64,000 bases of DNA from a virus (Duplodnaviria > Caudoviricetes): the IMG/VR virus record IMGVR_UViG_3300022752_000016; one strand, written 5' to 3'. Position numbers and translations under genes: made by a program. The notes under the pieces were generated by a model. The model was not told the origin of the DNA. It did no database searches and saw nothing but the letters and a program-made list of their open reading frames with translations. Position 1 is the first letter of the stretch. Each line of letters starts with the position of its first letter. This document shows positions 1 to 64,000 of this stretch, one piece after another.

Positions 1-3000
1 TTATTACTGGCAATACAACGGTTGCACAGGGTATTCAAGGAATACAAGGAATATTTGGGTTACAAGGACAACAAGGACTAAGCGGTGAGTACGCAGCTCA
101 AGGAATACAAGGAAGGCAAGGACTACAAGGTTTACAAGGACTACAAGGACTACAAGGACTACAAGGAATAAGTGGGGAGTACGCAGGACAGGGAGTACAG
201 GGCCTACAAGGATTTTTCGGAATACAAGGTAGACAAGGTGTCCAAGGGTTACAGGGACTATTTGTTCAAGGATCAACTGGTTCCCAGGGTTTAGATGGCA
301 TGCAAGGATCCCAAGGACGACAAGGGATACAAGGTTTAACGGGTGCTTTTGCAGGTCAAGGTATTCAAGGAAACCAAGGTGTTCAGGGTAGGCAAGGATT
401 ACAAGGCTTGGATGGATTTGCAGTTGCTCAAGGTATGCAAGGAGCACAAGGTACACAAGGTAGACAAGGATTATTTGGAACACAAGGATTTCAAGGATTA
501 CAGGGACTGCAAGGATTACAGGGACTGCAAGGATTACAGGGTTTACAAGGCGTACAAGGGACACAAGGCGTACAAGGATTACAGGGCACACAAGGTGTAC
601 AAGGATTACAGGGCACACAAGGTGTACAAGGACTACAAGGTTTACAAGGTGTACAAGGCACACAAGGCAGACAAGGAGTACAAGGCACACAAGGCAGACA
701 AGGAGTACAAGGTTTACAAGGTGTACAAGGCACACAAGGTTTACAAGGTGTACAAGGTACACAAGGAAGACAAGGTGTTCAGGGTACACAAGGTACACAA
801 GGACTACAAGGTGTACAAGGCACACAAGGTTTACAAGGTGTACAAGGCACACAAGGAAGACAAGGTGTTCAGGGTACACAAGGTACACAAGGACTACAAG
901 GACTACAAGGTTTACAAGGTGTACAAGGCAGACAAGGAGTACAAGGTACACAAGGTACACAAGGTACACAAGGCCTACAAGGTTTACAAGGTGTACAAGG
1001 CACACAAGGAAGACAAGGTGTTCAGGGTACACAAGGTACACAAGGACTACAAGGACTACAAGGACTACAAGGTGTACAAGGCACACAAGGCAGACAAGGA
1101 GTACAAGGTACACAAGGTACACAAGGTACACAAGGTTTACAAGGTTTACAAGGCACACAAGGAAGACAAGGTGTTCAGGGTACACAAGGTACACAAGGAC
1201 TACAAGGACTACAAGGACTACAAGGTGTACAAGGCACACAAGGCAGACAAGGAGTACAAGGTACACAAGGTACACAAGGCCTACAAGGTTTACAAGGTGT
1301 ACAAGGCACACAAGGAAGACAAGGTGTTCAGGGTACACAAGGTACACAAGGACTACAAGGACTACAAGGACTACAAGGGGTACAAGGCAGACAAGGTGTT
1401 CAGGGGACACAAGGACTACAAGGAGTACAGGGAACACAAGGACTACAAGGAGTACAGGGAACACAAGGCAGACAAGGAGTACAAGGAACACAAGGTACAC
1501 AAGGTGTTCAAGGACTACAAGGCGTTCAAGGTACTCAAGGTAGACAAGGAACACAAGGAACACAAGGAGCACAAGGAACACAAGGGTTACAGGGAGTTCA
1601 AGGCACACAAGGCAGACAAGGAGTACAAGGTACACAAGGTACACAAGGTACACAAGGCCTACAAGGTGTACAAGGCCTACAAGGTTTACAAGGTGTACAA
1701 GGCACACAAGGAAGACAAGGACTACAAGGACTACAAGGTTTACAAGGTGTACAAGGCACACAAGGAAGACAAGGAGTACAAGGTACACAAGGACTACAAG
1801 GACTACAAGGACTACAAGGTGTACAAGGACCACAAAGTATACAAGGACCACAAGGTACACAAGGACTACAAGGACTACAAGGACTACAAGGTTTGCAAGG
1901 GGTACAAGGACCACAAAGTATACAAGGACCACAAGGTACACAAGGACTACAAGGACTACAAGGACTACAAGGGGTACAAGGACCACAAAGTATACAAGGA
2001 CCACAAGGTTTACAAGGACCACAAGGCGTTCAGGGTGTACAGGGTTTACAAGGACCACAAAGTATACAAGGACCACAAGGTTTACAAGGACCACAAGGTT
2101 TTCAAGGAATACAAGGAATACAAGGACCACAAAGTATTCAAGGCGTACAAGGCACACAAGGAACACAGGGTGTTCAGGGTTTACAAGGTGTACAAGGCAC
2201 ACAAGGAAGACAAGGTGTTCAGGGTACACAAGGTACACAAGGTACACAAGGCAGACAAGGAGTACAGGGTACACAAGGTGTACAAGGACTACAAGGACTA
2301 CAAGGAGTACAAGGCACACAAGGCAGACAAGGTGTACAAGGTACACAAGGTGTTCAAGGTTTACAGGGAATACAAGGTATTCAAGGTATTCAAGGTACTC
2401 AAGGAACTCAGGGAGTGCAGGGGCTTGATGGGTTCGCAGTAGCCCAAGGAATGCAAGGGACACAAGGCATACAAGGTGTTCAAGGATTACAAGGTAACCA
2501 AGGAGTAGCAGGAATACCACAATCTTGGACATTAATAACTTCGAGTCAACTCGCAGGGAGTGATACCAGATATATAGCAAATACAAGTGGAGGACCGTTC
2601 ACATTAACTTTACCAGCCAGTCCAGTTTTAGGACAGGTAGTTATTGTAACAGATGGAAATAATTGGGCAGCAAATAATTTAACAATTGCAGGTAACGGAT
2701 CTACAATTCAAGGATCCTATACTGACCTTATTTTAAATATACAAGATATTACAGTAGAACTTGTCTATGACGGTACTACATGGTTAGTAACAGCAACATT
2801 GGGTCAACGAGGAGTTCAAGGACAAAGTGGAATACAAGGACTAGATGGTTTTCAAGGTGCACAAGGAACGCAAGGCATACAAGGCAGACAAGGCTTACAA
2901 GGTCCTACTGCTGCACAAGGTGCACAAGGAACACAAGGAGTTCAAGGAACACAGGGCAGACAAGGCTTACAAGGTCCTACTGCTGCACAAGGTGCACAAG

Positions 3001-4847
3001 GAACACAAGGAGTTCAAGGTACACAAGGTGTACAAGGCAGGCAAGGCATACAAGGCAGACAAGGATTACAAGGGCCTACAGCATCACAAGGAACACAAGG
3101 AACACAAGGAACACAAGGAACACAAGGGTTACAAGGCAGGCAAGGATTACAAGGGCCTACAGCATCACAAGGAACACAAGGAACACAAGGAACACAAGGG
3201 TTACAAGGGCTACAAGGCAGGCAAGGATTACAAGGACCTACAGCATCACAAGGAACACAAGGGTTATACGGCATTCAAGGAAATCAAGGTATTCAAGGTA
3301 TTCCTGGCACAGTAGCAGCACAGGGTATGCAGGGTCTTCAAGGACTACAAGGAGTTCAGGGAACGCAAGGAACACAAGGATTACAAGGACCTACTGCTGC
3401 ACAGGGCGCACAGGGAACACAGGGACTACAAGGTAATCAGGGGGTACAGGGCAGGCAGGGATTACAAGGTCCAACTGCTGCACAGGGCGCACAGGGAACA
3501 CAGGGACTACAAGGTAATCAGGGGGTACAGGGCAGACAGGGATTACAAGGTCCAACTGCTGCACAAGGTGCACAAGGAACACAGGGATTACAAGGGTTAC
3601 AAGGTTTGCAAGGATTACAAGGTCGGCAAGGTTTACAAGGCCCAACTGCTTCACAAGGAACACAAGGTATACAGGGACTTAATGGATTATTTTCAGCACA
3701 GGGTACACAAGGATTACAGGGATCAGCAGGAGCAGGTGGCGGTGGTAACATAAGTGGTCCAGCAAGTGCTAGTGGTAGGGAAATAGCATACTTTACAAGT
3801 TCTACAACAATTGACACAGTACCAACTTTAACTTATGATCAACCTAATGGTTATATTCAGGTAAAATCGAAGGATTCATTTGATGGCGGTGTGATACAGT
3901 TTTACAGTACTGGCAATACAAATTATACAATTTTTGGGCGTAAAGATACTGGTAGCAATGTAAGTCTTTGGTTACCCAACACAGTAGGCACTACTGGACA
4001 AGTATTATCTATTACTTTAAATTCTGGTCCAAGTGAAGCTCAATTGGGTTGGTCAACTGCGGCAACATACTTTAACACAGGAAATTATAGAATTCCTATT
4101 TATGATCCTGATAATTCAAGTTTAAGATTTTATGGACCTACCATAGATAGTGATAACGTTATTACAACACGTAATTTTTGGGCTTCAAATACTATAGGTG
4201 GGGCAGATAATCCTTACTTAAGAGTTTCTGCACCATCTGCAAGGACTTATACACAATTTCAAAGAGCCGCAGGTGGCGCAAATACTACACTGTATTTACC
4301 GACAGCCAGCGCAAATTCTAGTTACGGTAGCTATTTGGGTGCAATTGATAGTCAAAATCAACTACAATGGATGTATGGTTTATGGGGCGATGCTGTACGA
4401 AGCGATACTACAAGTGCTGACTTTTATTATCCAACTTGGGTTAGAGACTATTTTAACGGCGCAAATAATATTGTATATATTTCTTCAAGCACTAGTAAGT
4501 TTGGTTATAGGCCAAGCTCAGGTACATTACAAGTTACTGTATTAACTCAAACTTCTACTATACAAGATAAAGAAAATCTAAGACCTATTACAAATGCACT
4601 CTCAACTTTAAATCAATTTAGTACATATTTATATGACAGAAAAGATGGGTCAGCCTCAAACGTTCCTGGTGTAATTGCAGAAGAAGTAGCTAATATCTTT
4701 CCTGAACTAGTTACTTATACAAGTAATAACATACCAACAGGGGTTAACTATACACAATTTATTCCGTTATTAATTGAAGGAATTAAAAATCTAACAGAAA
4801 AAGTTGAGTTATTGGAAACTGAAATTAATAATCTTAAAAATCAGTAA
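1..4847 (+). CDS. Collagen-like (Gly-X-Gln) tail fibre with C-terminal peptidase S74-type intramolecular chaperone; 5' partial
   Basis: Frame 3 is open from nt 3 ([13 protein letters not shown]...), so the true start lies left of the window. Hundreds of G-X-Q triplets; internal fibre domain ([18 protein letters not shown]...LVYDGTTW); C-terminus [12 protein letters not shown]...GVIAEEV...[15 protein letters not shown] matches the S74 chaperone pattern. Confidence 0.85.
3..2519 (+). repeat. 9-nt-period coding repeat (GGN-NNN-CAR), collagen block 1
   Basis: Tandem caagg-containing 9-mers encoding [12 protein letters not shown]. Confidence 0.95.
2802..3723 (+). repeat. Collagen block 2 (G-X-Q interrupted by PTAAQ/PTASQ)
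   Basis: Repeated [10 protein letters not shown](A/S)QG units. Confidence 0.9.
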
Positions 4848-4856
4848 GGATAATAA

Positions 4857-5474
4857 ATGATAACATTAGAATTACTTCAATCAGTATGTACAAAAACAAA
4901 AGCAAGTGTATTAGAACCTTATGTTAACCCACTAATAAAAGTAACTGAACACTATGATATGATTGAGAACCCAAAACGAGTAGCTGCCTTTTTAGCTCAA
5001 GTAGCGCATGAAAGTGGTGGGTTCACTGCTGTTAAAGAAAATTTAAATTATGGTGCTAAAGGATTAATGACAACTTTTAAAAAATATTTTCCTAACGAAG
5101 AACTAGCCAAACAATATGAACGTAAACCTGAAAAAATTGCAAATCGTGTGTATGCTAATCGTATGAAAAATGGCGACGAAGCAAGTGGTGATGGATTTAA
5201 ATTTCGTGGTAGGGGTTTAATTCAACTCACAGGCCGTGATAATTATACTAGATTTGCAAAAAGTATAGGTAAGTCATTAGATGATACTGTTCTTTTTTTA
5301 GAAACACCTGAAGGCGCTGTTACAAGTGCTGGTTGGTTTTGGGATACAAATAAATTAAACATTTACTGTGATAAGGATGATTTTTTAGGACTAACCAAAC
5401 GTATTAATGGTGGCACGATTGGATTAATTGATAGACAACACCATTATGAAATAGCTTTAAAGGCACTTACATAA
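4857..5474 (+). CDS. Glycoside hydrolase family 19 lysozyme (endolysin or tail-associated muramidase)
   Basis: AAFLAQVAHESGGF, ENLNY, FRGRGLIQLTGRDNY, TKRINGG motifs. Confidence 0.9.
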   Translation: MITLELLQSVCTKTKASVLEPYVNPLIKVTEHYDMIENPKRVAAFLAQVAHESGGFTAVKENLNYGAKGLMTTFKKYFPNEELAKQYERKPEKIANRVYANRMKNGDEASGDGFKFRGRGLIQLTGRDNYTRFAKSIGKSLDDTVLFLETPEGAVTSAGWFWDTNKLNIYCDKDDFLGLTKRINGGTIGLIDRQHHYEIALKALT

Positions 5475-5477
5475 TAT

Positions 5478-8069
5478 ATGGCTCAACCGATTTGGAATAT
5501 TCAAAAAGGATCTATAGGAACATTTCCTGCAAATATACCCTTTACTAAGTTAATTACTGCAAAACCTGTGCTTCCTGCAACTACAGTTACATATGTTAAA
5601 ATAGCAGGTAGTTTACCTGATGGGGTACAATTTAATTCTGATGGGTTATTGTATGGTACACCAACCACAGTAGGACTTGATACTACTTTTACGTTTGTGA
5701 TTCGTGCTGTTGATAATCAAAATAATTTATCTGATAGAACTTTTACAATTACAGTTTCTGGTAGTGCTATACCAAAAATATTAACACCTTCTGGAATTTT
5801 CCTGACTGTAAATGATAGTACATGGGTAGAAAATTTTATAGAATATTCAAATCCACTTCCTTCAAATGTTGTAAGTTTTAAAATTATTCAAGGAACCTTA
5901 CCTCCTGGATTACAAATGAATGAATATGGATTAATTAGAGGGTACGCAGAACCAGTATATTTAAATTTAAATTTAGAAGAGGCTAGTACTTCAGTAGTTA
6001 GGTGTGAAGAAAATATTTTTACAGCATTGACTACAGCTAATTTTGTTGAAAACAGGCCAATTGTGTTTTCAGGCAGTATAATAGGCGGAGTAGTTGCAGG
6101 AAGAATTTATTATGTAAAAAATATTTTAAATAATACTCAATTTACTGTATCTACCACTGTAGATGGTAATCAATTAGAATTATCTGATGAAACCGGGTAT
6201 ATGGATACAACATTACCTGCAACAGGTTTACAAAGACCTACTATTAAAAGTTTTAGTTTTACAGTTTCTTTGGAAAGTAATTTGGGTAATGACATACAAA
6301 CATTTGAAATTGTAGTAGTAAATCAAAATTTGCCTATTAGTCAAGGAGGATCGGGTTTACCGCCTAATACTAGAGTACCTACAATTTACAATATAAGACC
6401 TCCTATTTTTGATTATAATTTATTACCATCTTCAGGTTTTTACATAGTTCCTAAGGATTTAAAGGGAATAACATACACAACAAAAGATTTTGCCTTTATT
6501 GGAGATTTTGCTAGTGGTAATTATTTTTCATTTGAAATAATAGGTCACGATTTTGATGGAAACCAACTTCAATATAATTTTGTAAATTTACCATTAGGGT
6601 TAGTTGGCAATACACAAACTGGATGGATCACTGGGACTCCTGTTTTAAATAACATAGGAGTTAATGAATTTAATTTTAGTGTGTTTGTAAGCAAATTACA
6701 GAATCCGCAAATTGTAAGTAAAGCATTTAATTTTTCTTTCAAATTATCAAATTCTATTACATCCAATATAACTTGGCTTACACCAAATAACTTAGGAATA
6801 ATTTCAAATGGTTCAACTAGTGTATTTAAAGTAGAGGCTATTGCAGATGTTATTTTAAAATATAGACTTATTCAAGGGACATTACCTCCCAATTTAAAAT
6901 TACTTGATAATGGAGAATTAACAGGACAAACTGCATGGCAACCAACTACTCAAGTAGTTGAACCAGGAACAAACACACTATTTACTTTTACTATCGAAGC
7001 TTTTTCTGAAGAATTCTATATAATTAAAAGTTCAAAAACATTTTATATTAATGTTATTCAAGAATATGCGTATCCGTCAGAATCTTTATATATTAAGGCA
7101 ACTCCTAGTTTAGAAAATAGAAATCTTTTACGAACTTTATTATTAAATGAAGAAATTATACCAACAAACTATTTGTATAGACCTAGTGATCCTAGATTTG
7201 GTAAGGCAACTGATGTAATTTATGCACATGCATTTGGAATTGATAGCAGTTCTTTTGACAAATACATAGAGGCTGTAACTAAAAATCATTATTGGAGAAA
7301 CATAATTTTAGGAAGCATATCTACTGCTGTTGCTAAAAATAATGATGGAGAAATTATATACGAAGTTGTTTATAGTAATGTGATTGATAATTTAGTAAAT
7401 ATTAAAAATGAAAGTGTTCCTGAAGAAATTATTTGGCCTAGAAAAGTTAATTTATTTGAAGGCCCATGGTATACCAGCATTACAGACATTTATACAAGCT
7501 ATATATTTCAAAACGAAAGTGAAAGTCAGTTTTTAGAAACTGAAAATAATTTATTACTTAGTACAGAAAATGCACAATTACTGTCTACTGAACTTGGTCA
7601 ACCTACCTATTTCACTAGTTTAACACCTGGATATGCAAGAATATTTTACCCCAATAGTTTGCCCAATATGAGAAATCGTATTGCACAGGTTTTAGGACAA
7701 CAAGCAAATTATAAATTATTGCCTAAATGGATGACAAGTCAACAACCTAATGGCAGCACTTTGGGATATGTTCCAGCTTGGGTAATTTGTTATACTAAAC
7801 CAGGATTCAGTGAAATAATTAAAAATAATATTGAAAACAATTGGAAAAACGAATTAGGGCAACATAATGTACTTAATCAAATCAATTTTAAAATTGATCG
7901 ATTTATTGTTGATAAAAGCACTACTTTTAATTATAATGATAGAACAAGCCCGCCTGCATGGTTGAGTTTACCTAGTGGGAATCCTGAACCTGTACCTATA
8001 GATAGTAAAGATTTTTATGTGTTGTTCCCACGTAAAACTATTTTACCGAACACACCTCAATATAGCTAA
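5478..8069 (+). CDS. Virion structural protein with putative Ig-like repeats (baseplate/tail)
   Basis: Repeated GxLPxGLxLxxxGxIxGTP motifs; located in the tail module. Confidence 0.65.
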   Translation: MAQPIWNIQKGSIGTFPANIPFTKLITAKPVLPATTVTYVKIAGSLPDGVQFNSDGLLYGTPTTVGLDTTFTFVIRAVDNQNNLSDRTFTITVSGSAIPKILTPSGIFLTVNDSTWVENFIEYSNPLPSNVVSFKIIQGTLPPGLQMNEYGLIRGYAEPVYLNLNLEEASTSVVRCEENIFTALTTANFVENRPIVFSGSIIGGVVAGRIYYVKNILNNTQFTVSTTVDGNQLELSDETGYMDTTLPATGLQRPTIKSFSFTVSLESNLGNDIQTFEIVVVNQNLPISQGGSGLPPNTRVPTIYNIRPPIFDYNLLPSSGFYIVPKDLKGITYTTKDFAFIGDFASGNYFSFEIIGHDFDGNQLQYNFVNLPLGLVGNTQTGWITGTPVLNNIGVNEFNFSVFVSKLQNPQIVSKAFNFSFKLSNSITSNITWLTPNNLGIISNGSTSVFKVEAIADVILKYRLIQGTLPPNLKLLDNGELTGQTAWQPTTQVVEPGTNTLFTFTIEAFSEEFYIIKSSKTFYINVIQEYAYPSESLYIKATPSLENRNLLRTLLLNEEIIPTNYLYRPSDPRFGKATDVIYAHAFGIDSSSFDKYIEAVTKNHYWRNIILGSISTAVAKNNDGEIIYEVVYSNVIDNLVNIKNESVPEEIIWPRKVNLFEGPWYTSITDIYTSYIFQNESESQFLETENNLLLSTENAQLLSTELGQPTYFTSLTPGYARIFYPNSLPNMRNRIAQVLGQQANYKLLPKWMTSQQPNGSTLGYVPAWVICYTKPGFSEIIKNNIENNWKNELGQHNVLNQINFKIDRFIVDKSTTFNYNDRTSPPAWLSLPSGNPEPVPIDSKDFYVLFPRKTILPNTPQYS

Positions 8070-8072
8070 ATA
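8067..8072 (+). promoter_or_regulatory. Candidate late promoter (TAAATA)
   Basis: T4-late-like TAAATA just upstream of the RBS of a structural gene; also frequent by chance in AT-rich DNA. Confidence 0.4.
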
Positions 8073-8090
8073 TATTAAGGAATAACAAAA

Positions 8091-10421
8091 ATGAGTTCAA
8101 TAAACACAAATGCACTTGACGTAAATTATCCTGTACCAGGTGTCAATAACAATTCACAGGGATTTAGAAATAATTTTGCTGCAATTAAAACTAACTTAGA
8201 TTTTGCAGGTAATGAAATTACGGAGTTACAAAATAAAAGTGTTCTTAAGTCTGCATTAGCTAATTCAATTGTAAACAATGATATGGCAAATACACTTATA
8301 AGTAATGCAAGTACACGTAGTTTTAGGTCTACTACTTATAATTTAGGTAACGCACTATCAGGTACAGTTGTTGTAAATGCTTCACTTGGAGATGTACAAT
8401 ATGGAAATATTGCAGGAGACATAATCTTACAATTTGGATATTGGGCTCCAGTTGGGACAATGCAAAAAATATCCTTACAGCTAGGTTTCGGTAATCGTGA
8501 AGCAAGTGTTGCTTTTCCTATAGAAGTTGTTGCAAATGATACATTTGGATTGACTCTTGTAGAAAACTATGAATCTAATAATAGTATTTCTTATGTCACT
8601 GTCCCATCAGGGACAGATCAATTAAATTTTGATCTTTACACGCTTGATTGCGGAAATACTATTTACATTACTCCTACCAATAGAAGTTTTAAATCTACTC
8701 AAATAAAAACTAAAATACCCCCAAGCACTGGAGTATTAGGAGATATGACAGGAGATGTGTCAATTACTCCAAATCTATCTCAATTAACTATTTCATCGAC
8801 GGAACATACAGTAGCTAACATTTATCCTGCAGTAACTATAATGCCAACAAGTTCTATTACAGGTAATTTATTAACTGTTGGTAGTATAGAATCAGTACAA
8901 ATTTTAAACGGAGGTATTACAGGAAATACTTTACAACTTGGAAATATTCAATCAGGCAACATAAAGGTTGGTATGCAATTATCAGGAAATGGTGTTACTG
9001 TAGGTACATATATTGTAAAAAATTTAGGTAATGGAGTAGGAAATGGAAGCACTTGGCAACTTAGTAACACAAGCACTGTAAGTAATGCTAATGCAGTTAC
9101 TACAGGGTCTATAATAGATGCAGACGATGGTACACGTTGGGTTCAAACAGGAAGTATTTCAGGAACAACTTTGACACTAACAGGGTCACCTGGAACAGGT
9201 ATCGTTGCAGCAAATCAAATAATTACAGGCACAGGTATAACTACAGGCACAGGTATTGTAAGTGGTTCAGGTACGACTTGGACAATTTCCCCTAGTCAAA
9301 CAGTTGCAAGCACCACAATAAGTGGTGGTAATATTGGTACAACATTAACAGTTGGTACTTTATCTTCAGGAACTATTAAAATAGGTATGTTACTTTCTGG
9401 AGGAAATATAAACGCAAATACTTTTATTTCAAATAATATAAGCGGATCAGGAAGTGGAAGTAAGTGGCAAGTATCAAATTCACAATTTCAATCTAGTGTT
9501 AATATTACAGGAAGACCTTATATAAGCGGGTCTGCCTCTATTGTACCTGGTATGATTCTTTCAGGTCATGCTAATTTAACAGCTAATACTTATTATATAA
9601 CCCAAGAAGTTACTCCTAATAGTTTATATTATATAAATAGTTCAGTTACTGTTCCAAGTTCAACAATTATAGGTACCACTGGTATAGCAAATACAACTTT
9701 AACAGTAGGAAGTTTTGAAGGTGAGGTAGTAGATGGACAAGTTCTATCAGGAACTGGTGTAGCTTCTGGTACCTATATAAAAAATAACATTTCAGGACTT
9801 GGTCAATTTAGCACATGGGAAGTAAGTAAAAATCAAATTGTGGCAACTTCACAAATTGATGCGGAGGTAAATGCCTTAACGTGCGAGGATACTTCACAAT
9901 TATACACAGATTTGCCAATCATATTTACAGGTAATACTTACGGTGGTGTAAATAAAGGAAACACTTATTATGTAAATCAGGTAGTAAATGAAACACAATT
10001 TACTTTAGTTTCAAATGTTGGTAATACAACGGATATTACATTAAGTAATGTAAGTGCAACTATGTATGGAAATCCTGTCAGTTATCTTTATTTAGCGACT
10101 GATGATTATGATTCTGTTGCAGTAGAAAGTACAATTGTTGCAACTTTTGATAATGGAAATATAACTTGTAATAATACCTCAAGTTTATCCAATAATGCTC
10201 CAATTATTTTTTCGGGAAATGTTTTTGGAGGTATAGTTGCTAATGAAGTTTATTATATAAAATCTGTAAATACAGGCACAGGTAACATAAGTATTAGTAA
10301 AACTAGAACCGATGGTATAGCAGGTACAATGATTTCTTTGGAAGCAAATACAGGAAGTTTTACATCTAATACATACATTGGAAAGGATATTTGGCGTAGA
10401 ATTTCTGTCACTCCATTTTAA
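8091..10421 (+). CDS. Virion structural protein with internal ~60-aa Gly/Thr-rich repeats
   Basis: N-terminal YPVPGVNNNSQGFRNNF; about 5 repeats of ITGxTLxV...GMxLSG...GTYI...TWxVS. Confidence 0.6.
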   Translation: MSSINTNALDVNYPVPGVNNNSQGFRNNFAAIKTNLDFAGNEITELQNKSVLKSALANSIVNNDMANTLISNASTRSFRSTTYNLGNALSGTVVVNASLGDVQYGNIAGDIILQFGYWAPVGTMQKISLQLGFGNREASVAFPIEVVANDTFGLTLVENYESNNSISYVTVPSGTDQLNFDLYTLDCGNTIYITPTNRSFKSTQIKTKIPPSTGVLGDMTGDVSITPNLSQLTISSTEHTVANIYPAVTIMPTSSITGNLLTVGSIESVQILNGGITGNTLQLGNIQSGNIKVGMQLSGNGVTVGTYIVKNLGNGVGNGSTWQLSNTSTVSNANAVTTGSIIDADDGTRWVQTGSISGTTLTLTGSPGTGIVAANQIITGTGITTGTGIVSGSGTTWTISPSQTVASTTISGGNIGTTLTVGTLSSGTIKIGMLLSGGNINANTFISNNISGSGSGSKWQVSNSQFQSSVNITGRPYISGSASIVPGMILSGHANLTANTYYITQEVTPNSLYYINSSVTVPSSTIIGTTGIANTTLTVGSFEGEVVDGQVLSGTGVASGTYIKNNISGLGQFSTWEVSKNQIVATSQIDAEVNALTCEDTSQLYTDLPIIFTGNTYGGVNKGNTYYVNQVVNETQFTLVSNVGNTTDITLSNVSATMYGNPVSYLYLATDDYDSVAVESTIVATFDNGNITCNNTSSLSNNAPIIFSGNVFGGIVANEVYYIKSVNTGTGNISISKTRTDGIAGTMISLEANTGSFTSNTYIGKDIWRRISVTPF

Positions 10422-10422
10422 T

Positions 10423-10656
10423 ATGCAACATCCTTTCATAAACGATTTGTCAAACTTGACGATGGAAGAATTACAACAAAAAATTACTGAATTAAATAAT
10501 AAACTTAATTTTGCTTATAGATCAGGAAAAGGTCCATTAATACATCAATTACAAATGGTTATTGAAAGTTACAAAACAGAATATAATAAAAAAATTGCTG
10601 AAATGGTAAATAAACAAAATTTAAAATCGCAAATTAATGTGGAAAAGACAAAATGA
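10423..10656 (+). CDS. Hypothetical coiled-coil protein
   Basis: ATG at 10423 follows the upstream stop; stop overlaps the next start (ATGA). Confidence 0.7.
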   Translation: MQHPFINDLSNLTMEELQQKITELNNKLNFAYRSGKGPLIHQLQMVIESYKTEYNKKIAEMVNKQNLKSQINVEKTK

Positions 10657-11213
10657 CTACTAGAATAGAAAAAAATTGGAATTTTAATGCAGGCGTACAT
10701 TTTTCAGATAAATTGTTGTTAAATAATTATATCATAACATTGTCTATGGTAGTTGAAACGGAACAGGTACGTGAACAAAATATTGCAATGGAAAGGTTAC
10801 ATTATTTTATAAATGAAGTCCTAGATAATAGTATTTTTTTTGATCTAAATGATAAAAAAATAGAAGCTTTTAAAAATCTAAATTTAAAAATATGTTCGCT
10901 TCCTGAAGAACCATTTGATCAAATAATTGGAATCATTTTACTAATGAAATTTAATTCTATTCTTGAAAACAAATTAGTAGTCACAGATTTGTTTATAGAA
11001 TCAAAACTAGGAGATTATGTTAAGTTTCATATTGTTCAAGAAATAGCCGAAAGTTTTTTTACAGGAAATAATTGGTGGAATAATGCATCCGCAAATATTT
11101 CAAATAATGAAAAAAATTCGGGAAAAAAAACTAAAATAGTTAAATTATTTGATGATGATTGGTTAGGTTTAGGTTTGTCTTGGAAAGATCCTAAAGTTTG
11201 CCAAAAAAGTTGA
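10653..11213 (+). CDS. Hypothetical protein
   Basis: 186-aa ORF, translationally coupled. Confidence 0.75.
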   Translation: MTTRIEKNWNFNAGVHFSDKLLLNNYIITLSMVVETEQVREQNIAMERLHYFINEVLDNSIFFDLNDKKIEAFKNLNLKICSLPEEPFDQIIGIILLMKFNSILENKLVVTDLFIESKLGDYVKFHIVQEIAESFFTGNNWWNNASANISNNEKNSGKKTKIVKLFDDDWLGLGLSWKDPKVCQKS

Positions 11214-11237
11214 CTTATATATAAACTATGTTAAAAT
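11201..11237 (+). promoter_or_regulatory. Sigma70-like promoter with upstream CCAAAA element
   Basis: CCAAAA-N3-TTGACT-N16-TAAAAT with extended TG. Confidence 0.6.
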
Positions 11238-11243
11238 TGTTCT

Positions 11244-11753
11244 ATGAAGGTAGATAAATATGGTCAAGTTATACTAAATGAAGAGGACTTGTGTGAAGTA
11301 TTATATACAAATCCAAACCATACTTTTGTAAAAGTTTTTACAGAAACTTTAATAAAAATTCCTAATTTCGTACATACTGGTAGTTTTATACCTTCTATAA
11401 ATAACGATAATACAATAGAAGAATTTGATTATAAATTACAAAAAAATTATTATATACCAGAAAAATATAAAAATTTTGATATTAAAAACCATATCAAAAA
11501 TTTATGTAACAACAATTTAGAATTACATAGGGTAGAATTAGAATTAAAGTTGTTTGAAAAATATGATATGATTAATTTGTTAATTTATTTAAAATACTTA
11601 GTAGATATTACAAAACTTCACAATATTGTTTTGGGTGTAGGCAGAGGCAGTAGTGTTGCTAGTTTTGTATTATACTTGCTAGGAATTCATAAAATAAATT
11701 CATTAAAATATAATTTATCAATAAATGAATTTTTTAAAGGAGAAAATTTATGA
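11244..11753 (+). CDS. Short DNA polymerase III alpha (DnaE)-like fragment lacking the catalytic aspartates
   Basis: RVELEL...LGVGRGSSVASFVLYLLGIHKI matches the DnaE GRGS region; ends before the PDIDxD motif. Confidence 0.75.
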   Translation: MKVDKYGQVILNEEDLCEVLYTNPNHTFVKVFTETLIKIPNFVHTGSFIPSINNDNTIEEFDYKLQKNYYIPEKYKNFDIKNHIKNLCNNNLELHRVELELKLFEKYDMINLLIYLKYLVDITKLHNIVLGVGRGSSVASFVLYLLGIHKINSLKYNLSINEFFKGENL

Positions 11754-12133
11754 AGGTTAAAACTGCACAAGGAAAAACTTTGGATATGGGTGCACTAATC
11801 GCTAAAAATGAAAAAGCCAGAGCCGTAGGAAACATGAAGGTTAATGCAAGAGGAGATACAATTGATTCACATAATAATATTATCAAATCTGTAAATGAAA
11901 AAACAGCTAGTGGATATGCAAAAACAGTTGGAAATAAATCAGGCCAAATTGTTCGTCAAACTCCTTTAAGTAATAATCAAAGTACTATGCACACCATTAA
12001 TCAACTGCCTGTAAAACCAATTAATGATGAAGAACAAAATTTATTACAAGATTTACAAGAATTTATAGAGGATGATAAAGACCTTAAAAAAGAAACAAAT
12101 GAAAAGGAAAAAAATGATAGTAAGGAAATTTAA
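11750..12133 (+). CDS. Hypothetical protein
   Basis: 127-aa ORF with GGAG RBS, coupled start. Confidence 0.75.
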   Translation: MKVKTAQGKTLDMGALIAKNEKARAVGNMKVNARGDTIDSHNNIIKSVNEKTASGYAKTVGNKSGQIVRQTPLSNNQSTMHTINQLPVKPINDEEQNLLQDLQEFIEDDKDLKKETNEKEKNDSKEI

Positions 12134-12461
12134 AAAAATCCTACCACTTTATGATTCAGTAATTGTAAGTGATATGATGTTTGAAGAAAGAGTCAGTCAA
12201 GGAGGTATAATAATTCCAAATGATGATATGAAAGATTCTGGAATAAGACCAAGATGGGCAAAAGTCTATGCTATAGGTCCTGATCAAAAAGACATAAAGG
12301 TCGGGCAATATATTTTAATAAGTCATGGTCGTTGGACTAGAGGTATTAAAATTGATGATGGTGATAGTATAAAAACTATCCGTAAAGTGGATAACAATGA
12401 TATATTAATGGTGAGTGATGAACCTGTACATGATCAAACAATGAGTGACAAGGTAGTTTAA
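12114..12461 (+). CDS. groES: Co-chaperonin GroES
   Basis: ILPLYDSVIV, mobile loop EERVSQGGIIIP, VYAIGPDQKDIKVGQ; start moved to the ATG at 12114 with AAGG RBS. Confidence 0.8.
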   Translation: MIVRKFKKILPLYDSVIVSDMMFEERVSQGGIIIPNDDMKDSGIRPRWAKVYAIGPDQKDIKVGQYILISHGRWTRGIKIDDGDSIKTIRKVDNNDILMVSDEPVHDQTMSDKVV

Positions 12462-12901
12462 TGGCTAAATGGCATGTAAGTACTGAGGATAAAAAGTCTG
12501 TTGAAGAACACGAATTTTGGGAAAAAGATGGAATGACCATTATTCGTATTACAGGTTATCGTTGGGGTAGTTGGATTGTTACGACAACAAATGATGACGA
12601 ACCTAATTTTTCTAGAATTAAAAATCCGTTAGGGGATGAAAAAGAAGATAGTATTGACATGAACAATTGTTATGAAAATAACATTGAGGATGTTGAATTA
12701 GAATCACTAGATGATGGTTGGTTTAGTGATATTATGTATCCTGATGATTTTTTGGATGAAGAACATATGAATGAAATTTGGGATGAAGATTCATATGAGG
12801 GATGGGAAAGAGAAGGTTGGATACAGACAGAAACAGAGTGTTGGATAAGTTGTAATTTAATTTGTGAAAAAATTGAGGACAAAAATGAAGTGGTTTTATA
12901 A
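12461..12901 (+). CDS. Hypothetical acidic protein
   Basis: 146-aa coupled ORF. Confidence 0.7.
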   Translation: MAKWHVSTEDKKSVEEHEFWEKDGMTIIRITGYRWGSWIVTTTNDDEPNFSRIKNPLGDEKEDSIDMNNCYENNIEDVELESLDDGWFSDIMYPDDFLDEEHMNEIWDEDSYEGWEREGWIQTETECWISCNLICEKIEDKNEVVL

Positions 12902-13166
12902 TTGGTTAGGTAAAAAATGCCAAAAAGCAATAGAAGAAAATCAAAAAGAAGTAGTATTAGCATCAGACTCTACTAGAGGTATTGACATACGTAGTCGTGG
13001 GATGAATTTTACAGTATATCGTGCTAATGGAGGTCATGTTATTGAAACTAAAAAATATGATAGAAAATGTGATCATATTGATCATGCGTTACATATTATA
13101 ACAGATGATAAGGATTTGGGTGAAGAAATTGGAAGAATTATTACTTTTGAACATTTAAGGAGCTAA
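12885..13166 (+). CDS. Hypothetical protein
   Basis: ATG 12885 with GAGG RBS. Confidence 0.65.
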   Translation: MKWFYNWLGKKCQKAIEENQKEVVLASDSTRGIDIRSRGMNFTVYRANGGHVIETKKYDRKCDHIDHALHIITDDKDLGEEIGRIITFEHLRS

Positions 13167-13170
13167 AATT

Positions 13171-13863
13171 ATGTTTACAATGAGTGAATCTTTTAACCCT
13201 GTTTATAGAACTGCTGAAGAAATAAACACAGCTATGGCAGGCGTTTATAAATGGATGTTTTTAGCAATTAGTGTAAGTATGGGTATTGCGTTTGGAGTTG
13301 GTAGTAATCCTGATTTACTAAATTTCTTTTTTACAGGTCTATTAAAATGGGTCGTAATTTTTGCCCCATTAGTTGCAGTATTCGCAATTTCAATGGCATT
13401 AAATGCTAATCCTCCTAAGGAACTAGCAGTGCTAATGTTAATAGGGTTTTCAGCATTAATGGGATTAAGCTTTTCTACAATTTTTGCAATTTATAAATTG
13501 GGAAGTATTTTTACTGCATTCATGGGTGCAGGTATTTTATTTGGAGTAATGAGTTTTTATGGATATTTTACAAAAAAGAGCTTGGATAGTGTCGGAAAGT
13601 TTATGTTTGTTGGCCTTATCGCTATTATTCTTGCCAGTATTGTCAACATTTTCATCGGTAGTAGTTTATTCAGCATGGTTATTAGCAGTATTGCTATCAT
13701 TGTATTTTTGGGATTGACTGCATATGATACACAAAAAATCCGTGAAATGATTAGTTATGAAACATCTGGAAACATGGAAGTTCAAGGAGCATTGACATTA
13801 TACATGAATTTCATTAATATATTTCTATCTTTACTACAATTATTCGGTGAAAAGAAAGAATGA
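13171..13863 (+). CDS. Bax inhibitor-1/YccA family membrane protein
   Basis: About 7 hydrophobic helices; LTAYDTQKI and ALTLYMNFINIFLSLLQLFG signatures. Confidence 0.9.
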   Translation: MFTMSESFNPVYRTAEEINTAMAGVYKWMFLAISVSMGIAFGVGSNPDLLNFFFTGLLKWVVIFAPLVAVFAISMALNANPPKELAVLMLIGFSALMGLSFSTIFAIYKLGSIFTAFMGAGILFGVMSFYGYFTKKSLDSVGKFMFVGLIAIILASIVNIFIGSSLFSMVISSIAIIVFLGLTAYDTQKIREMISYETSGNMEVQGALTLYMNFINIFLSLLQLFGEKKE

Positions 13864-14786
13864 AAAATAAATTATGGGTTGAAAAATATCGTCCTGTTAC
13901 AGTAGATGAGTATGTTTTTACTGATGAAAAAACTAAACAACTAGTTACAGGTTGGATTAAAGAAGAAACTATTCCACATCTACTGTTATCAGGTGATCCT
14001 GGCACAGGTAAAACTACCTTGGCAAAAGTTCTTATACATGAACTTGGTATTGAAGAATATGATATTCTTGAAATTAATGCTAGTCGTGAAAATGGTATTG
14101 ATACATTACGTGAAAAAATTAATGGTTTCGTACAAACAATGCCATTTGGTAAATTTAAAGTAGTATTATTAGACGAGGCAGATTATTTAACACAACCAAG
14201 TCAGGCTGCTTTACGTAGTGATATGGAAACATATCATATGACTGTGCGTTATATTTTGACATGTAACTACGAGCATAAAATTATCCCTGCATTACGTGAA
14301 AGTCGTTGTCATAAAATACATATAGCTAAACCTGATATGACAGAGTTTACTGCAAGAGCTGCAACTGTTCTGGTTACTGAAAATATTGATTTTGATTTAG
14401 ATGTATTGGATACGTTTATAAGAGCAACATATCCTGATTTGCGTAAATGTCTAAATCAATTACAAATTAATTCAAGTACAGGAAAATTAGTAAGTCCAAA
14501 TAATGATGCTCCAACAGAAAACGAATTGTTACTAGCCGCTACAAATTTAATTAAGAGTGGTAAAATATTAGAGGGTAGACAGCAATTAATGCAATACATT
14601 GCTATGTATCCTACAAGAATAGAAGAAATTTATCGTTGGATGTACGATAATCTTGACTTATGGGGAAGCACAAATGAAAAACGGGACGCAAGTATAATAA
14701 TTATAAGAAATGGTCTTGCAAATCTACCGTTAGTTGGTATACCTGAAATTAGTTTAGCGGCTACTCTTGTTGAGCTTACAACATAA
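13860..14786 (+). CDS. Clamp loader AAA+ subunit (T4 gp44/RFC small-like)
   Basis: WVEKYRP, Walker A GDPGTGKT, INAS, Walker B LLDEAD, ESRC. Confidence 0.92.
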   Translation: MKNKLWVEKYRPVTVDEYVFTDEKTKQLVTGWIKEETIPHLLLSGDPGTGKTTLAKVLIHELGIEEYDILEINASRENGIDTLREKINGFVQTMPFGKFKVVLLDEADYLTQPSQAALRSDMETYHMTVRYILTCNYEHKIIPALRESRCHKIHIAKPDMTEFTARAATVLVTENIDFDLDVLDTFIRATYPDLRKCLNQLQINSSTGKLVSPNNDAPTENELLLAATNLIKSGKILEGRQQLMQYIAMYPTRIEEIYRWMYDNLDLWGSTNEKRDASIIIIRNGLANLPLVGIPEISLAATLVELTT

Positions 14787-14807
14787 ATAGTTTATAGGAG
14801 TAAATTA

Positions 14808-15224
14808 ATGGCTTGGCAAGCAAAAATAATACTTAAAAATTTTATACTATATAATATGGATATTATCCATAATGGTAACAAAATTGCTACTGTTCCAGAA
14901 ATGTCTGAGTATACTTTTTTTTCAGAAATACAAAATAACGAAATGTTTCTGAAATTTTGGACTGAACCCAACGTTTATTTTTTAGAAACTATATTTAATT
15001 TTACTGAAGGTGGACCTGGCTATATAAATAGAGGAATATTACAAGGACAAACCGAGGATATTAAGTTAACATTAATATCAAATAGTGAAATTATTTTTGA
15101 GCAAACTAATGACACTGGAGGAATGAACTTTTTATCTGATCTTTTTGCTAATGGAAATGCAGTTACGTTAGAGTATACACGAGTAACTGTTGCATTAGAA
15201 CAAAACTTAACATTGGATTCTTAG
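14808..15224 (+). CDS. Hypothetical protein, paralog of 15509..15889
   Basis: Shared MxWQ...FxKFW...YIxRG pattern. Confidence 0.7.
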   Translation: MAWQAKIILKNFILYNMDIIHNGNKIATVPEMSEYTFFSEIQNNEMFLKFWTEPNVYFLETIFNFTEGGPGYINRGILQGQTEDIKLTLISNSEIIFEQTNDTGGMNFLSDLFANGNAVTLEYTRVTVALEQNLTLDS

Positions 15225-15226
15225 TA

Positions 15227-15493
15227 ATGAGATATTTACTTATAACATTTTTGCGAAAGAAAGATGGTCAAATTGATGAAATGGTAAGAATTTCAAAAAA
15301 AACAAAACAGGCTGATGTTCAAGTTTGTAATGTTATATTAGATTATGCTGAAAAAAAGATTGACAAATGTGTAATAGAAGGTAAAAAACTGGATACAAAT
15401 TGGGATAAATTAAATGAATATTATAAAAAAATTTATCCTCAGTTAATTGAGCAACTTGAAAAAGAGGCAAAAATTACAGCAATGGAAAAATAA
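15227..15493 (+). CDS. Hypothetical protein
   Basis: 88-aa ORF. Confidence 0.7.
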   Translation: MRYLLITFLRKKDGQIDEMVRISKKTKQADVQVCNVILDYAEKKIDKCVIEGKKLDTNWDKLNEYYKKIYPQLIEQLEKEAKITAMEK

Positions 15494-15508
15494 AATATTG
15501 GAGATTAT

Positions 15509-15889
15509 ATGAGTTGGCAATCGTTATTAGTAATAAAAAACAAGACACAGCATAACATTACTTTGGCTAATGCCTTAGGCGATATTACAACGGTCTTACC
15601 TTCTAGTAATTATAAACATCTAATAAATGAACAAACTACATTAATTATGTTTAAGTTTTGGGAACAAGAAAATAATTTTTTTATGTTAGGCACATTAAAT
15701 ATAAGTTCGGAATTAGGTGTATATATTGATAGAGGTGATTTACCTTTAAATATGCAAAATATAATACTACGAGCAGATATTAATGGTATAGATTATATTC
15801 AAAAAACCAATCTTGGTAGTAAAGTAATGGAATATAATCAGTTTCCTAATGGAGGGTCAATTATTTTAAGATTTGAAAACGGGGCTTAA
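15509..15889 (+). CDS. Hypothetical protein, paralog of 14808..15224
   Basis: GGAG RBS; similarity to 14808. Confidence 0.7.
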   Translation: MSWQSLLVIKNKTQHNITLANALGDITTVLPSSNYKHLINEQTTLIMFKFWEQENNFFMLGTLNISSELGVYIDRGDLPLNMQNIILRADINGIDYIQKTNLGSKVMEYNQFPNGGSIILRFENGA

Positions 15890-15900
15890 GCCCCGTTTTT
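15876..15900. terminator. Bidirectional intrinsic terminator
   Basis: Perfect 24-bp palindrome AAAACGGGGCTTAAGCCCCGTTTT between convergent genes. Confidence 0.85.
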
Positions 15901-16683
15901 TTAACCATATAATTTTAAAATATGTTCAATAATACGGTGTCTACGAATATCTTCTACTTTAAATTCACAAGTTATAAGACCATCGACTTTACACAATTTA
16001 AGTTTGTTTTTTAAATCTAATAAACCATTTTCCGTATTTTTTCTATCAGTTTGTTCAATATCTCCTGTAATAATTATTTTACTATTTTTTCCTATACGTG
16101 TCATAAGCATTTTTAGTTGACTTGGTGTAGCATTTTGGGCTTCATCTAAAATAATCCAGCTATAGTTGAAATTCCTACCACGGCAAAATGCCAATGGCGT
16201 AATTTCAATTATTTGTTCATCTAACATATGTTTTATATCTTTAGCCGAATAATATTCACGTAAAATATCAATCAAAGGTCTTACCCATGGTTCCATTTTT
16301 TGATTTAAATCGCCTGGTAAAAATCCATGTTTTTCGTCATCAACAGTTACAGCTGGTCTAGTTAAAATTATTTTTTCACATTCTTTTTCTCTCAATGCTT
16401 TTATAGCAGTTAACATAGCTAAATAAGTTTTTCCTGTACCAGCAGGTCCCGAAACAACAACGATATCTGTGGTTGGATCATTCAAGAAGTCCAAATAAAT
16501 TTTTTGATTTTCGCTTTGAGCTTTTATAACAACAGATTTCCTATTTTTAAAAGCGTAATTTGCTTGGTTAAAATCTATTGTTTTTGATTGATTCATATAA
16601 AATGTGTTTGATTCATCTAGACTGGTAATGTAGTTTTGTTTGCTATCTTGTTTTCTTAGGGCTCCAGTTTTTCTTTTAGCCAA
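15901..16683 (-). CDS. phoH: PhoH family ATPase
   Basis: GPAGTGKT, LTRPAV, GFLPGDL, RGRNF, ILDEAQN, GDIEQTD. Confidence 0.95.
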   Translation of the reverse strand: MAKRKTGALRKQDSKQNYITSLDESNTFYMNQSKTIDFNQANYAFKNRKSVVIKAQSENQKIYLDFLNDPTTDIVVVSGPAGTGKTYLAMLTAIKALREKECEKIILTRPAVTVDDEKHGFLPGDLNQKMEPWVRPLIDILREYYSAKDIKHMLDEQIIEITPLAFCRGRNFNYSWIILDEAQNATPSQLKMLMTRIGKNSKIIITGDIEQTDRKNTENGLLDLKNKLKLCKVDGLITCEFKVEDIRRHRIIEHILKLYG

Positions 16684-16724
16684 ATTGAATTCTCCTGTAA
16701 TTTTTGTGAACTAGTTCACAACAG

Positions 16725-16731
16725 TATTTAC
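16725..16731 (-). promoter_or_regulatory. Candidate late promoter (GTAAATA) for phoH
   Basis: About 40 nt upstream of the phoH start on the minus strand. Confidence 0.4.
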
Positions 16732-16817
16732 ATTGTTAGATATGTAAAAGATTATACAGTTAAAACACTTTTATTTCAGATAAATAATAGGTTAAGGTTT
16801 AATCTTATTTATGATTT

Positions 16818-16825
16818 GATAAATA
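16818..16825 (+). promoter_or_regulatory. Candidate late promoter (GATAAATA)
   Basis: Directly upstream of ORF 16830. Confidence 0.45.
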
Positions 16826-16829
16826 CTTT

Positions 16830-17447
16830 ATGGGAATAAAAAGAGCAGATAATTTTTTTAATGATGTTGATTTTATCAGCATTGTAAACAATGTAAAGGG
16901 TATATTTACCAGTGATGGAATTATGTCCACGTTACTTGATTTTGAAAGAGTATTGGATGAAGCTGATTTATATGCATTTAGAAATTGGATTATAGGTGAA
17001 TTAGTTGACGGGCCCAACGTAGGTCGTTATAATGTAAAATGTACATTTATGTGGCCTAAAAACTTAATGCCTGATCCAAGGGGGGCTAAAAGATTATTAG
17101 CTATTGGTTGCAAACTTACATTTGCTAAATCTAAAATAAAAGTACCTATAGAAATTAAAGATTATGAAGATTTTGTACCTGGTACAAAGTACCCTAAAAT
17201 GGTAGAAAAATTAGTTTGGTTCGTAGAAATTGAGATCCCATTAGAATTAATGGATGATATTAAAGAGGGTTCTATTGATATTGCAGACCAAACTATTGAC
17301 TTAGATGAAATAGAAGATGCTTACAACAAAGATTTAGATAAAGAAGGTGCCACTCAAGAAAATAAACAGGAAAATCCCCAAAATTTAAATCCTGAAGAAC
17401 AAGATATGGCAAACCCAACCATGTCTATACCTACACAAGGAAAGTAA
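16830..17447 (+). CDS. Hypothetical protein
   Basis: 205-aa ORF. Confidence 0.8.
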   Translation: MGIKRADNFFNDVDFISIVNNVKGIFTSDGIMSTLLDFERVLDEADLYAFRNWIIGELVDGPNVGRYNVKCTFMWPKNLMPDPRGAKRLLAIGCKLTFAKSKIKVPIEIKDYEDFVPGTKYPKMVEKLVWFVEIEIPLELMDDIKEGSIDIADQTIDLDEIEDAYNKDLDKEGATQENKQENPQNLNPEEQDMANPTMSIPTQGK

Positions 17448-17448
17448 T

Positions 17449-17994
17449 ATGAAGGAAAAATTATTACTAGAAGGTCTTGATTACCATGATATGATGGGAC
17501 AGATAGAACCAAAAATTACAGTGGATGAATATGCTGCAAAAATGGGTAAAGATAGTGATATTGTTACTATAACATTTACAGTAAATAGTAAATTAGCGGG
17601 AGATGATTTAGTTGGTTGGCTTGAGCGTGGATATGATTATATACTAGATGCAAGTATTAGCGATGGTGAAATTGAACCTGGCAAATATTTAGTATTTGCA
17701 GAAATGAATCGTAGAACAACAGTTCCTGAGCGTATTATAACTATACTTGACGATTTACAAACATTAACAGATTTAAAGTTAACTGATTGGATTGTAAGTG
17801 TAGAGGAAGAAGAACATGATGCTGACAGTGAATTATTAAAACAAGTAATAGTACTATCTCCACATGAATATAAAAAAGAAAAAGAAAAAGAAGAAGAATT
17901 AAATGAATATCGTGAATTGTCAGGACTAAATGTTAAAAAACTGTATGAAGATGATGAGTATATAAAAAGAATAAAATCAATGGCTGGAATGTAA
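17449..17994 (+). CDS. Hypothetical protein
   Basis: 181-aa ORF. Confidence 0.8.
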   Translation: MKEKLLLEGLDYHDMMGQIEPKITVDEYAAKMGKDSDIVTITFTVNSKLAGDDLVGWLERGYDYILDASISDGEIEPGKYLVFAEMNRRTTVPERIITILDDLQTLTDLKLTDWIVSVEEEEHDADSELLKQVIVLSPHEYKKEKEKEEELNEYRELSGLNVKKLYEDDEYIKRIKSMAGM

Positions 17995-17995
17995 A

Positions 17996-18505
17996 ATGTA
18001 TTTACCAAAGCGTTACACTGAAGAAGAAATGCTAGTAATTACACGTAATGATGAGCATTATGAGGCCATTTGCTCAGATAAGGAGTTTTACGATAAAATG
18101 CAACAATATAATCAAATGGCTAACCAGCAATTAAACTTAACACAATCTGGAAATAATGCAGCACAAAACGCAGAGGTTTTGGTAAAAAATAGTAAAGAAA
18201 GTGAAGATTGGATAAATAAAAAATGGCGTCCAAGTATGGGTTGGATGTATATGGCAGTTTGTATTACTGATTTTATTTTATTTCCAATATTATGGTCATT
18301 GTTACAAGCATTAAGCAAAGGGCAGGTCACTAGCCAATGGCAACCATTAACATTAATGGGAGCAGGTCTTTTTCATATAAGTATGGGGGCGATACTTGGA
18401 ATAGCTGTATATGGCAGGACTAAAGAAAAAATTGAAAATGCTACCAATATGTCTACTAACCTAAATTTTCCAAACAATAACCAAGGATCAAATTTATCTA
18501 AATAA
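17996..18505 (+). CDS. Holin-like membrane protein (3TM/GTA-holin type)
   Basis: KKWRPSMGW...DFILFP...WQPLTLMGAGLFHISMGAILG...GRTKEK. Confidence 0.65.
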   Translation: MYLPKRYTEEEMLVITRNDEHYEAICSDKEFYDKMQQYNQMANQQLNLTQSGNNAAQNAEVLVKNSKESEDWINKKWRPSMGWMYMAVCITDFILFPILWSLLQALSKGQVTSQWQPLTLMGAGLFHISMGAILGIAVYGRTKEKIENATNMSTNLNFPNNNQGSNLSK

Positions 18506-18520
18506 ATGTTATACTAGGTA

Positions 18521-19306
18521 ATGAATTATTATAATATATTAGGCATAGACAAAAAAGCTACGCCTGATGACATAAAAAAAGCATATAGAAGATTAGCTAG
18601 CCAGCATCATCCTGATAAAGGAGGAGATACTTCCAAATTTCAAGAAATACAAACAGCATATGAAACTTTATGCGATCCTGTTAAAAAACAACAATATGAT
18701 AATCCTGTGCATATAAGAGGACAAAATGGATTTGAATTTAATTTTAATCCAGACAATATAAATGATATTTTGCATCAATTTGGTGGAATACATAATATTT
18801 TTAATCAAAATAGAGGGCTGCAAACTTTTAGAACTATAGTACAACTATCTTTAATGGATGCTTATCAAGGGGTTAAAAAAGCTTTGCAAATACACACAAA
18901 TACTGGATCAAGTATAATAAGTATTGATATACCAAAAGGCATCATGTCAGGACAGCAAATTAAATATGAACAATTGATTCCCAATGCCAATTTATTGGTT
19001 GAATTTGTAGTACAACCTGATTTACACTATGATAGGCAAATGCATGATTTGTATTCAAATGTTCCTATTTCTATATTTAAGTTAATAACTGGAACTACTT
19101 TGAATTTTACTACAATTTCGGGGAAAATGTTAGAGATTGAAGTAAAGCCAATAACACAACCACACATGCAATTAAAATTAATTGGTCAAGGTATGCCTAT
19201 TATAAATTCTTCTAAATTTGGTGACCAAATACTATTGCTTAAACCATTTATACCTGATACTATACACAGTGATATAGTAGATATTTTGAATAAACACAAA
19301 GAGTAA
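18521..19306 (+). CDS. dnaJ: DnaJ/CbpA-like co-chaperone
   Basis: J domain YYNILG...IKKAYRRLASQHHPDKGG; C-terminal DnaJ domain; no zinc finger. Confidence 0.9.
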   Translation: MNYYNILGIDKKATPDDIKKAYRRLASQHHPDKGGDTSKFQEIQTAYETLCDPVKKQQYDNPVHIRGQNGFEFNFNPDNINDILHQFGGIHNIFNQNRGLQTFRTIVQLSLMDAYQGVKKALQIHTNTGSSIISIDIPKGIMSGQQIKYEQLIPNANLLVEFVVQPDLHYDRQMHDLYSNVPISIFKLITGTTLNFTTISGKMLEIEVKPITQPHMQLKLIGQGMPIINSSKFGDQILLLKPFIPDTIHSDIVDILNKHKE

Positions 19307-19314
19307 ATATAATT

Positions 19315-21573
19315 ATGAATTCACCTGAAATTGAAACCATTATTGAGCAGGCTATAATAGTTGCCAAAGAAAAGCAACATGAATATGTTACTATTGAACA
19401 TTTATTGTTGGCATTAATTAATTATTATCCATTTAAAAAATGTTTAAACACATTTAATGTTGATGTAGATGGCTTAGCTAGAGAAATAAACTCATATTTA
19501 GATTCTCTAAATGCGATAAAAGTAAATGAAGAGGTTCAACCTAAAAAAACAAATAGTTTAGAACGTGTAATGAATCGTAGTGTAACCCAAGTTTTGTTTA
19601 CTGGTCGTAGACAGGTTACAACAATAGACTTATATCTAAGTATTGCACTTGAAGGTAATAGTCATGCACATTATTTTTTATTAAAATATGGTATTAATAA
19701 AACAGAATTTGTACAGCATTGGCAGCGTAATTACAAACCTAATGAATATAGTTCAAACTTAACAGAAGTACAAGCTGATGAAATACTTAACGAATATACC
19801 ACAAACCTAACAAAACTTGCCAAAGCAGATAAACTTGAGCCTGTAATTGGAAGAACCAAAGAAATTACTGACATTATTCATATATTAGCACGTAGGTTTA
19901 AATCCAACGTGCTAATGGTAGGAGATCCAGGTGTGGGGAAAACTGCTATAGCAGAAGGTATCGCTAATGCTATTGTAAAAAATGAAGTTCCAGATTTTCT
20001 AAAAAACTACGAATTATTTAGTTTAGAAATAGGTAGTTTATTGGCAGGAAGTCGTTATAGAGGTGACTTTGAAGAAAAAGTAAAACATGTTATTGATGCA
20101 TTAAACACCAAAAAGAAAGCTATTTTATTTGTTGATGAAGCACACACGATGACGAATAGTGGATCGTCTTCACAAGGGTCCCTAGACTTTGCTAACTTGA
20201 TTAAACCTGCACTTACTAAGGGAACAATTAAAATAATTGCAAGTACAACATGGGAAGAATTTTACGAAAGTTTTGAAAAAGATAGGGCATTTATGCGTAG
20301 ATTTTATAAAATTAATATAGATGAGCCTAATTATGAATCTACAATTAGAATTTTGTCTGGATTAAGTGAAAGATTGAATGATTTTCATAATGTTAAAATT
20401 ACAGATGATGCTATCCTAGCGGCTGTTGACTCATCAACTAGATATATTAATGATAAAAAAAACCCAGATAAGTCAATTGATTTATTGGACGCAGCATGTG
20501 CGAAACAACGAGCACTTGGAAATAAGGATTGTGAAATTACAAAACAATTAATTTTTGAACAAGTTGAAAAATACACAGGAGTTCCTGCCGATAAATTGAA
20601 TGGGGATAACTTAGATAAAGTAAATAATCTAGAAGTAAACATAAAATCAAAGCTGTATGGACAAGATAAAACTGTAGAACAAGTTCTTGAACGAGTTTAT
20701 ATTAGCTTTGCTGGAATAGGTAACGAAACTAAACCAATATCAAGTTTTTTATTTTTAGGTCCAACTGGTACAGGTAAAACAGAACTTGCAAAACTTTTAA
20801 GTAAGAATCTTGATATGCCCTTACTTAAATATGATATGAGTGAATATAGCGAAAAACATAGTGTAAGTTCTCTAATAGGTCCTCCCCCAGGATATGTTGG
20901 ATTTAATGATAGTCAAGTGCAAGGTGGTAGATTAATTAGTGATTTAAGTAAAAATCCACATTCTGTTATGTTATTTGATGAAGTGGAAAAAGCTCATCCT
21001 GATATTTTTAATATATTTTTACAAATGTTGGATGAAGGTACCATTACTGGAAGCAATGGAAAAATAGTTAGTTGTAAAAATGCTATTATAATTTTAACTA
21101 GTAATTTAGGTAGTGCGGATAGTGAAAAAAATAATATTGGTTTTGGTGCACAGGAAAAAACTGGAGAAGATGATAGAGCACTACGTGAATTTTTTAAGCC
21201 TGAATTCAGAAATAGATTAGACATGGTTTGTAAATTTAATAAACTTGATACGTTAGCAATAAAAAAGATTGTGGTAAAATTTGTTAATGCACTTAAAACT
21301 ACTTTAACAGACAAACATAATATAACTTTTAATTTATCAGAACATGTAATTGAATTTTTAGCTAACCAAGGTTATGATAGTAAAATGGGTGCAAGACCAT
21401 TATCAAGAAAAATTGATGAATTGATTCGTGTACCATTAAGTAAAAAAATTGTATTTGAAAAAATAAAAAATGCTAATGTAATGGCAGTTCTAATAGATGG
21501 TAATATTGTATTTGAAACAAATAAAAAAGTTAATGCTAAAATAGGAGACGATGGAGTCATCGAGGTATTTTAA
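19315..21573 (+). CDS. clpA: ATP-dependent Clp protease ATP-binding subunit ClpA-like
   Basis: Clp N-domain (HEYVTIEHLLLAL), GDPGVGKT, FVDEAH, GPTGTGKT, LFDEVEKAH, IGF loop; no ClpB middle domain. Confidence 0.92.
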   Translation: MNSPEIETIIEQAIIVAKEKQHEYVTIEHLLLALINYYPFKKCLNTFNVDVDGLAREINSYLDSLNAIKVNEEVQPKKTNSLERVMNRSVTQVLFTGRRQVTTIDLYLSIALEGNSHAHYFLLKYGINKTEFVQHWQRNYKPNEYSSNLTEVQADEILNEYTTNLTKLAKADKLEPVIGRTKEITDIIHILARRFKSNVLMVGDPGVGKTAIAEGIANAIVKNEVPDFLKNYELFSLEIGSLLAGSRYRGDFEEKVKHVIDALNTKKKAILFVDEAHTMTNSGSSSQGSLDFANLIKPALTKGTIKIIASTTWEEFYESFEKDRAFMRRFYKINIDEPNYESTIRILSGLSERLNDFHNVKITDDAILAAVDSSTRYINDKKNPDKSIDLLDAACAKQRALGNKDCEITKQLIFEQVEKYTGVPADKLNGDNLDKVNNLEVNIKSKLYGQDKTVEQVLERVYISFAGIGNETKPISSFLFLGPTGTGKTELAKLLSKNLDMPLLKYDMSEYSEKHSVSSLIGPPPGYVGFNDSQVQGGRLISDLSKNPHSVMLFDEVEKAHPDIFNIFLQMLDEGTITGSNGKIVSCKNAIIILTSNLGSADSEKNNIGFGAQEKTGEDDRALREFFKPEFRNRLDMVCKFNKLDTLAIKKIVVKFVNALKTTLTDKHNITFNLSEHVIEFLANQGYDSKMGARPLSRKIDELIRVPLSKKIVFEKIKNANVMAVLIDGNIVFETNKKVNAKIGDDGVIEVF

Positions 21574-22223
21574 TGTATAATCATGGTTTTCCTATAACTA
21601 TTGTTGATAACTTTTTAGATGATCCCTATGAAACGGTAGAACTGGCTAACTCAGTAAATTATGAAATAGATACAGAAGGCCGATGGCCTGGAAAAAGGTC
21701 TGTACATGTAGGAGAATTTGCTCCTGTATTTTTTAATCGTGTTATTAAAAAATTTATTTCACTATATTATGGATCGGAAAATAAGTATTCATTTTATGCC
21801 AGTATGTATTTTCAAAAAATTCCTTCAAATTTAAATGAAGGTTGGGTCCATGCGGATGTCCAAAGTTATGTAAATGGTATAATATATTTAAATCCCAAAC
21901 CATCAATAAATGCAGGCACCTCTATTATTATGCCAAATACTGTAAATTGGGATAATGCTATTAATATTGATGTAAAAAAGGAATGTTACAAAAACAGCAA
22001 AGATGATGAAATTGCAAGAGAAGAAAATAATTGTCAATTTCATGAAAGTATTATTATAAAAAATAGATTTAATAGACTACTTGCATTTGATGGGCATATA
22101 AACCATAAAGCTAATTTTGAAAAGGATACAAAAAATAAAGAAAGACTTACTTTAGTGTTTTTCATAACACAATTTGTTTCTGAAAATCCTTTACCCTTAC
22201 ACAGATCAAGAATTTCATCATGA
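21573..22223 (+). CDS. Putative 2OG-Fe(II) oxygenase
   Basis: IVDNFLDDP, WVHAD (HxD), distal H and RLTLVFF. Confidence 0.7.
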   Translation: MYNHGFPITIVDNFLDDPYETVELANSVNYEIDTEGRWPGKRSVHVGEFAPVFFNRVIKKFISLYYGSENKYSFYASMYFQKIPSNLNEGWVHADVQSYVNGIIYLNPKPSINAGTSIIMPNTVNWDNAINIDVKKECYKNSKDDEIAREENNCQFHESIIIKNRFNRLLAFDGHINHKANFEKDTKNKERLTLVFFITQFVSENPLPLHRSRISS

Positions 22224-22927
22224 ATATTGAAAATAGAAAAACATTATACTACAAAAAATATTTTTACAAAGCTAAGTTAGAAATACCATATGCAAGATAC
22301 ATGTCAATGTCAAAAACTTTTGGTGATTTTTGTGAATTTGGATCTAGGTTTAGTATTAATTTTGAAAAAGTAGATAAAGTAATTACGCAAGAGTTTATTA
22401 ACTTCATAAATTCATATGATAAAAAACAATTAATTATTCGTATTGAAAATAAAAATGTAAGTATTTTTTGTAATGACCTAGATGTTCTTAAAACAACATC
22501 AAAACTATTTGGTAATCCTATATTTTATAAAGCAAATGCGTATGATGAAAACGTTTTGGTATTTAAAAACTATCCAAAGCATAAATTTAGAACTTATGTA
22601 AAACAGGGTTATTTAAATAAAAGTCAAAAACATTTATTATATGATTTTATTAATAATCATGTTAAGGATCGATTAGACAAAACAATATCTAAATCTTTTT
22701 ATAGGAAAACATTTGATTTTATAAATCCATACAATGAATATTGGCATGGATCACATTTTATTGATTATGATGATGAAAGTTTTAAAACATTGATTCACTT
22801 ATTTATTGGAAACTTAGCTGGCAAAACCTATAAACTTGTTTGGGTTAATGATAAAGATAAATACTCTTATAAAACGGAGTGTTTAGATGGCGAAAATAGT
22901 AGAGGAAATGCTAGTCATAAAATTTAG
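22220..22927 (+). CDS. Hypothetical protein
   Basis: 235-aa coupled ORF. Confidence 0.7.
   Translation: MNIENRKTLYYKKYFYKAKLEIPYARYMSMSKTFGDFCEFGSRFSINFEKVDKVITQEFINFINSYDKKQLIIRIENKNVSIFCNDLDVLKTTSKLFGNPIFYKANAYDENVLVFKNYPKHKFRTYVKQGYLNKSQKHLLYDFINNHVKDRLDKTISKSFYRKTFDFINPYNEYWHGSHFIDYDDESFKTLIHLFIGNLAGKTYKLVWVNDKDKYSYKTECLDGENSRGNASHKI
22856..22863 (+). promoter_or_regulatory. Candidate late promoter (GATAAATA)
   Basis: Upstream of the 22887 RBS. Confidence 0.4.
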
Positions 22928-23051
22928 TAAATTGGTAAAAGATTCAGAAAAGGTAGGATCACTTATAAACGATGAAACCTACCAAGCTTTAGAACAAGTT
23001 GTACAAGAATTAGTTGGCGACGGTATTGTAGTTGAGGTTATTAAAGAATAA
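22887..23051 (+). CDS. Small hypothetical protein (54 aa, not in ORF track)
   Basis: MAKIVEEMLVIKFSKLVKD...VEVIKE; ACGGAG RBS; stop overlaps the next ATG. Confidence 0.7.
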   Translation: MAKIVEEMLVIKFSKLVKDSEKVGSLINDETYQALEQVVQELVGDGIVVEVIKE

Positions 23052-23437
23052 TGTCACAAGTAACTACATTAATTTTGTTACCACAAACTGCCTATGTAAA
23101 TCCAGGTAATGGAGCTCCATATACAGTGACGGGAAATAGTCAACCTGCTGCTGCTTATTTTTTAGGTAATCAAGATTTACAAACATTAAATTTGCGTGTT
23201 ACAGAATGTACAGGCAATATTGTTTTAGAAGCAACATTAGCAAGTAGTCCAACAAATACAGATTGGTTTAAGGTTTATGAACTTGAAGCCAATGCAAATG
23301 CACCTGCTAATAGTGCAAGTTATATAGCAAGTAATGCTAGTTTATATTCAAACATAGAGGGAAATTTTGTTTACGTAAGAGCCAAAATTGAAGATTTTCA
23401 AGGTGGAGCAGTTAATTACGTAAAAATTTCATATTAA
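23051..23437 (+). CDS. Hypothetical protein (possibly virion)
   Basis: 128-aa beta-rich ORF in a late-promoter block. Confidence 0.7.
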   Translation: MSQVTTLILLPQTAYVNPGNGAPYTVTGNSQPAAAYFLGNQDLQTLNLRVTECTGNIVLEATLASSPTNTDWFKVYELEANANAPANSASYIASNASLYSNIEGNFVYVRAKIEDFQGGAVNYVKISY

Positions 23438-23458
23438 GTTTTTTTTAAAGAGGAAAGC

Positions 23459-23647
23459 ATGGAAACAGTAAATCAATTAAAAGAGCAGTTTGAAGCATTT
23501 ATGAAAGAAAATGATAAATTTGTAGGTGGTAATAATGCTGCTGGAACAAGAGCAAGAAAAGCGTTAGCTGAAATGGCAAAACTTGTTAAAGCAAGACGTG
23601 GTGAAATCACAGAAGAAAAGAATGCACGTAAGGAAGCCAAAGCCTAA
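23459..23647 (+). CDS. Histone H1-like (Hc1-type) small basic DNA-binding protein
   Basis: ENDKFVGGNNAAGTRARKALAEMAK pattern; GAGG RBS. Confidence 0.65.
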   Translation: METVNQLKEQFEAFMKENDKFVGGNNAAGTRARKALAEMAKLVKARRGEITEEKNARKEAKA

Positions 23648-24454
23648 ATGAATGTTATAGCAGTTTATCCAGGTAGGTTTCATCCTTTCCATATAGGACA
23701 TGCTGATAGTTATAAACAACTAGCAGATAAGTTTGGGAAAGATAATACTTATTTGGCATTAAGTGCTAAACAAGAACAACCTAAAAGCCCTTTTAGCACA
23801 ATAGACCGTGCTAAAATGGCTATGGTGTTGGGTATTCCCAAAGAACAAATAATTAGTGTAACAAATCCATATTCCGCAAAAGAGTATATAGAAAGATTAC
23901 AAAGCAAAGGTGGTGATCCTGAAAACACAGCAATTGTTTTTGGGGTAAGCAAAAAAGATATGGAAGGAGTTCCTGAACTTAATATTCCACCTGATCCTAG
24001 GTTTGAATTTAAGCCTAAAAAGGATGGTAGTCCAAGTTACTTACAGCCTTACACTGATAAACTTGAACCAATGACCAAACATGGATATGTATATAGTACT
24101 GATGTAAAAGAGTTTCCTATTGCAGGAGAAATGATGCGTGATGCCAGTACTATTCGCAAAGCATATCAAAACGCTGATGATAAAAAAGAATTAGAAATTT
24201 TACAAGATTTATATGGTAAAAACGCACATCTTGTTAAATCAATTTTTGATACACATTTAAATTTAAACGAAAGTATTAAACGTTTTATCAATCGTATTAC
24301 TCCATTGGTACATAGTGCATTACCTGAACAAAAAATTAAATTATTAAATCTTTTAAAAGAAGCTAAAGCTATGCAAAAAGCCAAAACTTTAGAACATGAA
24401 TTGCATGAAACAAATACTATTATAGAAGATACGGATTATTTAGAAGAAAAATAA
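23648..24454 (+). CDS. HIGH-motif nucleotidyltransferase (cytidyltransferase-like)
   Basis: VYPGRFHPFHIGH. Confidence 0.75.
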   Translation: MNVIAVYPGRFHPFHIGHADSYKQLADKFGKDNTYLALSAKQEQPKSPFSTIDRAKMAMVLGIPKEQIISVTNPYSAKEYIERLQSKGGDPENTAIVFGVSKKDMEGVPELNIPPDPRFEFKPKKDGSPSYLQPYTDKLEPMTKHGYVYSTDVKEFPIAGEMMRDASTIRKAYQNADDKKELEILQDLYGKNAHLVKSIFDTHLNLNESIKRFINRITPLVHSALPEQKIKLLNLLKEAKAMQKAKTLEHELHETNTIIEDTDYLEEK

Positions 24455-24472
24455 TCAACGCTATTTTACACA

Positions 24473-24479
24473 GTAAATA
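24473..24479 (+). promoter_or_regulatory. Candidate late promoter (GTAAATA)
   Basis: Upstream of the 24502 RBS. Confidence 0.35.
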
Positions 24480-24501
24480 TGTCTATACTTATTGAGGACA
24501 T

Positions 24502-25383
24502 ATGTCAAACGAAGAAAACACAACAGAAAAAACAATTCCTGTAGAGGCAGTACAAGAATTAGTAGAGAACAAGCCTGCTGAAAATTCTGGTCCACAAGCT
24601 GGACAAGTACAAGTTAATGTAGACTTTTTAAAAACTACAAAAGTGCATATTGCTATGCCCTGTTATGGTGGCATGTTAACAGAATCAACTTTTATGAGTT
24701 TTATTAAGTTTGCTAACATGGCAAGACAGTTGGGTATTGATTGGACATTAGAAACAATGGTCAATGAATCATTAATTAGTCGTGCTAGAAATACATTAAC
24801 TGCTAAATTTTTAGATATGCCAGAAGCCACGCATTTATTCTTTGTAGATGCTGATATTGGGTGGGAGCCATGGCATTTGTTAGTATTATTAAATCGCAAT
24901 GTTGACGTTATTGGAGGTTTATATCCAATGAAAACAATGCCCATTAAATGGGTAGTAAATGGTTTTGAGGGTGCCGAAGAGGGTCCAGAAGGTTTACAAG
25001 AAGTAAGCAAAGCAGGCACAGGCTTTTTATTAATGAAAAAACATGTGTTTCACAAACTAAATAGTCACCCAGCAGTAAAACAATATAAGAATGATATTGG
25101 TTTAGATCCAAAATATGATCAACATTTAAAGACATACTTTGATACTGCTGTAAGACAAAATCGCTATTATAGCGAAGATTGGACATTCTGTGAAAACTGG
25201 CGTGATTTAGGGGGAAAAGTTTATGTAGACAAACGTGTATTATTACGTCATAGCGGTAGTTATGTTTTTTGTATGGAAAATCAACAACATCTATTAAACA
25301 CTGTTGGACCATTATATATGTCTGAAAAACGACAACAAGGAATGAAATTAATAGACAAAGACGGTAAAGAAATTACCGAATAA
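24502..25383 (+). CDS. Glycosyltransferase-like protein (GT-A fold)
   Basis: HIAMPCYGG, ESLISRARN, HLFFVDADIGW (DxD), GTGFLLMK, SEDWTFC. Confidence 0.75.
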   Translation: MSNEENTTEKTIPVEAVQELVENKPAENSGPQAGQVQVNVDFLKTTKVHIAMPCYGGMLTESTFMSFIKFANMARQLGIDWTLETMVNESLISRARNTLTAKFLDMPEATHLFFVDADIGWEPWHLLVLLNRNVDVIGGLYPMKTMPIKWVVNGFEGAEEGPEGLQEVSKAGTGFLLMKKHVFHKLNSHPAVKQYKNDIGLDPKYDQHLKTYFDTAVRQNRYYSEDWTFCENWRDLGGKVYVDKRVLLRHSGSYVFCMENQQHLLNTVGPLYMSEKRQQGMKLIDKDGKEITE

Positions 25384-25384
25384 A

Positions 25385-25406
25385 TTAGCCCCGAAAGGGG
25401 CTTTTT
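25385..25406 (+). terminator. Intrinsic terminator with GAAA tetraloop
   Basis: AGCCCC-GAAA-GGGGCT followed by TTTT. Confidence 0.85.
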
Positions 25407-25424
25407 CTTGTTATAGCCAAATCT

Positions 25425-25432
25425 GATAAATA
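25425..25432 (+). promoter_or_regulatory. Candidate late promoter (GATAAATA)
   Basis: Between the terminator and the first CTS-like gene. Confidence 0.5.
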
Positions 25433-25454
25433 CTCATTATAACAGGATTTGGCT

Positions 25455-26102
25455 ATGAGAGCAACAGATTTAATGGAAATGGGTACTGTAGCAGGGGCAT
25501 TTGCTACAGTAGCGAAGCCTATGGGCGAAACACAAAAACGTGGTGTAAAAGTTGCTGGGTTACAACCAGCAGAAAAAGTTATGACTGGGAAGTCAAAGAA
25601 AAAAGGCCCATATCAAAATAGTATAAATGAAGGCAAAATGAAAGATTTGTCATTAGACCTACGCAGTGATAAGGATGGTTTATCTGATATGGAATTTAAA
25701 AAGAAATATGGTAAAACCAAAGAAGAAATGCGTAAATCTCTTAAAGCGAATAAAGAGAAAAAAGTTAATGAAGCTGAATTAAGTGAAGATGATATTATAC
25801 TAGTGCCAGGGCAAGGTAGGAAATTTAAGACTGGTTTTGTCCCAAAAGGAGAAAGTAGAGTTGACCACGAAGTAGAAATGGCACGTAGTGATTTATTTCA
25901 AACAGCTAAAAATGCCCAACAAGTATATAAGTTAATAAAAAATTTAAGTGAAGATGATGGATTAGAAGGTTGGGTACAAGAGAAAATAATCAAAGCAAAC
26001 GATTATTTAAATTCAGTACGTGAATATTTAGAACATAAAACTTATATGCAAGAAATGTCAGGTGGTGTTATTGCAGCAGGTGGCGTTGGCGAGTCAAAAT
26101 GA
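25455..26102 (+). CDS. Putative internal head protein (modular, CTS-like N-terminus MRATDLME)
   Basis: N-terminus resembles other MRAxEF genes; modules separated by INE/VNE/LSE/MQE. Confidence 0.6.
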   Translation: MRATDLMEMGTVAGAFATVAKPMGETQKRGVKVAGLQPAEKVMTGKSKKKGPYQNSINEGKMKDLSLDLRSDKDGLSDMEFKKKYGKTKEEMRKSLKANKEKKVNEAELSEDDIILVPGQGRKFKTGFVPKGESRVDHEVEMARSDLFQTAKNAQQVYKLIKNLSEDDGLEGWVQEKIIKANDYLNSVREYLEHKTYMQEMSGGVIAAGGVGESK

Positions 26103-29100
26103 GTTCTATAATAAAAGGCTTAGTCAACGAGGATGAAGCTGCTGGTATGAGGTGGGAAGAGGAACTTATGGATGCTTGGGCACCCTATGCTGCCAAGCAT
26201 ATGGCTAAAGTCGTAAAGCAAGCTTTCAACAATCTTTATCCAAATGTAAAATTAAAAGTTTGGGCGGAAGCTGAAGGAGTCTCAGCAACCACTGATCCAG
26301 CCAGTGTTAATGTCAAAGCCGATGTGTTTGGACAATATGGAAAAAAAGATTGGGAATGTAATTTCTTTTGTGGACCTTTATATAATGTAGAGGATGATCG
26401 TAAATATCTTGAACTAATGGTTGAAGATGCCGCTAGCGGAAGTTATCCTGGTGTATGGAGGATAATACTTAGTGAATGGAAAAAATGGGCTAGTAGCCAA
26501 TTAAAAAAAACTGGTGCTGATGATGTTTGTTTCAGTGTAGATGAAGACATGAGCGGCGGTGCGTGGGGGAAAGTTGCTGGTGCTGTTGGTATTAAATTTA
26601 TAGCACGTGACCTAGATGAAGGTGTGGCGGAAGGCTCAGGTCCAATAAGTAAAACCAAAGCACTTAACGCACTAAGAAAAGAACTAATGAATTCATATGA
26701 GTATATGAAATGTGGGAATTTGGAAGAATTTAAACAAAGATTACAATGGCTCAGTGAAGGAATGTTGAAGAATCACATGACTGGTGGAAAAACAACAGCA
26801 ATTAACCAGAAAGAAATTGAACTATATAAGGAATATCGTAAAAAACGAGAACAGATTCAACAAGGATTTACATCGCAAGGTGTGGCGGAAGGCTTAACCC
26901 CGAGTATTATACACAAATTAGCAGACCGTAAAGGAATCAAATGGGACAACGAGCCAAGTTTTCTTAAACTTACAAAAAGATTAACAGGCAAAGAACACCT
27001 AGACGATTTGGATCAAACAGAGTTACAAAAAGTCAAACAACATTTAGAAAAGCAAGATGTGGCGGAAGCGTTAAATTATGATAGAGAACCTTTGTATCAT
27101 GCTACATTAAAAGCATTTGAGCCTAGTATCATAAAATCAGGACTACTACCAGGCGGTAATTTAAGAATGTTTGACTGGAGTGACAAAAAGTATGTATACC
27201 TTAGTAACTATCCTGACATAGCACGAGATTTTGTTGATCCTGGAGTAATAGAACCAAGTCAAGAACACGAAGACCAAATATTTAAATTAATGAAACAGGG
27301 CGGTGTTATATTTAAAATAGATCAAAATAAATTAGACAGAAAGTTATTAATGTCTGATCCACATTTTCAAAGTGACGCAGATGATGGTGCAGAAACTTAT
27401 GTATATAGTGGTATAATTTCACCAAGTGCTATAATAGGAAAAAAGTATTTTAGAATAGATGAATCAGTTGGGGTAGAAATGGTATTGGACAAGGTGAATG
27501 GTATGGCTGAAAGTAATAGATTATATAAGTATCATCAAAAATTAAGAAAACAAGCTGGATTACCTGATCCACAAGAATACTTAAGAATGCAGAAACAAAA
27601 ATTAATTGAACTAATATTACTTAATGATCCTAACCAAGAATTAAACGTATTAGAATTAGCAACAATACCTGAGTTAAAAGAAATATATCAAATGATTAAA
27701 AAAGTTGATGAAGATAATACATATCAATTTGCTGCTGAAAAGACTCCAGTAATTAGTCCATACGTAGGCGTTAAAGATAATCAATTTCGTGGTGCGATTG
27801 GTGAAGGTATAAGAAGTATGTTTGAAGAACCCAACCATAGTCCAACTGATGCAGGGTACCAAGAAGGTGGTTGGAGAGTAATGTATAAAGATGAGATGAA
27901 TGAAGATTTACGCAAATGGTTTAAAGAGAAATGGGTAAGATTTGGACCAGATGGTAAGATTCGTGGTGCATGTGCTAGGGGTGATGATAGTGAGGGCAAG
28001 CCAAAATGTTTGCCACAAAGTAAAGCACATAGCTTAGGCAAGAAGGGTCGTGCTAGTGCTGCTTCTAGAAAGCGTAGGGAAGATCCTAACCCAGAGCGTA
28101 GCGGCAAGGCAATAAATGTTGCTACAAAAAAGAAAAAATCCAATGAGGGAAGTAATATGTATGAAGCAAGTGATATCTCAGGTTTATTGGCAGCTAGTCA
28201 TTTAAATAAATCATTTATTATAACTGCTATTACAGCAGAAGGACAAAAAAAGAAATTTCGTGTAAAAGCACAGAATGAAAGAGTTGCTAAAGAAAAGTTT
28301 CTAAAGCACCATAGTATGGCAAAAATACTTGATATAAAAGAAGAAAATATGCAAGAAATGCAAGGTTCTTCAAACGTTACTGATTTAAATATTAAACAAT
28401 TAGCTACTATTAGTGATGAAGCATTAGACAAAGCATATGGTTATGGTCGTAGTACTCCAGGAAATTCATTTGGTTGGCAAGCTAATTTAATGTCAGCTGC
28501 CTATGCTAAAAAAATGATAGATGCTGGTATAACGGATATTGAAAAAATAGCGGACGCAATTCACAAAGGTTGGAATGTTACCGCACAAAAGTTTGTGCAA
28601 AATCCTGATCAGTTTGATGATACAGAAAAGTTACGTCAAGCAGGAAAGCTTGATGCCAAGTTACAACAACGTGCAAAATTAATGAAAATTAATTATTCCC
28701 AACTTGACAATGATGAACAAGAAAAAGACCGTGTAGTTGCTAGAGCATTATTAAAAGCTATAAAAGGTCAACAAAATGTGACTGAAGAAAAATGCCCACA
28801 TTGTAGTGGTCCAATGTTTGAAATGAGTTTAATGAATGAAAAGAAAGATGCATGTTATTACAAAGTTAAAAGTCGCTATAAAGTATGGCCATCAGCATAT
28901 GCCAGTGGTGCTTTAGTTAAGTGTCGTAAAAAAGGTGCTAAGAATTGGGGCACTAAATCTGAAAGTTCAATTATGAAGGGTTTACAAAGTGAAGGTCAGA
29001 TTTATAGCACTGGTGGGGGAGCAGGACAAGCGCAACGTTATTATACTCCAAAAGATAATTTAGGTGAAGAACAACTGGATGAATTAAAATGTTGGCCTGG

Positions 29101-29158
29101 TTACAAGCGTAAAAAAGGAGTTAAAGCAGGAGCCTCGGGTAGTTGTGAGAAGATATAA
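26099..29158 (+). CDS. 1019-aa modular polyprotein (putative head cargo) with ART/Tpt1-like and RyR-like modules
   Basis: Unrelated modules joined by GVAEG/DVAEA/xNE linkers; LYHAT..VYLS module; HKGW..NYSQLDNDEQEKDR module; CYYKVKSRYKVWPSAYASG module. Confidence 0.7.
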   Translation: MSSIIKGLVNEDEAAGMRWEEELMDAWAPYAAKHMAKVVKQAFNNLYPNVKLKVWAEAEGVSATTDPASVNVKADVFGQYGKKDWECNFFCGPLYNVEDDRKYLELMVEDAASGSYPGVWRIILSEWKKWASSQLKKTGADDVCFSVDEDMSGGAWGKVAGAVGIKFIARDLDEGVAEGSGPISKTKALNALRKELMNSYEYMKCGNLEEFKQRLQWLSEGMLKNHMTGGKTTAINQKEIELYKEYRKKREQIQQGFTSQGVAEGLTPSIIHKLADRKGIKWDNEPSFLKLTKRLTGKEHLDDLDQTELQKVKQHLEKQDVAEALNYDREPLYHATLKAFEPSIIKSGLLPGGNLRMFDWSDKKYVYLSNYPDIARDFVDPGVIEPSQEHEDQIFKLMKQGGVIFKIDQNKLDRKLLMSDPHFQSDADDGAETYVYSGIISPSAIIGKKYFRIDESVGVEMVLDKVNGMAESNRLYKYHQKLRKQAGLPDPQEYLRMQKQKLIELILLNDPNQELNVLELATIPELKEIYQMIKKVDEDNTYQFAAEKTPVISPYVGVKDNQFRGAIGEGIRSMFEEPNHSPTDAGYQEGGWRVMYKDEMNEDLRKWFKEKWVRFGPDGKIRGACARGDDSEGKPKCLPQSKAHSLGKKGRASAASRKRREDPNPERSGKAINVATKKKKSNEGSNMYEASDISGLLAASHLNKSFIITAITAEGQKKKFRVKAQNERVAKEKFLKHHSMAKILDIKEENMQEMQGSSNVTDLNIKQLATISDEALDKAYGYGRSTPGNSFGWQANLMSAAYAKKMIDAGITDIEKIADAIHKGWNVTAQKFVQNPDQFDDTEKLRQAGKLDAKLQQRAKLMKINYSQLDNDEQEKDRVVARALLKAIKGQQNVTEEKCPHCSGPMFEMSLMNEKKDACYYKVKSRYKVWPSAYASGALVKCRKKGAKNWGTKSESSIMKGLQSEGQIYSTGGGAGQAQRYYTPKDNLGEEQLDELKCWPGYKRKKGVKAGASGSCEKI
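26619..27071 (+). repeat. Three dispersed 18-nt direct repeats AAGGTGTGGCGGAAGGCT at module junctions
   Basis: Copies at 26619-26636 and 26877-26894 are identical; 27054-27071 matches 15/18. Confidence 0.9.
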
Positions 29159-29159
29159 T

Positions 29160-29570
29160 ATGAGAGCAAAAGAGTTTATTACCGAAACAATAGTAAAACC
29201 AGTAGATCCTATCACTAAAATTCAGCGTGATAAACCACGTCAACCACCAACACATTTAAGTAAATTAAAAAAGCCAAGTGAACCTGCTGCTAAAATAAGT
29301 TTTGCACATGAATTAGAAAAATACAAACGATTACCTGAGGGCAATGATGAAGAATTTCACACAGGTGGTAGTCCAGGAATTCCTTTCCCTACAACATATG
29401 AACAAGAATATAAACCATTTACGCAAAAAGGACAAAGAAGAATTACAGCAATGACTAATGAAGAACAAGTTGATGAAAAATGGAGTAATAAGTATAAGCG
29501 TAGTATAAATTGTAATAATCCAAAAGGGTTTAGTCAACGTGCTCACTGCCAAGGGAGGAAAAAGAAATGA
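29160..29570 (+). CDS. Putative internal head protein (CTS-like MRAKEFITE)
   Basis: ATG 29160; C-terminal KWSNKYKRSINCNNPKGFSQRAHC module. Confidence 0.65.
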   Translation: MRAKEFITETIVKPVDPITKIQRDKPRQPPTHLSKLKKPSEPAAKISFAHELEKYKRLPEGNDEEFHTGGSPGIPFPTTYEQEYKPFTQKGQRRITAMTNEEQVDEKWSNKYKRSINCNNPKGFSQRAHCQGRKKK

Positions 29571-29617
29571 TTGATTATAGTTTTTATTGGAATAGAAAAG
29601 GATATCCGAGGTAAATT

Positions 29618-30061
29618 ATGTTAACAGATTCATTAAAAGTTTTATTGGCAACAAGTTATGCTTTTGTAATTAAAGCACAAAATTTTCATTGGAACGTAGA
29701 GGGTCCAAATTTTCCTGAGTACCATAAGTTCTTGGGAGATTTATATGAAGAAGTGTACGAAAATAGTATTGACCAAACGGCTGAGTACGTTCGTGTACTT
29801 GGAGCTTATACTCCTGGCTCTATTAGTCGTTTCGCTGAATTAAGCCAAATACCAGATCAAACAAAAATTCCACGTGCAGAGTTAATGTTTGTAGAATTAC
29901 AGCAAGATAATCAAACAATTACTAATATGTGGAAAAAAGCATTTCATCTTGCAGAAGAAGCTGATGAACAAGGTATAGCAGATTTTATAGCAAGTAGAAT
30001 TGATGCACATGGAAAACATGGTTGGATGTTAAAAAGTATTTTGAAAAGGGAAAGAGCATGA
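29618..30061 (+). CDS. dps: Dps/ferritin-like protein
   Basis: QNFHWNVEGPNFPEYHKFLGDLYEE...DQTAEYVRVLG...KHGWML. Confidence 0.9.
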   Translation: MLTDSLKVLLATSYAFVIKAQNFHWNVEGPNFPEYHKFLGDLYEEVYENSIDQTAEYVRVLGAYTPGSISRFAELSQIPDQTKIPRAELMFVELQQDNQTITNMWKKAFHLAEEADEQGIADFIASRIDAHGKHGWMLKSILKRERA

Positions 30062-30477
30062 AATATTTTATGGATTATGTTAAGGCTAGTTACGAAGTCA
30101 TATTAATGGGCGAATGTAGAACTGGAATTAACTTAGACCATGAAATAGAAGCATATGTTGTACATACATATGCACGATATATGGAAAATCCTAATATACC
30201 TACTGATTCTATTGCTATACAATTTATGAATTCTTTATCATGTAATAATATTGAAAAAATTAAACGTTTAGAAAAAGTAGCAGAAGAGTCAATGTTAATA
30301 GATGCTTTAAAATTAAATAAAAAACGTTGGCCAACCAATACATATTTCTTAGAAATGGCACAACTTGCTTTAGAAACTAGAGCATTTACTACCAAACCAT
30401 ATGAATTATTTTATAATCAAGTTGCAAAACAATTACCAAATATAAGTAAAATATTAGGTAGTGTAAACAATATCTAA
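30058..30477 (+). CDS. Hypothetical protein
   Basis: ATG overlaps the dps stop. Confidence 0.7.
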   Translation: MKYFMDYVKASYEVILMGECRTGINLDHEIEAYVVHTYARYMENPNIPTDSIAIQFMNSLSCNNIEKIKRLEKVAEESMLIDALKLNKKRWPTNTYFLEMAQLALETRAFTTKPYELFYNQVAKQLPNISKILGSVNNI

Positions 30478-30500
30478 TGCAACCTATCTATCCAAAAAAA

Positions 30501-30508
30501 GATAAATA
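30501..30508 (+). promoter_or_regulatory. Candidate late promoter (GATAAATA)
   Basis: Immediately upstream of the MRATEFIFE gene. Confidence 0.5.
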
Positions 30509-30513
30509 TTTAA

Positions 30514-31209
30514 ATGAGAGCAACAGAATTTATTTTTGAAAGAAAAAGATCAAAAAGAAAATCTTTAAGAAAATACTTTTTTCCAGGCTTTTCTTATTAT
30601 GGTTTTTCAGGGTCAGGAGAAGACAGTGGAGGTGACGGAGGAGGTGAAAGCATTTATGAAACACCTGAATTAGAGTTAGCGAAACGTTTACCTAGTTTAT
30701 CCAAACATGATTATAATACAATTGATAAATTAATGCGTGAAATTAGTAAAAAACATAGTATTACTGGAAAAGCTTTACATAACTTGTTTGTAAAGAAATA
30801 TCATAAAACACCAGATGATTGGATAAAAAATAAATTAGATGAAACCAGTACCGATAATACTATCACTGATGATGTACAAAAATTTGGCCAATGGGCTAGT
30901 AAAATACTTAAATTACAGAATCCACCTGCAATTAAATTAAGTCAGGACACTGGAGAGGCACAAACTCATCATCATACAGGAAGACATGTGGATGGTGAAG
31001 ATAGTGTTTGGGTATATGTAAGAAATAGAAATTTAGTTGATATTCTTAGAACAGTATTTCATGAACTTGTACATGTAAGACAAGGTGAATTGGGTAAGAT
31101 TAAACCTGGTTCTAGTTATCCAGGTAGTCCAATTGAAGCCGAGGCCGATGTTTTAGCAGGGAAGTATATTAAAATATACGGTAAAGAAAACCCACATATT
31201 TTCCAATAA
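30514..31209 (+). CDS. Putative internal head protein with C-terminal zincin (HExxH) metallopeptidase-like module
   Basis: MRATEFIFE N-terminus; RTVFHELVHVRQ...EAEA. Confidence 0.7.
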   Translation: MRATEFIFERKRSKRKSLRKYFFPGFSYYGFSGSGEDSGGDGGGESIYETPELELAKRLPSLSKHDYNTIDKLMREISKKHSITGKALHNLFVKKYHKTPDDWIKNKLDETSTDNTITDDVQKFGQWASKILKLQNPPAIKLSQDTGEAQTHHHTGRHVDGEDSVWVYVRNRNLVDILRTVFHELVHVRQGELGKIKPGSSYPGSPIEAEADVLAGKYIKIYGKENPHIFQ

Positions 31210-31509
31210 TTAATTACTTTTTATTTCATCAAATGATTTAATAATTTCTAATTGAGAAGGATCATGTTTTTTATTATATGGAACAGGAAGTGATTGCCAT
31301 TCTTGCTCACTAATATCACAAGCTATAACCACCTGATACTTATGTCCATCACTTGTATATAGTTCAATAGTATCCAGTCCAATTACTGATTTACTTGTTT
31401 TTATTAATGCTTCACCTAAGGCTCTGAGTGCCTGTTTTTCTCCAACAATATATGCTCTACCATTTGGTTCTGCATGATTATGCATATGTAATCTTGATTT
31501 AACTTGCAT
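31210..31509 (-). CDS. Hypothetical protein
   Basis: 99-aa ORF coupled to the DnaE-like gene. Confidence 0.65.
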   Translation of the reverse strand: MQVKSRLHMHNHAEPNGRAYIVGEKQALRALGEALIKTSKSVIGLDTIELYTSDGHKYQVVIACDISEQEWQSLPVPYNKKHDPSQLEIIKSFDEIKSN

Positions 31510-33226
31510 TTAATAAATCTTTCAAACTTAGTCGTTTATGTTTCTTAACTGTAACATATTCTGTGTTGTTTTTGTAGCCTAATTTACCCACACCCCATAC
31601 TATTGGGTAATCATGTAAACTAACCGCTTTATCTAATATAACATCAATATAACGATTATTACCTGTTCCTAAGGTAACGAATGTAATATATTCTTTTGGT
31701 TTACTTTTAAATACACGATAATTGGCTACTAGTCCACAAAACTCTACCTCACCTGGTTTCCTCAACTCAGTACAAAAAGGTAAAAACTTTTTACTATGCC
31801 AATGACCCTGTGTCATTAATTCATTGATTTCATTGCCTTCGTACACACTTGTTATTGCCCCTGCCAATTTGGCCTCATGATGGTATACCCAACGGCTATA
31901 ACTACCTTGGCAATGTTTCAAAACAGCACGCCAAAACTTTTCAGGATTATGTGCTTTTTGATACGCAATTGCCCATATCAAACGTCCTAAATTAATCGCA
32001 TGTGCCCTACATAATCCAAAATTACTTAATTCTGTTAATGCATAAAAAACTTCTTCTTTGTTTTCATGGTTACCTATCAAATCCATAAACTCAAATATTT
32101 TTTCTTCATTACGTTTAGCAAAGGCACGACGCCACATATCTGCTTCATATTGGTTACAATCTAATAGTTTACTAATTAACATGATTGCATCATCTTCAAA
32201 CACAATAGTATTATCAAATGTGTCTTTGCTCCAATCACGGAAAAAACTGGCTTTGCGACGACCTTGTGTGGCAACTGGTCTAATTAATGCTGTAGCTAAT
32301 ACACAATCTTCACGTTTGGTTGGTTTTATAGCCCTAAATAATCTACGCATTGCAGGACTCTCTGCCTGTGTGACTCCCAAAACGTTACCGCTACGTAATA
32401 ACTCAGCAGTTTTTTCATCATATTCAGGATAGTCCAACAAGTTTTTTGTAGGGTCTATTTCATAGAGTTGAGATAGTCCTCGATTGGATAATATGTCAAT
32501 TTTAAAATGTTCTAAATCTTCAATTTCATATTTGTCTAATAGTATTTGGTTTTCTGCATTGATTAAACTTTTCGGGACAGCACGATCAAATATTAATATA
32601 CCACCACAATGTTTACTGATACAACGTTTTTTACCTAATAATTTATTAACCAAGCGTTTTGCTTCATCAGCAAATTCTGGTACAACTTTGTCTAAATCTA
32701 TATTTCTAGGTAATCTACCCTTCGCACCATATCGTTTTGCTGCCTCACGTATGGCACTTTTCTCTTTATATGTAACATAATTGCTTACCCGTGCTGATTG
32801 ACCTTTCCAATGATTAAAGATACGATTCATCACTGTTTCTTGTTGATAATGCGGGAAGTCTAAATCAATGTCTGGTAAATCATCACGTTTTGGGTTCATA
32901 AAACGTGCTAATGGTATTTTTTCTTTAATTGGATCAACATCACTAATACCAAGTAACCAACATAATAAACTACTTCCTGCACTACCACGAGTCATATGTG
33001 GTATATCTTTAGTTAATTCTAATATTTCTACTACACGTAAGAAGTGTTTTGCGAAACCTAATTTTGCTATGAGTTCTAGTTCTTCTTCTAACCTATTTTC
33101 GTATTCTATGTCGTTTGGTAAATTTCTTGTAAATTTCTTTATTAATATTTCTAGTTCTTTATATCTACTTTCCATATTTGTGCCTATTGTATGTGCCATA
33201 AGTTTTTTATTTATTTGGTAAAACAA
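31499..33226 (-). CDS. dnaE: DNA polymerase III alpha-like (DnaE) lacking the PHP domain; true start may be 33199 or 33175
   Basis: RGSAGSSLLCWLLG, PDIDLDF, HCGGILI, KIDIL, FGLCRAHA, C-terminal OB-like region. Confidence 0.85.
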   Translation of the reverse strand: MFYQINKKLMAHTIGTNMESRYKELEILIKKFTRNLPNDIEYENRLEEELELIAKLGFAKHFLRVVEILELTKDIPHMTRGSAGSSLLCWLLGISDVDPIKEKIPLARFMNPKRDDLPDIDLDFPHYQQETVMNRIFNHWKGQSARVSNYVTYKEKSAIREAAKRYGAKGRLPRNIDLDKVVPEFADEAKRLVNKLLGKKRCISKHCGGILIFDRAVPKSLINAENQILLDKYEIEDLEHFKIDILSNRGLSQLYEIDPTKNLLDYPEYDEKTAELLRSGNVLGVTQAESPAMRRLFRAIKPTKREDCVLATALIRPVATQGRRKASFFRDWSKDTFDNTIVFEDDAIMLISKLLDCNQYEADMWRRAFAKRNEEKIFEFMDLIGNHENKEEVFYALTELSNFGLCRAHAINLGRLIWAIAYQKAHNPEKFWRAVLKHCQGSYSRWVYHHEAKLAGAITSVYEGNEINELMTQGHWHSKKFLPFCTELRKPGEVEFCGLVANYRVFKSKPKEYITFVTLGTGNNRYIDVILDKAVSLHDYPIVWGVGKLGYKNNTEYVTVKKHKRLSLKDLLNAS

Positions 33227-33230
33227 CGAA

Positions 33231-33268
33231 CCAAAAGATTTGTAAAAACTACAGAAACAAAGTATAAT
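33231..33268 (+). promoter_or_regulatory. Sigma70-like promoter with upstream CCAAAA element
   Basis: CCAAAA-N3-TTGTAA-N17-TATAAT. Confidence 0.65.
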
Positions 33269-33292
33269 TACATAATACTATAAGGATATTTT

Positions 33293-33550
33293 ATGTCAAG
33301 AACTTTTACTGGTGAAGCAAAAAATAAATTAACCCAACTTATTAATGAAGGTTGTGCAGTGATGCATGAAATTGAAACATTGCAAGGTGGGCTTAGTGAT
33401 ACCATTAAAGCTGTAGCAGAAGAATTAGAAGTAAAACCAAGTGTGCTTAAAAAAGCTATTCGTATCGCTCATAAAGCTAATTTGGGTGCTGCAAATAAAG
33501 AACACGAAGAACTCAACGAAATTTTGGAAACGGTTGGAAAAACACTTTAA
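33293..33550 (+). CDS. dsDNA-binding protein (T4 DsbA/GapR-like)
   Basis: 85-aa helical protein; IKAVAEELEVKPSVLKKAIRIAHK. Confidence 0.6.
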   Translation: MSRTFTGEAKNKLTQLINEGCAVMHEIETLQGGLSDTIKAVAEELEVKPSVLKKAIRIAHKANLGAANKEHEELNEILETVGKTL

Positions 33551-34203
33551 TGAATTTTGAGTTTAAATTATTTCCTAATATTGGTTACATGATAATCAAA
33601 TTATCAGAACATGAATTACGTCCAATAAAAGAAGAAGTTAAAAAAATTAAAAACAATTTAAATAATTATCCAAAGTATAATAGTTCTTTAGCCGGTAATA
33701 TAGAGTATGAATACCAATTAAAACAATCGTTTGATTACTCTGAAAACTTATTCTTACCTTATGTGCAAAAATATATTGATTATTATAATATACTATACCA
33801 CTATCGCCATTATGGATCAGATCAATATATTAGACTTTATGATATTTGGGTAAATTTTCAGAAAAAATATGAATTTAACCCTATGCATGAACATTTTGGT
33901 ATATTATCGTTTGTTATTTGGATAAACGTGCCATATACTTTGGAAGATGAAATATATAATGGAATTTCAAAAATATCAGCAGCACCTAGTGCAGGATCTT
34001 TTGAATTTGTGTATGTTGATACCTTAGGTAGAACACAAACTATTGTATTACCTGTGGGGAAAGACTCAGAAAATACCATGATTTTATTCCCAAGTAACTT
34101 TATTCATCAAGTATATCCATTTTATAATTCTAATGGACTTAGAATAAGTGTGTCAGGTAATTTTGTTTTAGCTAAAGATCCATATGAAAAAGTTCGAAAA
34201 TGA
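33550..34203 (+). CDS. Putative 2OG-Fe(II) oxygenase
   Basis: FNPMHEH, LFPSNFIHQVYPF, RISVSGN. Confidence 0.75.
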   Translation: MNFEFKLFPNIGYMIIKLSEHELRPIKEEVKKIKNNLNNYPKYNSSLAGNIEYEYQLKQSFDYSENLFLPYVQKYIDYYNILYHYRHYGSDQYIRLYDIWVNFQKKYEFNPMHEHFGILSFVIWINVPYTLEDEIYNGISKISAAPSAGSFEFVYVDTLGRTQTIVLPVGKDSENTMILFPSNFIHQVYPFYNSNGLRISVSGNFVLAKDPYEKVRK

Positions 34204-34493
34204 ACAACGATATAATTTTAAACATATATTCTTGGGTAAAACAGGATTGGAAATCTAATCCTTTAAGATTTTTTATAGAATTATTGGCTTGGACTATAAG
34301 TATTGGTTGTGCCTTGATTATGGCACTAACTGTACCTAACCCTCCTCTTATGATATTATATCCATTGTGGATATTAGGATGTATACTGTATGCTTGGGCA
34401 TCATACTCAAGAAAATCATTTGGTATGTTGGGAAATTATTTGTTACTTACTTCAGTTGATATTATTGGATTAGCAAGGTTATTAATACAATGA
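34200..34493 (+). CDS. Small membrane protein
   Basis: Three hydrophobic segments. Confidence 0.7.
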   Translation: MNNDIILNIYSWVKQDWKSNPLRFFIELLAWTISIGCALIMALTVPNPPLMILYPLWILGCILYAWASYSRKSFGMLGNYLLLTSVDIIGLARLLIQ

Positions 34494-37198
34494 GTTATAT
34501 AGACGCCATACACGATAGAGATAGTGATAAAATTTATGTAGTAGAACGTACTACAGATGGCAAACGTACCTATAAAGAGTTTCCAGCTAATTATACATTT
34601 TACTATAGTGATCCTAAAGGTAAATATCGCAGCATATACGGAGATACTGTAGCCAAATTTAGCACAAGAAAACGTAGTGAGTTTGAAAAAGAACGACGGA
34701 TTCATGCAAATAAAAAATTATTTGAAAGTGATATTAACGTAGTTTATCGATGCCTTTCGGAAAACTATCTTAAAGTAGAAGCTCCAAAATTACACACTGT
34801 GTTTTTTGATATTGAAGTAGACTTTGATCCTGAAAAAGGATTTAGCCCAACAACTGATCCATTTAATCCTGTCACTGCAATTAGTTTGTATTTGGATTGG
34901 TTAGATCAGTTAGTTACCCTATGTATTCCACCAAAACATATGAGCCAAGAAACGGCCAATGATTTGACTAAACACATGAACAATACTATGCTATTTGATA
35001 ATGAAAAAGAAATGTTTGAAACATTCTTTCAACTTATTGAAGATGCAGATGTATTGACAGGTTGGAATAGTGAAGGATACGATATACCATATATGGTTAA
35101 TCGTGTAACACGTATAATGAGTAAGGATGATACCAGAAAATTCTGTTTACTTGGACAAACTCCTAAAATGCGTACATATGAACGATTTGGAAAAGATGAG
35201 CAAACTTATGATTTAGTTGGTCGTATTCATATGGATTATTTGCAGTTATATAAGAAGTATAACTATGAATCACGCCATAGTTATGCACTAGATTTTATTG
35301 GCGAAATGGAAGTAGGAGAAAACAAAACAAAATATGAAGGTACATTAGATCAATTGTACAACAAAGATTTTGTCACGTTTTTAGAATATAATCGCCAAGA
35401 TACAATGTTACTTGTTAAAATTCATAATAAACTTAAATTCTTAGATTTAGCCAATGCACTAGCGCATGAAAATACTGTATTGATTCCCACAGTAATGGGT
35501 AGTGTGGCTATGATTGAAATGGCTATTATGAATGAAGCACATGAACGTGGTTTAGTAGTACCTGATAAAAAACGAAAGGAACATAGTGATGAACAACAAG
35601 CAGCAGGTGCCTTTGTTGCTACGCCCAAAAGGGGTATACACGAATACGTCGGAGCGGTCGATATCAACAGTCTATACCCGTCAGCAATCCGCGCTCTTAA
35701 CATGGCGCCAGAAACCATTGTTGGACAAATCAGACAAACTCTTACAGACCAATACATGAAAGAAAAGGGCAATAAACTTGCCCGTGAAAAAAAATATTAT
35801 AAAGATGGTGATGATGATGTCACTGGAGCGATTCTATGGGAAGGATTATTTGGTAGTTTAGAATATACTGCTATAATGAATCGTGAACGTGGAACTATGC
35901 TTACACTAGATTATGAAGATGGACGAAGTGTAGAAATGAGTGCCTGTGAAATATGGAAACTTGTATTTGATAGTCATAAACCATATATTCTCAGCGCAAA
36001 TGGTACTATCTTTAGACATGACCAAGAAGGTGTGATCCCAGGATTATTAACACGTTGGTACAGTGATCGTAAAGTTATGCAGAAAAAATTAAAAGAAAGC
36101 ACAACTGATGAAGATAAAGAATACTGGGATAAAAGACAACTTGTTCGTAAGATTTTACTAAACTCAGCATATGGTGCATTGTTAAATGAACATTGTCGTT
36201 TTTATGATAAACGTATTGGTCAAAGTGTTACATTAACAGGTCGGCAAATCGTTAAGCATATGATGAGTACCATTAATGAAGTTATTACTGGTGAATACAA
36301 TCACGAAGGTTCAGCAATTGTATATGGTGATACTGACAGTTGCTATTTCAGTGCATACCCAATTCTAAAATCACAAATAGAAAATACGGAAGTAGACTGG
36401 AATAAAGACCTATGTATTCAATTATACGACAATATTGCTGAACAAGCGAATCAATCGTTTCCTAGTTTTATGGAACGTGCATTTCATTGTCCAAGAAAAA
36501 ATGGAGAAATTATTGTAGCTGGTCGTGAATTGATTGGTGATCGTAGCATTTTTATTACTAAAAAACGTTATGCAATTAATATTTACGATAAAGAAGGTAA
36601 GCGTAAAGACGTAAATGGGAAACAAGGTGATATCAAAGCAATGGGACTTGACTTAAAACGTGCAGATACTCCGAAATTCATACAAGAATTTTTAATGCAT
36701 ATTTTAGAAATGGTACTAGCTGGTAAACAAAAAGAAGATATCATAGAAAAAATTAAAACGTTTAAAAATATATTATCTGAGCGTGATAGTTGGTTGAAGG
36801 GTACACCTAAATCAGTAAACAAGCTTACATACTATGGTGAATTAGAAAAAAACAGTAAAACAGGCAAAGTAAACATGCCTGGACATGTTCGTGCTGCACT
36901 TAACTACAACTATCTACGTAAGGCTAATAGTGATAACTACAGCATGAAAATCGTAGATGGGATGAAAGTTGTGGTATGCAAATTAAAAAGTAATCCATTA
37001 GGGTTTACAAGTATTGCATATCCCACAGATGAGTTACGTTTGCCTAAATGGTTTTGTGAATTACCATTTGATGATATTGAGATGGAACGTGGTTTAGTAG
37101 ATGAAAAGATTGATAACCTATTAGGTGTGTTAAATTGGGACTTAAGACGTAGTACAGATACTACAACAACATTTGATGAGTTGTTTACATTTGGTTAA
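34490..37198 (+). CDS. Family B DNA polymerase (T4 gp43-like)
   Basis: Exo I FFDIE, DINSLYPS, KILLNSAYG, YGDTDS. Confidence 0.97.
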   Translation: MSYIDAIHDRDSDKIYVVERTTDGKRTYKEFPANYTFYYSDPKGKYRSIYGDTVAKFSTRKRSEFEKERRIHANKKLFESDINVVYRCLSENYLKVEAPKLHTVFFDIEVDFDPEKGFSPTTDPFNPVTAISLYLDWLDQLVTLCIPPKHMSQETANDLTKHMNNTMLFDNEKEMFETFFQLIEDADVLTGWNSEGYDIPYMVNRVTRIMSKDDTRKFCLLGQTPKMRTYERFGKDEQTYDLVGRIHMDYLQLYKKYNYESRHSYALDFIGEMEVGENKTKYEGTLDQLYNKDFVTFLEYNRQDTMLLVKIHNKLKFLDLANALAHENTVLIPTVMGSVAMIEMAIMNEAHERGLVVPDKKRKEHSDEQQAAGAFVATPKRGIHEYVGAVDINSLYPSAIRALNMAPETIVGQIRQTLTDQYMKEKGNKLAREKKYYKDGDDDVTGAILWEGLFGSLEYTAIMNRERGTMLTLDYEDGRSVEMSACEIWKLVFDSHKPYILSANGTIFRHDQEGVIPGLLTRWYSDRKVMQKKLKESTTDEDKEYWDKRQLVRKILLNSAYGALLNEHCRFYDKRIGQSVTLTGRQIVKHMMSTINEVITGEYNHEGSAIVYGDTDSCYFSAYPILKSQIENTEVDWNKDLCIQLYDNIAEQANQSFPSFMERAFHCPRKNGEIIVAGRELIGDRSIFITKKRYAINIYDKEGKRKDVNGKQGDIKAMGLDLKRADTPKFIQEFLMHILEMVLAGKQKEDIIEKIKTFKNILSERDSWLKGTPKSVNKLTYYGELEKNSKTGKVNMPGHVRAALNYNYLRKANSDNYSMKIVDGMKVVVCKLKSNPLGFTSIAYPTDELRLPKWFCELPFDDIEMERGLVDEKIDNLLGVLNWDLRRSTDTTTTFDELFTFG

Positions 37199-37206
37199 AT
37201 TGATAG

Positions 37207-37235
37207 TTGACTTGTGTAATAAAATCCATTATTAT
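37207..37235 (+). promoter_or_regulatory. Sigma70-like promoter
   Basis: TTGACT-N17-TATTAT upstream of the clamp gene. Confidence 0.5.
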
Positions 37236-37279
37236 ACACACTATAAATGCCTAAATATAATTTTAAATAAAGGGAAAAA

Positions 37280-38011
37280 ATGAAAGATTATTTGTTAGAT
37301 TTGATTCAACATACTTATGGGTTGGGTGTGATTGAGTTAGTAAAAATTACAGGAACGAAAAAGTCCACAGAACTAAATGCAATCGCTGAGGATAAATCAG
37401 TTATTATTTCTGGTACTTTTAATACTGCTCTACCAGAGTTTGTAGGCGTGTTTGGTATGCCTAACTTAGGTAAACTTAAAACTATTCTTAGTTTTGATGA
37501 TTATGATGATAAAGCTGTTATTTCTGTAACTACAAAAAATGAAGATGGTGTTGATGTACCTGCGTCTATTCACTTTGAAACAGGAGTAGGCGATTTTGTT
37601 AATGATTACAGATTAATGAGTAAAGTGTTAGTTGAAGATAAAGTAAAACACGTAACCTTTAAAGGAACTACATGGGATGTTGAATTCGACCCAACTATCG
37701 CAGGTATACAGCGCCTCAAGAAACAAGCGCAGGCGCATAATGAGGAGCCTTATTTCACCACGAAAACAGACAAGGGTGATCTTAAAATTTACTTTGGTGA
37801 CCATAGTACTCACAATGGCAATTTCGTATTTCATCCTAGTGTAAACGGAACATTAAGTAAAAGTTGGAAGTGGCCTGTTAAAGTGTTTATTGCTATAATG
37901 GATTTACCTGGTGATAAAACTGTTAGAATCAGTGATAAAGGTGCCACTGAAGTTACTGTTAATAGTGGAATGGCAAGTTATCGTTATCTTTTCCCTGCAC
38001 AAACAAAATGA
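37280..38011 (+). CDS. DNA polymerase sliding clamp (T4 gp45-like)
   Basis: 243-aa alpha/beta protein right after PolB; a clamp loader is present; FGMPNLGKLKTIL. Confidence 0.65.
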   Translation: MKDYLLDLIQHTYGLGVIELVKITGTKKSTELNAIAEDKSVIISGTFNTALPEFVGVFGMPNLGKLKTILSFDDYDDKAVISVTTKNEDGVDVPASIHFETGVGDFVNDYRLMSKVLVEDKVKHVTFKGTTWDVEFDPTIAGIQRLKKQAQAHNEEPYFTTKTDKGDLKIYFGDHSTHNGNFVFHPSVNGTLSKSWKWPVKVFIAIMDLPGDKTVRISDKGATEVTVNSGMASYRYLFPAQTK

Positions 38012-38379
38012 TTAAGAATATTATAGGTGGTTCAGGAATCACTGTAGCGGGAGGGAATAGTTCGTATCCACATGTAAATATGAGTAATCCTAGTGCAGGT
38101 ATGGTTCGGTATAATGGCAATAATCAAACGTTTGAAGTTTATGATGGATCATCTTGGCTTAGCGTAACAGGTAATTATACCCAAATTGAACTAGATAATG
38201 ATACAAAAACTTTGATTAATTGGGCTAAAGCTAAACGTGCTGAAGAAGAATATTTAAAGAAAGAAGCAGAAAATAATCCAACAATTAAAGACTTAATCAA
38301 TCAACGCAATGATATTGACAAAAAAATAACAATGGTTAAAACATTAATAAAAAGTGAATGTAATGTTTGTGGGGTATAA
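38008..38379 (+). CDS. Hypothetical protein
   Basis: 123-aa coupled ORF. Confidence 0.7.
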   Translation: MIKNIIGGSGITVAGGNSSYPHVNMSNPSAGMVRYNGNNQTFEVYDGSSWLSVTGNYTQIELDNDTKTLINWAKAKRAEEEYLKKEAENNPTIKDLINQRNDIDKKITMVKTLIKSECNVCGV

Positions 38380-38388
38380 TAAAGTCTA

Positions 38389-39924
38389 ATGCTTAAACAA
38401 GACAATCTTTCAAGTAAACATAATCCTGAATGGGCATTGTTTTTACCTGCTATTAGTAGTTTTTATATTAGTGGATTGGGCAAACAACGTGAGGGTGAAC
38501 AGTATTTTGACCCAGCACGTATACCAATTGGTTTTAATAATGATGTTGAATGCTTAAATTTTCTTAACAGTAAACAAGGATTGTTTACATACAAATGGGG
38601 ATTATATAGTGCTGGCCATGCCAATCTTGATACTAGTGTTATTGATAATGCTGAAAGCATTATAAGAAAACGTGAGAAGGGTACTTTCTTGTTAGGTGAT
38701 AGTGGTGGCTTTCAGATTATGAAAGGCCAATGGCCTGCTGATTGGAAAGATATAAACTGTCCTAAAGCTATGAAACAACGACAAAAGGTGTTAAATTGGA
38801 TGGACACATACATGGACTATGGAATGTGTTTAGATGTGCCAACACAAACACTACGTAACAAACACTTGTTAGATAAACATGGCATATCTACAATTGAAGA
38901 AGCAGTTAGGGCTACACATATCAATAATGAGTATTTTATCCAACATCGTAATGGCGAATGTAAATTTCTCAACGTACTACAAGGATTGAATCATAAACAA
39001 TCTGATGATTGGTACGATGAAATGAAGAAGTACTGTGACCCAAAAGTTTATCCTAAAAACTATTTTAATGGTTGGGCTTTTGGTGGACAGACGAAAATTG
39101 ACATACATCTTACATTAAAGCGTATGGTGAATATTATTCACGATGGTCTGCTTGAAGAAGGCAAACACGACCTTATACATTGTTTGGGTACAAGCATTTT
39201 AGAATATGCTGTATTGTTTAGTGATATTCAAAGAGCAATACGCAAATATCATAATCCAAAATTACAAATTACTTTTGATTGTGCTAGCCCATTTTTTAGT
39301 GCTGCTAAAGGTCTTGCTTATTTCTACACTAATATTCAACATAACAAGAAATGGGCATACAGCATGGAGAAAACTGCTGAAAAGAAAAGCTATGCTAATG
39401 ATAGTCGCAAGTTTCGGGACGCTGTATTGCAAGATGGTATCCATAAGTTGTTTACAGATAGCCCTGTTACTGATAGAATGATGGTTCGTGATTTGTGTTA
39501 CAGAGGGCAAGGGTTTATTGGAGCACATGGAAAAGAAACTAAAACCAGTTGGGATACATTGAGTTATACGTTGTTACAGGCACATAATGTTTATCAACAT
39601 ATTGTAGCCGTACAAGAAGGCAATAGACAATATGATTCGGGTATTAAACCAAGTATGGTGTTAAGTCAATTTGATACAAAAGATTTCGGTAGTTTAGTTG
39701 ATGACATTTTTAGTCTAAAAGATAGAAAGAAAAGTTTAGCATTACTTGATAAGTACGATAGTTTTTGGACACAAATGAAGTCAGGTAGTCAAGGGTTTAG
39801 TGGTAAGAAAACAGTAAATGCAAGTACAATGTTTGATGAGTTATTTGAAGTAAGTGATGAACAATATGTTGATGAAGATAGTATTGACAGTGATGAATTA
39901 ATATCTGAAATGTTAGGAGAATAA
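38389..39924 (+). CDS. dpdA: tRNA-guanine-transglycosylase-like protein (DpdA-type DNA base-exchange enzyme)
   Basis: TGT motifs DSGGFQ, CLDVP, VLQG, GWAFGG, HCLG, FDCASP, HN; clustered with folE/queD/queE. Confidence 0.75.
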   Translation: MLKQDNLSSKHNPEWALFLPAISSFYISGLGKQREGEQYFDPARIPIGFNNDVECLNFLNSKQGLFTYKWGLYSAGHANLDTSVIDNAESIIRKREKGTFLLGDSGGFQIMKGQWPADWKDINCPKAMKQRQKVLNWMDTYMDYGMCLDVPTQTLRNKHLLDKHGISTIEEAVRATHINNEYFIQHRNGECKFLNVLQGLNHKQSDDWYDEMKKYCDPKVYPKNYFNGWAFGGQTKIDIHLTLKRMVNIIHDGLLEEGKHDLIHCLGTSILEYAVLFSDIQRAIRKYHNPKLQITFDCASPFFSAAKGLAYFYTNIQHNKKWAYSMEKTAEKKSYANDSRKFRDAVLQDGIHKLFTDSPVTDRMMVRDLCYRGQGFIGAHGKETKTSWDTLSYTLLQAHNVYQHIVAVQEGNRQYDSGIKPSMVLSQFDTKDFGSLVDDIFSLKDRKKSLALLDKYDSFWTQMKSGSQGFSGKKTVNASTMFDELFEVSDEQYVDEDSIDSDELISEMLGE

Positions 39925-39926
39925 TC

Positions 39927-40133
39927 ATGCCATATCGTGAACAAATACGTAGATTGACAGAAACCCATCGTGTGTTAGATGACCAAGTAAAACATTTAGA
40001 AATGATTGGCGCAGATAAAATGCGTATTAACGAACTCAAAAGGCGAAAACTTATGTTTAAAGACGAACTTTCAAGATTACATAGGTTGCAATGGGAAGAA
40101 GATCATGATAGAATCAACCTCGACGATAGATAA
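39927..40133 (+). CDS. Small coiled-coil protein (DUF465/YdcH-like)
   Basis: HRVLDDQV...LKRRKLMFKDEL. Confidence 0.6.
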   Translation: MPYREQIRRLTETHRVLDDQVKHLEMIGADKMRINELKRRKLMFKDELSRLHRLQWEEDHDRINLDDR

Positions 40134-40299
40134 TTCAAATTTAAAATTTTTTGCTGAAGATACAGAAATGCTACGTATAACAAGAGATGGGTTTTACGTT
40201 CGAGGTGTTAAACTTGAGCAAGATGAAAAAGAAGCAGAAAATGTATATGAAGCCTTTCATCAATGGTTAACATGGGCTATACTTACCAGGAATTATTAA
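40105..40299 (+). CDS. Hypothetical protein
   Basis: ATG 40105. Confidence 0.6.
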   Translation: MIESTSTIDNSNLKFFAEDTEMLRITRDGFYVRGVKLEQDEKEAENVYEAFHQWLTWAILTRNY

Positions 40300-40300
40300 A

Positions 40301-40759
40301 ATGGATCAAAGACAAATAATGTTACAAGATAAAATTAATCGTATAAAACAAGAAGCCAAACGTATGATTTGGGTAACTTTTCGTAAAGAAGGTATTCATA
40401 AATACCCAGCAGCTAGTGAAGATCCTAAGCTGAAAACAGGAGATGAGTATGACGTTTCGTTTTTGGGTTACCCTCATAGGCATATATTTCATTTTACCGT
40501 TGGTATTGAAGTATTTCACAACGATAGAGATATTGAATTTATACAATTCAAACGTTGGCTTGAACGATTGTATTCTGGCAACCAAGGTGTATTGTCGTTA
40601 GATTATAAAAGCTGCGAAATGATTAGCGATGACTTATACGTTACAATTGCTAATCGTTATCCAGAACGTGATGTCCATATCACTGTTAGTGAAGATGGCG
40701 AGAATGGCGCCACAATTTGTTACAACACAACTAAACCTAGCCTATCAATTAAAATATAA
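40301..40759 (+). CDS. QueD-like T-fold protein (candidate DpdL-type CDG decarboxylase)
   Basis: LGYPHRHIF (LxxxHRHxF), IEFIQFKR, SCEMI, VSEDGENG. Confidence 0.6.
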   Translation: MDQRQIMLQDKINRIKQEAKRMIWVTFRKEGIHKYPAASEDPKLKTGDEYDVSFLGYPHRHIFHFTVGIEVFHNDRDIEFIQFKRWLERLYSGNQGVLSLDYKSCEMISDDLYVTIANRYPERDVHITVSEDGENGATICYNTTKPSLSIKI

Positions 40760-40768
40760 AGGAAAATA

Positions 40769-40972
40769 ATGGCAAAAGTAAACTTTAAAAATAGTTCAAC
40801 ATATAACAAAATCTTTGAAGATTTAGAGAAGTATTTAGAATTTTGTAGAGAGTATGGGTACACATTTAATGAATCAGACCTATATACTAATAGGAGCAAT
40901 TCATATCGTAATTACCAAAAACATATTACAGGTAAACCAGTAAAAAATATGTGGGAAACAGATGGAAAATAA
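40769..40972 (+). CDS. Hypothetical protein
   Basis: 67-aa ORF with AAGGA RBS. Confidence 0.65.
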   Translation: MAKVNFKNSSTYNKIFEDLEKYLEFCREYGYTFNESDLYTNRSNSYRNYQKHITGKPVKNMWETDGK

Positions 40973-41750
40973 TCAATATACTGTTGTATTAGTTACAGGT
41001 GGGTTTGACCCTATCCATAGTGGTCATATCGCTTACTTTAAAGCAGCAAAAGAATTAGGGCATCAATTAGTTGTTGGCCTAAATAGTGATGAATGGTTAG
41101 CTAGGAAAAAAGGTAGACCATTTATGCCATTGGCAGAACGTGCTGCTATTATTAGTGAATTACGTGTTGTAGATGGTTATATAACTTTTGATGATAGCGA
41201 TAATTCTGCTAAAAATGCAATTAAATATTGTCTAGAAAATACATTTAATAATGAGCGTATTATATTCGCTAACGGTGGGGATAGAACACAAGAAAATATT
41301 CCTGAAATGGAGATTGTAGATCCCAGACTAGAATTTTGGTTTAATGTTGGTGGCGATAACAAAATGAATTCTAGTAGTTGGATATTACAAGAATGGAAGG
41401 CTCCCAAAACAAATAGACAATGGGGTTATTATCGTGTATTACATGAAGATGGTCCTAATGTAAAACTTAAAGAACTAACAGTAGAACCAGGTAAAAGTTT
41501 AAGTATGCAGAAGCATAATAAACGTAGTGAGTTTTGGTTCGTTAGTAAAGGTGAGGCTACTGTTAATACATTAAACTCAAAAAGTGATGTAGAACAATTA
41601 GGTGTTTATAATAAACATGAACATTTATTTGTACCAAACGAACGTTGGCATCAATTATGTAATAATGGATCAGAACCATTAAAACTTATTGAAATCCAAT
41701 ATGGTGAACAATGTATTGAAGATGATATTGAAAGAAAAACACAAACATGA
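40962..41750 (+). CDS. Cytidylyltransferase (RfaE-II-like) fused to a mannose-6-phosphate-isomerase-type cupin
   Basis: GGFDPIHSGH, GLNSDEWLARKKGRP; RQWGYY...VEPGKSLSMQKHNKRSEFW. Confidence 0.85.
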   Translation: MENNQYTVVLVTGGFDPIHSGHIAYFKAAKELGHQLVVGLNSDEWLARKKGRPFMPLAERAAIISELRVVDGYITFDDSDNSAKNAIKYCLENTFNNERIIFANGGDRTQENIPEMEIVDPRLEFWFNVGGDNKMNSSSWILQEWKAPKTNRQWGYYRVLHEDGPNVKLKELTVEPGKSLSMQKHNKRSEFWFVSKGEATVNTLNSKSDVEQLGVYNKHEHLFVPNERWHQLCNNGSEPLKLIEIQYGEQCIEDDIERKTQT

Positions 41751-41914
41751 TTGATAAAGTATTTTGGGGTTCTATCATAGTGTTTTTTTGTATTGCTATT
41801 GTTTTAGTAATACAAGGTATACACGATCTAGATGAGTATATTAGTAACTGTAAAGGGCTAGTTGTTAAAACTCCAGATGGCTGGGTTTGTTCTAATGCAC
41901 AAAAGGTTAATTAA
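41747..41914 (+). CDS. Small membrane protein (55 aa, not in ORF track)
   Basis: MIDKVFWGSIIVFFCIAIVLVIQG...; coupled at both ends. Confidence 0.6.
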   Translation: MIDKVFWGSIIVFFCIAIVLVIQGIHDLDEYISNCKGLVVKTPDGWVCSNAQKVN

Positions 41915-43089
41915 TGCGTAAACTATATTATATGGGATTGGAGCCTTATAAAGCACGTTATACATTACAATTACAAGAATGGAATCGTAGTGTATTTGAA
42001 CGCAGGCGTATAAACTATCATATGGTTGAAGGAAAAACCTTAGGCAATGATAAAGCTATAGTAATAGGACAAGTCTTAGATGCACATGGTAGGACATACT
42101 TTGGAATGAGCCAACTTATGAACTTAGTTCATTTAATGAAATTAGGACAGGTTACCTCTAATGATGTAATTTATTTTGAGGATATGTTTCAGCCAGGCAT
42201 AGAAAGTTTACCCTATATTTTAAATCAAATAGAAAAAAGACATAAGCCTAAGATATTTGTACGTTGTTTGGCACAAAGTATTGATCCAGATGACTTTGTA
42301 CATGTATGGGGCATGAGTAAATGGATGGGTCATTATGAAAAAATGGTAGATAGTTTTGTAGATGGTGTACTAGCAAGTAATGAAGAAATGGTAGCACATA
42401 TGAAGATTGCTGGTTGGACTAGTCCTATCTATAATATATCTGGATTGGCATTCGGTAAAGTAGAAGTTCAAAATAGAGTAAATAGTATTAAGCCCTTTGA
42501 TGAAAGGGCGATGCGTGTAGTTTTTTCAGCGAGATGGGATCAGGAAAAACAGCCTGACTTTTACATGGACCTGATTGAAGCTTGGCACAATATTGAAGGA
42601 CTTCCAAAGGTTGAATTTGCAGTGTGTAGTGGAAGTAAGCTACGGTCAAATAATCAAAGTTATATGGAACGCACATACAAATTAGTTGATGAAGGTAAAC
42701 TTAAGTTATATGAAGATTTAGAAAAAAACGATTATTATAATATTCTTAATGATAGTCGTTGTGTGTTTAACTGTGCGTTACAAGATTGGGTCAGTAATAC
42801 AGTAAGTGAGGCTGATGCATTAGGATGTAATGTTTTATACCCTGCATATCGTAGTTTTCCTGAAACCTTCTCCAACGACGCCTCTAGACTATATGTTCCA
42901 TGGTCTATCAAAGATGCTATACTTAAATTAATTCCATTACTAGAAAATCCACATAAAGATATTGGAAAAATTAGTGATTATACTGATAAAACAATAGATA
43001 GAATTTGTGATATACTTGAAGGTAATGGTAAACAATATTTACGTATGGAAGTAGATTATCGCAAACATAATAGGGAATATAAATTTTAA
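41914..43089 (+). CDS. Glycosyltransferase (GT-B/GT4-like)
   Basis: FSARWDQEKQP, WVSNTVSEADALGCNVLYP. Confidence 0.75.
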   Translation: MRKLYYMGLEPYKARYTLQLQEWNRSVFERRRINYHMVEGKTLGNDKAIVIGQVLDAHGRTYFGMSQLMNLVHLMKLGQVTSNDVIYFEDMFQPGIESLPYILNQIEKRHKPKIFVRCLAQSIDPDDFVHVWGMSKWMGHYEKMVDSFVDGVLASNEEMVAHMKIAGWTSPIYNISGLAFGKVEVQNRVNSIKPFDERAMRVVFSARWDQEKQPDFYMDLIEAWHNIEGLPKVEFAVCSGSKLRSNNQSYMERTYKLVDEGKLKLYEDLEKNDYYNILNDSRCVFNCALQDWVSNTVSEADALGCNVLYPAYRSFPETFSNDASRLYVPWSIKDAILKLIPLLENPHKDIGKISDYTDKTIDRICDILEGNGKQYLRMEVDYRKHNREYKF

Positions 43090-43167
43090 ATAAATAATTT
43101 TAATGTAAATAATTGTGACTAAAACCTTTAGTCAAGTCTATATATCCGTGTAAGGAAGGATTAAAAA

Positions 43168-43848
43168 ATGAGTTATAATAAAACTAAAACAGACCCTGAA
43201 TTGGGTAAAAGAGTAAATGAGTACTTAGTAAAAATGGGCGTACAAACTCCCGCAGCGAAATCAAGACACGATAGAAAAACTCAAATTGAATTAATAGAGC
43301 AAAATTTTACTGCTATTATGAACATCTTAGGATTGGATCTACATGATGATAGTTTAGCTGAAACTCCAAAACGTGTAGCAAAAATGTATGTAAATGAAAT
43401 ATTTTGGGGTTTAGACTATGAAGCTTTTCCTAAATGTACCACAGTAAATAATAAAATGAAGTATAATGAAATGGTGGTAGAAAGAAATGTATCAGTTCAG
43501 AGCAATTGTGAGCATCATTTTGTGGTTATTGACGGTCTTGCTACTGTGGCATATGTACCTAAGGATAGAGTATTGGGTCTTAGCAAAATCAACAGAATTG
43601 TGGAGTATTTTAGTAAACGCCCTCAAATTCAAGAACGTTTAACAGAACAAATTTTTCATACATTACAATATATTCTTGATACAGAAGATGTTGCTGTTAT
43701 GATTGATGCACAACATTACTGTGTAAAAAGCAGAGGTGTTGAGGATACAGGTAGTAGTACTGTAACAAGTCGTTTGGGTGGTGGATTTAAAAATGATGTT
43801 GCTGTGCGTAATGAATTTTACAGTATTGCAAGGAGTTCATCTAAATGA
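43168..43848 (+). CDS. folE: GTP cyclohydrolase I
   Basis: ETPKRVAKM, SNCEHH, GLSKINR, RPQIQERLT, HYCVKSRG. Confidence 0.96.
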   Translation: MSYNKTKTDPELGKRVNEYLVKMGVQTPAAKSRHDRKTQIELIEQNFTAIMNILGLDLHDDSLAETPKRVAKMYVNEIFWGLDYEAFPKCTTVNNKMKYNEMVVERNVSVQSNCEHHFVVIDGLATVAYVPKDRVLGLSKINRIVEYFSKRPQIQERLTEQIFHTLQYILDTEDVAVMIDAQHYCVKSRGVEDTGSSTVTSRLGGGFKNDVAVRNEFYSIARSSSK

Positions 43849-44012
43849 GTTGTAATATCTGTAAAAAAGAGTATAGTCCCAATTGTGATTATAATCAGGG
43901 TAGATGCCCACATCATAGGCCTTTAATAACAAATCCTTATCCATTATGGTTAATAATTTTATTTGTAGCAGTTGTACTATTTTATAGTACTGGGAATAAT
44001 TATGGGTTTTAA
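43845..44012 (+). CDS. Small Cys-rich membrane protein (55 aa, not in ORF track)
   Basis: MSCNICKKEYSPNCDYNQGRCPHH plus a hydrophobic helix; coupled start. Confidence 0.5.
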   Translation: MSCNICKKEYSPNCDYNQGRCPHHRPLITNPYPLWLIILFVAVVLFYSTGNNYGF

Positions 44013-44235
44013 AAAACCTGAATTGCAAACTGCAACAGACATTATTTTTCAAGCTATATATGAAACTCATAGTAAATACAACGATGGTTTTACCCAGTTT
44101 GAAATTAAAAAAGATTTATATAAGCTTAAGTGGATAATGGATGATTATTTTAAAAAAGCAGATAAGTTTCAAGGGGAAGATGAATGGGTTGAAAAGATAT
44201 TACAACAAAGAGTATGGGAGTTACTTAAAAAATGA
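44002..44235 (+). CDS. Hypothetical protein
   Basis: ATG 44002. Confidence 0.6.
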   Translation: MGFKKPELQTATDIIFQAIYETHSKYNDGFTQFEIKKDLYKLKWIMDDYFKKADKFQGEDEWVEKILQQRVWELLKK

Positions 44236-45071
44236 CAGAGAAAATATTAATAATGGGACTACCAGGTTCGGGTAAAACATATTTTGCAGAACGTTTAAAA
44301 AAATATTTAGAGATAAATGGAGAAAAGTCTTTATCCAAAATTGATTCGGATCGCCCTTATCCAATGCTTAATGTAAAAGTAGATTGGTTTAACGCAGATG
44401 ATATACGTAAAAAATTTAATGATTGGGACTTTAGTAAAGAAGGTAGAATCCGTCAAAGTTTGCGTATGGCAGAATTTGCAATTCGTTGTAATGGGGAATA
44501 TGTAATTTGTGATTTTGTTGCTCCTTTACCTGAAATGAGAAATAATTTTAAAGCTGATTGGACCATATGGATGGATACAATTGATAAAGGTCGGTATAAA
44601 GATACGAACAAAGCATTTGTGCCCCCTGACATTTATGATTTTCGAATTAATGAACAAAATTGTGAACGTTGGGTACCTTATGTTGGTGAAATGATTATTA
44701 GGAAAAAGCGTAGACCAATCTTTGATTGGCGTAAAGAAACAGTGCAAATGTTAGGTCGTTGGCAACCATGGCATCTTGGGCATCGTGCTTTGTTTGAACG
44801 CTTGCTAAGTAAGACAGGACAAGTTATAATACAAATACGTGATGTACAAGGATGGCAAAATAGTAACCCGTTTAGTGTTGAAGAAGTTAAAAATTATATA
44901 AAACGTGATTTAGATCCATTATATCAAGGTCAATATGAGATTATGTTAGTTCCAAATATTGTACACATTGGTTGGGGCCGGGGAGTAGGATATACAAGTG
45001 GAGAAGAACTTTTTGATGAAGAAATAACAAAAATAAGTGCAACAGAAATAAGGAAACAACTTGGTTTATAG
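44232..45071 (+). CDS. Adenylylsulfate-kinase-like domain fused to a HxGH nucleotidyltransferase domain
   Basis: GLPGSGKT, NADDIR, FSKEGRIRQ, CDFVAP; LGRWQPWHLGH, NPF. Confidence 0.75.
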   Translation: MTEKILIMGLPGSGKTYFAERLKKYLEINGEKSLSKIDSDRPYPMLNVKVDWFNADDIRKKFNDWDFSKEGRIRQSLRMAEFAIRCNGEYVICDFVAPLPEMRNNFKADWTIWMDTIDKGRYKDTNKAFVPPDIYDFRINEQNCERWVPYVGEMIIRKKRRPIFDWRKETVQMLGRWQPWHLGHRALFERLLSKTGQVIIQIRDVQGWQNSNPFSVEEVKNYIKRDLDPLYQGQYEIMLVPNIVHIGWGRGVGYTSGEELFDEEITKISATEIRKQLGL

Positions 45072-45072
45072 T

Positions 45073-45747
45073 ATGTGGGAAAATATAAAATTACCATTGG
45101 TAATACTTTCTAGTCCAAGATCTGGTTCTACTGTTTTACTAGACACTATTCGTAATTATTTAAATGACAATAATGTAAATTTTACAGACATAGGCAGTGA
45201 ACCAATTACACATGAAGATCGGTCTTTTGAACGTTATGAAAAATTAAACCACAATTTAACAACAAATAATTTCATTTGTAAACTTCATGTTTTTCAACTT
45301 AAAACAATTTATCCAATGTTTTTTTTTGATAATATACTTCAAGGAAAATACTTTTTAATAAGGATTAGGAGAAAAAATATTGCAGAACAATTAGTAAGTC
45401 TTTACATAAGTCATGTGTATGGAGAAAAAGAAATTTTCCAAAATTCAAAAGAATCAAATAAAAAATACATTGAAAATAAAAAAATTCCAATTGATAAATT
45501 TATTATGGAACAAGTAATAATACGTGGCATGCACCATATACATCTTTTAGAAAATTTTAATTGTAAATTTGATTTAGATTTATGGTACGAGGATATAATA
45601 TTCAACTCAAAGAAGTATTACAAACCAAAACCTCCTAGTAATTATAAAGAATTAGTTGATAGAGTTAGTAACATTGTACAAGATAAAACTTTTGACTCGT
45701 TAATAAAAACTATAAAAGTTCATCCATTGACCCTTAAATCGACATAA
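45073..45747 (+). CDS. Sulfotransferase (Stf0-like)
   Basis: 5'-PSB loop ILSSPRSGST; RRKNIAEQLVS; WYED. Confidence 0.75.
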   Translation: MWENIKLPLVILSSPRSGSTVLLDTIRNYLNDNNVNFTDIGSEPITHEDRSFERYEKLNHNLTTNNFICKLHVFQLKTIYPMFFFDNILQGKYFLIRIRRKNIAEQLVSLYISHVYGEKEIFQNSKESNKKYIENKKIPIDKFIMEQVIIRGMHHIHLLENFNCKFDLDLWYEDIIFNSKKYYKPKPPSNYKELVDRVSNIVQDKTFDSLIKTIKVHPLTLKST

Positions 45748-45750
45748 AAA

Positions 45751-46425
45751 ATGTTTACCAATTTAAAATTACCTATTGTTATACTTTCTAGTCCAAGATC
45801 TGGTTCTAATGTTCTTTATGATACTATTTGTAATTATTTAAGTGATAATAAAATACACTATGTTGGTACAGGAGTTGAACCTTTATTATTTGATAATTAT
45901 AATGATACAAAAAGTTTAAAAAAGTTTGATGAAATAATAGCAACGAACAATTTTGTAACAAAAATTCATGCTATACATTTAAAAAAGTTATACCCTAATT
46001 ATTTTGTACAAAATATTTTGCAAAAAAAATATACCATTGTTAGGATAAGACGAAGAAATATAATTGAACAATTAATTAGTCTATACATTTGCACACTTAT
46101 TGATATTATCAATAAAGGAGATGAACTTATTTGGTCAAACACTAAAAAAAGTAATAGATTGATTGAAGATAAAAAAATTCCCATTTATGAAGATGTTTTA
46201 AAAAAGGTTATAAATTATGGAATATTAGCAATAACATACTGTGAAAATTTTAATTACAATTTTGATTTAGACTTATATTATGAAGATTTATCGTTTAATT
46301 CAAAAAAACACTTTAAACCAACAAAAAAACCTAGTAACTATGAAGAATTGCACACAATTTTTAGCGATCATTTAGCAAAAATTGATTTTAAACAGAACAA
46401 CGATATATTAAATACCCTTTTATGA
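45751..46425 (+). CDS. Sulfotransferase (Stf0-like), tandem paralog
   Basis: ILSSPRSGSN; RRRNIIEQLIS; YYED. Confidence 0.75.
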   Translation: MFTNLKLPIVILSSPRSGSNVLYDTICNYLSDNKIHYVGTGVEPLLFDNYNDTKSLKKFDEIIATNNFVTKIHAIHLKKLYPNYFVQNILQKKYTIVRIRRRNIIEQLISLYICTLIDIINKGDELIWSNTKKSNRLIEDKKIPIYEDVLKKVINYGILAITYCENFNYNFDLDLYYEDLSFNSKKHFKPTKKPSNYEELHTIFSDHLAKIDFKQNNDILNTLL

Positions 46426-46622
46426 TGAATTCAAAAGATAATAGTATTATACTACGAATGTCGGAACTAATGAAACCTATTGATAAACAAATAATGATGA
46501 CGAATGATGATAAAGAATTACTTATGCTGGCGTGTGCTATGTTACAACGTGTAACAGAAATATTTGATAACACATTAACAGTAACTGGAAGAAAAAAAAT
46601 GTTTAGCGATTTGATTAAATAG
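46422..46622 (+). CDS. Hypothetical protein
   Basis: 66-aa coupled ORF. Confidence 0.65.
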   Translation: MMNSKDNSIILRMSELMKPIDKQIMMTNDDKELLMLACAMLQRVTEIFDNTLTVTGRKKMFSDLIK

Positions 46623-46701
46623 TATTAGTGGTCTAAGGCATTCATCCCACTTTAAATATTCTGCATGTCATCAAACTTACTCAGCTTAAAGGAGGCAAGA
46701 G

Positions 46702-47172
46702 GTGGCAAAATTTATTTCAACAAAAACATATAACCAAATCGGTCCAGTGGCATATCGTCAATGGCGTGCGGATAGTCATTGTAATTTGATACATGGATAT
46801 GCATTGAGTTTTCATTTTGAATTTGAAAGTGAAACGCTTGATGCTAGAAACTGGGTAGTAGATTTTGGTAGTCTTAAACCTTTAAAAGGATTATTGGAAG
46901 AATGGTTCGATCATACGCTACTAGTAGCAGAAGATGATCCTATGAAAAATGAATTATCTAGATTGGGAGAATTGGGACTAGCAAAAATTACAATGGTAGA
47001 ACGAACAGGGTGTGAAGGTATTGCTGATTGGTTATACGAATACATTAATACTTGTTGGTTAAAAGATTATGGGTATGATGAAAGAGTGTGGTGTTGTAAA
47101 GTGGAAGTAAGAGAGACTGATGCTAACATGGCAATGCGTGTTGGAAGTAGGTCAGATAATGAATTCGTTTAA
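46702..47172 (+). CDS. queD: 6-carboxy-5,6,7,8-tetrahydropterin synthase
   Basis: SHCNLIHGY, WVVDFGSLK, FDHTLL, VEVRETDAN; GTG start with AAAGGAGG RBS. Confidence 0.85.
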   Translation: MAKFISTKTYNQIGPVAYRQWRADSHCNLIHGYALSFHFEFESETLDARNWVVDFGSLKPLKGLLEEWFDHTLLVAEDDPMKNELSRLGELGLAKITMVERTGCEGIADWLYEYINTCWLKDYGYDERVWCCKVEVRETDANMAMRVGSRSDNEFV

Positions 47173-47183
47173 AAAGGAAACAA

Positions 47184-47555
47184 ATGAATAAAGTTTTATC
47201 AGACCAAAAGCAGTTTATGACAGCTTGTGGTCAAACAGTAGATACATATAATTTAGAGCAATTCAATTTGTATAAATCATTAATTGGAGAAGAAGTAGGT
47301 GAACTCATTCATGCTTGTCAACTAAATGACAGAGTAGAACAATTAGATGCACTTATTGATATTTTAGTTGTTACGGCAGGAGCAATACATAGTTTAGGGG
47401 TTGATGGTGAAGCTGCTTGGAACGAAGTTATGCGAACAAATTTTGCAAAAGTTGACCCAGTTACTGGAAAAGTACGCCGTCGTGAAGATGGTAAAATTCT
47501 TAAACCTGATGGTTGGACACCACCACAACTACAATCATTTGTAAAAAATATTTAA
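47184..47555 (+). CDS. MazG-like/all-alpha NTP pyrophosphohydrolase
   Basis: LIGEEVGEL...LDALIDILVV...NFAK...REDGKILKP. Confidence 0.85.
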   Translation: MNKVLSDQKQFMTACGQTVDTYNLEQFNLYKSLIGEEVGELIHACQLNDRVEQLDALIDILVVTAGAIHSLGVDGEAAWNEVMRTNFAKVDPVTGKVRRREDGKILKPDGWTPPQLQSFVKNI

Positions 47556-47557
47556 TT

Positions 47558-48397
47558 ATGTCACAGTTAAAAGTAAGCGAACTATTCTATAGTATCCAAG
47601 GTGAGGGCCGATATATGGGTGTACCAAGTGTGTTCCTTCGTGTGTTTGGATGTAACTTTACATGTGGTGGATTTGGTATGCCACGAGGACAAACTAGTAA
47701 TCAACGTAATGAAATTAAGGTAGAATTATTTAAAGATTATAAAGAACTACCATTGGTATCTACTGGGTGTGATAGTTATGCAAGTTGGGATCCTAGGTTT
47801 AAACATCTTAGCCCAGTTCTTGATACAAATACAATCGTAACTAGTATACTAGATTTATTACCTACTGGGTATTGGCAAGGAGAACATTTAGTTATTACAG
47901 GTGGCGAACCATTGTTAGGTTGGCAACGTAATTATCCTGATTTACTAGGACATGATTTTATGGAACATTTAAGTGATATTACGTTTGAAACTAACGGTAC
48001 GCAAAAATTAACAAATGTTTTTTATGATTATCTTAAGGATTGGTCAAAAAGTAAAAACGGTGAAGTAACATTTAGTGTAAGTGCAAAGTTACCAAACAGC
48101 GGTGAAAAGTGGGATGAAGCAATCAATCCAGATATAGTATGTCAATATCAAGAAGTTGGCTATACATATTTAAAATTTGTAGTAGCAACTGAAGATGATA
48201 TTGAAGATGCCGAAAAAGCAGACAGCGAATTTAGAAATGCAGGATTTGTTGGGCCCACTTATATTATGCCTGTTGGTGGTGTTGATAGTGTATATAATTT
48301 AAACGCAAAGAATGTAGCATTAGCAGCTATGAAACGAGGTTGGCGTTATAGTGATAGACTGCAAGTACTACTATTTAAAAACGAATGGGGAACATAA
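47558..48397 (+). CDS. queE: 7-carboxy-7-deazaguanine synthase (radical SAM)
   Basis: ELFYSIQGEG, FLRVFGCNFTC...GCDS, VITGGEPLL, FETNGT, RLQV. Confidence 0.88.
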   Translation: MSQLKVSELFYSIQGEGRYMGVPSVFLRVFGCNFTCGGFGMPRGQTSNQRNEIKVELFKDYKELPLVSTGCDSYASWDPRFKHLSPVLDTNTIVTSILDLLPTGYWQGEHLVITGGEPLLGWQRNYPDLLGHDFMEHLSDITFETNGTQKLTNVFYDYLKDWSKSKNGEVTFSVSAKLPNSGEKWDEAINPDIVCQYQEVGYTYLKFVVATEDDIEDAEKADSEFRNAGFVGPTYIMPVGGVDSVYNLNAKNVALAAMKRGWRYSDRLQVLLFKNEWGT

Positions 48398-48579
48398 TGA
48401 AAACATATATAATTACTAGAAATCAATACGAAAAAATTAAAGAGGTGTTTGAAATGTACGATACAATTGACTATGTAAAAATACATGAAGAAAGTACGTC
48501 TGGTATAGGACCAACAACAACATTAGAATTTAATCCAAGCTTTGTTAAAGTTGATATTACTGATGTTGAAAGTTGGTAA
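48397..48579 (+). CDS. Hypothetical protein
   Basis: ATG overlaps the queE stop. Confidence 0.6.
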   Translation: MKTYIITRNQYEKIKEVFEMYDTIDYVKIHEESTSGIGPTTTLEFNPSFVKVDITDVESW

Positions 48580-48767
48580 TGTTAGTAGGAACTGACTATA
48601 AATTTTTATTATTTCCCAAACGCTGTAGTTTAACAAACAAGTTATTATGGCTTTGTTATGCATATGAGCATATTCATTTATACACAGGACTTGGGGAACC
48701 TTTATTTGAATACAAATATTATGATAAGAAGCATTATTTGGTAAATAAGTTAAAGGGTGTATTGTGA
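48579..48767 (+). CDS. Hypothetical protein
   Basis: Coupled ORF. Confidence 0.55.
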   Translation: MLVGTDYKFLLFPKRCSLTNKLLWLCYAYEHIHLYTGLGEPLFEYKYYDKKHYLVNKLKGVL

Positions 48768-50092
48768 GAACTTACGACAAACGGATTGGTTTCATTGTTA
48801 GTAGTCAAACACTAATCCCACATGGTGGTATAGGACAATTTGCAAAAAGTTTTTGTGAGTTAATGAACGAACATAATATTAAAGTTGATATTATTACAGA
48901 TAAAGAACCCAATGATAAAGACTTTGTAAAATCACTTAATACTAAAGTTATAACGCCGTCAGTGTCATTACCTTATACGAATCATAGTAATATTTTTATG
49001 TATGGAGATACATATTGCTATGAGCGTATGGCTAACTTTCGTAATGCTATTATACAGGCATTAGAAAATAATTTATATGACGCATTCATATGCAACACAT
49101 ATGAAAGTGTTCAAGTTGCAAGTACAATTGGTTTAGAGGATGTAATTAAAATTATAGCCTACACTCATTTGGAAAGTCAAATATTTAAGGATACTAAAAA
49201 TCCCTTTTTAGCATCTACCAATCAAATGATGCGTATGCAACTTAAGTTGAATGGTATATACATAGGAACACAAAGTAAGTTCAATCAGTTAACCATTGGA
49301 GATAGTGCTTATCATTTACCTATTCCTATTACAGAAAAGAAATTACTTAATAAGTTTGATAATGCTAGGGAGGGTGTTTTGTTTATTGGACGCTGGGAAG
49401 AAGGCAAGAATCCTGAACTGTTTATTGAATTGATAGAGCAAACAAAACTCCCAGCAAAAGTAATGACAAGCCCAAATGGTGTTAAAAAGTTTGAAGATAG
49501 GTTAAAAAGGATTAATGCAAAGTATGAAATACGTGCTAGCATTATTGGACAGGAGAAAGTAGATTTTATTACAAGTGCTAGAATAGCTTTTAATCCTAGT
49601 ATTGTTGAAAGTTATGGTATGGCTTTTTACGAACAAATGATACAAATGCCTACTGTAGTATTAGAAAATCAAAGATGGACAAATAATTTTGATTCAAACT
49701 ATTTCTATACGTGTAATAAAAAGAACATGGCAGAAATAGTCATGGGGTTATACAAGAATGTGCCAACATCTGATGTTTGGTATAAAAATGGTATTATTGA
49801 AAAGTATCGTAGGATAGAAGATCAGGTGTTTCATAAATGGAACAATTGCTTTAGTGATTTTAAATGTAGGGAATCAAACTCAACCACAGCTAAAATATGT
49901 AATGAAACTACAGTTAAACTATCAGATTATATTAGTAGCCTAAAAAGGAATTTAATTTGTATAGACGATATCCGTAGCGTATTAACTAATAAACATAAGT
50001 TTCGTATAATTTACACAGACAATGATACATATCTAACGAAAGACCCTAGTTTTGAACCAACAGATACAGAGGATTTATTTGAAGGATTATGA
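48764..50092 (+). CDS. Glycosyltransferase (GT-B/GT4-like)
   Basis: HGGIGQF, LFIGRWEEGKNP, FNPSIVESYGMAFYE. Confidence 0.8.
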   Translation: MRTYDKRIGFIVSSQTLIPHGGIGQFAKSFCELMNEHNIKVDIITDKEPNDKDFVKSLNTKVITPSVSLPYTNHSNIFMYGDTYCYERMANFRNAIIQALENNLYDAFICNTYESVQVASTIGLEDVIKIIAYTHLESQIFKDTKNPFLASTNQMMRMQLKLNGIYIGTQSKFNQLTIGDSAYHLPIPITEKKLLNKFDNAREGVLFIGRWEEGKNPELFIELIEQTKLPAKVMTSPNGVKKFEDRLKRINAKYEIRASIIGQEKVDFITSARIAFNPSIVESYGMAFYEQMIQMPTVVLENQRWTNNFDSNYFYTCNKKNMAEIVMGLYKNVPTSDVWYKNGIIEKYRRIEDQVFHKWNNCFSDFKCRESNSTTAKICNETTVKLSDYISSLKRNLICIDDIRSVLTNKHKFRIIYTDNDTYLTKDPSFEPTDTEDLFEGL

Positions 50093-50913
50093 AGAAAATA
50101 CTAATAACAGGAAATAGTGGTTATATTGGATCGCATCTTACCAAGCTACTAAGCAAAGATTATGAAGTACATGGATTAGATAAAAAAGATTTGATTGTAC
50201 CAGTAAAAGAATTTTACAAATTAGATATTAACCGAAAATTTGTATTGCCTATAGAATTTGATTGTGTAGTGCATTTAGCAGCATTGGTTAATGTGGGCGA
50301 AAGTGAAACCAATTCAATAAATTATTACATCACCAATGTAAATGGTACAATGAATGTATTAGCAAACATTAAAACTAAAAACTTTATATTTTCTAGTACA
50401 GGAGCAGCGGAATTTTGTAAAAGTGCATATGGTGTAACAAAACGATCAGCAGAATATATTATAAAAGAATATTGCACACTTCATTCACAAACTCCATATA
50501 CTATTTTTAGATTTTATAATGTCATCGGTAATGATGGAATTAACCCAACAAATCCAGACGGATTATTTTATAATTTAATTAAAGCTAAAGATACAGGTAC
50601 TTTTACTATATATGGCAAAGATTATGAAACACCTGATGGCACTTGTTTACGTGACTATGTACATGTTAATGAAATTTGTCATGCAATTAAAACCGCAATA
50701 GAAAAACCAAGTAATAGTATTGAATGTCTTGGACATGGTGTAGGATACAGCGTTAAAGAAATTGTAAATAAATTTCAAATTGTAAATCAGTGTGATTTTG
50801 ATATTAAATATGGACTAAGACGATTAGGTGATTTACCTGTCAGCGTATTAGAAGATGTGTCGCCATATATGGAAAATTTATATACTATTGATGAATTACT
50901 TAAAGTTACATAA
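50089..50913 (+). CDS. NAD-dependent epimerase/dehydratase (GalE-like)
   Basis: ITGNSGYIGSH, HLAA, YGVTK, RFYNV, DGTCLRDYVHV. Confidence 0.9.
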   Translation: MKKILITGNSGYIGSHLTKLLSKDYEVHGLDKKDLIVPVKEFYKLDINRKFVLPIEFDCVVHLAALVNVGESETNSINYYITNVNGTMNVLANIKTKNFIFSSTGAAEFCKSAYGVTKRSAEYIIKEYCTLHSQTPYTIFRFYNVIGNDGINPTNPDGLFYNLIKAKDTGTFTIYGKDYETPDGTCLRDYVHVNEICHAIKTAIEKPSNSIECLGHGVGYSVKEIVNKFQIVNQCDFDIKYGLRRLGDLPVSVLEDVSPYMENLYTIDELLKVT

Positions 50914-51766
50914 CAAATATTTTGCCAACACTGCTTGCTAATACATCATTAAACATCATTTCCATATCATTAGCTAACACATCACTAGCATTTTTCCTAT
51001 CTGCTTCATCACGGTATTCAGGTTTGATACTCATGTATTTCGTTGGATTACCAAACACTTTACGTCCATATCCTAAATTAGTTGGAAATGGATTTAAAGT
51101 AATTTTTCCTGTTCCTAAATATTGAGCAAATAACTCATACATAAATTCGTAGGGGCGTCTGATTTGACCACTACGACTACTACGCTGTGTTCCTATAGCG
51201 TTAAACAATGCATTGTATTCTTGTGTTAATGTCCATTTTATTGCTGGCATATTATATGGTTTACCTAATTTACTATAATACTTATCAAGTAAATTATTTA
51301 CGGTTCCAAAAAAGTGTTTTTCAGCTTCAGCCCACTCACTCCATCCTTGACTTCTACGAACTCCTGCTTGTATAGCATGACCAAAACGATGTGCCATTAA
51401 CCATGGTGTTAACATTACTTTAGCGTCTCCACGATTGCCGACGTACACAACAGTAATGGCATTTTCATGCCCATCGAGTATTTGATCTGCTTGTTCTTTA
51501 TTAAAAGTATTTCTTATTTCTCCTGGATGCATTGGGCCATGTTCGCTATATTTACCAAAGCCAGATACATTAGTAAAGAACAACCTAAAATCATATGGAG
51601 TTCTTTCAAAAAACTTTTGCGTTTTTAATTCACTTTTAGGGTGGGGTATTAATCTTTTATCTACGCCACGAAATGGTCCAGGTTTTGTAAAGTCACCAAA
51701 CGTTTGGTACTTAGACAATGCCATTTCATCAACTTCGCTCTCCCTAAGAAACTCAATCGCTCGCAT
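50906..51766 (-). CDS. Putative internal head protein (CTS-like MRAIEFLRE), HRxGH motif
   Basis: 286-aa ORF; VDEMAL linker; WLMAHRFGHAI. Confidence 0.65.
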   Translation of the reverse strand: MRAIEFLRESEVDEMALSKYQTFGDFTKPGPFRGVDKRLIPHPKSELKTQKFFERTPYDFRLFFTNVSGFGKYSEHGPMHPGEIRNTFNKEQADQILDGHENAITVVYVGNRGDAKVMLTPWLMAHRFGHAIQAGVRRSQGWSEWAEAEKHFFGTVNNLLDKYYSKLGKPYNMPAIKWTLTQEYNALFNAIGTQRSSRSGQIRRPYEFMYELFAQYLGTGKITLNPFPTNLGYGRKVFGNPTKYMSIKPEYRDEADRKNASDVLANDMEMMFNDVLASSVGKIFVM

Positions 51767-51767
51767 A

Positions 51768-52949
51768 TTAGTGAAACATTAAGAACTGATTTTGTACATC
51801 TAATCTTGGCGCACCTAAGTCCCCATGCCCTGCAGGGAATACAACAACATTCCATTTTGGCTTAGGACCTTCAGGAATCTTTACCATTTGATCATATGTA
51901 ATAATGCTATCTTTATCAATATTATATTTACTTGCTAATTTATTTTTAAATTGATCCCATGCTTCGTTACTAGCAATAATTGTTTTACCATCTTCATCCT
52001 TAATATACTTACCTTTTTGATCTGTTTTAAATAAACCCTTAAAGAATTCTTTTGGTAATGTTACAGCATCTTTAACAAACTTGCCTTTATCTCTAGCAAA
52101 TTGCACTGTTTTTACTTCTTTACTCTTTGCTCCTGGGCTAAACTGCTTAACAACATTTGGTGGGCTGTTTGGATCCGTAACTATTTCGCCCATTTTACTA
52201 TAGAAATAAAATCTTACATCAGGATTCATTCTAGCAACATCCATCATTAAATCATAATAATCTTTACTAAAGAAATCCCCTGCATCATGTATACGAACTA
52301 ATAACTTTATACCAGCTTTGTCTACTCTAGCTTTAGCTTGTTTAACTTCACGGTCAAACATTTTCATATAATCTATTGGATGATTTAATAAGAAGTTTAA
52401 TGCTCTAGCAGCACTCATACTACTGCCTGGGAACATTACATAACCACCTTTTCTAGCATAACAATATAATTGACATTCACCAGCACCTGGGCATGTTTCT
52501 ACTTCAACGAAAACTGGCTCACCTGCTGAACTTGCTTCTTCATCAACTACAATACCACTTAATGCTGGTAATGTTAAATCATAAGTAATAGCACCCTCTT
52601 TTTTACTTTTAGCCATTTTAGCATTTGTGCCTAAAATACTATTTGGAGGTGTTGTTATTTGGTTAGCTAAATCTACTAAATCCCATTCTGTATTCTCATT
52701 GTCCTTTGTGATTGCTTTAATATTACTTGCGTGTATAATAGGCTTAAAGCGATCAGATTTAGTTTTTTCACCACTTTTAATGCGTGTCAAGTATGCTTGT
52801 AAGTCTTTCTTGTCATATTGTTTTTGAGGAATATCAACTTTGAGTGCTTCATCGACACCCTGTTGTTCAATATTTAATGGTGTGACAGGAAACCCGCCCA
52901 ATGTACTTACGGACATTTTATCTTCAAATAAAATTTCATTAATTTTCAT
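51768..52949 (-). CDS. GP88-like Cys-cluster protein with CTS-like N-terminus
   Basis: MKINEILFE...QQGVDEA; TCPGAGECQLYCYARKG; VRIHDAGDF; FYFYSK. Confidence 0.7.
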   Translation of the reverse strand: MKINEILFEDKMSVSTLGGFPVTPLNIEQQGVDEALKVDIPQKQYDKKDLQAYLTRIKSGEKTKSDRFKPIIHASNIKAITKDNENTEWDLVDLANQITTPPNSILGTNAKMAKSKKEGAITYDLTLPALSGIVVDEEASSAGEPVFVEVETCPGAGECQLYCYARKGGYVMFPGSSMSAARALNFLLNHPIDYMKMFDREVKQAKARVDKAGIKLLVRIHDAGDFFSKDYYDLMMDVARMNPDVRFYFYSKMGEIVTDPNSPPNVVKQFSPGAKSKEVKTVQFARDKGKFVKDAVTLPKEFFKGLFKTDQKGKYIKDEDGKTIIASNEAWDQFKNKLASKYNIDKDSIITYDQMVKIPEGPKPKWNVVVFPAGHGDLGAPRLDVQNQFLMFH

Positions 52950-52958
52950 AGTATGAAT

Positions 52959-52996
52959 CCAAATAATTTGCTAATAAATAATAGTTTTGCTATTAT
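52959..52996 (+). promoter_or_regulatory. Sigma70-like promoter with upstream CCAAAT element
   Basis: CCAAAT-N3-TTGCTA-N17-TATTAT with extended TG. Confidence 0.6.
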
Positions 52997-53003
52997 AATT
53001 ATG

Positions 53004-53011
53004 TATTTATC
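53004..53011 (-). promoter_or_regulatory. Candidate late promoter (GATAAATA) for the minus-strand cargo genes
   Basis: About 55 nt upstream of 52949 on the minus strand. Confidence 0.5.
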
Positions 53012-53024
53012 AAAATAGGGCATC

Positions 53025-54047
53025 ATGTATACTAATCAAAATATCAAACGTCTTGGTTTCGCTTGTAAATGGGTCGAAGTCAATAAGAAAGGTGAGATTG
53101 CAAGTGTAGAAGGGCTTAACACAGGTGGTACCACACATGCTTGGGCAAAACGTCAAATCCGTGAAAAAGCAGAAGAAAAAGTATTGGATGTAGCTAAACG
53201 CAATATTGTTAATACCCATAACCTTATTAAAAAGGTTGCTACATTACCCCCTGCTTTACGCATGGTTCGTCTTACAAGCGACATGCTCAGTTTTTATACC
53301 ATGGATGATTGGAAACCGTTTTGGCAATCACAGACTGTAAGAACATTGTTAGAAAAATGGTTTGCCCCATTAGGTGAAACTGCAAGACAAAATGATGTAC
53401 GGGTAAGCTTTCATCCCGATCAATTTGTAGTATTGGCAAGTGATCGCCCTGAAGTAGTAAATAAAAGTATAGAGGAGTTTGAATATCATGTGGATATGGC
53501 CCGTTGGATGGGGTACACAAAAAAATTTCAGGACATTAAAATCAACATCCACATCTCGGGTAGAGCCGGTGTCGAAGGTTTTAGACAAGCCTACAAGAGA
53601 CTGTCTGACTCAGCCCGCAGTAGTATTACAATTGAAAACGAAGAAATAAGTTATGGACTCGATGATTGCCTTCAGCTTAGTGATATTGTTCCTATTGTTC
53701 TTGATATTCATCACGCTTGGATTAACGAAGGATTATATATCCAGCCAAACGATGATCGTGTCAAAAGGGTTATTGATAGCTGGCGGGGTATTCGCCCTAC
53801 TTGCCATTTTTCTGTCAGTAGAGAAGATATCTTGGTTAACCACTGCCTTCATACACTTCCCGATTATAAGGTTCTCTTAGAATCAGGACATAATAAACAG
53901 AAACTACGGGCACACAGTGATTATTATTGGAATGACGCTGTTAACCGTTGGGCTTTACAGTTTAACGAAAATTTTGATATAATGTGCGAAAGCAAGGCTA
54001 AAAATCTTGCTAGTATGAAACTTTACGATACATATATAAATGTTTGA
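53025..54047 (+). CDS. uvsE: UV damage endonuclease
   Basis: RLGFACK, RLTSD, SFHPDQF, TIENEE, VLDIHH, RAHSDY, CESKAKNLA. Confidence 0.9.
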   Translation: MYTNQNIKRLGFACKWVEVNKKGEIASVEGLNTGGTTHAWAKRQIREKAEEKVLDVAKRNIVNTHNLIKKVATLPPALRMVRLTSDMLSFYTMDDWKPFWQSQTVRTLLEKWFAPLGETARQNDVRVSFHPDQFVVLASDRPEVVNKSIEEFEYHVDMARWMGYTKKFQDIKINIHISGRAGVEGFRQAYKRLSDSARSSITIENEEISYGLDDCLQLSDIVPIVLDIHHAWINEGLYIQPNDDRVKRVIDSWRGIRPTCHFSVSREDILVNHCLHTLPDYKVLLESGHNKQKLRAHSDYYWNDAVNRWALQFNENFDIMCESKAKNLASMKLYDTYINV

Positions 54048-54477
54048 TAAACTCAAAAAGTTTTTAGGATTGAACGATGTAGGGTCACGACCTGAGCCTC
54101 CGAGCGAGGCTCATCCTAAAAAAACAAGACAACAAAAACAAAAACCTCCTGAAATAAAACTATCTGCAAAAGAACAAGCCACTGCAAATGGCGAACCATA
54201 TATTGCAATACTTAATGTTGAATTGGATCCAAATAATATAAACAATGGTAGTTTTGAACTTGATTGGAACGATAAATTTATTATCAATCTAACTAAAGCA
54301 GGCTACAAAATAAAACAAGAAGATACAGATGCACAGGTTGTAGACCGTTGGTTTCAAACCGTATGTAGAAACATAGCATTAGAAATATATGAACAGCAAC
54401 AGGCTGACCCAACAAATCGTGATTTAAGAATTGTTCGTAGTAGGGATATTGGCAATGGACGCACAGAGGTGAGTTAA
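54040..54477 (+). CDS. Hypothetical protein
   Basis: 145-aa coupled ORF. Confidence 0.75.
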   Translation: MFDKLKKFLGLNDVGSRPEPPSEAHPKKTRQQKQKPPEIKLSAKEQATANGEPYIAILNVELDPNNINNGSFELDWNDKFIINLTKAGYKIKQEDTDAQVVDRWFQTVCRNIALEIYEQQQADPTNRDLRIVRSRDIGNGRTEVS

Positions 54478-54890
54478 TGAGTAGATATGATTATGTGAAA
54501 TGTAGTATTCCTAATTGCTGTAATAAAGTTGGTTATCATCGTGTAAAAAGTGCTAAACTATTTGATGGGTTTAGCGTTAAATGGAAAACAGTCTGTGAAA
54601 AACATAGAAATGGTTTAGGCAAAGCAATTACTGATAATTGGAAATTACAGAATGGATGTAGCAATCGTACAGGAAAATACGGAGGCATTCCATGTAATTG
54701 TGTAATTACAGATCCTAGTCAATTAGAAATCAATCATATTGATGGGAATAACTTTAATAGGGATGAAAGCAATATTGAAGTATTATGTAGTAATTGTCAT
54801 AGATTAGCTACGATGACGCAAAATCATCATTTACCAAATAGTAGTCATAAGGTACGAATAGGAAATAGCGAATTATTTCCTGACTTATAA
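54477..54890 (+). CDS. HNH endonuclease-like protein with Cys clusters
   Basis: LEINHIDGNNFNRDESNIEVLCSNCH. Confidence 0.75.
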   Translation: MSRYDYVKCSIPNCCNKVGYHRVKSAKLFDGFSVKWKTVCEKHRNGLGKAITDNWKLQNGCSNRTGKYGGIPCNCVITDPSQLEINHIDGNNFNRDESNIEVLCSNCHRLATMTQNHHLPNSSHKVRIGNSELFPDL

Positions 54891-54893
54891 TAC

Positions 54894-54931
54894 CCGAAAT
54901 ACTTTTCAATAATGCATAGTATGTGTATAAT
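54894..54931 (+). promoter_or_regulatory. Sigma70-like promoter with upstream CCGAAA element
   Basis: CCGAAA-N3-TTTTCA-N17-TATAAT. Confidence 0.55.
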
Positions 54932-54966
54932 ATGCGTATATTAACTATTTAAATACTATTCCAATT

Positions 54967-55968
54967 ATGAATTATGCACTTATTGACACTGCAAATACTT
55001 TCTTCCGTGCTCGGCATATTGCAAGTCGCAATAGTGACACATGGGAAAAGATTGGAATGGCATTACACTTAACATTGTCCAGTGTTAATATGGCAGTGCG
55101 TAGGTTTAATATTGACCATGTTGTATTTTGTTTAGAGGGTCGCAGTTGGCGTAAGGAATTTTACAAGCCATACAAAGCTAATCGTAGTCTTGATGAATCA
55201 GTCATGACTGAGGCTGAAGTAGAAGAAAACAAAATGTTTTGGGAAACGTATGAAATGTTTACTAATTTCTTACGTGAAAAAACAAATACCAGTGTATTGC
55301 GCCATCCTAACGCTGAAGCAGATGATATTATTGCTAGGTTCATTGCATTACATCCTAACGATAATCACTACATTATTAGCAGTGACAGTGATTATGTTCA
55401 ATTAATTGCTGAAAATGTAAATCAGTACAATGGTGTAAGTAATCAACTTATTAAATTATCAGGTTATTACGATGAGAAGGATAGACTTATTGTAGACAAA
55501 AAAACTAAAGAACCAAAACTATTAGGTGATCCACAGTTTCTATTGTTTGAAAAGTGTATGCGTGGGGATAGCACTGATAATGTTTTCAGTGCGTATCCAG
55601 GTGTACGTACAAAAGGCAGTAAGAATAAAGTTGGGTTGATTGAAGCGTATGAGGATCGCAACAAACAAGGCTTTAATTGGAACAATATGATGTTGCAACG
55701 TTGGTTAGATCATAATGGCGAAGAACAACGGGTTCGTGAATGTTACGAACGTAATCGCACATTGATTGATTTAACAGCACAACCACAAGATGTTAAGGAT
55801 GATGTAGACGGTGTTATCAAAAAAGATGTACGTGTAAAGGTCACGCCACAATGTGGTGTTCATCTAATGAAGTTTTGTGGGAAATATGAGTTAAATAAGA
55901 TAAGTGAACAAGCTGAAACTTATGCAAAATGGTTAAATAATCCATACAAAGGTACAGTAAATGTATAA
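54967..55968 (+). CDS. rnh: RNase H/5'-3' exonuclease (T4 rnh-like)
   Basis: IDTAN, CLEGRSWRK, EADDIIA, SSDSD, GDSTDNV. Confidence 0.9.
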   Translation: MNYALIDTANTFFRARHIASRNSDTWEKIGMALHLTLSSVNMAVRRFNIDHVVFCLEGRSWRKEFYKPYKANRSLDESVMTEAEVEENKMFWETYEMFTNFLREKTNTSVLRHPNAEADDIIARFIALHPNDNHYIISSDSDYVQLIAENVNQYNGVSNQLIKLSGYYDEKDRLIVDKKTKEPKLLGDPQFLLFEKCMRGDSTDNVFSAYPGVRTKGSKNKVGLIEAYEDRNKQGFNWNNMMLQRWLDHNGEEQRVRECYERNRTLIDLTAQPQDVKDDVDGVIKKDVRVKVTPQCGVHLMKFCGKYELNKISEQAETYAKWLNNPYKGTVNV

Positions 55969-56185
55969 AACTACACAAACAAGTATAAGGATATTACGAC
56001 CAAATAACCCTAACTTTAATATTGAAGAAAATTATTTGCTTTATCCTAGAGCAAGTTTTGAAATAAGTAGTAGTTGTCCTGATAATTATAAGAGAGTAAT
56101 TGAAGAATGTATAGAATGTGGTTGGCTAAAGTCAATAGCACATGTAAGAGATAGTGAATTATTTTGGGAAGAATTTCACAAATGA
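55961..56185 (+). CDS. Hypothetical protein
   Basis: Coupled ORF. Confidence 0.65.
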   Translation: MYKTTQTSIRILRPNNPNFNIEENYLLYPRASFEISSSCPDNYKRVIEECIECGWLKSIAHVRDSELFWEEFHK

Positions 56186-56418
56186 CTACACCAAACATTT
56201 CAGTAACTATAATCAATCAGCATCATTTAAAATTATTTAATAGTTTTTTGAGGCTATTTAATAGTACCCAAGAATTAGTTGATTGGTATATTTCATTATC
56301 TGATTATGATAGACTTGTAGTCGAATCCATTAAAGAATTACTACTATTAGAACTAGTAGAATTAAAAGATACTGATTTATCTTTTGTACAGAAATATATA
56401 AAAACTTTTATGTTATGA
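56182..56418 (+). CDS. Hypothetical protein
   Basis: ATGA overlap with the upstream stop. Confidence 0.55.
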   Translation: MTTPNISVTIINQHHLKLFNSFLRLFNSTQELVDWYISLSDYDRLVVESIKELLLLELVELKDTDLSFVQKYIKTFML

Positions 56419-56873
56419 GTACAACTTTCTATAAAAAAGTAGGAAAACGTTATATTGCGGTTAGTGAATATAATCCTGAATTACGTGAATCCCTCACAGA
56501 AGGAAATCATTTAGTAATTGTAAAACCTGGTAACACTAGTTACCATTTTAATATTGATCCAAATAGTGCACCATTATTGGCAGCATCATTAAATGCAAAA
56601 AAAGAAATGATAAATGCTATAGCTAAAGCAGGTGAAGCTAAACCTAAAATTCAACCACTTACTACTGAACAAGTTAACGCTTGGAATAAATTACAAAGTA
56701 CTTTTAATGATGATTATTTTGGTGTTTACTATAACAGTGCCGATAAAATTGCTGACGCAGGCATTCAAGTATTAACAACTGAAGTAAACAAAATGCTTGA
56801 AAATCCAAGTGTGAAAAAAGCTTACGAACAGTTTTTATTAATTTGGAAATTAACAAAAGATGAACAAAAATGA
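56415..56873 (+). CDS. Hypothetical protein
   Basis: 152-aa coupled ORF. Confidence 0.7.
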   Translation: MSTTFYKKVGKRYIAVSEYNPELRESLTEGNHLVIVKPGNTSYHFNIDPNSAPLLAASLNAKKEMINAIAKAGEAKPKIQPLTTEQVNAWNKLQSTFNDDYFGVYYNSADKIADAGIQVLTTEVNKMLENPSVKKAYEQFLLIWKLTKDEQK

Positions 56874-57096
56874 GATAGATAAATTAATTTATGATATGTG
56901 TATTACTTACAGACATGATTTTAATTTAAATAAAAACCAAGATGACCCACCATGGGTAGCAGGAATGACTGATATTGAACGTCAAGGTTTGATATTAACT
57001 ATGAAACAAATATTTGAACATAATTTAAAACCATTGATAAGAGATTACGAAAACAACGGAGATAAGAATGACTTTAGTAGCAAAAACAATAATTAA
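56860..57096 (+). CDS. Hypothetical protein
   Basis: 78-aa ORF. Confidence 0.6.
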   Translation: MNKNEIDKLIYDMCITYRHDFNLNKNQDDPPWVAGMTDIERQGLILTMKQIFEHNLKPLIRDYENNGDKNDFSSKNNN

Positions 57097-57523
57097 AGAT
57101 CAATACTGGGTAGTGACAGATGGATTTAGAAAGGTAGGTAATGTTGTATATGATGGTTCAGGTTTTGATGTAAAATTAGATGGGATCAATAGTCATTATA
57201 AAAATTATAATGAAATCACAAAATTTACAAAAATAAGATTTGAACCTACTAAATCAAGTAGCGCAAAGCCGCAAATTTTATACCCTGAATTTCCTGTACC
57301 CACAAAAATATATAATTCTATATTTGATATAAAACGTAAGTTACATTTGTTTACAAAAACTAAAAAAAGTAAATGTTATCATGTGGCAGGATTTTTTGTA
57401 TTAAAACAAAATGGAATTTTTCAAACTGTTTTTTGTCCTAAATTTATCTTTATACAAAGATATGAATATTTAGGACCTTATAAAACTGAAACGGAAGCTT
57501 TAGGTATGATAAATAATCGATGA
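57068..57523 (+). CDS. Hypothetical protein
   Basis: GGAG RBS, 151 aa. Confidence 0.7.
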   Translation: MTLVAKTIIKDQYWVVTDGFRKVGNVVYDGSGFDVKLDGINSHYKNYNEITKFTKIRFEPTKSSSAKPQILYPEFPVPTKIYNSIFDIKRKLHLFTKTKKSKCYHVAGFFVLKQNGIFQTVFCPKFIFIQRYEYLGPYKTETEALGMINNR

Positions 57524-57729
57524 TTAATATTAAAAAATTTATTGATAAAGTAGCATATTTAGAATCAAGAAATAACAAAGATGTATTGATACCATTGCAA
57601 GATGCACGTGGGCTACGTGATGAAATTAGTAAGTTACTGCTGGATTTAACAAGTTTACAAAATTTACAAAAAAATACTGTAAAGGAAGATGCTACAAAAA
57701 TAGAAATTAAAGGTGGTACATTTAAATGA
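57520..57729 (+). CDS. Hypothetical protein
   Basis: Coupled ORF. Confidence 0.65.
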   Translation: MINIKKFIDKVAYLESRNNKDVLIPLQDARGLRDEISKLLLDLTSLQNLQKNTVKEDATKIEIKGGTFK

Positions 57730-58028
57730 GTAAGACACAGCCAAAAATTATATTAGAACATATAGATAAAAAAACATATAAAACTGATCAAATTGTAGAA
57801 GCATTTGGTATATGGGCCGTATTTTATGATGGGCAACCTTTTAATTTAAAATCACAAAATTATCTTAATGGACTTATAGCTCCAAAATACAAAAAAACTA
57901 GTTTTAGTAATCCAGGTCATGCAAGAAATTTATGCAGAAAATTAAATATACAATTTAAAACAAATAAGTTTACAGTGGTATTCATGAATTCAGGTACAAT
58001 TGTATATCCAGACGATAGCTCCCAGTGA
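57726..58028 (+). CDS. Hypothetical protein
   Basis: Coupled ORF. Confidence 0.7.
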   Translation: MSKTQPKIILEHIDKKTYKTDQIVEAFGIWAVFYDGQPFNLKSQNYLNGLIAPKYKKTSFSNPGHARNLCRKLNIQFKTNKFTVVFMNSGTIVYPDDSSQ

Positions 58029-58453
58029 ATAAAAAACAAAAAATTACTGAGATTGTCTTATCAAATTTAAAACACAAAGAGGAATATACCAACCTTAATG
58101 TTGATAAAGTATTTTTGCGTTGGTGGATGACAGGTAGAGTAAGTACAGGTATGCGTCTTACAGATGAAGGTAAAACCTGTTTTGAATTGGCTCAAATAGC
58201 ACACTATGATTATGATTTTAGTTTTGGAAATCGTAGTCCTCAAGATTTAATTTTATCCCTAAATTCAAAAATATTATGTCCTTATTATATTGGTATTATC
58301 AGTTTTAAAGACTCGCCTAAAAAACCATTCATTCGTTTATATAATCATAAAATAGCTATGATGTTAAGTTTATACGGTAATATTGTTGAATATATTGATT
58401 CTTTGGAGAAAACAAATGACAGAACCAAAAAAAAGTCCGAACCCATTTATTAA
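58025..58453 (+). CDS. Hypothetical protein
   Basis: GTG start overlapping the upstream stop. Confidence 0.65.
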   Translation: MNKKQKITEIVLSNLKHKEEYTNLNVDKVFLRWWMTGRVSTGMRLTDEGKTCFELAQIAHYDYDFSFGNRSPQDLILSLNSKILCPYYIGIISFKDSPKKPFIRLYNHKIAMMLSLYGNIVEYIDSLEKTNDRTKKKSEPIY

Positions 58454-58577
58454 TATGGCAAATGCTAGCAAAAAGAACAATGCACCTTCGCCAAAAAACA
58501 AAGGCCCTAATATTCCAAAATCCAATAAAGGATTTGGAGCACCGTCAGTGGTAAGAAGAAGCGGCAGAGGTGGTTAA
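58416..58577 (+). CDS. Small basic protein
   Basis: GGAG RBS; MTEPKKSPNPF...RRSGRGG. Confidence 0.6.
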   Translation: MTEPKKSPNPFINMANASKKNNAPSPKNKGPNIPKSNKGFGAPSVVRRSGRGG

Positions 58578-58588
58578 CTTTTATTTAC

Positions 58589-58626
58589 CCAAATTTAATG
58601 TATAGTGTCAACGGAATGTGTATGCT
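58589..58626 (+). promoter_or_regulatory. Candidate promoter with upstream CCAAAT element
   Basis: CCAAAT-N3-ATGTAT-N17-TATGCT; weak -35. Confidence 0.4.
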
Positions 58627-58691
58627 ATGCGTTAATATATATAGACATGCAAAAATGTCTAATTCATTTTAACTTAAAAAGGAAATTATAA

Positions 58692-58874
58692 ATGAAAACA
58701 GTTGCAACTTTAATCGCATCATTGTTTGCAGTAACAGTCTTTGCTGCTGATGCACCTAAGAAAGACGAAAAGAAAGCTGAAGCTAAACCTGCAGCAGCAG
58801 CTCCTGCTACTCCAGCTCCAGCTAAACCAGAAGCTAAGAAAGAAGAAAAGAAAGCTGAACCTGCAAAGAAGTAA
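58692..58874 (+). CDS. Secreted Lys/Ala/Pro/Glu-rich small protein
   Basis: Signal peptide MKTVATLIASLFAVTVFA followed by a low-complexity tail; AAGGA RBS. Confidence 0.75.
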   Translation: MKTVATLIASLFAVTVFAADAPKKDEKKAEAKPAAAAPATPAPAKPEAKKEEKKAEPAKK

Positions 58875-59110
58875 TCAGCCCACGTATTTTTGTAAAGGTA
58901 TATAAAAACCCTAGCGATTTTGATGATGAAGATTATATTGAAATAGAATTCTTTATAGCGAGAAATCTTAACAGAATTGAGATAGAAAAGCTTGAAGATA
59001 AACTATCAGATGATATTTTACTTAGATTAAAATTGTTTAGGTTAATAGCTTTACTTAAATACGATTCATTACATAATAATATAGATTTATTACGTAGTGA
59101 ATTAGCATAA
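58871..59110 (+). CDS. Possible ORF without ATG (start uncertain)
   Basis: Frame open from 58859 to 59110 (VISPRIFVKVYKNPSDFDDEDYIE...RSELA), filling an otherwise empty 290-nt gap. Confidence 0.35.
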   Translation, partial: VISPRIFVKVYKNPSDFDDEDYIEIEFFIARNLNRIEIEKLEDKLSDDILLRLKLFRLIALLKYDSLHNNIDLLRSELA

Positions 59111-59169
59111 GTATTACAGTTAGGGGGTCTGTAAAACCCCCAAATACACATACACATATAGGAAAAATT

Positions 59170-59427
59170 ATGATACATACTTTTACAGATATGACCATTG
59201 ATATGGTCCAAACAACTAAGAAAAACTTAATTAATACAACAGTCAAACATGATGGATTAAAAAAAGTTTTAACCGAGTTTATCGACAAACAAACAGATTA
59301 CACAAAAAAGTTTATACACAGCCAAGTAGACATAATGTCTGCGGTTTATGCTATTTTTAACAATAAAGAATTTCAACAAGAAACCTTTAAATCATGTTTT
59401 ATGCCTTTCGGTAAGAAAGGAGTGTAA
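59170..59427 (+). CDS. Hypothetical helical protein (phasin-like?), paralog of 60005
   Basis: IDMVQTTKK...FIDKQT vs IDTVQNAKK...YIDAQS. Confidence 0.65.
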   Translation: MIHTFTDMTIDMVQTTKKNLINTTVKHDGLKKVLTEFIDKQTDYTKKFIHSQVDIMSAVYAIFNNKEFQQETFKSCFMPFGKKGV

Positions 59428-59428
59428 T

Positions 59429-59608
59429 ATGCCTCTATCGCAGTTTATGCTCAATATCCTTGAGCGACTTGCAGAGATGTTTCCTCAGGATTCTTACCAA
59501 AATCGTTTAGAGAAATATCTTAAATCAAAAAGCATTACAGATGCTGCCATTTTAGAAAATCACATTAAAGAGTTTGAATATAATTCTCAAAAGGAAAAAT
59601 ACATATGA
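59429..59608 (+). CDS. Small protein (DUF3563-like)
   Basis: LERLAEMF...RLEKYLKSKSITDAAILE; AGGAG RBS. Confidence 0.55.
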   Translation: MPLSQFMLNILERLAEMFPQDSYQNRLEKYLKSKSITDAAILENHIKEFEYNSQKEKYI

Positions 59609-59718
59609 TGACTTACATACTAGCAGTCTTTCGTAAAATTTTTATTGCATTAGAAAAGAGTAGTAAAGCCCGTGCCCGTCGGTACATGATTAACCATAAC
59701 TATGGAGCATGGAAATGA
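59605..59718 (+). CDS. Very small ORF (37 aa)
   Basis: AAGGA RBS, coupled. Confidence 0.45.
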   Translation: MMTYILAVFRKIFIALEKSSKARARRYMINHNYGAWK

Positions 59719-59822
59719 AAATAGTTAAAATGTTTTATGAAGTATGGTGTACAGGGTTATTGGCAAGTCACCTTACACGCCGCGGTAAATGGCGTTCAGC
59801 AATTAAATTAATGGGTAATTAA
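59715..59822 (+). CDS. Very small ORF (35 aa)
   Basis: GGAG RBS, ATGA coupling. Confidence 0.45.
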   Translation: MKIVKMFYEVWCTGLLASHLTRRGKWRSAIKLMGN

Positions 59823-59823
59823 C

Positions 59824-59964
59824 ATGGAACAAAATTTATTAGTACCATTTGGTATACTAACTTTTTTATGCATGATAGTTGCAATTGACGAATTACTTGC
59901 TAAAGATAAAGTTTTAGGCGAAGAATGGGATTTTTTGACTCCATATAATCGCCGAAATTATTGA
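59824..59964 (+). CDS. Small membrane ORF (46 aa)
   Basis: Hydrophobic N-terminus; follows the upstream stop by 1 nt. Confidence 0.45.
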   Translation: MEQNLLVPFGILTFLCMIVAIDELLAKDKVLGEEWDFLTPYNRRNY

Positions 59965-60004
59965 TCTAGTTATAAAAAAGATTATAAACACACAGGGAGA
60001 AACT

Positions 60005-60304
60005 ATGTTTAATCAACCAGAACTATTCATTGACACTGTTCAAAATGCTAAAAAGCAATGGGTTAAAAAATGTATTCAAAATGAAGATATTAAGAACAAC
60101 TGTCATATCTATATTGACGCACAATCAAAATTTTTAAAAACAGCATTAACTGTGGTAGGAGGTATTGCTACCGTTGTAGGTCACGAAATGCTGAACACAA
60201 AGATTGAAAAAATGTTTAATCCTTTTGGGATAGACTTTTTTAAAGCAGGCTGGGATGCCTGGGCAGATGCTAACAGAGAAGCCTACGCTAAAAAATCAAA
60301 TTAG
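60005..60304 (+). CDS. Hypothetical helical protein (phasin-like?), paralog of 59170
   Basis: GGGAG RBS; similarity to 59170. Confidence 0.65.
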   Translation: MFNQPELFIDTVQNAKKQWVKKCIQNEDIKNNCHIYIDAQSKFLKTALTVVGGIATVVGHEMLNTKIEKMFNPFGIDFFKAGWDAWADANREAYAKKSN

Positions 60305-60328
60305 ACATACACACATAAGGAGATAAAA

Positions 60329-60619
60329 ATGTCAAATAATTACGGCGAGCGTATTTTACCCGATGTAAGACTTCCAGAAGTTAAATTTAACAAAAACGGT
60401 TACGAAATTCGCACAGATATATTACATATGGCTAAAGACCTTGTACAAGCTGAATATACAATGAAGTTTCAAGGTTGGGAAATGAGTGCCAAACGTGATG
60501 AAAAAACAGGACAGATCGTTAATACAGTAAGTATGCCTGAATTTCCAGGACTAGACAAAGTGTTAGAGACTGCACAAAAAATGTACGATTTCGTAAACCA
60601 AGCAAGTTTCAAGAAATAA
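60329..60619 (+). CDS. Hypothetical protein
   Basis: AAGGAG RBS; NKNGYEIRTDIL...KMYDFVN. Confidence 0.75.
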   Translation: MSNNYGERILPDVRLPEVKFNKNGYEIRTDILHMAKDLVQAEYTMKFQGWEMSAKRDEKTGQIVNTVSMPEFPGLDKVLETAQKMYDFVNQASFKK

Positions 60620-60620
60620 T

Positions 60621-60642
60621 TTAGCCCCGAAAGGGGCTTTTT
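60621..60642 (+). terminator. Intrinsic terminator, identical to 25385..25406
   Basis: TTAGCCCCGAAAGGGGCTTTTT. Confidence 0.85.
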
Positions 60643-60648
60643 AATGAC

Positions 60649-60677
60649 TTGACAATAATTGGGTTCTTTGTTATACT
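60649..60677 (+). promoter_or_regulatory. Strong sigma70 (early) promoter
   Basis: TTGACA-N17-TATACT, extended TG. Confidence 0.8.
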
Positions 60678-60705
60678 GTGGTTATTGTAAGAATAAGGAA
60701 CTTTA

Positions 60706-60963
60706 ATGAAGATTAAATTTTACTCAGATCCTGGTCATGGTTGGGGTGCAGTTAAGCGTAAAGTATTGATTGAACTAGGAATTCTTGACAAAATTAGTGG
60801 TTTTAGCTACCAAAAAGGTCAGACTGTATATCTTGAAGAAGATTTGGATCTAGCAACACTTACAACTGCCCTTGCTTTAAAGGGAATTGTAGTATCATAT
60901 ACTGAGAAAAATAGTCCCCATAAATATAGCCCAATTCGCAATTATGATCGGTTTGTGGCTTGA
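60706..60963 (+). CDS. Hypothetical early protein
   Basis: AAGGA RBS; FYSDPGHGW...YLEED. Confidence 0.75.
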   Translation: MKIKFYSDPGHGWGAVKRKVLIELGILDKISGFSYQKGQTVYLEEDLDLATLTTALALKGIVVSYTEKNSPHKYSPIRNYDRFVA

Positions 60964-60988
60964 CAATAAATGGGCTTGGTGCTATAAT
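60960..60988 (+). promoter_or_regulatory. Strong sigma70 (early) promoter
   Basis: TTGACA-N17-TATAAT, extended TG. Confidence 0.85.
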
Positions 60989-61023
60989 AGCATTATTGAC
61001 AGTTAAATAACGGAGCAAAAAAA

Positions 61024-61368
61024 ATGTTACTAGTCTCAAAAGTTTTGTGTACAAATGGTTCTGGTTACTGGTCAGAAATGTCCAAAAATGTTCCTGTAAC
61101 AGGCCTTGAAATTGGTTGTGTTAATGAGGACGACACTTTTGGTGAACTACGTGTCTATTTTGACACTAATGCTTGGGACGTTGATAATGACGGACTTATA
61201 TATACCGACAACTTATTCTTGCATGAACTTAAGCACTTTTTGGTTAGTCTTCGCCTAGCAGGTGATGATGTTGGCTACAGTGAGCAAGGGATGCAAGGTT
61301 ATGACTATGTAAGTTTGGATGTTGGTCGTGATTTTATTAAATCTTTTCAAGCTTTAGCCCTTAAGTAA
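61024..61368 (+). CDS. Hypothetical early protein
   Basis: ACGGAG RBS; ELRVYFD...GLIYTD...YSEQGMQG. Confidence 0.75.
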   Translation: MLLVSKVLCTNGSGYWSEMSKNVPVTGLEIGCVNEDDTFGELRVYFDTNAWDVDNDGLIYTDNLFLHELKHFLVSLRLAGDDVGYSEQGMQGYDYVSLDVGRDFIKSFQALALK

Positions 61369-61377
61369 GGAATAAGT

Positions 61378-61590
61378 ATGACCGTCGTTAAAATTACTAC
61401 TAGCAAGACTGATTTTGGTGTGAAGGAGCATTGGACTGCTGTAAGTATAAAATTGCTTGAAGAGGAACTTGCGAAAGAGATTTCGGATGGTACTGAACTT
61501 GGATACATTTCAAGTATGTATAATGTAAGACAGGATCCTACAGGAATGTTGTATCACGCTGAGGTTCATCGTCAACTTCGTGGTGATTAA
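61378..61590 (+). CDS. Hypothetical early protein
   Basis: AAGGA RBS. Confidence 0.65.
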   Translation: MTVVKITTSKTDFGVKEHWTAVSIKLLEEELAKEISDGTELGYISSMYNVRQDPTGMLYHAEVHRQLRGD

Positions 61591-61592
61591 GG

Positions 61593-61621
61593 TTGACAAT
61601 AAATGGACTTGGGTTTATAAT
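61593..61621 (+). promoter_or_regulatory. Strong sigma70 (early) promoter
   Basis: TTGACA-N17-TATAAT; shares TTGACAATAAATGG with 60960. Confidence 0.85.
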
Positions 61622-61655
61622 ACATAGTATTGAAACTGATCAAACGGAGAAACAA

Positions 61656-62072
61656 ATGGCATACATGAATCAAGCTCGCAAAGCAAAAATCGCTACTGCA
61701 CTTGCTCCAGTACTTAAAAAATACGGTATCAAGGGTTCGCTAAGTGTCCGTAATCATCTGGCAATTTGCTTGACTCTTAAATCTGGCCCAATTGACTTTA
61801 TTGCCAACAGCAATCGTGTTTGTGGTAATAGTCATTATCAAGTATCAAATGGTTTTCGACCTAACACTTCAGGTTATTGTGATGTAAACCCTTATTGGTT
61901 TCAGGATCATTATGACGGCGATGCTAAGGCTTTCTTGGCTGAAGCTATTGATGCACTTAAGGCAGCTGATTACTACGACCGTAGTGATGCACAAATTGAT
62001 TATTTTGATACCGCTTACTACTTTGACATTAACATAGGTAAGTGGAACAAACCCTACGTTGTAACTGAGTAA
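61656..62072 (+). CDS. Hypothetical early protein (start corrected to ATG 61656)
   Basis: ACGGAG RBS; DRSDAQIDYFDTAYYFDINIGKWNKPY. Confidence 0.75.
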   Translation: MAYMNQARKAKIATALAPVLKKYGIKGSLSVRNHLAICLTLKSGPIDFIANSNRVCGNSHYQVSNGFRPNTSGYCDVNPYWFQDHYDGDAKAFLAEAIDALKAADYYDRSDAQIDYFDTAYYFDINIGKWNKPYVVTE

Positions 62073-62088
62073 TTTTAAGGAGAAGTCA

Positions 62089-62235
62089 ATGTATACATAT
62101 TGGGCTAATGTAAGAACTGGTGTAGGAAGTTTTATGCGTGTTACTGTCAATGCTAATAATCCATATGAGGCAAATCAAATGTTATTGGCAATGTATGGTG
62201 ACAACTTATGTGGATATCCTAGCCAAGTCTTTTAA
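62089..62235 (+). CDS. Small early protein (48 aa, not in ORF track)
   Basis: AAGGAG RBS; MYTYWANVRTG...YEANQMLLAMYG. Confidence 0.6.
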   Translation: MYTYWANVRTGVGSFMRVTVNANNPYEANQMLLAMYGDNLCGYPSQVF

Positions 62236-62251
62236 ATGGGTAATTTAATGG

Positions 62252-62280
62252 TTGACAAAATTAACCACTTATATTACAAT
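62252..62280 (+). promoter_or_regulatory. Sigma70 (early) promoter
   Basis: TTGACA-N17-TACAAT. Confidence 0.75.
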
Positions 62281-62332
62281 CTTGCTTGTAGTAAATGATT
62301 TTTTTATAAACTTAAATTTTAATGAGGTAATT

Positions 62333-62692
62333 ATGTCTAATAAGACTTTTAAAGTAGTTGGTATCACTGTTCACAATGGCAATGCAAAAGTTCGTTTTAC
62401 TGATGATTTAGTTCGGAGAGTTAAACAATTCACTAAAGGCGGAGCCACACGCTGTGAGTTTGTTGAACTTGCTACCCCAATGACTAAATTGGAAGCATTA
62501 AATCATATGCTAACTTTGAATGAGTTTTCCAATCCCAGTGACAAAGCAACGATTCAAGATGCTATTGAGGATAGATTAAATGCTTCTAGTAGTGAAGTAA
62601 AAGTAAAAGTAACAAAGGTCACTCCTTCTGTTGATGCAATAAGGGCTCGAGGTAAATTTGTAAAATCAGTAAACCCTATTAAGGAAGAATAA
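62333..62692 (+). CDS. Hypothetical protein (start corrected to ATG 62333)
   Basis: GAGG RBS. Confidence 0.7.
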   Translation: MSNKTFKVVGITVHNGNAKVRFTDDLVRRVKQFTKGGATRCEFVELATPMTKLEALNHMLTLNEFSNPSDKATIQDAIEDRLNASSSEVKVKVTKVTPSVDAIRARGKFVKSVNPIKEE

Positions 62693-62722
62693 GTAAATTC
62701 CTAATAATAATTATACTTAATT

Positions 62723-62747
62723 AAGGGCTCTTTGGAGCCCTTTTTTT
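62723..62747 (+). terminator. Intrinsic terminator between convergent genes
   Basis: AAGGGCTC-TTTG-GAGCCCTT followed by a T run. Confidence 0.85.
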
Positions 62748-64000
62748 ATGCTAGATTTACCCAAGAACTTCCATTATAGCCTTGAAAATTACCTGTAGTT
62801 TCATTAAAAATAAGATAACCTGCTACAGGTGTAATTGCATTTCGCTCAGTTGTAGTCAAAGAAACTAATTGTAATGGACTAGATGTAATAAATACCTTTT
62901 CTACTGCTGTTAGTTCTAATACTGTGCCGCTAGAAATAGTAGGCGTTGTATTTGCACTGGAAGTCGAAATAGTAGGTACATTTAGAGTCCCAGTTATATT
63001 TAAAGAACCATCAAGATTAGCTGTAGTATTAGTAATTACAAGTACATTTCCTACAGCATTGGAACTAAATGTAATAGGTCCATTATTTAGAATATTAATA
63101 TTGCTTGTACCATTGGCTATAGGTAACGTTACACTACCTATTGGGCCCTGTGTGCCTTGTGTGCCAGTTCCTACTGTACCTTGTGATCCTGTCGACCCCT
63201 GAATTCCTACTCCTGTCAGTCCTTGAATTCCTATTAAACCTTGTACTCCTTGTGTGCCTTGTAGTCCTTGTAGTCCTTGTAGTCCTTGTAGTCCTTGTAG
63301 TCCTTGTAGTCCTTGTGTACCCTGAACACCTTGTCTTCCTTGTGTGCCTTGTACACCTTGTAAACCTTGTAGTCCTTGTGTACCTTGTGTACCTTGTACT
63401 CCTTGTCTGCCTTGTGTGCCTTGGACACTTTGCGGACCTTGCACACCTTGTGACCCTTGTACCCCTTGTACGCCCTGAATTCCTTGCGCCGCAAAACTAC
63501 CAGGTATTCCTTGTATTCCTTGTATTCCTAAATCACCCTGTAATCCTTGTACCCCTTGTGCCGCAAAAAAACCTGATATGCCCTGTGAACCTTGAATTCC
63601 TTGCAAACTCTGTATGCCCTGTATGCCCTGTATGCCCTGTATGCCCTGTGTTCCTTGTACGCCTTGTATACCTTGAATGCCTTGTGAGCCTATACCTTGT
63701 GTACCTTGTGTACCTTGTGTACCTTGTGAGGCGATAAGTCCTTGTAGTCCTTGTAATCCTTGTAGTCCTTGTCTACCTTGTACACCTTGTACTCCTTGTG
63801 ACCCAACGGTACCTTGGGCACCGTTAGTTCCATGCACACCTTGAACTCCTTGTACTCCCTGTGTTCCCTGAACTCCTTGTAATCCTTGTGTGCCTAAACC
63901 TGTTGTTCCTTGTAACCCTTGTGTACCTGAACCTGTTGTTCCTTGTAATCCTTGTGTACCTGAACCTGTTGTTCCTTGTAATCCTTGTGTACCTGAACCT
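62746..64000 (-). CDS. Second collagen-like (Gly-X-Gln) fibre protein; 5' partial
   Basis: Frame stays open beyond 63837 to the window edge; G-X-Q repeats; C-terminal [32 protein letters not shown] fibre motif. Confidence 0.8.
63895..64000 (-). repeat. 33-nt tandem repeat ([11 protein letters not shown])
   Basis: Unit ACCTGAACCTGTTGTTCCTTGTAATCCTTGTGT, about 3 copies, running off the edge. Confidence 0.85.

Follow-up and report, generated by a model that had tools for sequence, protein, structure and literature searches.

A putative sulfation module in an uncultured freshwater T4-like phage: a candidate minimal PAPS synthase next to two sulfotransferases

We find that an uncultured freshwater T4-like phage probably encodes a sulfation module, in which a small PAPS synthase would feed two sulfotransferases that probably act on a sugar-containing acceptor. 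The putative module would be self-contained and occupies positions 44232-46425 (+ strand) of the window, that is, the whole 64,000-nt stretch of DNA that was analysed (IMG/VR record IMGVR_UViG_3300022752_000016). In the proposed pathway, the C-terminal HxGH nucleotidyltransferase (NT) domain of a fusion protein would adenylylate sulfate with ATP, so that APS forms and PPi is released. The N-terminal APS-kinase domain would then phosphorylate the 3'-OH of APS to yield PAPS, a step for which homology and the substrate-binding residues argue strongly. The tandem sulfotransferases, which are Stf0/NodH-like, would use this PAPS to sulfate one or two acceptor positions. For the acceptor, a sugar-containing molecule that is produced in the course of infection is most likely, for example a glycan of the virion or of the cell envelope; such an acceptor is favoured because glycosyltransferases and sugar-nucleotide enzymes are encoded nearby, both here and in related phages. 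The fusion would let the phage make PAPS in hosts that provide APS and PAPS in small amounts or not at all. Thermodynamics disfavour ATP sulfurylation when it is unassisted, so that PPi has to be removed and APS consumed quickly.

The block consists of the fusion gene and two tandem sulfotransferase genes, which are tightly packed. The fusion ORF (44232-45071, +) encodes 279 aa and is followed by sulfotransferase paralogue 1 (45073-45747, +; 224 aa from ATG) and paralogue 2 (45751-46425, +; 224 aa). The start of paralogue 1 is most likely the ATG at 45073, 2 bases past the TAG stop of the fusion; a TTG at 45061 was considered as well and is disfavoured. Upstream, an 87-aa ORF with no assigned function and no PHROG match (43972-44235, +) overlaps the fusion start with its stop by 4 nt; downstream, a 66-aa ORF, also with no assigned function (46422-46622, +), overlaps the stop of paralogue 2 by 4 nt. 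Given these gene spacings of -4, +1, +3 and -4 nt, the block reads as one operon. The 87-aa ORF of the window belongs to a cluster (80) with members next to the fusion in the closest relatives, upstream of it at locus L005 and downstream at locus L053.

The operon lies between genes for FolE (GTP cyclohydrolase I; 43168-43848, +; GTP_cyclohydroI, E 1e-61) and QueD (PTPS, E 4e-16; 46702-47172, +), together with three small ORFs. QueD is followed by a MazG/PRA-PH-like pyrophosphohydrolase and the radical SAM protein QueE (the three genes span 46702-48397, +), and further downstream by a GT1-like glycosyltransferase (442 aa) and an NAD-dependent epimerase/dehydratase (274 aa; 48764-50913, +). Upstream of FolE, the region 40962-43089 (+) encodes a cytidylyltransferase-like domain fused to a cupin of the mannose-6-P-isomerase type (262 aa), a 55-aa membrane ORF and a glycosyltransferase-like protein of 391 aa. 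Both the NT-cupin gene (cluster 27) and the epimerase/dehydratase gene (cluster 6) recur near the fusion in other phages. Among cultured phages, we found no megablast match to the region and no tblastn match to sulfotransferase 2.

By sequence, modelled fold and substrate-binding residues, the N-terminal half of the fusion (aa 1-160; 44232-44711, +) is an APS kinase. It matches Pfam APS_kinase (PF01583) with 29.8 bits, above the cut-off of 21.1, and in the PDB, the family profile finds APS kinases as its 17 best matches without exception (E 2e-15 to 7e-12). With the NCBIfam equivalog model TIGR00455, the score is 19.8 at a cut-off of 138.7, which marks the domain as a divergent member of the APS kinases. 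When comparing the AF2 model of the fusion (pLDDT 91.9) to known structures with Foldseek and VIA, APS kinases reach Z 16-18, with 4rfv (Z 17.9, rmsd 1.8 over 129 aa) and 2yvu (Z 17.8) as the best VIA matches; the next family is gluconate kinase at 14.8. The P-loop GLPGSGKT lies at aa 9-16, and its residues G9, G14, K15 and T16 are conserved among 46 family members. It is followed by the motif N54-A-D56-D-I-R59 and by F67 and R72. D56, R59, F67 and R72 align with D480, R483, F492 and R497 of CysC from M. tuberculosis, which bind APS through its ribose 2'-OH, its phosphosulfate and its adenine (PMC4373884). None of the 46 diverse family members departs from R59 or F67, and conservation of D56 and R72 reaches at least 90%.

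The kinase also departs from the canonical form. Asn54 stands in place of the first Asp in DGD, and the family consensus at this motif is N-A-D; in human PAPSS1, this Asp is D87, and a D87/D89 double mutant loses kinase activity. The lid is shortened to RY-DTN--F--P compared to the canonical KGLY...FTG...PYExP, and in our own alignment, which is based on sequence rather than structure, Y122 and F129 occur at the spacing of the canonical lid F and Y. An insert of 22 aa (aa 28-49), modelled with lower confidence, is specific to the phages.

The second half of the fusion is a minimal HxGH NT domain of 115 aa (aa 165-279; 44724-45071, +). Its residues 170-279 match the CTP_transf_like and NMNAT models weakly, and it contains the motifs GRWQPWHLGH, NPF, WGRGVGY and ISATEIR. 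The catalytic motifs HxGH and ISxTxIR are conserved in the family and R250 is invariant, as is H181-L-G-H184, the ATP-binding HxxH motif. Its nearest sequence relatives are the archaeal/NadM NMNATs and not the ATP sulfurylases. However, it scores only 27.8 bits with the NadM/archaeal NMNAT model TIGR01527, compared to a cut-off of 181.2, and covers only positions 4-73 of the 167 in that profile. In structure, as judged from the full-length fusion model, the best match is the PPAT 4nah (Z 10.3 over 109 aa). Stand-alone viral homologues of the NT domain exist as well.

Sat-type ATP sulfurylases belong to the same HxGH superfamily, and human PAPSS1 requires H425-N-G-H428. Nevertheless, no match of the NT domain to PF01747, the family of Sat-type ATP sulfurylases, was detected at E < 0.1. 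We thus do not file the domain as a Sat member; our claim is that it works like an ATP sulfurylase, not that it is one of the known kind. Sat-type enzymes bind sulfate and APS with the motifs QxRNP and GRDHAG. These are absent as such from the phage domain, in which GRWQPWH and WGRGVGY (family consensus YGRDVGY) are only partly similar. With HMMER, HxGH and ISxTxIR of the family align with the corresponding motifs of the Aquifex Sat domain, in local alignments at the level of motifs only. Three observations point to the NT domain as the APS-forming partner: its fusion or adjacency to the kinase in either order, its co-occurrence with sulfotransferases, and carriers that have no known ATP sulfurylase. 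It is thus most likely a minimal ATP sulfurylase, and probably of a kind so far unrecognised.

The two downstream proteins are, judging from their motifs and a predicted structure, PAPS-type sulfotransferases that are Stf0/NodH-like. The paralogues are 50% identical and contain SSPRSGST and SSPRSGSN, respectively, near their N-termini. In paralogue 2, the 5'-PSB loop SSPRSGS lies at aa 13-19, where S13, S14, R16 and G18 are invariant among 26 relatives, and it aligns with the loops of Stf0, CurM ST and OLS ST. The 3'-PB motif R101..Q107..S110 is likewise invariant and aligns with residues 152-183 of Stf0; K71 and H73 are invariant too. The window proteins themselves match no Pfam family at E < 0.1; their relatives at 28-31% identity carry PF09037 and/or PF13469. 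The window proteins are divergent members of the Stf0 (PF09037)/Sulfotransfer_3 (PF13469) clan. Sulfotransferases were the sole matches in a PDB profile search, and Stf0 was matched at both motifs. For the AF2 model of paralogue 2 (pLDDT 88.6), VIA ranks Stf0 first (1tex; Z 10.5 with an rmsd of 3.8 for 165 aa); the next three matches, SULT7A1, SULT1B1 and SULT3A1, reach Z 8.6-9.2 and are sulfotransferases as well. Foldseek against the PDB gave mixed matches to sulfotransferases and P-loop kinases, all with weak E-values. Two relatives of the window sulfotransferases (P0126 and P0135) are found in phage-like contexts that are uninformative on the acceptor.

The first-pass annotation had described an APS-kinase-like P-loop domain fused to a WHLGH nucleotidyltransferase domain and followed by two PRSG(S/T) sulfotransferases, all between folE and queD. 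This description holds: the layout is confirmed by the ORFs and Pfam matches, the kinase by the Pfam cut-off, the PDB matches, the fold and the APS-binding residues, the NT domain by GRWQPWHLGH within residues 170-279, and the sulfotransferases by both PAPS motifs, the PDB profile and the fold match to Stf0. It had also proposed that the fusion is a minimal PAPS synthase of 279 aa. For the kinase, this is supported by homology; for the HxGH half, it is favoured by comparative genomics and stays a prediction.

T4-like phages of aquatic environments commonly carry the kinase-NT fusion. We detected a sulfotransferase within 8 kb of the fusion in 43 of 82 phage loci, and in 22 of the 32 loci in which both flanks are complete. 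These sulfotransferases belong to at least five sequence families, and ten of them lie no more than 100 nt away. The pairing exceeds chance, as dozens of loci in phages and bacteria have it independently. Separate kinase and NT genes also adjoin each other in either order next to a sulfotransferase. For instance, one locus (L122) has the order NT, mini-kinase, sulfotransferase, and another (L159) has a canonical CysC of 193 aa, NT, a DUF2061-like protein, a glycosyltransferase and a sulfotransferase. In cultured Sano-like phages, which infect Stenotrophomonas and Xanthomonas, a Sulfotransfer_4 protein is encoded two genes upstream of the fusion. The identity of this ORF (P0297) was settled by a Pfam Sulfotransfer_4 match above the cut-off; hhalign gave 5.6% against the window sulfotransferase family and 45.6% against cluster 2. 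Further neighbour clusters, including 39, 43, 54, 114 and 191, gave no sulfotransferase signal. About a third of the loci with full flanks have no recognisable sulfotransferase, and many complete phage genomes encode sulfotransferases without the fusion. Genes of the Sulfotransfer_3 type occur in aquatic phages, and at least 592 relatives are present in IMG/VR. Sat and CysD were not found in the fusion-bearing phage contigs that were searched (five per family, six in all), which include one of 340 kb judged 98% complete. A few 'Rosetta' fusions of the NT or the kinase to chorismate synthase, DHQ synthase or DUF4118 were set aside as probably chimeric or miscalled; they are found on short contigs of 1.6-2.2 kb, one of which has a coverage of about 1x.

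Bacteria carry the fusion as well. All eight alphaproteobacterial genomes with the fusion also have a Sulfotransfer_3 gene, which lies within 10 kb in four of them and is separated by a gap of 12 nt in one. CysD is also present in four of the eight, so that APS need not always come from the NT domain alone. A closed bacterial genome of 2.06 Mb encodes the fusion and a sulfotransferase and lacks Sat, CysD and AprA; another genome (G344) encodes AprA, a possible source of APS from sulfite. A phylum-wide search of 401 Pseudomonadota yielded no further fusion, and the larger phyletic sample was thus drawn from one alphaproteobacterial family with genomes of about 1 Mb (0.6-1.6 Mb). Its fusion is 49% identical to the phage fusion and, among bacterial sequences, scores highest with the family profile. 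In this family, the kinase/NT pair is found in 33 of 61 genomes, and 29 of these 33 have neither Sat nor CysD, many of the genomes being of unknown completeness. CysD is restricted in this family to the genomes without the pair.

Several other readings of the fusion have to be weighed against a PAPS synthase. The NT domain could leave APS production to the host, so that the kinase makes PAPS from host APS and the NT serves regulation, oligomerisation or the adenylylation of another phosphate or anion. The carriers that have CysD, the NMNATs as nearest relatives and the missing sulfate-binding motifs are consistent with this, as are Ralstonia jumbo phages, which have the kinase half alone. Still, we consider it unlikely: the two domains stay fused or adjacent in either order, even where the kinase is a canonical CysC, and without an APS-forming NT the kinase would be substrate-less in the 29 family carriers and in the closed genome, where neither Sat nor CysD was seen. 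The conservation of HxGH, ISxTxIR and R250 also argues against a dead NT scaffold. A role in NAD salvage, with a nicotinamide-riboside-type kinase and an NMN adenylyltransferase as in NadR but in swapped domain order and unrelated to sulfate, appears very improbable. Archaeal and NadM NMNAT models do match the NT half best, and a NADAR-domain gene lies directly upstream of the fusion in Sano-like phages. However, the kinase matches APS kinases specifically and keeps two phosphosulfate-binding arginines, the NMNAT score is far under its cut-off, and about 50 residues of the part that binds the substrate in NMNATs are missing from the NT (115 aa compared to 167-181); moreover, the linkage to sulfotransferases includes the Sano-like phages. 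The structural match to PPAT would fit an analogue of CoA synthase, in which dephospho-CoA made by the NT would be phosphorylated at its 3'-OH by the APS-kinase-like domain, with the same chemistry as in an APS kinase. We deem this barely plausible, as no PPAT or dephospho-CoA kinase ranks over APS kinase and NMNAT in sequence matches, the APS-specific residues are conserved, and the gene neighbourhoods indicate sulfation rather than CoA.

Other alternatives accept PAPS and differ in its use. Phage 'cysC' has been reported as an expressed auxiliary gene in lakes that is enriched in large phage genomes, and the surveys that report it interpret it as part of assimilatory sulfate reduction (PMC10914622; bioRxiv 10.1101/2021.01.05.425418), in which the phage gene would boost cysteine synthesis of the host via PAPS reduction. 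For the fusion, this is improbable, since two sulfotransferases directly follow it here and sulfotransferases accompany it in most loci with full flanks. PAPS-reductase families were not found among the window ORFs scanned, and most genomes of the streamlined family with the phage-like fusion have no CysD. Alternatively, a sulfated sugar or a deazaguanine-derived group could be placed on phage DNA with the help of FolE, QueD, QueE and the glycosyltransferases. The module is interleaved with folE, queD, queE and two glycosyltransferase-like genes in the window phage, and if true, the DNA would carry a modification of a chemical class that is so far undescribed. We give this a slim chance: the folE/queD position is shared by only 3 of 82 loci (the window and its two closest relatives), and TGT/DpdA and QueC were not found among the window ORFs scanned. 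Elsewhere, the fusion is found among glycosyltransferases, sugar-nucleotide enzymes, methyltransferases, giant RCC1-repeat proteins and T4 neck and tail genes. The earlier suggestion of a sulfated sugar on DNA, virion or host surface is thus narrowed: the link to DNA finds no support, and a glycan or other non-DNA acceptor is more likely. Against the sulfation module itself, we counted the NMNAT-like NT with neither QxRNP and GRDHAG as such nor a PF01747 match, the unknown completeness of many bacterial genomes, N54, the short lid, CysD in four of eight carriers, the thermodynamics of sulfurylation, AprA in G344, the sulfotransferases without a fusion and the third of full-flank loci without a sulfotransferase.

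When comparing the fusion to bifunctional PAPS synthases (PAPSS1/2 and the Sat-CysC proteins of Aquifex, fungi and Thiobacillus), we find that both join an APS kinase and an adenylyltransferase of the HxGH superfamily in one polypeptide. Human PAPSS1 has the same order with the kinase at the N-terminus, and the kinase halves are clearly homologous; that of the phage is a trimmed form whose lid is short and whose DGD motif begins with Asn instead of Asp. The second domain differs more: in the phage it has 115 aa and lacks a PUA-like domain, a PF01747 match and QxRNP or GRDHAG. In bacteria, PAPS supply is paired with a sulfotransferase in NodPQ with NodH, RaxPQ with RaxST and mycobacterial CysDNC with Stf0. 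The phage locus follows the same logic of a dedicated sulfate activation beside a PAPS-dependent carbohydrate-type sulfotransferase; the window sulfotransferases match Stf0 best and their relatives are labelled NodH-like. However, NodPQ, RaxPQ and CysDNC use the GTPase-coupled sulfurylase CysD/CysN, whereas the phage is predicted to use one protein of 279 aa for both steps. The NMNAT MJ0541 (PDB 1f9a; TIGR01527) shares GRxQPxHxGH, NPF and the ATP-binding half of the fold with the NT domain (E 1e-11), but in the latter a short (Y/W)GR(D/G)VGY loop replaces the substrate-binding segment and the context is sulfation rather than NAD.

The phage 'cysC' of metagenomic surveys, an abundant and expressed gene of lakes and oceans, is probably the same gene family as the fusion; one surveyed example is found on a 210-kb lake phage, and the genome of the window phage is roughly 205 kb. 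In the available parts of these surveys, the fused NT is not mentioned and 'sulfotransferase' has no occurrence (PMC10914622; bioRxiv 10.1101/2021.01.05.425418). If the sulfation reading is true, this abundant and highly expressed gene would serve sulfated products during infection and not a boost of cysteine synthesis. Sulfotransferase genes have been noted in marine phage genomes and their function was stated to be unclear (PMC10580990). Those of the window are also aquatic and are linked to a predicted phage-encoded source of PAPS, which would provide phage sulfotransferases with their donor and with a context that can be tested. Should the HxGH domain of 115 aa indeed form APS, ATP sulfurylases would comprise a third kind in addition to Sat and CysDN, and a far smaller one; this would account for PAPS synthesis in many streamlined aquatic bacteria and their phages without a recognisable sulfurylase. 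As the cultured Sano-like phages carry the fusion beside a sulfotransferase, the question is open to direct experiment.

By homology, a single operon in the window encodes an APS kinase and two sulfotransferases that depend on PAPS, the activated sulfate donor. The window is AT-rich (GC about 30%) and lies on a contig of 205 kb. Five plus-strand ORFs are tightly packed at 43972-46622, with successive spacings of -4, +1, +3 and -4 nt: an ORF of 87 aa, the kinase-nucleotidyltransferase fusion (279 aa, 44232-45071), two sulfotransferase paralogues of 224 aa each that share 50% identity (45073-45747 and 45751-46425) and an ORF of 66 aa. FolE (43168-43848) is located upstream of these genes, and QueD, a MazG-like protein and QueE (46702-48397) follow downstream. 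The wider block at 40962-50913 also includes a cytidylyltransferase-cupin fusion, two glycosyltransferase-like proteins and an epimerase/dehydratase. The first-pass annotation had described the fusion and the two sulfotransferases between folE and queD, and both its description and its coordinates are correct; the sole correction concerns the start of the first sulfotransferase, where ATG at 45073 is likelier than TTG at 45061.

The N-terminal half of the fusion (residues 1-160) exceeds the Pfam APS_kinase cut-off (29.8 vs 21.1 bits). When a profile of 46 diverse full-length fusion relatives (32-83% identity) was compared to the PDB, the 17 best matches were all APS kinases (E 2e-15 to 7e-12). 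The AlphaFold model of the fusion (pLDDT 91.9) is matched by APS kinases at Z 16-18 (4rfv: Z 17.9, rmsd 1.8 over 129 residues), and gluconate kinase is the next family at Z 14.8. In CysC of M. tuberculosis, D480 contacts the 2'-OH of APS, F492 stacks on the adenine, and R483 and R497 hold the phosphosulfate (PMC4373884). In a HMMER alignment, D56, R59, F67 and R72 of the fusion occupy the positions of CysC D480, R483, F492 and R497; among the fusion relatives, R59 and F67 never vary, and D56 and R72 show at least 90% conservation. The DGD motif has Asn (N54) in place of its first Asp, and the lid is shortened. Based on this homology, we consider the domain a genuine, if trimmed, APS kinase.

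The two downstream proteins are PAPS-type sulfotransferases by homology. Neither has a Pfam match of its own, and their relatives are few (26 clusters). Several of these relatives, at 28-31% identity, match PF09037 (Stf0) and/or PF13469, and some bear a NodH-like label. In the alignment of the family, an SSPR-G-S loop near the N-terminus and an R...Q..S motif are invariant. The profile returned three PDB chains, every one a sulfotransferase, and Stf0 aligns with it at exactly the motifs that bind the 5'-phosphosulfate and the 3'-phosphate. The 3'-phosphate motif implies that these enzymes need PAPS and not APS. The structural model (pLDDT 88.6) has Stf0 as its top fold match (Z 10.5 over 165 residues), and the next three matches are cytosolic sulfotransferases.

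The C-terminal half of the fusion (residues 165-279) contains the two motifs that mark the HxGH superfamily, GRWQPWHLGH and ISATEIR, and an invariant Arg within a (Y/W)GR(D/G)VGY loop. By sequence, its ATP-binding N-terminal part is nearest to the archaeal NMNAT 1f9a (E 1e-11). Its scores against the NMNAT families fall far short of their cut-offs, and relative to NMNAT the domain lacks about 50 residues in the region that binds the second substrate. The best structural match of this domain is PPAT (Z 10.3 over 109 residues). The known ATP sulfurylase Sat belongs to the same superfamily, and in a HMMER comparison the HxGH and ISxTxIR motifs of the nucleotidyltransferase family align with those of the Aquifex Sat enzyme, whereas a Pfam search gave no membership of the Sat family PF01747. 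Homology alone cannot name the substrate of the domain.

Split forms of the fusion show that the nucleotidyltransferase partners an APS kinase whatever the architecture. In one phage locus (L122), a nucleotidyltransferase of 111 aa comes first and is followed by a mini-kinase of 107 aa and a sulfotransferase, all after a tail-fibre-like gene. In another (L159), a canonical CysC (193 aa, full lid) lies 2 nt ahead of a stand-alone nucleotidyltransferase of 153 aa; genes for a DUF2061-like membrane protein, a glycosyltransferase and a sulfotransferase come after it. The latter operon spans 7645-10807 of a 262-kb phage or provirus contig and adjoins a cysteine-rich repeat protein of 1,608 aa on the opposite strand. 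Such a partnership is expected if the nucleotidyltransferase acts in the same pathway as the kinase.

The fusion is highly abundant: the search yielded over 7,700 proteins, the best 120 of them at 73-95% identity, and 307 relatives were found in IMG/VR. We called and clustered the genes of 82 fusion loci and detected sulfotransferases by Pfam searches on cluster representatives, HMMs and hhalign. A sulfotransferase was located within 8 kb of the fusion in 43 of the 82 phage loci, and in 22/32 where both flanks were complete; in 10 loci the distance was below 100 nt. These linked sulfotransferases belong to at least five sequence families (clusters 2, 15, 81, 95 and 134). The link thus persists while the sulfotransferase partner changes. 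For the reciprocal test, 80 phage loci were anchored on a sulfotransferase and the fusion was sought within 10 kb. It was found in 13 loci, with separate adjacent kinase and nucleotidyltransferase genes in three, a kinase at the locus edge in one and none of these in the remaining 63. Furthermore, the fusion profile had no match in four of five large sulfotransferase-bearing phage genomes (three of the five rated 100% complete) and only a weak kinase-domain match in the other. Phage sulfotransferases can therefore rely on host PAPS; loci that do carry the fusion tend to have a sulfotransferase as well. No Sat or CysD, the other known ATP sulfurylase, was detected in fusion-bearing phage contigs (five searched per family, six in all, one of them 340 kb and 98% complete).

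The fusion also occurs in bacteria. Among 401 sampled alphaproteobacterial genomes, seven carry the fusion and one a split pair. All eight carriers have a Sulfotransfer_3 gene, at most 10 kb away in four; CysD is present in four and Sat in none. One carrier (G147), a single contig of 2.06 Mb, has a gap of 12 nt between fusion and sulfotransferase, and no Sat, CysD or AprA was found in it. One alphaproteobacterial family (that of G344, with G783-G840; 0.6-1.6 Mb), one member of which has a fusion with 49% identity to that of the window, carries the fusion or the pair in 33 of 61 genomes. Sat occurs in four genomes of this family, all with the pair (4/33), whereas CysD and the pair are mutually exclusive in this sample (CysD in 0/33 carriers vs 4/28 non-carriers). 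Hence 29 of the 33 carriers have no known ATP sulfurylase, in genomes whose completeness is not reported. G344 itself encodes AprA, an enzyme able to form APS from sulfite; even so, interconversion of APS with ATP plus sulfate would be a fitting role for the nucleotidyltransferase.

From the linkage and this phyletic pattern we infer that the nucleotidyltransferase domain supplies APS, which would make the 279-aa protein a minimal PAPS synthase. The first-pass annotation had proposed such a synthase; its kinase and sulfotransferases stand by homology, and the role of the nucleotidyltransferase is suggested by linkage and phyletic pattern. Phage 'cysC' has been described as an abundant and expressed auxiliary gene of large-genome lake and marine phages and interpreted as assimilatory sulfate reduction (PMC10914622; bioRxiv 10.1101/2021.01.05.425418); the available text of these two surveys has no mention of sulfotransferases. 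A paper on OM43 phages calls the function of phage sulfotransferases unclear (PMC10580990). Our literature search found no paper on an APS kinase fused to a cytidylyltransferase-like domain. PAPS synthesis paired with a sulfotransferase is already known; here the proposed first enzyme would be non-canonical.

The first-pass annotation had proposed a sugar on DNA, on the virion or on the host surface as the target of sulfation, but the only link of the module to DNA is its position in one lineage: among the loci compared, the folE/queD setting is common to the window and two close relatives only (L005 and L053). Recurrent neighbours of the fusion are glycosyltransferases (GT2, GT25 and GT9), methyltransferases, UDP-galactopyranose mutase, DegT aminotransferase, carbamoyltransferase and epimerases, together with RCC1-repeat giant proteins and T4 neck, gp15 and small-terminase genes. 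These neighbourhoods favour a glycan or another sugar-containing product, made late in infection, as the acceptor. For the deazaguanine genes at 43168-48397, neither QueC nor DpdA/TGT was found among the window ORFs scanned, though FolE, QueD and QueE are present; candidate end products are CDG or a supply for host queuosine.

Sano-like siphophages of Xylella, Xanthomonas and Stenotrophomonas encode a full fusion (34-37% identity). The second gene upstream, beyond a NADAR gene, encodes a protein of 192 aa that scores above the cut-off of Pfam Sulfotransfer_4 (26.2 vs 22.8 bits). The trio is conserved in Stenotrophomonas phage vB_SmaS_Bhz60 (L001, 5978-7741) and Xylella phage Bacata (L002), where the Sulfotransfer_4-like protein is annotated as hypothetical and the fusion, after the NADAR-domain protein, as 'kinase'. 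These phages offer a culturable system for testing phage sulfation.

Several other features of the window were observed. A DUF6445 protein (21573-22223, +) may recur as part of the variable island that includes the fusion; in phage L003, DUF6445 (6831-7469) directly follows the fusion gene. A further cytidylyltransferase-like protein of 268 aa (23648-24454, +) means that the phage encodes at least three HxGH nucleotidyltransferase domains. An ORF of over 1,614 aa (3-4847, +) extends beyond the start of the window, with a GC content of 0.46 vs about 0.31 elsewhere, an AT skew of 0.33-0.45 and a GC skew of up to 0.20, and long ORFs are likewise open on the opposite strand; this odd composition and the open opposite strand suggest a giant protein of repetitive sequence and low complexity. 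Immediately downstream of a DnaJ-like co-chaperone (261 aa) lies a complete ClpB-like AAA+ chaperone with two rings (752 aa; together 18521-21573, +). A fragment-sized DNA polymerase III alpha homologue (31499-33226, -; 575 aa), with NTPase and finger domains only, is close to the phage's own family-B DNA polymerase (34490-37198, +). The window also encodes a membrane protein of the Bax-inhibitor-1 (BI-1/YccA) family (13171-13863, +; Pfam Bax1-I, E 4e-52) and a UvdE-type UV damage endonuclease (53025-54047, +).
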